A stretch of 32,000 nt of DNA from Geobacter sulfurreducens PCA (GCF_000007985.2 NC_002939.5:2250001-2282000); one strand, 5' to 3'. Numbered from the stretch's first letter, positions 1 to 32,000 are shown. Notes: generated by a model from the letters alone, not told the origin. Numbers and translations: made by a program.

Positions 1-1981
<1,981 letters not shown>

Positions 1982-2141
1982 ATAAACCGGGTCTCCTGGG
2001 AAATCGTGTAATGGTCAAACGCAAGCGGAAACGGTAGCACAACAGCCGGAAATGCTCAATAGAATCCGTACGGCGCAGCGCCAGGCCCATGAAACGGTTG
2101 TGTCGCGCGGCACGTTGCGCACAGGGCCCCGAGGGACGGAC

Positions 2142-2175
2142 AAAAGCGGCCAAGGCTGTTCCCTGCGGCCTGGCC
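2142..2175 (-). terminator. Putative intrinsic terminator after the PaaK-like gene
   Basis: On the minus strand GGCCAGGC...GCCTTGGCC forms an 8-bp GC stem with one bulge and an 11-nt loop. It is followed by GCTTTTG and lies about 65 nt after the stop at 2238. Confidence 0.4.
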
Positions 2176-2237
2176 GGCCGCGCACCTGGGCACCGGTGTC
2201 CGCCCCGCTCCACCGGCTTGACGGGTTCGGTTACGGG

Positions 2238-3539
2238 TCAGTAGGCGCGGTTGTCGAACATGCGGCGGGTCTTGCGCTCGGATCGGGGGAGCTCGCCGTA
2301 GGGGAGGAGATCCACCTCGCAGGAGACCATCAGGGAATGCTTCACACCCGACACGATCGCCTTGCTGAGGAGGGCATCCGCTGTGGGCGCAGCATCTTCG
2401 GCCCGCTCCACCCGGATGGTCATGTAGTCGCGACCATCGGCACCCCGGTCCAGAACCACCTGGAATTCACTGCCGAGCCCGTCGATCCGGTCGAGAATCT
2501 CATCAATCTGTCCGGGATAGATGTTGACCCCCCGGAAAATCACCACATCGTCGGAACGCCCGAGTATCCGGTCGTGACGGGGAAGAACGCAGCCACAGGG
2601 GCAATCGCCCGGCACGAGGCGGGTCAGATCCCGGGAGCGATAGCGGATGAGCGGTCCCCCCTCCTTGCAGAGCGTAGTGAAGACCATCTCCCCCACCTCC
2701 CCTGGCTGCACCGGCTGGAGTGTTTCCGGGTCGAGGATTTCAAGGAGATAGTAGTCGGCCCAGTAGTGAATGGAGCCATCTGCGCCCGGCACTCCGCAGG
2801 AAAGCCCCGTGCCCGGACCGTACACCTCGGTGAGGCCGGTGATGTCGTGAACCGATTCGGCACCGAGGCATTCGCGGATCTTGGCAAGAATCGCCTCGCT
2901 TGAACGTTCGGCACCGAGGATCACCTTGCGCACGGCGATCTTGTCGCGCAGATTGCGCCGCTGGACCTCTTCGGCCAGGAGCAGCCCCATGGAGGCGGTG
3001 CAGCAGACCACCGTCGACTGGAGATCCACCAGGAAAGTGGTCTGGATATCGAGGTTTCCCGGCCCCACGGGCACTGCCAGGGCACCGTACCGCTCGCATC
3101 CCAGCTGAAAACCCGCTCCGGCGGTCCAGAGGCCATACCCGACGCAGATCTGCACCCGGTCTTCACGGGTGACGCCGGCCATCTCGTAGCAACGGCAAAA
3201 CATGTCGGCCCAGTCATCCACATCTTTCTGGGTGTAGCAAAGGATTTTCCGCTTCCCTGTTGTCCCCGAGGATGAGTGAATCCGGACGAGCTGCTCATGG
3301 GAGGCCGCACGAAGGGGGAAGGGATAGCCGTCACGCAGATCGTCGGCAGAGGTAAAGGGAAGCTTCGCAATATCCGCGAGGCTCGCGATGTCGTCGGGCG
3401 TCACGCCCGCCAGTTCGAGCCGGCTGCGGTAAAAGGGCGAGTTGCGCCAGGCGTGGTTCACGGTCCAGCGCAGGCCGTCGAGCTGGAGCCGTTCAAGCTC
3501 CGCGGGAGATGAGTAGTGGGCGGGAAAGCGGGTCAGCAT
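2238..3539 (-). CDS. Phenylacetate-CoA ligase family (PaaK-like / F390-synthetase-like adenylate-forming enzyme)
   Basis: MLTRFPAHYSSPAELERLQLDGLRWTVNHAWRNSPFYRSRL...IHSSSGTTGKRKILCYTQKDVDDWADMF is a typical PaaK N-terminus and AMP-binding motif. The ORF-track start at 3551 is a TTG, so I prefer the ATG at 3539. Stop is TGA at 2238. Confidence 0.85.
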   Translation of the reverse strand: MLTRFPAHYSSPAELERLQLDGLRWTVNHAWRNSPFYRSRLELAGVTPDDIASLADIAKLPFTSADDLRDGYPFPLRAASHEQLVRIHSSSGTTGKRKILCYTQKDVDDWADMFCRCYEMAGVTREDRVQICVGYGLWTAGAGFQLGCERYGALAVPVGPGNLDIQTTFLVDLQSTVVCCTASMGLLLAEEVQRRNLRDKIAVRKVILGAERSSEAILAKIRECLGAESVHDITGLTEVYGPGTGLSCGVPGADGSIHYWADYYLLEILDPETLQPVQPGEVGEMVFTTLCKEGGPLIRYRSRDLTRLVPGDCPCGCVLPRHDRILGRSDDVVIFRGVNIYPGQIDEILDRIDGLGSEFQVVLDRGADGRDYMTIRVERAEDAAPTADALLSKAIVSGVKHSLMVSCEVDLLPYGELPRSERKTRRMFDNRAY

Positions 3540-3578
3540 AGGGGGATGCAACCTCCATCGGAAAGGATTACCGGAAAA

Positions 3579-4127
3579 TCAAGCCTCCGCCCGCTCCATG
3601 CCGAGACGCAGGGCCTTGAGAGATGCGGCCCGGAGCGCCCCCTTTTCACCCAGCCGCCGCTCGATGGTTGCAATCACCTGGTGAGTGGAGCAGAAGAGGC
3701 CGGCATCGGTCAGCCGGGCTAGGGCAAAGCCGAGGAGGATCAGGTTCACCGCCTGGGGGGAGCCGATCTCCAGGGCAAGGGCGTCAGCGTCGATTACATG
3801 GACCAGGTGCCCCTCAAGTCCGGCCGGGACACGGGAGGCATTGGCCACGATCCACCCGCCGGGGCGGAGGAAGTGCCGGTGGAGCGCAATGTTCTCCTCC
3901 TTCATGGCCAGCAGGCCGTCGGCCCTGCCGGGGCGCACGAGGGGACTTGAGAATTCGCCCGCCTTCAGGTGGGAGATGACCACCCCGCCCCGCTGGGCCA
4001 TGCCGTGGGTTTCGGAGGTCATGACCGGCATGCCGTTGCGGATGGCGGTCTCGGCCAGAATGCGGGTGACGAACAGGATTCCCTGCCCCCCCACCCCGCT
4101 GATGATCAGTTGCTCTCCCCCGGTCAT
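3579..4127 (-). CDS. iorB: Indolepyruvate:ferredoxin oxidoreductase, beta subunit
   Basis: The track ORF (222 aa) was trimmed to the internal ATG at 4127, giving MTGGEQLIISGVGGQGILFVTRILAETAI..., which is the 2-oxoacid:Fd oxidoreductase gamma-type fold. The ATG overlaps the iorA stop (ATGA at 4124-4127). Confidence 0.85.
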   Translation of the reverse strand: MTGGEQLIISGVGGQGILFVTRILAETAIRNGMPVMTSETHGMAQRGGVVISHLKAGEFSSPLVRPGRADGLLAMKEENIALHRHFLRPGGWIVANASRVPAGLEGHLVHVIDADALALEIGSPQAVNLILLGFALARLTDAGLFCSTHQVIATIERRLGEKGALRAASLKALRLGMERAEA

Positions 4128-5941
4128 TTTCCCACCTCCTCGATGGCCAGCCGCGGACAGACATCGACGCAGACGCCGCACTTGGAACAGACGAGGGTAT
4201 CGACAACCACCCGCTTCGTTTCTTCGTCGTAGACCAGGGCCGGGCACTCGAACTGGGTGGTGCAGAAGCGGCAGCCGTTGCAGGCATCGCTTACCCGCAC
4301 CGCCCGCTTCGGCGGCCGTTCGCCGGTGTAGGTCCGGTCAACCACGCAGGGCTGGCGGGCAATGACCACGGCAAGCCCGTCGGTCCGGGCAAAGGCCACC
4401 GCTTCTTTCATCAGGGCGGTAAAAGCGGGAAGGTTGCCCGGCTCGCCCGACCGGCAGAAGCGCACGCCGCATGCCTTGACCAGCCCCTCCATATCCACCG
4501 TCGCCGTGGGGACCCCTCCGGCGCCCCACCCCAGTGCCGGGGTCGGCTGGTTGCCGGTCATGGCGGTAGTGGCATTGTCCAGAATCACGAGCACGAACCG
4601 CGCATCCTGCACCACTGCGTCGATGAGCGGCGGGATTCCCGCGTGGAAGAAGGTGGAGTCGCCGATGGTGGCGACGATGTCGGGCACCTGGCCGGAAAGT
4701 TTGTAGGCGTGGTAGAAGCCGGCCGCCTGGGAGACCGCCGCCCCCATGCAGAGGACCGTGTCGACCCCTCCCAGGTTGAGGCCGAGGGTGTAGCAGCCGA
4801 TGTCGGAAGGATAGATTCCCTTGGGAGCAGCCCGTTTGATGGCATGGAAGCTGGCCCGGTGGGGGCAGCCCGGACAGAGGGTCGGCCGGCGGCCGCCGCC
4901 CGTGGGGGGCGCAACGGAGGGTGCGGCGGGAATGCCGGCAAAAGCGGCCACCAGACGCTCCACCAGTTCCGGGGACAGCTCCCCCACCTCGGGAACGAAG
5001 CCCGACCGTTTTCCCTTCACCCGGTGACGGTCGGCCAGTTGCAGTTCCATGACCCCGGTGGTCTCCTCCAGTACCAGGATCTCGTCGTAATCGGCCAGAA
5101 GCCGCTCCACGAACGCCGTGTGGAGGGGGTAGGGCTGTACCACCTGCCAGAGAGGAATAACGTCCCGGAGTCCCAAGTCCTCGAGCACCTCGCGGGCGTG
5201 GGCCGCTGCCACGCCGGAGGCAACCAATGCCTTACCGGAAGAGACCCCCGGATTGAGCAGCCGCGGGGCGGTCGGCTCCCAGGCGGCAATGCCGGCCAGC
5301 TTCTCCTCCAACTCCAAGTGAAGCTTGTGACGAAAAACCGGGGTAGCGGCCCAACGGGTCGGATCCTTGACAAACGCGGCCGTCCGTTCGGACGGAGCAA
5401 CCGGGCCGGGGAGGATGTCCTGGTTGGCGTGGCAGACGCGGGTAGTGGGCCGGAGCATGACCGGCACCCGGAAGGCCTCGGACAGTTCGAAGCCGGCGGC
5501 AATGAGCTCCCGGGCCTGGTTGGGGGAATCGGGGTCGAGAACGGGCACCTTGGCGGACATGGCCGTCAGGCGGCTGTCCTGCTCGGTCTGGGACGAGTGG
5601 GGCCCCGGGTCGTCGGCGGAGATGACCACGAAACCGCCGGTGACTCCCAGGTAGGCGGCACTCATGAACGGATCGGAGGCAACATTGAGCCCCACTTGCT
5701 TCATGGCCGTGGCCGCCCGCAAACCGGACTGGGCGGCGGCGTAGGCAATCTCGAAGGCAACTTTCTCATTAACGGCCCACTCCACATGCATGGGTACGCC
5801 GTAACGCTCCCGCCAGAGAGCCACGCCGGAGAGGATCTCCGAGGCGGGCGTGCCGGGATACGAGGCGACGACACTGCATCCGCTCTCCACAAGGCCGTGG
5901 GCCATGGCATCATTGCCGAGCAACAGCTTCCGTTCACTCAC
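4124..5941 (-). CDS. iorA: Indolepyruvate:ferredoxin oxidoreductase, alpha subunit (TPP and 2x[4Fe-4S])
   Basis: 605 aa. GTG start at 5941 with GGAAGGAG 9 nt upstream. The N-terminus MSERKLLLGNDAMAHGLVESG is typical. The C-terminal ferredoxin motifs are CNGCRFCTTQFECP and CSKCGVCVDVCP. Confidence 0.9.
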   Translation of the reverse strand: MSERKLLLGNDAMAHGLVESGCSVVASYPGTPASEILSGVALWRERYGVPMHVEWAVNEKVAFEIAYAAAQSGLRAATAMKQVGLNVASDPFMSAAYLGVTGGFVVISADDPGPHSSQTEQDSRLTAMSAKVPVLDPDSPNQARELIAAGFELSEAFRVPVMLRPTTRVCHANQDILPGPVAPSERTAAFVKDPTRWAATPVFRHKLHLELEEKLAGIAAWEPTAPRLLNPGVSSGKALVASGVAAAHAREVLEDLGLRDVIPLWQVVQPYPLHTAFVERLLADYDEILVLEETTGVMELQLADRHRVKGKRSGFVPEVGELSPELVERLVAAFAGIPAAPSVAPPTGGGRRPTLCPGCPHRASFHAIKRAAPKGIYPSDIGCYTLGLNLGGVDTVLCMGAAVSQAAGFYHAYKLSGQVPDIVATIGDSTFFHAGIPPLIDAVVQDARFVLVILDNATTAMTGNQPTPALGWGAGGVPTATVDMEGLVKACGVRFCRSGEPGNLPAFTALMKEAVAFARTDGLAVVIARQPCVVDRTYTGERPPKRAVRVSDACNGCRFCTTQFECPALVYDEETKRVVVDTLVCSKCGVCVDVCPRLAIEEVGK

Positions 5942-5975
5942 CGAAAATGGCTCCTTCCGTGGGAAAAATTAATAG

Positions 5976-6004
5976 ATTTTCCGCGGTCGGTCCTTTTTTG
6001 TCAA
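5976..6004 (-). promoter_or_regulatory. Sigma-70-like promoter candidate for iorA-iorB-PaaK
   Basis: Minus strand reads TTGACA (6004-5999), a 17-nt spacer, then GAAAAT (5981-5976). It lies about 35 nt upstream of the iorA GTG in the only AT-rich stretch of this region. Confidence 0.4.
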
Positions 6005-6046
6005 TCGATATTCTCGACGAATGGGGCAGTTGCATTGTGAATCGAC

Positions 6047-6075
6047 TTGAATTTTCGGAGATATTTATTTATACA
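6047..6075 (+). promoter_or_regulatory. Sigma-70-like promoter candidate for dctPQM
   Basis: TTGAAT (6047-6052), a 17-nt spacer, then TATACA (6070-6075). It lies about 80 nt upstream of the dctP ATG in the AT-rich divergent intergenic region. Confidence 0.35.
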
Positions 6076-6154
6076 AAAGCAATCCCTCCATACCGCATTA
6101 ATTAAAATAATGTTCGATATCACGAAACTTCTTCCACACTCAGGAGGTCGCACA

Positions 6155-7189
6155 ATGAAACGCTTCACCCTGTTCATGCTCCTCGCGCTGCTGCCGGCAT
6201 CGCTCGTCCCCGCAGCCGGCACCGCCCGCGCCCAGTCGACCATCACCCTCACCTACGCCAACTTCCCGCCCGCGGCTACCTTCCCCTGCATCCAGATGGA
6301 GCGCTGGGCCAAAGAAGTGGAAAAGCGAACCGGCGGCAAGGTGAAGGTAAAGACCTTTCCCGGCGGCACGCTCCTCAACGCCAAGAACATGTTCGAGGGG
6401 GTTACCTCCGGCATCGCCGATATCGGCAACTTCGCCATGAGCTACCAGCCGGGCCGCTTCCCTGTGTCCGAAGCGGTGGACCTTCCCCTGGGCTTCACGA
6501 GCGCCAGGGTGGCAAGCCTCGTTCTCTACGACCTGATCGAAAAGTACAAGCCCAGGGAGTTTGAAAAGGTAAAAGTACTGACGGTCTTCACCTGTCCTCC
6601 CACCAATTTCATGACCAAGGCGCCGGTACGGCGCCTGGCCGACCTGAAGGGAGTGGAACTCCGCGTGGCTGGCACAAGCGCCGAAGTAGCCAAGCGCCTG
6701 GGGGCGGTACCGGTGGCCATGCCACAATCGGAAACCCCCGAAGCGATCCAGAAAGGGATTGTCAAGGGGATGATCTCTTCCCTTGAAATTCTCCAGGATC
6801 TCAAGTTCGCCAGCTACACCCCCTACGCGACCATCGCCAACCTGCCGGTGGTTTCCTTTGCGGTGGTCATGAACAAGGCCAAGTGGGATTCGCTCCCCGC
6901 CGACGTCAAGAATGCCCTGGACACCCTTTCCCGCGATCAGGCCGCATGGACCGGCGAGTACGCCGACCGCCACGTGCAGGAATCTCTCGCTTGGGCGAAG
7001 AAGGGCTACCAGCATCAGGTATTCACCCTGCCGGCCGCCGACCAGAAGCAGATCAACGCACTCCTCTCCCCCATGGTGGACGACTACGTCAAAAAGGTGA
7101 GCGCCCAGGGGCTCAACGGCAAGCAGATCGTGACGGACGTGCAGGCATTCCGGAAGAAGTACGAGACGCCGGCGAAGAAAAAGCGGTAG
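6155..7189 (+). CDS. dctP: TRAP transporter periplasmic solute-binding protein (DctP family)
   Basis: The track ORF was trimmed to the ATG at 6155, preceded by AGGAGG (6142-6147). Signal peptide is MKRFTLFMLLALLPASLVPAAGTARA/QS. The body is DctP-like and the gene is followed by dctQ and dctM. Confidence 0.9.
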   Translation: MKRFTLFMLLALLPASLVPAAGTARAQSTITLTYANFPPAATFPCIQMERWAKEVEKRTGGKVKVKTFPGGTLLNAKNMFEGVTSGIADIGNFAMSYQPGRFPVSEAVDLPLGFTSARVASLVLYDLIEKYKPREFEKVKVLTVFTCPPTNFMTKAPVRRLADLKGVELRVAGTSAEVAKRLGAVPVAMPQSETPEAIQKGIVKGMISSLEILQDLKFASYTPYATIANLPVVSFAVVMNKAKWDSLPADVKNALDTLSRDQAAWTGEYADRHVQESLAWAKKGYQHQVFTLPAADQKQINALLSPMVDDYVKKVSAQGLNGKQIVTDVQAFRKKYETPAKKKR

Positions 7190-7203
7190 GAATACGGGGG
7201 CCT

Positions 7204-7251
7204 GGGACCGGTAAACGCATTTATGCCTTTTCGGTCCACAGTCCCGGTCCC
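7204..7251 (+). promoter_or_regulatory. Intercistronic stem-loop between dctP and dctQ
   Basis: GGGACCGG (7204-7211) can pair with CCGGTCCC (7244-7251), or alternatively with CGGTCC (7232-7237). Stem-loops after the binding-protein gene are common in transporter operons and are thought to stabilise the upstream mRNA. Confidence 0.3.
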
Positions 7252-7262
7252 GGACCAACTAC

Positions 7263-7745
7263 ATGGAACGTTTATTCGGCATCCTCTCCAAAGCATTCAT
7301 GGTCGTCGGCGGTGTGGCGCTCCTGGCGCTCGTACTGCTGGCCACCGGCAACGTGGCGTCCCGAATCGGCCGGGCTCCCTTTGCCGGGACCTACGAGATC
7401 GTCTCTTTCCTGGGTGCCATCGTCATTGCCGGTGCCCTGGGGCACACCCAACGCCGCAAGGACCACATCGTGGTCGATATCCTGTCGGAACGTTTCCCGG
7501 CGCCGGTCAAGCGGCTGCTCGACGCGGTGAACTATGCCGTCACCTGCGGGCTGTTCGGCATCGCCGCCTGGCAGGTGTGGGTCTGGGGCGACAAGCTCCG
7601 CCTGTCGGGAGAGTTATCCGAAACGCTGAAGCTGACCTACTACCCTTTTGTCTACGTGGTGGCTGCCGGCTTCGGCGTTCTGGCCGGGGTGTTGTTCATC
7701 GATTGCATGAAAACGGTATTGCGCGGTAAGGAGAGTGAGGAGTGA
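7263..7745 (+). CDS. dctQ: TRAP transporter small permease (DctQ family)
   Basis: 160 aa, ATG start, hydrophobic with about four TM segments. It sits between the DctP and DctM genes. Confidence 0.85.
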   Translation: MERLFGILSKAFMVVGGVALLALVLLATGNVASRIGRAPFAGTYEIVSFLGAIVIAGALGHTQRRKDHIVVDILSERFPAPVKRLLDAVNYAVTCGLFGIAAWQVWVWGDKLRLSGELSETLKLTYYPFVYVVAAGFGVLAGVLFIDCMKTVLRGKESEE

Positions 7746-9046
7746 GCGGTCCCATTGTCGGCGTCTACGGCATCTGTGCCATGTTTTTCATGCTGTTCGT
7801 ACTGCGGATTCCCGCAGCCTTCACCCTCATGATGGTCGGTTTTCTCGGCATCGCCACGGTCACCACCTGGGACGCGGCCCTGGCCATGCTCGGCAGCGAA
7901 CTCTGGGGCAGCTTTTCCAACTACGGCCTCACGGTCATTCCCCTGTTCATTCTGGTGGGGGAAATCGTCCATTACGCCGGCTACAACAACAGTCTCTACC
8001 ACGCTACCTACAAGTGGTTCGGCCACAAGCGCGGCGGCCTTGCCATGACCACGATCCTGGCATCGGCGGCCTTCTCGGCCATCAGCGGCTCCAACACCGC
8101 CACCGCCGCCACCATGAGCGCCGTGGCGATTCCGGCCATGAAAGAATACAAGTACCATCCGCTGCTCAACGCCGGCTCCGTGGCTGCCGGCGCGACCCTG
8201 GGGGTCCTGATCCCTCCCAGCATCGTACTGGTGGTCTACGGGCTCTACACGGGCCAGTCCATCGGCAAGCTCTTCTTCGGCAATGTCATCCCCAGCGCCA
8301 TCCTGACGATCCTCATCCTCCTGACCGTAGTCTGGATCTGCCGCCGCCACCCGGACTGGGGCCCCGAGGGGCCCAGAAGCGGCTGGGGGGAGCGGTTTGC
8401 CGCCCTGCCCGAGGCCATCGATATCCTGATCCTCTTCGCCATCATCATGTACGCCCTGTTCACCGGCGTGGTGACCGCCACCGAGGCGGCGGCAGTGAGC
8501 TGCTTCCTGGCTCTCGTGATCTGCGGTCTGCGCAGAAAGCTCACCTGGAAGAAGCTGACCGGGGCATTAGTGGACACCCTGCGCATCTCCTGCATGGTGT
8601 TCATGATCGTGGCCGGCGCGGTCATCTTCGCCAAGTTCCTGACCATCACGCGGCTCCCCTATGAAACCGCCGAGTGGATCAGCTCCCTGGATCTTCCCCG
8701 CTGGATGGTCCTCTGGGTCATCCTGGCCTGCTACATCATCGGCGGCTGTATCATGGACGCCCTGGCGTTCCTGCTGGTGTCGCTCCCCATCTTCTACCCG
8801 CTGGTGACCCAACTGGGCTACGACCCGATCTGGTTCGGCCAGGTGATCACCATCGTGACCACCATGGGGTCCATCATGCCCCCCATCGGCATCTGCTGCT
8901 ACGTGGTATCCGGCATGTCGGGCATCCCTCTCGGCACGGTCTTTCGTAGCGGCCTCTACTACATGCCGTCCTACATCGCTTCCATCGCAATCCTCATGGT
9001 GTCCCCCTACTGGACGGTGCTCGTGCTGGCCGACCTAGTGAAGTAA
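7742..9046 (+). CDS. dctM: TRAP transporter large permease (DctM family)
   Basis: 434 aa polytopic membrane protein. GTG start at 7742 overlaps the dctQ stop (GTGA). AAGGAGAG lies upstream. Confidence 0.9.
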   Translation: MSGPIVGVYGICAMFFMLFVLRIPAAFTLMMVGFLGIATVTTWDAALAMLGSELWGSFSNYGLTVIPLFILVGEIVHYAGYNNSLYHATYKWFGHKRGGLAMTTILASAAFSAISGSNTATAATMSAVAIPAMKEYKYHPLLNAGSVAAGATLGVLIPPSIVLVVYGLYTGQSIGKLFFGNVIPSAILTILILLTVVWICRRHPDWGPEGPRSGWGERFAALPEAIDILILFAIIMYALFTGVVTATEAAAVSCFLALVICGLRRKLTWKKLTGALVDTLRISCMVFMIVAGAVIFAKFLTITRLPYETAEWISSLDLPRWMVLWVILACYIIGGCIMDALAFLLVSLPIFYPLVTQLGYDPIWFGQVITIVTTMGSIMPPIGICCYVVSGMSGIPLGTVFRSGLYYMPSYIASIAILMVSPYWTVLVLADLVK

Positions 9047-9062
9047 CGGGTCCGTGACCGCA

Positions 9063-9094
9063 CAGCCGGAAAAATTGTTAAAGTTTTCCGGCTG
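9063..9094 (+). terminator. Stem-loop terminator after dctM
   Basis: CAGCCGGAAAA (9063-9073), a 10-nt loop, then TTTTCCGGCTG (9084-9094) form a perfect 11-bp stem 17 nt after the dctM stop. There is no long U tract. Confidence 0.55.
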
Positions 9095-9105
9095 CTGGGC
9101 GATGA
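9079..9105 (+). promoter_or_regulatory. Sigma-28 (FliA)-type promoter candidate for the CheX-like gene
   Basis: TAAAGTTT (9079-9086), an 11-nt spacer, then GGCGATGA (9098-9105). The enterobacterial consensus is TAAAGTTT-N11-GCCGATAA, so the -35 matches 8/8 and the -10 matches 6/8. It lies 36 nt upstream of the ATG at 9141. Confidence 0.5.
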
Positions 9106-9140
9106 GAAAACTCAGAAACCACTGATCAAGGGGAACGCCC

Positions 9141-9647
9141 ATGTCCGCAATCACCTTCGAAGAAATCATGTTCACCATCATGTCCGCCACCCAGGACACC
9201 TTCAAAAACTACCTGAGCGTCGACATATTCGCGGGAAAGGTTGAGCGGAAGGTAGATCCCGTCGATTCCGACGTGGTCGGTATCGTCGGTGTTGCGGGCG
9301 ACAGGGTGGGCTATATCATCCTGGCGGCGGAGAGCACTGCAGCGGTAACGATCGCCAAGGAGCTGCTCATGCTCGACGAACCCGACGAGGAGTCCATCAG
9401 AGATGCCATCGGCGAACTGACCAACAACATCGCCGGGGTATTCAAGACCAAGTACCATGAACAATACGGCAATGTGGCCCTTGGGCTCCCCCTCATCGTC
9501 TCCGGCATGCTGCGTACCGTTGCCGAGGGCACGTCGCAGGATCAGTCGGGCGGCAGCTCCAGCATGAACGTCCAGTGCAAGGGGGTTACCATTCCCTTCA
9601 TGAGTCTGGACGGCAAGTTCGCTCTCCGCGTGATGGTGTACATGTAA
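9141..9647 (+). CDS. CheX/CheC-family chemotaxis phosphatase-like protein
   Basis: 168 aa. MSAITFEEIMFTIMSATQDTFKNYL...VVGIVGVAGDRVGYIILAAE...DAIGELTNNIAGVFKT. The ELxNI-type motif is typical of CheX-like CheY-P phosphatases. ATG start. Confidence 0.75.
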   Translation: MSAITFEEIMFTIMSATQDTFKNYLSVDIFAGKVERKVDPVDSDVVGIVGVAGDRVGYIILAAESTAAVTIAKELLMLDEPDEESIRDAIGELTNNIAGVFKTKYHEQYGNVALGLPLIVSGMLRTVAEGTSQDQSGGSSSMNVQCKGVTIPFMSLDGKFALRVMVYM

Positions 9648-9682
9648 CGGGCCACCCACGCACCAGAACGTCCCCCACGAAA

Positions 9683-9725
9683 AACAGCCGCGCCGGTCAT
9701 GCCGGGCGGCTGTTTGTGCTTTTTC
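9683..9725. terminator. Bidirectional intrinsic terminator between the convergent CheX-like and PmbA-like genes
   Basis: AACAGCCGCGCCGG (9683-9696), loop TCATG, then CCGGGCGGCTGTT (9702-9714) give 13 bp with one bulge. It is flanked by GAAAA on the left and TGTGCTTTTT on the right. Confidence 0.7.
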
Positions 9726-9755
9726 CTCGGTATACGGCAAATGGCGCGGCCGGAC

Positions 9756-11096
9756 TTACTCCCCGCTCACGTCCAGGGCGGCAATCCGCAACGACGGCGA
9801 GCCCACGGTACCGTAGAAGCGCAGGTCATTCCCCACCGCCTCGACCCCCCTGAACAGCTCCAAGATGTTGCCCGCAATGGCGATCCCCTTCACCGGCCGG
9901 GTCACGCGTCCGTCCTCCACCAGGAAGCCCGCTGCGCCCACGGAGAAGTCACCCGAAATGGTATTGGCGGTATGCATCCCCATTACCTCGGTCAGCAGCA
10001 CTCCCCGCGTGATTCCCGCCAGGAGCGCTTCGGGAGCTTCGGTGCCGTTCTCGATGAAGAGATTGGATACCCCCATGTGCGGCGGCGATTTGATGCCGCT
10101 GCGAATGGCGTTTCCGGTAGGGGCGACCCCCTCCTTGCGCGCCCGGAGCGTATCGTAGAGATAGCTGTCGAGCCGCCCGTTTTGCACCAGAACCGTATTC
10201 CGCTTGGGCACGCCCTCCGCATCGAAGGGAGCGGTTCCCATGCCGCCGGGCAGGGTACCGTCGTCCCGGATGGTGAGCAGCGGCGCAACGATCATCTCGC
10301 CCCGCTTGCCCGCCAGGAGCGACTTGCCCTTTTGAACGCTCTCGGCCAGGAATGCCGGTGCCAGCACTTCGAGGATCTCGGTGGCCACGTAGGTGTCGAG
10401 CACCGCGGGGCAGCGCATGGTCGGCACCGTGGCGGCGCCCAGGAGGCCGGTCGCCTTGGCAACTGCGCCGGCAACGATCCGCTCCACCGAAATGCCGTCG
10501 AAGCGGGATGAGAAATCGAAATCCCACCCCATCTGGGACTGACCGTTTTCCTCGGCAACGGCCGTCACGCTGGCCGACACCGATGTTCCCCGGTAGCGGC
10601 AGCTGACGCCCCGGGAATTGACCACCATAGTCTCCACCATGGAATCACCATAGGTGGCTTTCCGCACCTTCCGCACCCGCGGATCGGCCGCCAGGGTAAG
10701 CCGCTCAAGGTCGAGTGCGACGGCAATCTTTGCCTCTTCGGCCACGGCAGCAAGCCCGTCGTCGAACAGCCCCGGAACATCGGGATATACCGCCGGCGGG
10801 TCGGGGAAACCGTGGTCCGCGTCCGGGGTCTGGCTTTCGGCACCCACAAGGGCGTTGTCCACCATGCGCGCCAAGTCCTCCGGTGCCATGCTTGTGGAAA
10901 AGGAGAACCCCATGCCGCCGTTCTTCAGCACGCGCACGCTCACCCCCAGCGGGGCGGAACACTTGAAGGTATCGACCTTTTGTTCCTTCACCTCGATAGA
11001 AAGAATGTGCGACGATGCGGCGGTTATCTCCCATCCGTCCAGGGAACGGTTGGCGAGTATTTCTTGAACGGCGCTGATCATGCCGGCGGTATCCAT
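9756..11096 (-). CDS. TldD/PmbA-family metalloprotease (PmbA-like)
   Basis: 446 aa, ATG at 11096 with GAGAGG upstream. MDTAGMISAVQEILANRSLDGWEITAASSHILSIEVKEQKVDTFK...GVSVRVLKNGGMGFSFS is typical PmbA/TldD architecture. Confidence 0.85.
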   Translation of the reverse strand: MDTAGMISAVQEILANRSLDGWEITAASSHILSIEVKEQKVDTFKCSAPLGVSVRVLKNGGMGFSFSTSMAPEDLARMVDNALVGAESQTPDADHGFPDPPAVYPDVPGLFDDGLAAVAEEAKIAVALDLERLTLAADPRVRKVRKATYGDSMVETMVVNSRGVSCRYRGTSVSASVTAVAEENGQSQMGWDFDFSSRFDGISVERIVAGAVAKATGLLGAATVPTMRCPAVLDTYVATEILEVLAPAFLAESVQKGKSLLAGKRGEMIVAPLLTIRDDGTLPGGMGTAPFDAEGVPKRNTVLVQNGRLDSYLYDTLRARKEGVAPTGNAIRSGIKSPPHMGVSNLFIENGTEAPEALLAGITRGVLLTEVMGMHTANTISGDFSVGAAGFLVEDGRVTRPVKGIAIAGNILELFRGVEAVGNDLRFYGTVGSPSLRIAALDVSGE

Positions 11097-11105
11097 GGAA
11101 ACCTC

Positions 11106-11555
11106 TCAGAGATCAAGAATCATCGCGATTTCATCGCAGTCGGGGAACTTGACGCACTTGATGCAGTCGGTCCAGACCTTGTGGGGCAACTCCGACTTGT
11201 CCACGATCCTCATACCGAACTTGCCGAAGAAATCGGGCTTGTAGGTGAGGCAGAATACGCGCTTGAGCCCCAATTGCCTAGCCTCGTCGATACAGGCCTG
11301 CACGAGCATGGTACCGATCCCCTTGCGCCCCGCATCCTCGGACACGGCCACGGACCGGATCTCTGCCAGGTCTTCCCACATGATATGGAGGGCGGCGGCG
11401 CCGAGCACCACACCGTTTTCCTCCCAGACGTAAAAATCGCGGATCGCCTCATACAGCTCCGACAGTGAGCGGGAGAGCATATCGCCCCGGCTGGCGAAGT
11501 GGGTGAGAAGCTTCTGTATATCCTTGACGTCGGCAATCTGGGCCTTGCGGAGCAT
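11106..11555 (-). CDS. GNAT-family N-acetyltransferase (short ArgA-like type)
   Basis: 149 aa. EIRSVAVSEDAGRKGIGTMLVQACIDEARQLG is the acetyl-CoA binding R/Q-x-x-G-x-G/A motif. AAGGAG lies upstream of the ATG. Confidence 0.8.
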   Translation of the reverse strand: MLRKAQIADVKDIQKLLTHFASRGDMLSRSLSELYEAIRDFYVWEENGVVLGAAALHIMWEDLAEIRSVAVSEDAGRKGIGTMLVQACIDEARQLGLKRVFCLTYKPDFFGKFGMRIVDKSELPHKVWTDCIKCVKFPDCDEIAMILDL

Positions 11556-11599
11556 GGCGCGGTATCTCCTTGCGTGATGGAATGAAGATGGAAAACGGA

Positions 11600-12520
11600 T
11601 CAGTACTTACGTCGGTCGACGACAAAGCAGCTCTTGTGGGATTGCTTGGCAAGGGTCTTGAGCTCTGCCGCCACCTCGGCCACCTTGGCGTAGTGGCCGA
11701 TTTTGGGAGAGTCCGTGGGAACGATGGCGATGGCGACCCCCATGAGGGGGACCTTCTCCTCGTTCCCCTTGCGGTCGTGGGCCAGGAAAAAGCCATTACG
11801 CTTTTCCTCCTCGTTGAAGAGTTCCGAAACCACGGCAGTGAAATTGGCGATGATCCGCCCGGCAACCACCTCGGCCTGGTCGAAGGGGACGATAAAGACG
11901 AAATCGTCCCCGCCGATGTGTCCCGCGAAGCCGTCGCCTGCGTCCTTCACGGCGTTGGACATGATGCGGCCGAGCATCCTCAGGACCTCGTCGCCGTGGG
12001 CGAAACCGTAGACATCGTTATACTGCTTGAAGTGGTTGATGTCCACATAGCAGACCGCCATGGGCTTGCCCACCGTCTGCTCGATGGCGCGCTGAATGGA
12101 GGTGTTGCCCGGCAGCCTGGTGAGAGGATTGTTGTCGAAAACCCGCCGCAGCCGCCGCAGCGACAGAACGATGCGGGTAAAAAGCTCCCGGAAATTCAGG
12201 GGGAAGGTAACGAAATCATCCAGGGGATACTCATCCCAGTCGAAAAACTCTGCCGCCGGCTCCGGCATCATGCCGATGACCGGAATGGTGCTGAAGAAAA
12301 AGTCGTCCTTGAGGCTCCTGATAATGCCCAGGAACGCCTCGTCGGGCGAGGAGAGATCCATGAGGATCACGTCGGGGGGATCCGAGTAGATGAATCCCAT
12401 GACGCTGGAGGGGGTCGTCAGGGTCACCACCTGATACCCTTTACTCTGGAGGCGGAGCTCGATATTGCCGTCCCCCCGCTTTTCATTGGCAACGATGGCT
12501 ATTCTCAGGTCAGATCTCAT
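11600..12520 (-). CDS. Receiver-like domain plus GGDEF-domain protein (putative diguanylate cyclase, GGDDF variant)
   Basis: 306 aa. The N-terminal CheY-like fold retains an Asp (ILMDLSSP) but lacks the DD acidic pocket (IVANEK) and the conserved Lys (DFVTFPL). The C-terminal part reads YVDINHFKQYNDVYGFAHGDEVLRML...GHIGGDDFVFIVP. The ATG is overlapped by the HDOD gene stop. Confidence 0.85.
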   Translation of the reverse strand: MRSDLRIAIVANEKRGDGNIELRLQSKGYQVVTLTTPSSVMGFIYSDPPDVILMDLSSPDEAFLGIIRSLKDDFFFSTIPVIGMMPEPAAEFFDWDEYPLDDFVTFPLNFRELFTRIVLSLRRLRRVFDNNPLTRLPGNTSIQRAIEQTVGKPMAVCYVDINHFKQYNDVYGFAHGDEVLRMLGRIMSNAVKDAGDGFAGHIGGDDFVFIVPFDQAEVVAGRIIANFTAVVSELFNEEEKRNGFFLAHDRKGNEEKVPLMGVAIAIVPTDSPKIGHYAKVAEVAAELKTLAKQSHKSCFVVDRRKY

Positions 12521-13364
12521 CGACGGCCTGTATCTCCAGACTGAAGTTCTTCGTTTCGATCAGCCGGTCCTCCAGCTCTTCCACAATGGCAACCAGGTCG
12601 CCCTCGGTCATGCCCAGCCTCTGCCACGCCTCGGGCTGGATCTGGGGGACATACTCGTCGCCGCTGAAACCGAAGCCGCTGGCCTTCACGAGCACATCGG
12701 CCAGATGGACCACGGCGGTCTTGACCTGGTGGGTCGATGAGCGTGCCACGTCGTGGTGACAGGCCACGGGCTCGCTCAGCTTGTCCGGCAGGTACCAGCT
12801 CCGCACGAGCCACTCCCCCACCTCCGCGTGATCGGTTCCCAGCAGCTCCCGCTCCGCGTCCAGCATGGCCAGTCCCTTCCTCTCCATGAGCATGGCGACA
12901 CGGGCGTAGTCCTCGGGGCATTTCTCCTTGATGATCACCTTGCCGATGTCGTGCAGAAGCGCTGCCGTGGAGATTTCCTCCACCTCGGGGAGCTTCAGGC
13001 GGCGGGCAATGATGTTCGCAGCCACGCCGGCGCCGAGGGAGTGCTCCCAAAGCCCAACGATGGTCTTCTCCATGATTTCGAAGATGGAGGAGCTAAGCGC
13101 CAGACTCTTGATGACATTCACGCCCAGGAGGATCAGGGCGTTGGAAATGGTGGAAACCCGGTAGAACCCGTAGGAGGGGGAGTTCACCAGACGCAGCACC
13201 CGCGCCGACAGGATCTGGTCAGAGGAGACGAGTTGCGCCATTTCCTGAATGGTCGACTTGCGGTTTTCCGACAGGGCCTGGAGCCGTGTCACGATGCCGG
13301 GAAGCGTCGGGAGCGTGCTCGTGTCACGGATGATCTCGAAAATCTCGGTCCGCTTATCGTTCAC
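12510..13364 (-). CDS. HDOD-domain signalling protein
   Basis: LPTLPGIVTRLQALSENRKSTIQEMAQLVSSDQILSARVLRLVNSPSYGFYRVSTISNALILLG...LLHDIGKV...GTDHAEVGEWL...CHHD. The track ORF (336 aa) has an implausible R/S-rich N-terminus that overlaps the upstream gene. I place the start at GTG 13364, 6 nt after GGAGG at 13375-13371. GTG 13370 is an alternative. Confidence 0.8.
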   Translation of the reverse strand: MNDKRTEIFEIIRDTSTLPTLPGIVTRLQALSENRKSTIQEMAQLVSSDQILSARVLRLVNSPSYGFYRVSTISNALILLGVNVIKSLALSSSIFEIMEKTIVGLWEHSLGAGVAANIIARRLKLPEVEEISTAALLHDIGKVIIKEKCPEDYARVAMLMERKGLAMLDAERELLGTDHAEVGEWLVRSWYLPDKLSEPVACHHDVARSSTHQVKTAVVHLADVLVKASGFGFSGDEYVPQIQPEAWQRLGMTEGDLVAIVEELEDRLIETKNFSLEIQAVDEI

Positions 13365-13683
13365 CGCCACCCTCCACGGAGCGGACGATGCCCGCCTGGA
13401 ACAGTTCCTTGAGCCGCTGCATGAGCGGATTCCCCTCCACTTTGCTGAAACGCCGGTCCAGATCGGCCAGCATGTCGTCGAGGGACTTTTCACCTTCGAG
13501 CTCAACCGGCCTGCCCTCAACGGTGAGAGTCTTCACCCCGAGATTACGCAGCCGCTCCAACAGGGCCGCTGTGATAACGGTTCCCTTGCCGCAGATCGGT
13601 GGACCCTGTGGGTTGTCAGCCCGCTTCACCTCCCGGGCCAAAACCATGTCCGGCGCGGCGAGGGCTATGGGAATGGTTTGCAT
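13354..13683 (-). CDS. Small conserved-looking hypothetical protein (109 aa)
   Basis: ATG at 13683 with GAGGAG 8 nt upstream. MQTIPIALAAPDMVLAREVKRADNPQGPPICGKGTVITAALLERLRNLGVKTLTVEG... resembles, from memory, the N-terminal module seen in some HD-GYP proteins. It overlaps the HDOD gene start. Confidence 0.6.
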   Translation of the reverse strand: MQTIPIALAAPDMVLAREVKRADNPQGPPICGKGTVITAALLERLRNLGVKTLTVEGRPVELEGEKSLDDMLADLDRRFSKVEGNPLMQRLKELFQAGIVRSVEGGGER

Positions 13684-13750
13684 CTGCCTAGCTCCTCATG
13701 AAAATTACATATCCGCATAAGTGTACCAGATAACGGTGCCGGCGCGAGTG

Positions 13751-15427
13751 TCAGCCCCCGACAGCAGCCCTGCGGGCGCCCTCGATCATCTCCCGGGCAT
13801 GATCGAGGGTGGTGCCGGTGATGGTCACTCCGCCGAGCATTCGTGCCATTTCCGCGACCCGGTCCTCCCCTTCGAGAGGGGTGACCGCCGTGGCGGTCCG
13901 TCCGCCTTCAACCCGCTTTTCCACCTTGTAGTGCCGATCGGCAAAGGCGGCAACCTGGGGGTGATGGGTGATGCAGAGGACCTGCTGGGCACGGCTTACC
14001 CGCTTGAGCTTCTCCCCCACCAGGGCCGATGTGGCGCCGCCAATGCCGGTATCCACCTCGTCGAAAATGAGGGTCGGCACGTCGCTCTCGGGGTGGACCT
14101 GCTTGAGGGCCAGCATGAGTCGCGAAAGCTCCCCACCGGAGGCAATCCGCGCCAGGGGTTTCGGTTCTTCCCCCGGATTCGGGGAAAACAGGAAGGTTAC
14201 GCTGTCGAGCCCCGTCTGGCGCGGTTCGGGCAGTTCCTCGAACGCCACGTCGAACAGGGCGTGCTTCATTGCAAGCTCGTGGATCTCCCGCTCCATGGCG
14301 GCCTTGAGCCGCTTTGCCGCTTCGTGCCGCTTTGCCGAGAGACCATGCCCCGTTTCCCTCACCCGGCCGGCCAGGGTTTCCAGCTCCCGGTCGAGATCGC
14401 TGCGGGTCCGGTCGCGGTTGAGAAGCAGTTCCATCTCCCGGGCCGCTTCCTCGCCATAGGCGATGATCTCTTCCACGGTGGGGGCGTATTTCTTCTTCAG
14501 GCGCCGGATCAGATCGAGCCGCTCGTCCACCGCCTCCAGTCGGGCCGGGTCGGCCTCGATGCGCGCACCGTAGCCCCGCAGGGTCAGGGCCGCATCCTCC
14601 AGTTGAGCCGCCGCCGATTCCACAACGTCCAACAGCGGGGCCAGTGAGGCATCAACCCCGGATATTTCGGCAACCCTACCCTTCACTCGGGCAAGCAGGT
14701 GCAGAACCGAAGACTCGTCGCCGTACAGGGCTTCATAGGCCTCTTCGCTCCCCCGGCTGAGCCGCTCGGCATTGACGAGCAGTTCCCGCTCCCCGGCCAG
14801 GGCCTCTTCCTCGCCCGGCGCCAGGGCTGCGGCGTGGATCTCCTCCACCTGGAAGCTCAAGAGGTCCAGGCGCCGGGCAGCCTCCCGCTCACCCTCGTCC
14901 AGCTCCCTGAGCCGGGCTTCGGTCTCCCGGTACCGGTCGAAGATGGCCGCATAGTCGGCCCGCAGGGAATCGAGGCCGGCGAAGCCGTCCAGCAGCCTCA
15001 GGTGGTTCTCGGGCCGCAGCAGGGTCTGGGACTCGTGCTGGCCGTAAATATTGACGAGTTCGCGGGAGATATCCGACAGCATTGCCAGGGTGGAGAGACC
15101 GCCGCCGATGAAGACCCGATTGCGTCCCGACCGTGACACGACCCGCTTCACCAGCAGCTCGCCGTCGCAATCGAGTCCCATCGCCGCCAGCCGCTGCCCG
15201 AGTGGCGCATCGGTCGGCAGGGAAAAAAGAGCTTCTACCGTTGCCTCTTCCTCGCCGGTCCGGACCAGCTCAGCCGAGGCGCGCCCCCCCATAATAAGGT
15301 TCACGGCATCGATGATGATCGATTTGCCCGCGCCGGTCTCGCCCGTAAGGACGGTGAGCCCCCGGTCGAAGGAAACATGAAGGGAATCGATGATGGCGAG
15401 GTTCCTGATGGAGAGATCGGTCAGCAC
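13751..15427 (-). CDS. recN: DNA repair protein RecN
   Basis: I trimmed the 645-aa track ORF to GTG 15427, giving VLTDLSIRNLAIIDSLHVSFDRGLTVLTGETGAGKSIIIDA (Walker A), about 558 aa as usual for RecN. The start overlaps the nadK stop (TAGTG). The C-terminal SGGELSRLMLALK signature is present. Confidence 0.9.
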   Translation of the reverse strand: MLTDLSIRNLAIIDSLHVSFDRGLTVLTGETGAGKSIIIDAVNLIMGGRASAELVRTGEEEATVEALFSLPTDAPLGQRLAAMGLDCDGELLVKRVVSRSGRNRVFIGGGLSTLAMLSDISRELVNIYGQHESQTLLRPENHLRLLDGFAGLDSLRADYAAIFDRYRETEARLRELDEGEREAARRLDLLSFQVEEIHAAALAPGEEEALAGERELLVNAERLSRGSEEAYEALYGDESSVLHLLARVKGRVAEISGVDASLAPLLDVVESAAAQLEDAALTLRGYGARIEADPARLEAVDERLDLIRRLKKKYAPTVEEIIAYGEEAAREMELLLNRDRTRSDLDRELETLAGRVRETGHGLSAKRHEAAKRLKAAMEREIHELAMKHALFDVAFEELPEPRQTGLDSVTFLFSPNPGEEPKPLARIASGGELSRLMLALKQVHPESDVPTLIFDEVDTGIGGATSALVGEKLKRVSRAQQVLCITHHPQVAAFADRHYKVEKRVEGGRTATAVTPLEGEDRVAEMARMLGGVTITGTTLDHAREMIEGARRAAVGG

Positions 15428-16281
15428 TACCGCTCCCCCCACTTGAGCTTGGTCCGGAGTACCTCGAAGTAGTTGCGGCTGCGGGACATGACGAGCCGGG
15501 TCCTGTGGGCCGCCCGGCGCACATGCACCGCGTCGCCGCATTTCAGCTCCATCCCCACCTGGCCGTCCAGCGTCAGGTAGACATCCTCGTCCTTGGAGCG
15601 GAGCCAGACGGTTACTCCTGAACTCGACTCGAGCACGATGGGACGGTTGGTGAGGGTGTGGGGACAGATGGGGGTGATCGTGATGCACTCCAGTGACGGA
15701 TGAACGATGGGTCCGTTGGCCGAAAGGCTGTAGCCGGTGGAACCCGTGGGAGTTGAAATAATGAGGCCGTCGGCCTTGTAGGTGGTGAGCCGGATGCCGC
15801 TCACCTCCGTCTCCATGTCGATGATCCTGGCAAGGGCTCCCTTGTTGATGACCACATCGTTCAGAACCCGGTGGGAACAGATCTCCTCGCCGTTACGCTC
15901 TACGGACACGGTAAGCATCATCCGCTCGGTCACCTGAAAATCGCCCGAGAGACAGGATTCCAGCACCGGATAGAGCTCGTCCAGGGTGATCTCGGTCAGA
16001 AAGCCGAGACTGCCCAGGTTGACGCCGAGAATGGGAATCTGGCGGGACCCGATGAGCCGCGCCGCGGAAATGAGGGTCCCGTCGCCGCCGAGGACCACCG
16101 CCATATCGGCCAGCACGGGAATGTCCTCGGGGACGATGCCCTGCCGCCCCCCCAAGTGGCGCGCCAAATGGGCCTCCACCAGCGGAATCAGTCCCCGCGC
16201 CTCCAGCCAGGCGATCAGCTCGCTCGCCACGCCCTGGCAGCGGGGATCGTGAACCTTGGCGAAGATAGCGATTTTTTTCAT
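15427..16281 (-). CDS. nadK: NAD+ kinase
   Basis: 284 aa, ATG start. MKKIAIFAK...VVLGGDGTLISAARL...STPTGSTGYSLSANGP. Confidence 0.9.
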   Translation of the reverse strand: MKKIAIFAKVHDPRCQGVASELIAWLEARGLIPLVEAHLARHLGGRQGIVPEDIPVLADMAVVLGGDGTLISAARLIGSRQIPILGVNLGSLGFLTEITLDELYPVLESCLSGDFQVTERMMLTVSVERNGEEICSHRVLNDVVINKGALARIIDMETEVSGIRLTTYKADGLIISTPTGSTGYSLSANGPIVHPSLECITITPICPHTLTNRPIVLESSSGVTVWLRSKDEDVYLTLDGQVGMELKCGDAVHVRRAAHRTRLVMSRSRNYFEVLRTKLKWGER

Positions 16282-16370
16282 TCGTGCGGCCTTCCGGATA
16301 TGGTATAAACTTGAATTTTACTAACACAGATCAGGTGGCATGTCCAATGGAAATTCGGCCGTTTAGCGCC

Positions 16371-16385
16371 TGGACCTGCCTATGC
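16371..16385 (+). promoter_or_regulatory. Weak sigma-54-type -24/-12 element upstream of glgP
   Basis: cTGGACctgccTATGCT has GG and GC with the canonical 10-nt separation. It lies about 35 nt upstream of the ATG at 16420. Positions other than GG/GC match the consensus poorly. Confidence 0.25.
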
Positions 16386-16419
16386 TATCCGCTTGTTTTC
16401 CCAATTGAAAGGTGCCCCC

Positions 16420-18933
16420 ATGATGGACGAGACGCTTCCCCCCTCCGAGCAGTCCGCCGAACTCGACACCCTGATGCTCATCATCAAGTCTTTTCTGGAA
16501 CACCTGGAGTACACCCTCGGCAAGGACAAATACTCAGCGACACGGCATGACATCTTCAACGCCTTGGCCTATGCGGTCCGCGACCGGATGGTGGAGCGAT
16601 GGCTCGACACCCAGCAGGCCTACTACAATCAGGACCCCAAGAGGATCTACTATCTCTCAATGGAATTCCTCATGGGGCGGACCCTGGAGAACAGCCTCGT
16701 AAACCTGGGGCTGCTGGACGATTTCCGTGACGCCATGAACTCCCTCGGCTTCGATCTGGATGTCCTCATCGACCAGGAACAGGACGCAGGGCTCGGCAAC
16801 GGCGGCCTGGGCCGACTCGCTGCCTGCTTCCTCGACTCCATGGCCACTATGGGGATTCCGGGCTACGGTTACGGCATCCGCTACGAGTACGGCATCTTCC
16901 GCCAGAATATCGTGGACGGGGCCCAGGTGGAATACCCGGACAACTGGCTCCGCTACCGCAATCCCTGGGAGCTGGACCGGCAGGAGCACCTTCACCCGGT
17001 CAAGTTCTACGGCCGGGTTGTAGAACGCAAGAACGCTGAAGGGAACACCGTCTTCGCCTGGATCGACACCGAGGATGTCATGGCCATGGCCTACGACACC
17101 CCGATCCCCGGTTTCGGCACTAACTCAGTGAACACCATGCGGCTGTGGACGGCCAAGTCCTCGCGGGACTTCGACCTGACCTTCTTTAACGAGGGGAACT
17201 ACATCCGGGCCGTTGAAAAGAAGATGCTGTCCGAGAACATATCGAAGGTGCTCTATCCGGCAGACCACATCCCCGAGGGCAAGGAACTCCGTTTCAAGCA
17301 GGAGTATTTTCTCGCCTCGGCCACCATCCAGGATGTGATCTACCGTTTCCGCAAGAATCACAGCGACCTGCGCCTGATCCCCGACAAGGTGGCCATCCAG
17401 TTGAACGACACCCACCCCTCCCTGGCCATTCCCGAGATGATGCGGCTGCTCATGGACCGGGAACGGCTCGACTGGGATACCGCGTGGGACATCACCACCC
17501 GGACCTTTGCCTACACCAACCACACCATCCTCCCCGAAGCCCTGGAAAAGTGGCCGGTCTGGTTCCTGGAGCAGATTCTCCCCCGCCACCTCCAGATCAT
17601 CTACGAAATCAACGACCGGTTCCTGGCTCAGGTCCGCCAACACTTCCCGGGTGACACGGGCCGTCTGGAGCGGATGTCGCTGGTGGAGGAGCACTGGGAG
17701 CGCAAAATCCGCATGGCGCATCTGGCCATTGTCGGCAGTCACTCGGTGAACGGCGTGGCGGCGCTCCACACTGAAATCCTCAAGGAAAAGGTATTTACCG
17801 ACTTTTTCGAGATGTGGCCCGAGCGGTTCAACAACAAAACCAACGGCATCACCCAGCGCCGCTGGCTGAAAAGCGCCAACCCGGGGCAGGCGGGACTAAT
17901 CAGCCGCGCGATCGGCGACGGCTGGATCACCGATCTGGACCAGTTGCGCAAACTCGCTGACCTTGCGAAAGACCGGGATTTCATTCATGCCTGGCAGCGG
18001 GTGAAGCAGGAGAACAAAAAGCGGCTGGCCGACTACATATTCCGGAACAATGAACTCCAGGTGAACGTAGACTCCCTCTTCGACTGTCAGGTCAAGCGGA
18101 TCCACGAATACAAGCGGCAATTGCTGAACGTGCTCCACGTCATCACGCTCTACAACAGGATCAAGGCAGCCCCCGCGGGAGACTTCGTCCCCCGCACCGT
18201 CATTTTCAGCGGCAAGGCGGCACCGGCCTACGCCCTGGCCAAGCTCATCATCCGGTTGATCAATGCGGTCGGCGACGTGGTCAACAATGACCCGGACGTG
18301 GGAGACCGTCTCAAGGTGGTGTTCCTGGCCAACTACAGCGTGTCGCTGGCGGAGAAGATATTCCCTGCCTCGGACCTTTCGGAACAGATTTCCACTGCCG
18401 GCACCGAGGCGTCGGGCACCGGCAACATGAAGTTCGCCCTGAACGGGGCTCTCACCATCGGGACTCTGGACGGGGCCAACATCGAAATCATGGAGGAAGT
18501 TGGGCGCGAAAACATCTTCATCTTCGGCATGACCGCCGGTGAAGTCGATGAACTGCGCCGGCGGGGCTACGACCCGAGGGATTACTACCACCGGATTCCC
18601 GAGCTCAAACGGGTGCTGGACCAGATTGCCGAAGGCTTCTTCTCGCCGGCCACGCCGGACCTCTTCCGCCCCGTCGTCGATGCCCTTCTCAACCAGGGCG
18701 ACAACTACATGCTGCTGGCCGATTATGCCTCCTACGTGGCCTGCCAGGAAGAGGTGAGCCGGCTCTACCTGGACCCGGACGAGTGGGCCCGCAGGGCGAT
18801 CCTCAACTGTGCCGGCATGGGCAAGTTTTCCAGCGATCGGACCATCGCCGAGTACGCCCGCGACATCTGGGGCGTGGAGCAGATGGAAGTCCGGCCCGTT
18901 CTCGAGTTCCGCAAGCATGACGGCCCGGCGTAA
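16420..18933 (+). CDS. glgP: Glycogen/maltodextrin phosphorylase
   Basis: The track start at 16393 is a TTG, so I prefer ATG 16420 with GAAAGGTG upstream. [43 protein letters not shown] (PLP lysine motif), about 837 aa. Confidence 0.92.
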
Positions 18934-18970
18934 GAGCGGCGGTCAGCGCACAACCGGCCACGATCACGAC

Positions 18971-20293
18971 ATGGACCTCTTTGATGCACCCGCTGCAGCA
19001 GAAGCCCTGAGGAATGCTCCCCTCGCCGAACGGATGCGTCCCCGCACCCTAGACGAGTACGTGGGACAGGAGCACTTGCTGGGCGAAGGGAAACTCCTGC
19101 GCCGACTGATCGAGTCGGACACTCTCACCTCCCTCATCTTCTGGGGCCCTCCGGGCTCGGGCAAAACAACCCTCGCCCGGGTCATCGCCAATGCAACAAA
19201 ATCTCACTTCATCTTCTTTTCCGCCATCCTCTCGGGAATCAAGGAAATCCGCGAGATAGTAAAGGAAGCGGAGGAGGAAAAAAAGTACCGGGGCCGCAAC
19301 ACCATCCTCTTTGTGGATGAGATCCACCGATTCAACAAAAGCCAGCAGGATGCGTTCCTCCCCTACGTGGAACGGGGAACCTTCACCATCATCGGCGCCA
19401 CCACCGAGAATCCCTCCTTCGAGGTGGTGGCGCCACTCCTCTCCCGCTGCAAGGTGCTCGTGCTCAATCCCCTTTCGCAGGAAAATGTGGAGCAGATCCT
19501 GCGGAGTGCCCTGGCCGATCCTGAACGCGGCCTCGGCGCGAGCGGCCTTGCCGCGGACGACGATGCCCTTGCCTTCATGGCAGAGCAGTCGGGCGGCGAC
19601 GGCAGGGTCGCTCTGAACACCCTGGAAACGGCAGCCCGTCTGGTAAAAAACGGCCGGATCGACCTGGAGTCCGTCCGCGAGGCGATTCAGAAAAAGCCGC
19701 TGCTCTATGACAAGGGGGGCGAAGAGCACTACAATGTGATCTCCGCGTTCATCAAGTCCATGCGCGGCAGCGATCCGGACGGCGCCCTCTACTGGCTCGC
19801 CCGCATGATCGAGGCCGGCGAGGACCCTCTCTTCATCCTGCGGCGGATGGTGATCCTGGCCAGCGAAGACATCGGCAACGCCGACCCCCGGGCGCTCCAG
19901 GTAGCCGTGGCGGCACTCCAGGGGTTTCAGCTCGTGGGCATGCCCGAGGGACGGATCATCATTGCCCAGGCCGCCACCTATCTGGCCACCGCGCCCAAGT
20001 CAAACGCCTCCTACGCCGGCATTGACGCGGCCCTGGCTGAAGTCAGGAAGAGCGGAGCCCTGCCGGTGCCGCTTCACATCCGTAATGCGCCCACACGGCT
20101 CATGAAGGACCTGGGCTACCATAAGGGGTACAAATATGCCCATGACTATGAGGCAGGCTACACGCCCCAGAACTATCTGCCGGAACGGCTTGAAGGAAAA
20201 CGATTTTATGCCCCGCGGGGGCACGGCTACGAGAAGACCATAAAAGAACGCATGGACTACATCCGCACACTGAAGGAGAACGACAGCGAATGA
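18971..20293 (+). CDS. rarA: Replication-associated recombination protein A (AAA+ ATPase RarA/MgsA)
   Basis: Trimmed to ATG 18971, since the upstream part of the track ORF overlaps the glgP 3' end. MDLFDAP...[22 protein letters not shown]...[15 protein letters not shown]...[15 protein letters not shown]. Confidence 0.9.
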
Positions 20294-21249
20294 AAAAAAT
20301 CGGCATACTCACCAGCGGCGGCGACTGCTCGGGCATGAACGCCGCTATCCGGGCCGCGGTGCGCACGGCTATCCGCATGAATATCGAAGTGGTCGGTTTC
20401 CGCAAGGGCTACCTTGGGCTCATGAAGGGGGATGCCATCCCCCTGGACACCAAGGCGGTCTCGGGCATTCTCCACCGGGGGGGCACCTTTCTCCAGTCGG
20501 CTCGCTCCCCCGAGTTCAAAACACCGGAAGGACAGCGCACGGCCCTGAACAACCTGAAGGCCCTCGGCGTCGAGGGAATGGTTGTAATGGGCGGCGACGG
20601 GTCGCTCACCGGTGCCCTGGCCTTGAACCGTCTGGGATTGCCGGTGGTAGGCATTCCCGCCAGCATCGACAACGACATCCCGTTCACCGATATGGCACTG
20701 GGGGTTGACACGGCCCTCAACAACATCATCTACGCCGTTGACTGTATCAAGGACACGGCCAGCTCTCACGCGCGGGCCTTTGTCATCGAGGTTATGGGGC
20801 GCCATTCGGGCTACCTTGCCAGCATCTCCGCCATCGCCACCGGCGCCGAGTACGCACTGGTCCCCGAACGGGAATACGATCTGGCCGAGATCTGTCAGCA
20901 GTTGCGGGCACGCTACGAGGAAGGGCGCGACAATGCCATCATCATTCTGGCGGAGGGGGCCGGTCATGGCCATGAAATCGCCAACAGCATCAAGGACGCC
21001 ATCGGCTTCGAGACGCGGGTGACGGTGCTGGGTCACTACCAGCGCGGAGGCGCGCCGACGGTATTTGACCGGCTGTTGGCGAGCCGCTTGGGAAAGAAAT
21101 CAGTTGAGCTGCTGGTGACAGGCACGTGGGGAGTGATGGTGGGACTGTCCTGCAATGCAATCCTCGCCACCCCCCTGGAGGATGTCATCAAGGGTGAGAA
21201 GCGTCCTCAGGACGAGGTGCTGCGCTTGGCCGAGGTGCTGGGCGTATGA
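20290..21249 (+). CDS. pfkA: ATP-dependent 6-phosphofructokinase
   Basis: 319 aa. [22 protein letters not shown]...VMGGDGSLTGA...IPASIDND...VMGRHSGYLA. The ATG overlaps the rarA stop (ATGA at 20290-20293). Confidence 0.92.
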   Translation: MKKIGILTSGGDCSGMNAAIRAAVRTAIRMNIEVVGFRKGYLGLMKGDAIPLDTKAVSGILHRGGTFLQSARSPEFKTPEGQRTALNNLKALGVEGMVVMGGDGSLTGALALNRLGLPVVGIPASIDNDIPFTDMALGVDTALNNIIYAVDCIKDTASSHARAFVIEVMGRHSGYLASISAIATGAEYALVPEREYDLAEICQQLRARYEEGRDNAIIILAEGAGHGHEIANSIKDAIGFETRVTVLGHYQRGGAPTVFDRLLASRLGKKSVELLVTGTWGVMVGLSCNAILATPLEDVIKGEKRPQDEVLRLAEVLGV

Positions 21250-21274
21250 GGGGGGGCGGTGCCGGGCGGCCCGG

Positions 21275-21913
21275 TCACCCGAGAAGGTCTATGATCTCGC
21301 GGTGGTGCTCCATCCGGTACGCGGCGGGGAGCGGGGCCTTGTAGGCCACGAAGGGGACGCCGGCAGCCTCGGCCGACAACCGGTCCACCTCGGAATCACC
21401 CACGAACAGGGCCTCCCGTGGGCCGATGCCGAAGTGTTCGAGCACCTTCAGCAGGGGTTCCGGGTGGGGTTTTGGGTTCGTCACCCGTGACGCGGTCATG
21501 ACAATGCTGAAATAGGAGTCGAGACTGAACAACCGGAGCACCATGTCCATGGAGGTCGACCGGTTGGTGCAGACACCGAGCCCCACCCTCCCCTTCAGGG
21601 TGTCGAGGGCCTCGCGGAATCCCTCCTCCATGATCATGAGCGGGACCAGTTCCCGGTAGTCGATGGCGCCGGCACACCGGACCGCCTCCTCCCAGTCGCC
21701 GGGTGACGGGAAGAAATGGGCCAGCACCTCCCGATTGGCGTACGTGTGGAGGATGCGCATCTGCTCCTCGTTATCCCTGCTGAGCCGGGGGCGGCCCATC
21801 ATCTCCATGATCCGCTGGTAAAACGCGAGGTTCGCCTCGAATGAGTCGAACATGACCCCGTCACAATCGTAGATTACCGCCTTGATGGCCCCGCCGTTAC
21901 TGCTCACCGCCAT
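21275..21913 (-). CDS. HAD-superfamily hydrolase (phosphatase, PGP/beta-PGM-like subfamily)
   Basis: 212 aa. The motif I sequence is VIYDCDGVMFDS, followed by GVCTNRS and a late VGDSEVD motif. ATG at 21913. Confidence 0.8.
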   Translation of the reverse strand: MAVSSNGGAIKAVIYDCDGVMFDSFEANLAFYQRIMEMMGRPRLSRDNEEQMRILHTYANREVLAHFFPSPGDWEEAVRCAGAIDYRELVPLMIMEEGFREALDTLKGRVGLGVCTNRSTSMDMVLRLFSLDSYFSIVMTASRVTNPKPHPEPLLKVLEHFGIGPREALFVGDSEVDRLSAEAAGVPFVAYKAPLPAAYRMEHHREIIDLLG

Positions 21914-22202
21914 TCCTCGCCTTTTCGAGATACTCTTCCCACTCCAGGGGGAGGAGGTATTTCTTCCGGTTATTGCATTCCTTGCAGGCCGGTACCACGT
22001 TTCCCCTGCTGCTTTTGCCGCCGCGCACGATGGGAACCACGTGGTCCATGGTCAACTCTTCGGGCGGGAAATCCCCCCCGCACCAGTGGCACGTACGGCG
22101 GCTGATGACTGTCTGCCACCAGCGGCTCCGGCGCAGTTCTCGGGCTTTGTCCTTCTCCCGCCGGATCTCCTGGTCCGTCACTTCCACTACGAAATAGGTC
22201 AT
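21897..22202 (-). CDS. Small free-standing HNH endonuclease (101 aa)
   Basis: Trimmed to ATG 22202, giving MTYFVVEVTDQEIRR.... The HNH core is CHWCGG...LTMDHVVPIVRGGKSSRGNVVPACKECNNRK. The start lies 16 nt after the rnhA stop and the stop overlaps the HAD gene start by 17 nt. Confidence 0.8.
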   Translation of the reverse strand: MTYFVVEVTDQEIRREKDKARELRRSRWWQTVISRRTCHWCGGDFPPEELTMDHVVPIVRGGKSSRGNVVPACKECNNRKKYLLPLEWEEYLEKARNGGEQ

Positions 22203-22218
22203 GGCTCCCTGCCACACG

Positions 22219-22668
22219 CTACCGGCGTTCGTTCCGGTACGCATCGATGGCACGGCGCGCCAGGGCATCGCACCGCTCGTTCTCCGGGTGTCCGTTGTGG
22301 CCTCGTACCCAGACCCACCTGACCTGATGCTTCCCGGTCAGCTCCCTGAGCCGCTCCCAGAGATCACGGTTCAGGACCGGTTCCTTCTTGCTGTTCACCC
22401 ATCCCCGACGCACCCAACCGGAAAGCCATTCAGTCATCCCCTTCACCAGATATTGGGAATCGGTGGTGATCGTCACGGCACAGGGACGGCTGAGGGCTTC
22501 CAGCGCCCTGATGGCAGCGGTAAGCTCCATCCGGTTGTTGGTTGTATCGCCATCGGCGCCCGAAAGCTCCTTTTCCGCGCTGCCGTAACGCAGGATCGCG
22601 CCGTATCCCCCCACTCCGGGGTTACCACTACAGGCGCCGTCGCAGAACACCTCAACTTCTGCCGACAT
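22219..22668 (-). CDS. rnhA: Ribonuclease HI
   Basis: The track start at 22698 is a TTG. GGAGG abuts ATG 22674, so ATG 22668 is preferred. [26 protein letters not shown]...[16 protein letters not shown]...TDSQYL...[14 protein letters not shown]. Confidence 0.9.
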
Positions 22669-23305
22669 AGGCATCCTCCCCCTTGAGCAAGTCGGCAATG
22701 GCAGCCATTACCCGATCCACGATCAGTTGGTGGGTTTCCTTGCAGTCATCTCGGGCAAAAAGATCGTCCAGTTCCAGAGGGGCACCGAACACAACCATGC
22801 CCTCCTGCCCCAAGCCGGGAAACTTCCATCGGTTGAGGCCGATGAGTGCCGTGGGAATAACGGTGACCCGGGTGTCGTAGATAATCTTCCCGACCCCGCG
22901 GTTCCCCTTGCCGAGCACGCCGTCTTTGTGGCGGGTTCCTTCGGGAAAGAGCATAACCTTTTCGGTCCGGAGCAGATCGTTTATGGTCTTGCCGGCACGG
23001 ACGTCCCTGCCCCGCTTGACCGGGAAGGCACCCCACGAGCTGTAGAGAAAACGCTGGAAGGGCTTGGCAAAGAGCTCCTCCTTGGCAGGAGCCCAGACCA
23101 TTCGGAATGGATGGTAACGCAGAATCGCCCAGGGGAGAAAGATGGTCTCGTAGGCCGAGATATGGTTGGATGCGATAAGGGCTCCGCCGTCCCGGGGGAT
23201 ATGTTCCACCCCCTTGACGCGGAACCTGTTGATGAGCGATGCGTAGCTGCCGACGACGAATGCGGAAAACGTCACCCAGAACCGACGAAGAAACGATACC
23301 TTCAA
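22652..23305 (-). CDS. plsC: 1-acyl-sn-glycerol-3-phosphate acyltransferase family (PlsC-like)
   Basis: 217 aa. The acyltransferase motifs are NHISAYE (H-x4-D/E) and FPEGTRH. TTG start at 23305 with GAGAGG 5 nt upstream, and there is no in-frame ATG near the N-terminus. Confidence 0.75.
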
Positions 23306-23333
23306 ATGAGCCTCTCTGTACAGATGTTGTTAT

Positions 23334-23363
23334 CTTATAGCATGGTTCCGGAAATAACGGCAA
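23334..23363 (-). promoter_or_regulatory. Sigma-70-like promoter candidate for plsC-rnhA-HNH-HAD
   Basis: Minus strand reads TTGCCG (23363-23358), an 18-nt spacer, then TATAAG (23339-23334). It lies about 29 nt upstream of the TTG start. Confidence 0.4.
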
Positions 23364-23409
23364 CGGTAATGCTGTTCGTCACGGGAGCGCCGGATCCGAT
23401 GCCGTGCCG

Positions 23410-23450
23410 AAAAAGAACGAGGGAGGCATGTCGTGCCCCCCTCTTCTCGT
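23410..23450 (-). terminator. Intrinsic terminator closing the giant-protein operon
   Basis: Minus strand reads ACGAG-AAGAG-GGGGGCA, loop CGACA, then TGCCTCC-CTCGT, followed by TCTTTTTCGG. That gives 7+5 bp including one G-U pair and an internal bulge. It lies about 55 nt after the stop at 23506. Confidence 0.7.
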
Positions 23451-23505
23451 CATCTCTCCACGAAGGATCCGGATCAGAACGAACCGTCGATCACGGCCGC
23501 TACCA

Positions 23506-26500
23506 TCAGAGCATCTCGCCCAGATATGTCCGGATGTCGTGGCCGTCAATCCTGCCGTTGCCGTTACTATCCGGAAGGATGGAACCGGCTTCCCCCCTTC
23601 TGAGTATCTGCATGAAGTCGCCGGGCGTCACCACACCATTACCGTTTGCGTCAAAGGCATCCATAATCGATTGGGCACTGAAGCCGATGACCGCGCCCGC
23701 GGGAACATCGGAACTCCTGCGATACACTGTCACGGTGAAGGACTGGTATGCCTTCAGCCCCTTGGCGTCGGACACTTCGACCTTGACCGGATAGGTACCC
23801 GTATCCTTCGGAGTCCACTGGATGAGTCCGGTCGAGGAACTGATGCTCATCCCCGAAGGGCGTGTCACCAGCTTGTAGGTAACGGTATCGCCGTTGGGGT
23901 CCGTTGTGTTTACGTCGTACCGATAGATCTTATTGCGAATCGCCGCTGTGGCCGGGGCAGAAGTGACGACCGGCGGCAGGTTGACGACTGCAGGGATCAC
24001 TGTCCAAGCAAAGACGGTACTCGTCGAGGCGGACCCGTCACTTACGGTCACGGTCACGGTAAAGGGCCCAGCTGCCGCTGCTCCGGCAGCAGTGGTGCCG
24101 CTGATGAGCCCGGTGGACTCGTTGATGCTGAGACCGGCGGGAAGGCCCGTGGCACTGTAGAAGATCTTGTCGCCGTTGCTGTCGCTGGCTCTGATCTGGA
24201 GATTAACCGGTTTCTCTTCCCATGACGTCTGATTGCCGGGATTCGTAACTGTTGGAGCGCTGTTGCTGGTTATGACCCGCAGCGTATAGCTCTGGGTTGC
24301 CTTCAGTCCCTTCGCATCCGCCACCTCTACCGTTACCGTGTAGCTGCCAGTATCTTGGGGCGTCCACGAAATGAGGCCAGTGGAAGAACTGATGGTCATA
24401 CGCGAGGGGCGTTGGATGAGCCGGTAAGTCAGCGCATCGTTATTGGGATCAACGGCGTTGACGTCGTAGCGGTACGCCTTCTCCTTTTCCGCGATCAGGA
24501 TCGGGGAGGAAATGATCACCGGCGGCTCGTTGACGACCTGACTGTTCACGGTCCAACTGAATGTTGTACTTGACGTCGTCATGCCGTCTCCCACGGTGAC
24601 AACGACATTGTACGCCCCGGCGACGGTGGCGGTGCCACTGATGAGACCCGAACCGGAGTTGATGGCAAGGCCGGAGGGAAGGTCCGAGGCACTGTAAATG
24701 AGGCTGTCGCCGCAATTCTGGTCAGTGGCCTGGATCTGCAGACTCACGCCATTGTTCAGGGGACTGCTCTGGTTGGCAGGCTTGATCACTATCGGCGCGA
24801 CGTTGGTTTTGGTTACCACCCATGAGAACATGGTACTGCCGCTGAGGTTACCCGGGTCCTTGGCCATTATGGTCACAGGGTAGGTACCGGCGCTGCAATA
24901 AGGTATGTTACCGCTGATCAGGCCGGTTTTGCTGTTCATGGTGAGGCCCGGCGGCAGGCCGGCGGCACTGTAGGTGAGGCCGTCTCCGTTGACATCGGTG
25001 GCCTGGATTTGGAGGCTGACGCTGCCATTCTCGGGACTGGCCTGATCGGCGGGCTTGGTTACCACCGGAGCAGTCGGCGGTATGATGACCATCCAGGTAA
25101 AGGTCGTTCTGGTCGTAGCCGTTCCATCGGTCACGGAAACGGTTATCGTGTAGGTTCCCACAGTGGTGGGGATGCCGCTGATGAGACCTGTAGCACTGTT
25201 GATGCTGAGACCTGTCGGCAGCCCAGAGGCACTGTAGGTGAGGGCATCGCCATCTGCGTCGATCGCCTGGATCTGGAGGTTGACCATTACGTCCTTGTCG
25301 CTGGTCTGGTCCGCAGGCTTTATAACGGCTGGAGGCTGCTGAGGCGCCATAGTGACGGTGATGCTCACGCTCCTGGTGGCCGTGGTGTAGTTGACGGCAT
25401 CGGCGGGCGTGAAGGTGGCCGTCAGGGTGACCGGGCCCGCAGTGGAGAGAACGGTGCCGGCTGCGGGATTGTAGCTGAAGCTGCCTGCTACGTCGGCAGT
25501 GGCGTTGAGCTGGTTCGACCCGAGGACCGTGCCCGCATAGACCGCTGCCGGCTCGGCCCAACTGATGGCGGGAACGGCACGGGCGATTGCGAGTGTTCCC
25601 GTGGCGCTGCCGCTGTAGTTGGCATCGGTGACCGTGGCGACGACGGGGTAGCTCCCGGCGGCTGTCGGCGCGCTGCTGCCCCCGGCATAGGTGAGGTTGA
25701 TGCCGAGGCCAGGCGGGATCGTGCTGGCGGCAACGGCCTTTGGCGTGCCGTCATAGGTGGCGCTCAGGCCGGTGAGCGATACGGAGGCAACGGCCTTGTC
25801 AACCGTCAGGCTGACGGTGGCGCTGGCGCTGGTGTATGCGTTCGGGTCGCTCGGGGTGAAAACCACCGACAGGGTCCGGGTCCCGGCGTTGAGGACAGTG
25901 CCGGCGGCAGGGGTGTACACGAAGGTGCCGGGCACGCTCGCCGTGGCGTTGAGCTGGGTGCCGCCGAGAGCTGTCCCGTAGGTGATGGCACCAGGAGTCG
26001 CCCAACTGATGCTCGGGGTCTGCTTGACATAGGCCGTCACGGTCCAGGTAAAACTTGCGCTTCCTTTGGCGTTGGAGGGGTCGGTGGCGGTGACGGTGAC
26101 GGTGTAGGGGCTGCCGGCGGCGGCGCTGTAGTCAATGGTTCCGGTAATGGCACCCGTAGAAGCGTTGATGGCAAGGCCCGCAGGCAGGCCCGTGGCACTG
26201 TAGGTAAGAGCGTCACCATCAGGGTCGGTGCCGGCGACGGTAAGGTTGACGACCGTCCCCTCAACATTCGTGCGGTTCGCCGGAGCGATGACACCCGGCG
26301 CACGGTTCACGTCGGTCACGGTCCAGGAAAAACTCACGCTGCTGCTGGTTATCCCATCACCAACCATAACTCTTACAGAGTAGATGCCGGCAGCCGTGTA
26401 ACCCAGGGTGCCGGTGATGACTCCGGAAGATGAATTGATGCTAAGCCCCGGAGGAAGTCCCGTGGCACTGTAGGCAAGGGTGTTGTTGTCCGCATCGGAC

Positions 26501-28845
26501 GCCTTGATATGGAGATTGACCGCCGTCCCCTCGGGGGTAGACTGGTCAGCCGGCATTGTTACCACCGGAGCCCTGTTCGTGTCGGTCACCAGCAGCGTGT
26601 AGGTCTGAGTGGCAAAGAGGCCAGCCGGATCGCTCACCTTTACCGTCACAGTATAGCTGCCGGCATCGGTATAACCAGGATTCCAAGAGATGAGCCCGGC
26701 CGGCGAGATCGTCATGCCCGGGGGGGATGCTGTCAGACTGTAGGTAAGAGCGTCGCCGTCCGGGTCGCTGGCGGAGACGGCGTATCCGTACGCGGCACCC
26801 TCGCTTACCGAGGTGACGGCAGTTGACGTGATGCCCGGCGCACGATTGAGCTTCGTTACCGTTACCGTAAAGGTCTGGGTGGCGGAGAGCGCCCCGTCGC
26901 TTACCGTTACGACAACCGTATGTGCGCCGGCCTGGGATGCGAGAGGAGTCCAGGAGATGGTGCCGTTCGCGGCAATCGACATGCCCGAGGGCGCAGTGGT
27001 GAGTGCATAGGTGAGGGAGTCGCCGTTGGGATCGCTCGCCACCACCTGATAACTGTACAGGGCTCCTTCCGTGGCGCTCGTCACCGGCGAGGAAGCGATC
27101 AACGGAGCTTGGTTGACCTTGCCGTCAGTGACCGTAATGGTGAAGCTCTGGGTTGTCCTGTTGAACTTCGTATCAGTCACCGCCACGATGACATCCCAGT
27201 TGGCCGGTGTCGAGCTTGAGGGTGTCCAGGTGAGGGTGCCGGTGGTCATGCCCATTGCCATGCCGGTGGGAAGCGTTTTGCCCGTGGGCGCGCTGATGCT
27301 GTAGTAGAGCGTGTCCCCGTCCGGGTCCGTGGCGGAGACGGTGTAAGAGTAGAGTTGCCCCACAACGGCGGCTGTCACGGGACTCGATGCAATGACCGGC
27401 GGCCTGTTGGCCGGAGCCACGGCGACCGAGAAGCTCTGGGTAGCGGCGAGCTGACCGTCGCTCACCCGCACGGTTACCGGGAAGGTTCCGGTCTGGCTGT
27501 TCGTGGGGGTCCACTGGACAAGGCCGGCCGAGCTGATTGACATGCCCGACGGCGCGGCGTCAAAGGAGTAGGTCAGTACCGTGCCGGCATCGGCGTCGGA
27601 GGCGCGCACCTGGTACGTGTAAAGGGCGGACGCGGACGCAACGGTTGCGGGCACTGAGGAAATCTGCGGCGGATGGTTGCAGAGCGCGATCGTATCCTGC
27701 ACATAGCGGGGATAGGTTTCATCGCTCAATCCCATGGTCAGGTTGTTGGCCGTGTTTGCCGCGATGTCACGGGGCGAATTGTACAGGACCGTTGCCTGGA
27801 ACGTCTGCTGCCCGGCGCCTTTGGCGAGCAGGGGCAAACTCCAGACAATCTCCCGCGTGTCCGCCTTGTACTCTCCCCCGTTGGTTGCGGAGACAAAGTC
27901 AATGCCGGCGGGTAGCTTGTCTGAAATCAGAAGGTTGTGTAGATCGATGGTATTGACCGTGTTGTCGTAGGTATAGGTGTAGGTGAGCGGCTGAGCGTAT
28001 GCCGCGCACTGGCCGGGATGGGTCTTGGCAAGGAACAGGGGCTTCGAGGGGTACGCCTCGTCGGCAATCTCGAAGGAGACGGAGCCGTTCGCGGGGATCG
28101 CCAGGTCCCACTGGATCGCAAACTGAACGTCCGCATTGGTATTGGTGTACGGGCCGCCGAAATTATCGAGATTGTAAGGAGTGGAGCCATTGGCGAGGAG
28201 GCCGATGAACTGAGTCATGTCGACGCCGTATCTGCTGGGCGAAAGGGTTGACGACTGAACCACGCTGTAGCCGTTGCCGTTCTTGTCGCTGGTACTCGTG
28301 AAGCCGGACTGGAAGGCCCTTTTCCCCACGATGGCCACGTTGTCGTTACTGAAGGGAAGACTCAGGTCGTAATCGGAGTAGGCATAGAAATGGAAGTCAA
28401 GAGGGGAACCTCTAAGGTTCTTGATCGTGATGACTCGTTTCAGGGTGGACCTTTTGCTCCCCGTCGCGCCACCCGTAAGGCGATAGGCAACTTCAACGGA
28501 ATAGGTGCCGTCCAGGGAGGTATAGACAAGGGCAAGCGCCGCAGGGTCCGCCTGGTTCGCCGGACGCGTGACGGTGAACATGCCTTCGGCGTCAACGTCA
28601 TTGGATATCAGCGGATACTCGGGCCCGGAGGTCCCGACACGGCAGTAGAAGCCCAACTGGCTCACTATCTGCTTGCCGTCGATCGTCCAGCCGTATACGC
28701 CGTAGGTGGAGGCATCTTCGAAATTCACCGTGGAATTCCGGCTGGACAGAGTCCAATCGGCAGCCTCCACGACACCGGAGGCAATGCCGAGCCCCACCAG
28801 CACAGCCACCGCGACCGCCCTGCACAAACTTGCTAGAGTTTTCAT
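23506..28845 (-). CDS. Giant secreted repeat protein (1779 aa): signal peptide, unknown beta-rich N-domain, DUF11-like domain, 12 cadherin-like Ig (He_PIG-type) domains, 3 MBG-like domains, C-terminal dockerin-like module
   Basis: The track start at 28851 is a GTG only 3 nt after GAGGAG, so ATG 28845 (spacing 9) is preferred, giving MKTLASLCRAVAVAVLVGLGIASGVVEA/ADW. There are repeated ~90-aa units with D-x-[DN]-x-D...LTY motifs, YDG-type MBG repeats, and a C-terminal DANGNGVVTPGDF...DSNGNGRIDGHDI. No CXXCH, LPXTG or PEP-CTERM motif was seen. Confidence 0.9.
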   Translation of the reverse strand: MKTLASLCRAVAVAVLVGLGIASGVVEAADWTLSSRNSTVNFEDASTYGVYGWTIDGKQIVSQLGFYCRVGTSGPEYPLISNDVDAEGMFTVTRPANQADPAALALVYTSLDGTYSVEVAYRLTGGATGSKRSTLKRVITIKNLRGSPLDFHFYAYSDYDLSLPFSNDNVAIVGKRAFQSGFTSTSDKNGNGYSVVQSSTLSPSRYGVDMTQFIGLLANGSTPYNLDNFGGPYTNTNADVQFAIQWDLAIPANGSVSFEIADEAYPSKPLFLAKTHPGQCAAYAQPLTYTYTYDNTVNTIDLHNLLISDKLPAGIDFVSATNGGEYKADTREIVWSLPLLAKGAGQQTFQATVLYNSPRDIAANTANNLTMGLSDETYPRYVQDTIALCNHPPQISSVPATVASASALYTYQVRASDADAGTVLTYSFDAAPSGMSISSAGLVQWTPTNSQTGTFPVTVRVSDGQLAATQSFSVAVAPANRPPVIASSPVTAAVVGQLYSYTVSATDPDGDTLYYSISAPTGKTLPTGMAMGMTTGTLTWTPSSSTPANWDVIVAVTDTKFNRTTQSFTITVTDGKVNQAPLIASSPVTSATEGALYSYQVVASDPNGDSLTYALTTAPSGMSIAANGTISWTPLASQAGAHTVVVTVSDGALSATQTFTVTVTKLNRAPGITSTAVTSVSEGAAYGYAVSASDPDGDALTYSLTASPPGMTISPAGLISWNPGYTDAGSYTVTVKVSDPAGLFATQTYTLLVTDTNRAPVVTMPADQSTPEGTAVNLHIKASDADNNTLAYSATGLPPGLSINSSSGVITGTLGYTAAGIYSVRVMVGDGITSSSVSFSWTVTDVNRAPGVIAPANRTNVEGTVVNLTVAGTDPDGDALTYSATGLPAGLAINASTGAITGTIDYSAAAGSPYTVTVTATDPSNAKGSASFTWTVTAYVKQTPSISWATPGAITYGTALGGTQLNATASVPGTFVYTPAAGTVLNAGTRTLSVVFTPSDPNAYTSASATVSLTVDKAVASVSLTGLSATYDGTPKAVAASTIPPGLGINLTYAGGSSAPTAAGSYPVVATVTDANYSGSATGTLAIARAVPAISWAEPAAVYAGTVLGSNQLNATADVAGSFSYNPAAGTVLSTAGPVTLTATFTPADAVNYTTATRSVSITVTMAPQQPPAVIKPADQTSDKDVMVNLQIQAIDADGDALTYSASGLPTGLSINSATGLISGIPTTVGTYTITVSVTDGTATTRTTFTWMVIIPPTAPVVTKPADQASPENGSVSLQIQATDVNGDGLTYSAAGLPPGLTMNSKTGLISGNIPYCSAGTYPVTIMAKDPGNLSGSTMFSWVVTKTNVAPIVIKPANQSSPLNNGVSLQIQATDQNCGDSLIYSASDLPSGLAINSGSGLISGTATVAGAYNVVVTVGDGMTTSSTTFSWTVNSQVVNEPPVIISSPILIAEKEKAYRYDVNAVDPNNDALTYRLIQRPSRMTISSSTGLISWTPQDTGSYTVTVEVADAKGLKATQSYTLRVITSNSAPTVTNPGNQTSWEEKPVNLQIRASDSNGDKIFYSATGLPAGLSINESTGLISGTTAAGAAAAGPFTVTVTVSDGSASTSTVFAWTVIPAVVNLPPVVTSAPATAAIRNKIYRYDVNTTDPNGDTVTYKLVTRPSGMSISSSTGLIQWTPKDTGTYPVKVEVSDAKGLKAYQSFTVTVYRRSSDVPAGAVIGFSAQSIMDAFDANGNGVVTPGDFMQILRRGEAGSILPDSNGNGRIDGHDIRTYLGEML
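23509..23715 (-). other. C-terminal dockerin type-I-like duplicated Ca-binding loop-helix module (residues ~1713-1781 of the track ORF)
   Basis: There are two D-x-N-x-N-G-x-[VI]-x-x-x-D loops, each followed by a short helix: DANGNGVVTPGDFMQILRR and DSNGNGRIDGHDIRTYLGE. Confidence 0.55.
23716..25341 (-). repeat. Ig-repeat array II: six cadherin-like (He_PIG-type) domains, order B-B-B-A-B-A
   Basis: Residues 1171-1712. B-type example: VNLQIQAIDADGDALTYSASGLPTGLSINSATGLISG. A-type example: KAYRYDVNAVDPNNDALTYRLIQRPSRMTISSSTGLISWTP. The period is about 265-290 nt and is also visible at DNA level. Confidence 0.8.
25342..26022 (-). repeat. Three MBG-like Ig-fold domains
   Basis: Residues 944-1170. 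ISWATPGAITYGTALGGTQLNATASVPGTFVYTPAAGTVLNAGTRTLSVVFTP, then LSATYDGTPKAVAAS...YAGGSSAPTAAGSYPVVATVTDANY, then ISWAEPAAVYAGTVLGSNQLNATADVAGSFSYNPAAGTVL. Confidence 0.65.
26023..27672 (-). repeat. Ig-repeat array I: six cadherin-like (He_PIG-type) domains, order A-A-A-A-B-B
   Basis: Residues 394-943. Examples are LYSYTVSATDPDGDTLYY, LYSYQVVASDPNGDSLTYAL...GTISWTP and AVNLHIKASDADNNTLAYSATGLPPGLSINSSSGVITG. Confidence 0.8.
27772..27996 (-). other. DUF11-like (conserved repeat domain) module
   Basis: LTYTYTYDNTVNTIDLHNLLISDKLPAGIDFVSATNGGEYKADTREIVWSLPLLAKGAGQQTFQATV matches the remembered DUF11 pattern (..tNtg...v.v.D.LPaG..fvsa...g......v.W.l..l..g...t....v). Confidence 0.5.
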
Positions 28846-28899
28846 TTCCACACGCTCCTCGTACTTGCAGTTCCCGACTGAAAAGGCTCCGTCATAGCG

Positions 28900-29865
28900 T
28901 CATTGAATACGAATATCTATTGTTGCTGCGCGCTTCAGCTCTTCAACGATTTCCTCGACCTTCTTGCGTTGGTAATCCTTTGCCAGATACTGCTCGATGA
29001 AATCCCGCATCTCTTCGAAGGTCCTGACCGTTTCGGGATGCCGTTCCATCACCCTGATAATGTGAAACCCATGGTGCGTCTTGACGATTCCGCTCGTCTC
29101 ACCCGGTTTGAGGGAAAAGGCGACCTGGTCGAACTCGCGCGGCATGAAGCCCCGCTGAATCTCTCCCAGATCTCCGCCCTTGGCGGCACTGGCGCAATCG
29201 GAGCTCTCGCTGGCAAGAACGGCAAAATCGGCGCCGGCGCCAATCCGGTCGCGAATGCCCTCGATCTTTTTCCGGGCCTCCGCCTGAGTCTCCGGGGAAG
29301 CCTCTTTTTCGACCTTCACCAGGATATGCCGGACAGCGATTGTCTCAGGCTTTTTAAAACCGGACTTGTTCTTTTCGTAATAGGCCCTGAGATCCGTTTC
29401 GGGAACCTTGATCGCATCGATGCCGCGCGAGGCCAGATAGGCGTCCACAAGGACGTCGCGGCGAGCGGTGTCGTTAAGTCTGTCCTCGGACGGTGCCACC
29501 ACGCTCCCGCCCCGGGATACGCTCGAACCGATGGCTTCCCGGCGGGCCTGAATCTTTTTGGACAGATCGGCAGGATTCAGCTTTTCGCCCGCCTGGGCCA
29601 GCAACTCCATCGCAATAAGCTTATCGAGCTCCTGGCGCTCGACTCTCTTCTTCTGCTCGTCGGTAACCTTACGCCCGGCTCCCCTCCGTCGACTCAAGGC
29701 AAATTCGACGAAATGATCGAGTTCGTCCCGGAAGATGACGGCGCCGTTCACAACAGCCGCAGCGGCTCTGCCGGAGGGAGCGACGGCCGTTTCGGCGCCG
29801 GGCGCGGACGGAACGCTTCCCAGCAAGCACAGAATGGTAATAATGAGGTTGCGTACTGTCTTCAT
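28900..29865 (-). CDS. Secreted peptidyl-prolyl cis-trans isomerase, parvulin type with a SurA/PrsA-like N-terminal chaperone region
   Basis: Signal peptide is MKTVRNLIITILCLLGSVPSAPGA/E. The PPIC rotamase core is VRHILVKVEKEASPE...DFAVLASESSDCASAAKGGDLGEIQRGFMPREFDQVAFSL...GIVKTHHGFHIIRV. An alternative GTG start at 29883 would overlap the protease stop (GTGA). Confidence 0.85.
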   Translation of the reverse strand: MKTVRNLIITILCLLGSVPSAPGAETAVAPSGRAAAAVVNGAVIFRDELDHFVEFALSRRRGAGRKVTDEQKKRVERQELDKLIAMELLAQAGEKLNPADLSKKIQARREAIGSSVSRGGSVVAPSEDRLNDTARRDVLVDAYLASRGIDAIKVPETDLRAYYEKNKSGFKKPETIAVRHILVKVEKEASPETQAEARKKIEGIRDRIGAGADFAVLASESSDCASAAKGGDLGEIQRGFMPREFDQVAFSLKPGETSGIVKTHHGFHIIRVMERHPETVRTFEEMRDFIEQYLAKDYQRKKVEEIVEELKRAATIDIRIQ

Positions 29866-29879
29866 CGTGCCCGCCCGAC

Positions 29880-31337
29880 TCACAGCTGCTCCGGAACGGC
29901 CGTCACCCGCGCCGATGTTCCCGGTTTGCCGTGGGGGATCAGCACCAGCCTGACAGTGCCGGATGCCGTGTAGCTGAACGATACCGCCCCTTCAGTCCCA
30001 CGCCGGAAGCGGATAAAGCTCACAAGAGGCCCGTCGGCGCTCCCGACGCGGACTTCAAGCGCCTGCAACGTCGCTCCCGTAATGTCCAGCCGGTAGGTCG
30101 AGTTCGCCAGATCAAGGGCTGCAGCAGATGCACACCGTTTCCCCCGCGGCGTGGTGACCACCGTCTCGATGTTCGGCGGCGACAGAACGGCCTTGGCTAC
30201 GTCAACGAGGCCGTAACCATAGTAGATGTCCCTGCCCATTTCACCCAGGTCCCGGGCGGCTGCCGCAAGTCGTTGCCTGACCTCGTCGGCAACGGAGCGG
30301 TTACCGTTGGTGTCGGTGGTGCCGGCCGAGATGAGAAGCGCCGCCGCACCGGTGACATGGGGTGCGGCCTGCGATGTGCCGAAGTTGATGCGGTAGCCGC
30401 CGCCGATCGCCGTGGAATAGATATTGTGCCCCGGTGCGGCCAATTCGACCTGGGGACCGTAACTGGAAAACGTTCCAAGCGTGTCGTCCTGGTAGGTGGC
30501 GGAAACCGCCACGACCGAATCGAAAGCGGCGGGATAGAGTACGGCCCCCGGCGAGAAATTGCCGGCCGAAGCCACCAGCACGATTCCCGATCGATAGGCC
30601 AGATCGCAGACATCCTTGAGCGCCTGGGAGAACTCCATGCTGCCGAAGCTCATGTTGACGACCTGCATCCGGTTCTCGATGGCCCACTCGATGCCGGCGA
30701 TAATGTCGCTCAACTCTCCGCCGAGGCCGCCGTTAAGCACCTTGACCGCATAGAGCTCCGCTGCGGGCGCGACGCCGACCACACCGGTACCGTTGTTGCG
30801 GGCGGCGATGATCCCGGCCACGTGGGTGCCATGGCTGAGGGAGTATGCGTCGTCCATGGGATCGTTGTTGTCTGCTACAAAGTTGTACCCCCCCTTGTAG
30901 TTGTCCTTCAAATCGGGATGCGTGTAATCAATGCCCGTATCGAGCACTGCCACCCGGACCCCCGCGCCGGTGATGCCGGCCGCCGCAACCTGGTCGGCAC
31001 CGATGTGCTGCGCGCCCCACGCTGCGGCATACTCCTCCGGCGAAGCCGCGGCCGGTTCAATGGACGAAAGCACGAAGTCCGTCTCCACGTAGGCAACGTC
31101 GGGATCTTTCTTCAGGCGCTCGATCTCTTCTTCGGACAGGGTTGCCGATATGGCGTTTACCGCAGAGTGCGTCCTCTTGACGCGACCGCCGTGCCGATAG
31201 ACCTTCTCTTTGTGGCGAACGTCCCTTTTTTCCACCGTGGAGCGAAATCCTACAATGACCTTCCTGTCGGCGGCAAAAGCGTCACCCAGAGGAGGCAGCA
31301 GGATAAAAAGAGCCGTAACGGCGAGCAGATACCTCAT
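29880..31337 (-). CDS. Secreted subtilisin-like serine protease (peptidase S8) with an I9-type propeptide and an extra C-terminal beta domain; candidate OzpA-type cytochrome-maturation protease
   Basis: 485 aa. Signal peptide is MRYLLAVTALFILLPPLGDAFA/AD. The propeptide is KVIVGFRS...ISATLSEEEIERLKKDPDVAYVE. The catalytic residues are D133 (VAVLDTGID, codon 30941-30939), H169 (HGTHVAG, 30833-30831) and S322 (GTSQAAPHVTGAAALL, 30374-30372). About 95 extra C-terminal residues follow. Confidence 0.9.
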   Translation of the reverse strand: MRYLLAVTALFILLPPLGDAFAADRKVIVGFRSTVEKRDVRHKEKVYRHGGRVKRTHSAVNAISATLSEEEIERLKKDPDVAYVETDFVLSSIEPAAASPEEYAAAWGAQHIGADQVAAAGITGAGVRVAVLDTGIDYTHPDLKDNYKGGYNFVADNNDPMDDAYSLSHGTHVAGIIAARNNGTGVVGVAPAAELYAVKVLNGGLGGELSDIIAGIEWAIENRMQVVNMSFGSMEFSQALKDVCDLAYRSGIVLVASAGNFSPGAVLYPAAFDSVVAVSATYQDDTLGTFSSYGPQVELAAPGHNIYSTAIGGGYRINFGTSQAAPHVTGAAALLISAGTTDTNGNRSVADEVRQRLAAAARDLGEMGRDIYYGYGLVDVAKAVLSPPNIETVVTTPRGKRCASAAALDLANSTYRLDITGATLQALEVRVGSADGPLVSFIRFRRGTEGAVSFSYTASGTVRLVLIPHGKPGTSARVTAVPEQL

Positions 31338-31416
31338 GGTGCACGTATCCCTTCACGTTCGACGATGGTGAATCACATCGCGAATGCATGTAAATGATGT
31401 CTGGGGAGGAGATGGA

Positions 31417-31441
31417 GGGCAGGGGAACGAATCCCCTGCCC
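31417..31441 (-). terminator. GC-rich stem-loop directly after the upstream ORF stop (attenuator or 3'-end stabiliser; no U tract)
   Basis: GGGCAGGGG and CCCCTGCCC form a 9-bp perfect stem with a 7-nt loop, 17 nt after the TAA at 31459-31461. Downstream is pyrimidine-rich (TCCATCTCCTCCCC) rather than a U run. Confidence 0.35.
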
Positions 31442-31458
31442 CGTTGGTCGGAAAGGTA

Positions 31459-32000
31459 TTACCGTTTGACTTTCTTCGGAGCCGCCAGGATTTTGCCGGA
31501 GAGCGGACCGTTGATGGTTTTTACGGTCACGTAGCCGTTGGTTGCAAAGTCCGGGCTGGTGGCAACCACCTTGGTGTCGCTCCAGGAAATGACGTTTGCC
31601 TGGGTGGTTCCGGCGTACACACCGATACCGGCGTCGTACTCGGAGCTCGGTGCCGGTCCGAAACCGGTGCCGGTAATGGTAAGGGTCTTGCCAGTCGCAA
31701 GGGTGGCGGAGGCAATGATCCGCGCCGGCGCGACGGTCAGCTTGGCAAGGTTGCTGACCTTGTTGGCCTTGGTGATGCGGAGCTCGTAGACGCCTTCAAC
31801 GAGGGCGGGTACGGACACCTTGATCTCGCTTTCGGTGACCGAGAAGGGAGTGAGTGTCAGGCTCGTGCTGCCGCTGACGAGCGCAACAGTGGGCTGATAG
31901 GTGGTCACGCCGTCGGGTCCGACGTTGACGAAGCTGGAGCCGACGATGGTCAGGACGGCTTCCTTGCCCGCGGTGACCGTGTAGCTGCTCTGGCCGTTGA
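31459..32000 (-). CDS. C-terminal ~180 aa of a secreted protein with tandem IPT/TIG-like Ig-fold domains (5' end outside the window); possibly the cleaved C-terminal tail of an OmcZ-type multihaem cytochrome precursor
   Basis: The frame is open from the right edge: NGQSSYTVTAGKEAVLTIVGSSFVNVGPDGVTTYQPTVALVSG...KTLTITGTGFGP...VISWSDTKVVATSP...GYVTVKTINGPLSGKILAAPKKVKR. The track M at 31908 is an internal GTG. No Cys and no CXXCH occur in the visible part. The identity is inferred from synteny with the downstream S8 protease. Confidence 0.6.
   Translation of the reverse strand, partial: NGQSSYTVTAGKEAVLTIVGSSFVNVGPDGVTTYQPTVALVSGSTSLTLTPFSVTESEIKVSVPALVEGVYELRITKANKVSNLAKLTVAPARIIASATLATGKTLTITGTGFGPAPSSEYDAGIGVYAGTTQANVISWSDTKVVATSPDFATNGYVTVKTINGPLSGKILAAPKKVKR

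Follow-up and report, generated by a model that had tools for sequence, protein, structure and literature searches.

The window, a 32,000-nucleotide stretch of Geobacter sulfurreducens PCA DNA, carries four consecutive minus-strand genes at 23410-32000, which are almost certainly the omcZ gene cluster, GSU2076 to GSU2073. Positions 19880-32000 are identical to the genome of G. sulfurreducens KN400 (CP002031.1; 12121/12121 bases, 100%), and the Pfam domain content fits an omcZ cluster in all four genes. An earlier note on this DNA had described a cluster of secreted-protein genes and guessed that it was the omcZ/ozpA locus, followed by plsC after the last, giant gene. The exact match to KN400 bears out the guess, plsC was found where expected, and the four genes as well as all of the intergenic gaps given below were reproduced when the coordinates were rechecked. 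The N-termini of the ozpA, PPIase and giant gene products (MRYLLAVTALFILLPPLGDAFA, MKTVRNLIITILCLLGSVPSAPGA and MKTLASLCRAVAVAVLVGLGIASGVVEA) were taken as signal peptides, as judged by eye only.

The first gene is cut by the edge of the window. The 3' end of omcZ (31459..32000, minus strand) encodes residues 295-473 followed by the stop codon (31459-31461) and contains two TIG domains (Pfam, E 2.9e-12). Judged from its translation, this truncated ORF codes for the C-terminal pro-domain of OmcZ, and the haem domain and the FGNSS site lie beyond the window edge. The haem sites were counted outside the window, in the identical KN400 locus (L001:8458-9879), where the full omcZ encodes seven CXXCH motifs and one CX14CH motif, giving eight haem motifs. 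All of the motifs that the earlier note had proposed to look for in the upstream ORF were thus found. The FGNSS sequence, at which OmcZ is cleaved (PMC9473688), corresponds to residues 280-284 of the full protein. The identification as OmcZ is also evident from matches to PDB entries 8d9m_A (residues 1-473, 1082 bits) and 7lq5_A (residues 25-282). It has been established by others that the exported form of OmcZ is a 50 kDa precursor in which the two C-terminal TIG domains prevent polymerisation, and that the OzpA cut after FGNSS releases a 30 kDa octahaem part that self-assembles into conductive filaments.

The second gene, ozpA (GSU2075; 29880..31337, minus strand; 485 aa), is located directly downstream of omcZ after a gap of 121 nt, and almost every bacterial and archaeal omcZ locus has the same order. 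It encodes a secreted subtilisin-like S8 protease with an I9 propeptide (Pfam Peptidase_S8 1.3e-58 and Inhibitor_I9 4.9e-07) and a C-terminal extension of approximately 100 aa. The catalytic motifs DTGID, HGTHVAG and GTSQAAPH of the Asp-His-Ser triad can be read in the translation. Among PDB entries, the protein matches pro-subtilisin E (3whi) best, and the exact protein is present in KN400 and many assemblies. Its position after omcZ and its S8 and I9 domains confirm the suggestion that the S8 gene encodes OzpA, the protease that cleaves OmcZ from 50 kDa to 30 kDa (PMC9473688, PMC12307469, bioRxiv 10.64898/2026.07.18.739370). In archaeal omcZ loci, dockerin or DUF11 modules were observed on OzpA homologues and adjoining proteins.

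The third gene, GSU2074 (28900..29883, minus strand), encodes a secreted parvulin-type PPIase (Pfam Rotamase 2.6e-29; 102.5 bits, cut-off 21.7). Its N-terminal region may be SurA/PrsA-like, with a SurA_N_3 score of 24.7 bits that is below the cut-off of 27.2. Searches against NCBIfam gave only sub-threshold matches to PPIase models, and the equivalogs were far below their cut-offs. The start codon may be the ATG at 29865 (321 aa), which leaves a gap of 14 nt from ozpA, or the GTG at 29883 (327 aa), which is preceded by GGAG at a distance of 5 nt and creates a 4-nt GTGA overlap with the ozpA stop; both starts occur in public gene calls. The earlier view that the PPIase is without described function is outdated. 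Tn-seq insertions in GSU2074, a gene placed in "the omcZ operon", cause a strong electrode-growth defect (PMC5585712), and its deletion lowers OmcZ production in Shewanella (bioRxiv 10.64898/2026.07.18.739370). It is established by others that the parvulin aids OmcZ folding and accumulation.

The hairpin after omcZ and transcription of the cluster

A G+C-rich hairpin of 11 bp was identified by folding 17 nt after the omcZ stop codon (31416..31442, minus strand). It is followed by CCAUCUCC, with no U tract. A strong hairpin is present at the same position after omcZ in 20 of 21 Geobacterales loci; the sequences differ and several of them have U tracts. We infer from position only that the hairpin probably acts as a partial terminator or stabilises the 3' end, which would keep the omcZ transcript more abundant than those of the genes that follow. 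By letting less transcription reach these three genes, it would allow the structural subunit OmcZ to be made in excess of its helpers. The conserved hairpin suggests a simple means of setting subunit versus helper levels, which is a modest lead.

The cluster is closed by an intrinsic terminator (23409..23443, minus strand), the stem of which (23419-23443; 10 pairs, seven of them G-C) is followed by GTTCTTTTT / GTTCTTTTTC. A terminator scan of the minus strand from 22500 to 32000 identified this as the only good terminator, in agreement with the earlier note, and plsC (GSU2072; 22652-23305) follows it.

The hairpin also bears on whether the cluster is one operon in practice. If most transcripts were to stop there, the three genes downstream of omcZ would have a transcription start of their own. 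Such an arrangement would fit the conservation of a strong hairpin after omcZ, with a U tract in several species, and the lower array fold-change of GSU2075 (2.08-fold) as compared to omcZ (5.7-fold) (PMC2680965). We nevertheless consider it unlikely, since the authors of the array study designed an RT-PCR test of read-through across the omcZ-GSU2075 junction and state that the genes share one operon (PMC2680965), and since GSU2074 and GSU2075 increase together in a gsu1771 mutant. Furthermore, no sigma-70-like site was found on the coding strand inside the cluster, including the omcZ-ozpA gap, although such a scan is weak evidence.

Anatomy of the giant gene GSU2073

The fourth gene (23506..28845, minus strand) encodes 1779 aa from an ATG located 54 nt after the parvulin gene and preceded by GAGGAG at a distance of 9 nt. 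Because GSU2074 is the PPIase gene and GSU2072 the acyltransferase gene, it was assigned the locus tag GSU2073 by position. The gene was not named in the literature found on the omcZ cluster, and the earlier statement that it is without described function holds. Its translation identifies the product, unstudied so far, as a predicted secreted, haem-free, fibrillar-adhesin-like protein. Twelve He_PIG matches, Big_9, MBG and a weak Dockerin/EF-hand match were obtained with Pfam. No CXXCH haem motif is present in the 1779 aa, which include six Cys only, and the protein contains 6.4% proline and approximately 20 beta-sandwich domains.

The N-terminal domain of the head (approximately residues 29-270; 28036..28761, minus strand) is predicted to be a galactose-mutarotase-like beta-supersandwich, based on an AF2 model (pLDDT 90.4, pTM 0.88) and Foldseek. 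The matches listed by Foldseek were GH94 N-domains and aldose-1-epimerase-like proteins (E 6e-10 to 1e-7 and TM 0.4-0.5, with TM 0.48 at E 6e-10) with identities of 9-14%, and are thus fold-level matches only. The domain therefore appears to have a sugar-binding-type fold, with the reservation that fold likeness at approximately 11% identity is no demonstration of sugar binding. Alignment showed the conserved motifs WFWYRxG, PLDFHxFxYSDYD and QFxxQWD. The same domain was also observed alone in small PEP-CTERM proteins. It is followed by a DUF11-like beta-sandwich (approximately residues 271-395; 27661..28035, minus strand; TIGR01451, 25.5 bits, cut-off 24), which in the alignment has two conserved Cys and a C-terminal end motif, LCNHPP. 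Thousands of DUF11-repeat proteins match this part of the GSU2073 query only.

The stalk (23722..27660, minus strand) consists of approximately 12 He_PIG/Big_9 cadherin-like Ig repeats, as defined by Pfam, with He_PIG scoring 670.8 bits over 12 stretches, Big_9 covering 10 stretches and 11 copies of a DxDGDxLxY motif. The repeats are broken by MBG domains at approximately residues 960-1170. The length of the stalk varies in the homologues, which range in total size from 534 to approximately 2400 aa. The protein ends in a dockerin-type double EF-hand tail (23509..23721, minus strand) with the loops DANGNGVVTPGD and DSNGNGRIDGHD. The dockerin label used in the earlier note proved to be marginal: the 71-aa tail scanned alone scores 24.3 bits with Dockerin_1 (cut-off 22.9) and 34.4 bits with EF-hand_6, whereas the Dockerin_1 score on the whole protein is 19.7 bits, below the same cut-off. 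Dockerin_1 is matched by 8 of 10 tails from the GSU2073 family, and the tail is present in some homologues only. No cohesin was seen in the loci read. There is no PEP-CTERM signal at the C-terminus of GSU2073, where the tail is dockerin-like.

Linkage of GSU2073 to omcZ and its possible role

Across Geobacterales, the fourth gene remains a neighbour of omcZ, ozpA and the PPIase gene, an arrangement that does not extend to other lineages. A head-bearing gene was found after omcZ-ozpA-PPIase in 17 of the 18 testable Geobacterales species loci, at head identities of 33-47%. The reciprocal test started from 13 metagenomic loci with a full head, and 11 of them adjoin the same three genes. The synteny between the giant gene and omcZ/ozpA, which the earlier note had named as a check, was thus confirmed within Geobacterales. 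The full head is carried by only approximately 25 clusters (at 50% identity) and is always N-terminal. In the 17 Geobacterales loci the gene is located right after the PPIase gene, except in L013, where, as in L085 and L088, it is found inside the cluster between ozpA and the PPIase gene. The PPIase gene and the giant gene are separated by 0-120 nt, and in the window no terminator precedes the giant gene. Since the mreC-PBP2-rodA flank is missing in ten of the linked Geobacterales loci, the cluster persists as a block in different contexts.

The adjacency, which is kept down to 33% head identity in at least two genomic contexts, together with the reciprocal test, the short gaps and the three loci with the gene inside the cluster, argues against the giant gene being a general biofilm or surface adhesin that is located beside omcZ by chance and conserved there through shared Geobacterales descent. 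This explanation still has a substantial, if less than even, probability. All of the linked loci belong to one order, and the linkage counts are for this reason inflated by shared ancestry. Paralogues with the same head occur away from omcZ (L089, L090), the length of the stalk and the type of tail vary widely among the homologues, and the head domain on its own is common among soil PEP-CTERM proteins that have no link to omcZ. The finding that filaments form without the giant protein, described below, is also consistent with a general adhesin.

In one Geobacterales locus (L009), multihaem cytochromes replace the giant gene, and in another (L021) no start of a giant gene was found within approximately 500 nt of the PPIase gene. 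In Desulfobulbales, Gammaproteobacteria, Nitrospirota and archaea, the omcZ clusters lack the giant gene. At its position, other bacterial lineages were found to have large surface proteins of different kinds, several of which contain haems.

A further explanation, which we consider to have a low probability, treats the giant protein itself as a client: OzpA and the PPIase would process or fold it as well as OmcZ, and this shared dependence would hold the genes together. A PPIase and a protease are encoded immediately upstream of a protein with a high number of beta-sandwich domains and the proline content given above, and the protease of archaeal loci is fused to dockerin/DUF11 modules like those of the giant protein; however, clusters without the giant gene retain both the protease and the PPIase gene, which are thus not dependent on it.

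The role in nanowire "maturation" that the title of the earlier note implies, with the giant protein as a required scaffold for OzpA cleavage and OmcZ polymerisation, would fit the shared gene direction, tight spacing and conserved linkage, but is largely refuted by the formation of filaments from omcZ, ozpA and the PPIase gene alone in Shewanella and from purified OmcZ and OzpA in vitro (bioRxiv 10.64898/2026.07.18.739370). The lack of the gene in the other lineages and the lack of a haem motif in the protein also speak against it. Because filaments assemble without it, the giant protein is very unlikely to be a maturation factor, and it is more likely to be an accessory than an assembly factor.

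Locus identity, anatomy and conserved linkage, taken jointly, are well supported and we hold them with high confidence, a grading that does not extend to the tether mechanism. The chances that the giant protein is directly linked to OmcZ in function are about even. It could plausibly be a matrix or surface tether, and would then be an accessory that ties an OmcZ-rich matrix or filaments to exopolysaccharide or to the cell surface. This specific mechanism is tentative and on balance doubtful. Slightly more doubtful still is that the GSU2073 family represents a dedicated, Geobacterales-specific fourth OmcZ component that tethers filaments or the conductive matrix to exopolysaccharide or the cell surface. 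In this reading, one end would be gripped by the sugar-binding-type head and the other by the dockerin-type tail, the same slot would be filled in other lineages by haem-bearing surface proteins, and ANME archaea would place dockerins on the protease itself.

The precursor, the protease and the isomerase already account for OmcZ maturation, to which the window adds nothing. Thick, high-current anode biofilms need the OmcZ filament, which is to our knowledge the most conductive cytochrome nanowire known. According to a 2025 review, little is known about the anchoring of the filaments or their electrical interface with the cell (PMC12307469), and the filaments produced from three genes in Shewanella are uncoupled from the metabolism of the host (bioRxiv 10.64898/2026.07.18.739370). 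GSU2073 is conserved, extracellular and has end domains of binding type, and is thus a reasonable candidate for an anchoring role, although the lead is modest. If true, the tether reading would provide a molecular handle on nanowire retention and connection to cells.

Comparison with known systems

The giant protein resembles Gram-negative fibrillar adhesins, such as those of the LapA, SiiE and Bap types, in having a signal peptide, a distinct end domain, a terminal anchoring module and a stalk that is long, variable and built of Ca-binding cadherin-like or He_PIG Ig repeats. It differs from these in that the head is N-terminal and the presumed anchor C-terminal, in that no T1SS signal or retention module was seen, and in that the head is composed of a mutarotase-like and a DUF11 domain and the gene is linked to a cluster for a cytochrome nanowire. 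The tail is a duplicated Ca-binding loop module, as in cellulosomal dockerin-cohesin anchoring, and meets the Dockerin_1 threshold when scanned alone; in contrast to cellulosomal dockerins, its score is marginal and many homologues are without the tail. Non-cellulosomal dockerin proteins of ANME archaea provide another parallel, as archaeal omcZ loci have clear dockerins on the OzpA homologue and a neighbour.

The N-domain of the head stands alone in proteins of 270-300 aa (P0123-P0125), which end in VPEP...RRR, a PEP-CTERM signal, and thus belong to the PEP-CTERM/exosortase proteins. The giant protein differs from these in lacking the PEP-CTERM signal, and its score with the flocculation protein PepA (NF033554) is approximately 23 bits, far below the cut-off of 80. 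The OmcS nanowire (osc) cluster, as cited in the 2026 preprint (Shen 2025), similarly combines a filament cytochrome with dedicated neighbouring accessory genes, one of which codes for a protein that is highly repetitive; in this comparison, made by citation only, the cytochrome and the accessory proteins are unrelated to those of the omcZ cluster.

The closest system is the published omcZ-ozpA-prolyl isomerase cluster (GSU2076-GSU2074; Nevin 2009, Kai 2021, Gu 2023, Wang 2022), which is the very same locus. An OmcZ precursor with eight haems and two TIG domains comes first, the S8 protease second and the parvulin third, and there is no difference in these three genes. The genes for OmcZ, the peptidase and the isomerase have been described as making up the whole of the cluster that nanowire assembly requires (bioRxiv 10.1101/2023.08.01.549754), and the published descriptions of the cluster end at three genes, omitting the fourth gene of 1779 aa. 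Thus, the omcZ, ozpA and isomerase part of the locus is an already known system, and the one modest new lead is the fourth gene.

The omcZ locus and its four genes

The exact OzpA-like protein of the window is present in G. sulfurreducens KN400 (CP002031.1) and in many other assemblies, and the KN400 sequence overlaps the window by 12121 bases with zero mismatches. Reading rightward in this identical locus (L001), we found a 473-aa protein with seven CXXCH motifs and one CX14CH motif, as an earlier note on this DNA had anticipated for the ORF upstream of the protease gene. The protein matches PDB entry 8d9m from end to end and, in residues 25-282, also 7lq5; NCBIfam has no OmcZ model. It is, with near certainty, OmcZ, and the locus is the omcZ cluster. 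Based on the full protein read from KN400, the window carries OmcZ residues 295-473 only, that is, the pro-region removed after FGNSS (PMC9473688). Published locus tags are GSU2076 for omcZ and GSU2075 for the subtilisin gene (PMC2680965), GSU2074 for a peptidyl-prolyl isomerase (PMC5585712) and GSU2072 for an acyltransferase, so that the giant gene is, by its position, GSU2073.

Analysis of the reading frames recovered four minus-strand ORFs, arranged head to tail, with genes and gap lengths exactly as the earlier note had claimed. The window edge truncates omcZ, whose 3' end (stop codon at 31459-31461) encodes two TIG domains according to Pfam. After a gap of 121 nt follows ozpA (29880-31337, 485 aa; Peptidase_S8 with an I9 propeptide), and 14 nt further on the parvulin gene (28900-29865, 321 aa). 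When read from a GTG to 29883 (327 aa), which is preceded by GGAG at 5 nt, the parvulin gene instead overlaps ozpA by GTGA. Its product matched PPIC rotamase, with a sub-threshold SurA-like N-terminus. The giant gene (23506-28845, 1779 aa) begins after another 54 nt and has GAGGAG 9 nt ahead of its ATG; Pfam assigned to it 12 He_PIG stretches, Big_9, MBG and a weak EF-hand/dockerin match. Signal peptides were assigned by eye only, and Rfam at gathering thresholds gave no match across the whole window.

Three further observations concern omcZ itself. Beyond the right edge of the window, rodA and omcZ are separated by approximately 1.15 kb of non-coding DNA (L001:7304-8457), with only a 50-aa minus-strand gene call, and this stretch is a putative long leader or regulatory region. 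Two OmcZ paralogues were present in some genomes (L007 with L022 and L017 with L021, each pair in one MAG). Finally, protein P0034, labelled G. sulfurreducens, was just 52% identical to OmcZ.

Linkage and architecture of the giant gene

Species-representative genomes were scanned with an OmcZ profile, which yielded 75 loci, and relatives of the three downstream proteins were then located. The best match was 59% identical, and no G. sulfurreducens locus was among the matches, though OmcZ carries both search patterns. Of the 18 Geobacterales and Desulfuromonadales loci whose downstream DNA was long enough, 17 had a gene sharing the N-terminal head of the giant protein (residues 1-395; 33-47% identical), and reciprocally, 11 of 13 full-head loci retrieved from metagenomes with a head profile adjoined omcZ-ozpA-PPIase; since the linkage is confined to one order, these counts are not independent events. 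The head-bearing gene lies directly after the PPIase gene, or in L013 between ozpA and the PPIase gene. The exception, L009, has two multihaem cytochromes in this slot, and no giant-gene start was seen in the approximately 500 nt available at L021, the second omcZ cluster of its MAG. The mreC-PBP2-rodA flank of G. sulfurreducens is absent in 10 of the 17 linked loci, showing that the block persists in differing contexts. The synteny check suggested in the earlier note was thus positive within Geobacterales, and the linkage of the giant gene to omcZ is both real and old.

Because a word-indexed homology search with the head gave 3 matches, and 6 with a profile, an exhaustive representative search was used instead. 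At 50% identity, no more than about 25 clusters contained the full head, invariably at the N-terminus, and it was absent outside Geobacterales. The signal peptide is followed by a domain of approximately 240 aa with the motifs WFWYRxG, PLDFHxFxYSDYD and QFxxQWD, for which no Pfam or NCBIfam model reached threshold. A first AlphaFold2 model of the head from 6 sequences was discarded as poor (pLDDT 57.8), and the model from 18 homologues was confident (pLDDT 90.4, pTM 0.88). Its best structural matches were the galactose-mutarotase-like N-domains of GH94 phosphorylases and aldose-1-epimerase-like proteins (E 6e-10, TM ~0.48, ~11% identity), a fold class in which carbohydrate binding is usual. 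The similarity of this domain family to the flocculation protein PepA was sub-threshold only. The domain also occurs alone in proteins of 270-300 aa ending in a PEP-CTERM signal (P0123, P0124, P0125), which are common in soil and sediment metagenomes (L093-L161) and show no link to omcZ; these small secreted proteins constitute a sizeable uncharacterised family.

The second domain of the giant protein is a DUF11-like sandwich, and in the stalk, MBG domains interrupt a series of approximately 12 He_PIG repeats that carry DxDGDxLxY motifs. The 71-aa tail contains two Ca-binding loops and, when scanned alone, scored 24.3 bits against Dockerin_1, compared with the Pfam threshold of 22.9; a Dockerin_1 match was obtained in 8 of 10 family tails. 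The homologues share a constant head and differ in their stalks (534 to ~2400 aa in total), and the tail is dockerin-like in many, not all. The giant protein has only six cysteines and no CXXCH, which rules it out as a cytochrome, and its differing tail likewise rules it out as a PEP-CTERM protein. Judging from the domain order, the layout is that of a putative fibrillar adhesin, in which a spacer would separate a binding head from an anchoring end.

Such an adhesin could also be unrelated to OmcZ and merely neighbour its cluster. The two near-identical loci L089 and L090 carry the full head away from omcZ-ozpA-PPIase, beside an Lcl_C/Big_9 protein, and the persistence of the block in differing contexts has to be set beside them; we regard mere neighbourhood as a serious possibility, short of an even chance. 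The paralogue in these loci (L089:8001-9017, L090:7839-12575) has 1578 aa and is remote from any omcZ cluster; the adjoining Lcl_C/Big_9 protein has 645 aa, and a cytochrome c assembly gene is near.

The hairpin after omcZ and transcription of the cluster

The 121-nt gap between omcZ and ozpA contains a G+C-rich hairpin with an 11-bp stem (31416-31442) and, in agreement with the earlier note, no U tract. The first 90 nt 3' of the omcZ stop were folded in 21 Geobacterales loci (L007-L032), with z scores calculated against mononucleotide shuffles. A strong hairpin was found at the same position in 20 of these, with stems of 11 to ~20 bp, z scores from -2.2 to -7.7 and sequences that differ between loci; several have a U tract (L011, L024-L026, L032), and the second cluster L021 is without a hairpin. 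In published array data, omcZ changed 5.7-fold, whereas GSU2075 changed 2.08-fold (PMC2680965). The conserved position of the hairpin and this lower induction suggest partial termination or 3'-end protection, with more mRNA for the subunit than for the helper proteins, and the hairpin may thus set the ratio of omcZ to helper-gene mRNA.

The only good minus-strand terminator in 22500-32000 lies after the giant gene (23419-23443, followed by GTTCTTTTT), consistent with the single convincing terminator described in the earlier note. A promoter scan of the same region, which is weak evidence, revealed no sigma-70-like site on the coding strand and so lends no support to an internal promoter ahead of the giant gene. 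Nevin 2009 (PMC2680965) designed an RT-PCR across the omcZ-GSU2075 junction and treated both genes as one operon, and insertions were harmful in most genes of "the omcZ operon" (Chan 2017, PMC5585712). That the cluster is made up of separate transcription units seems unlikely to us.

The giant protein and the known OmcZ assembly system

Others have shown that the precursor is exported, that the isomerase aids folding, that OzpA removes the TIG pro-region and that the 30 kDa part polymerises. OzpA cuts the 50 kDa precursor to yield the 30 kDa filament subunit (bioRxiv 10.64898/2026.07.18.739370; PMC9473688; PMC12307469). Insertions in GSU2074 cause a strong electrode-growth defect (Chan 2017, PMC5585712). 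When omcZ, ozpA and the prolyl isomerase gene were built into Shewanella, filaments were formed that were not coupled to host metabolism; deletion of the isomerase there resulted in less OmcZ, and OmcZ and OzpA were enough for assembly in vitro (bioRxiv 10.64898/2026.07.18.739370). OmcZ, the peptidase and the isomerase have been described as the entire cluster needed for assembly (bioRxiv 10.1101/2023.08.01.549754). The view in the earlier note that the PPIase had no described function is thus out of date, and the folding role proposed there is already in print. For the giant gene, by contrast, we found no literature naming GSU2073, and none in which a Geobacter cadherin, dockerin or adhesin protein is tied to OmcZ; GSU2074 and GSU2075 appear in the RNA-seq supplement for gsu1771, and GSU2073 does not.

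Since filaments form without GSU2073, both in the three-gene Shewanella build and in vitro, the role in maturation that had been proposed for it is unlikely, and we infer an accessory function for the giant protein and not one in assembly. That it is a client of the neighbouring protease and isomerase is improbable.

Outside Geobacterales, omcZ-ozpA-PPIase is kept in Desulfobulbales, Thiodiazotropha, Nitrospirota and other bacteria, followed by other secreted proteins: a 363-aa cytochrome, cytochrome-CarboxypepD_reg-F5/8-type-C proteins or InlB-B-repeat proteins (L056:14591-16603, L069:5494-7503, L071:6929-9499, L072:14656-18324, L046:14564-15655, L059:7749-10331, L065:7316-10381). The second type combines CXXCH haem motifs with CarboxypepD_reg and F5/8-type-C (discoidin) domains, and the cytochrome, of 363-368 aa, recurs with a ~170-aa ORF ahead of it. 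The cluster has an additional multihaem cytochrome of 395 aa in L024 (14100-15287), and also in L032, between the PPIase gene and the giant gene. Three haems, one of them at a CXnCH site, belong to an N-terminal module similar to the N-terminus of OmcZ (32% over 124 aa, E 2e-9), and the L024 protein has no significant similarity to the 363-aa cytochrome of Desulfobulbales-type loci. The archaeal loci examined contain omcZ-ozpA, with no parvulin within 10 kb; an isomerase has been described in Borg and Methanoperedens clusters (preprint), and may be of another type or located elsewhere. In ANME-2, a NosD beta-helix is combined with a clear Dockerin_1 in the OzpA homologue, and the next gene encodes NosD and Dockerin_1 (L034:11409-13448, 13724-15154; L042:3975-5132). 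The OzpA homologue of a Methanoperedenaceae locus has DUF11 at its C-terminal end, with MtrC-like cytochromes (1053 and 1228 aa) encoded on either side (L057:11359-13239, 6430-9591, 13239-16925).

The giant protein might tie an OmcZ-rich matrix or filaments to exopolysaccharide or the cell surface. Such a tether, which we propose as a tentative and rather doubtful reading, would fit an extracellular protein with these end domains, and the synteny now supports the anchoring role for which the gene had been a candidate. Circumstantial support comes from the dockerins and the DUF11 domain of the archaeal loci, from the large surface proteins at the same slot in other bacterial lineages, and from the uncoupled Shewanella filaments, for which many other causes are possible. 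The locus is well studied in a model organism and was correctly recognised, so that the finding itself is already known; what the present analysis adds is the domain structure of the giant protein, together with the conservation of the hairpin and of the fourth gene.
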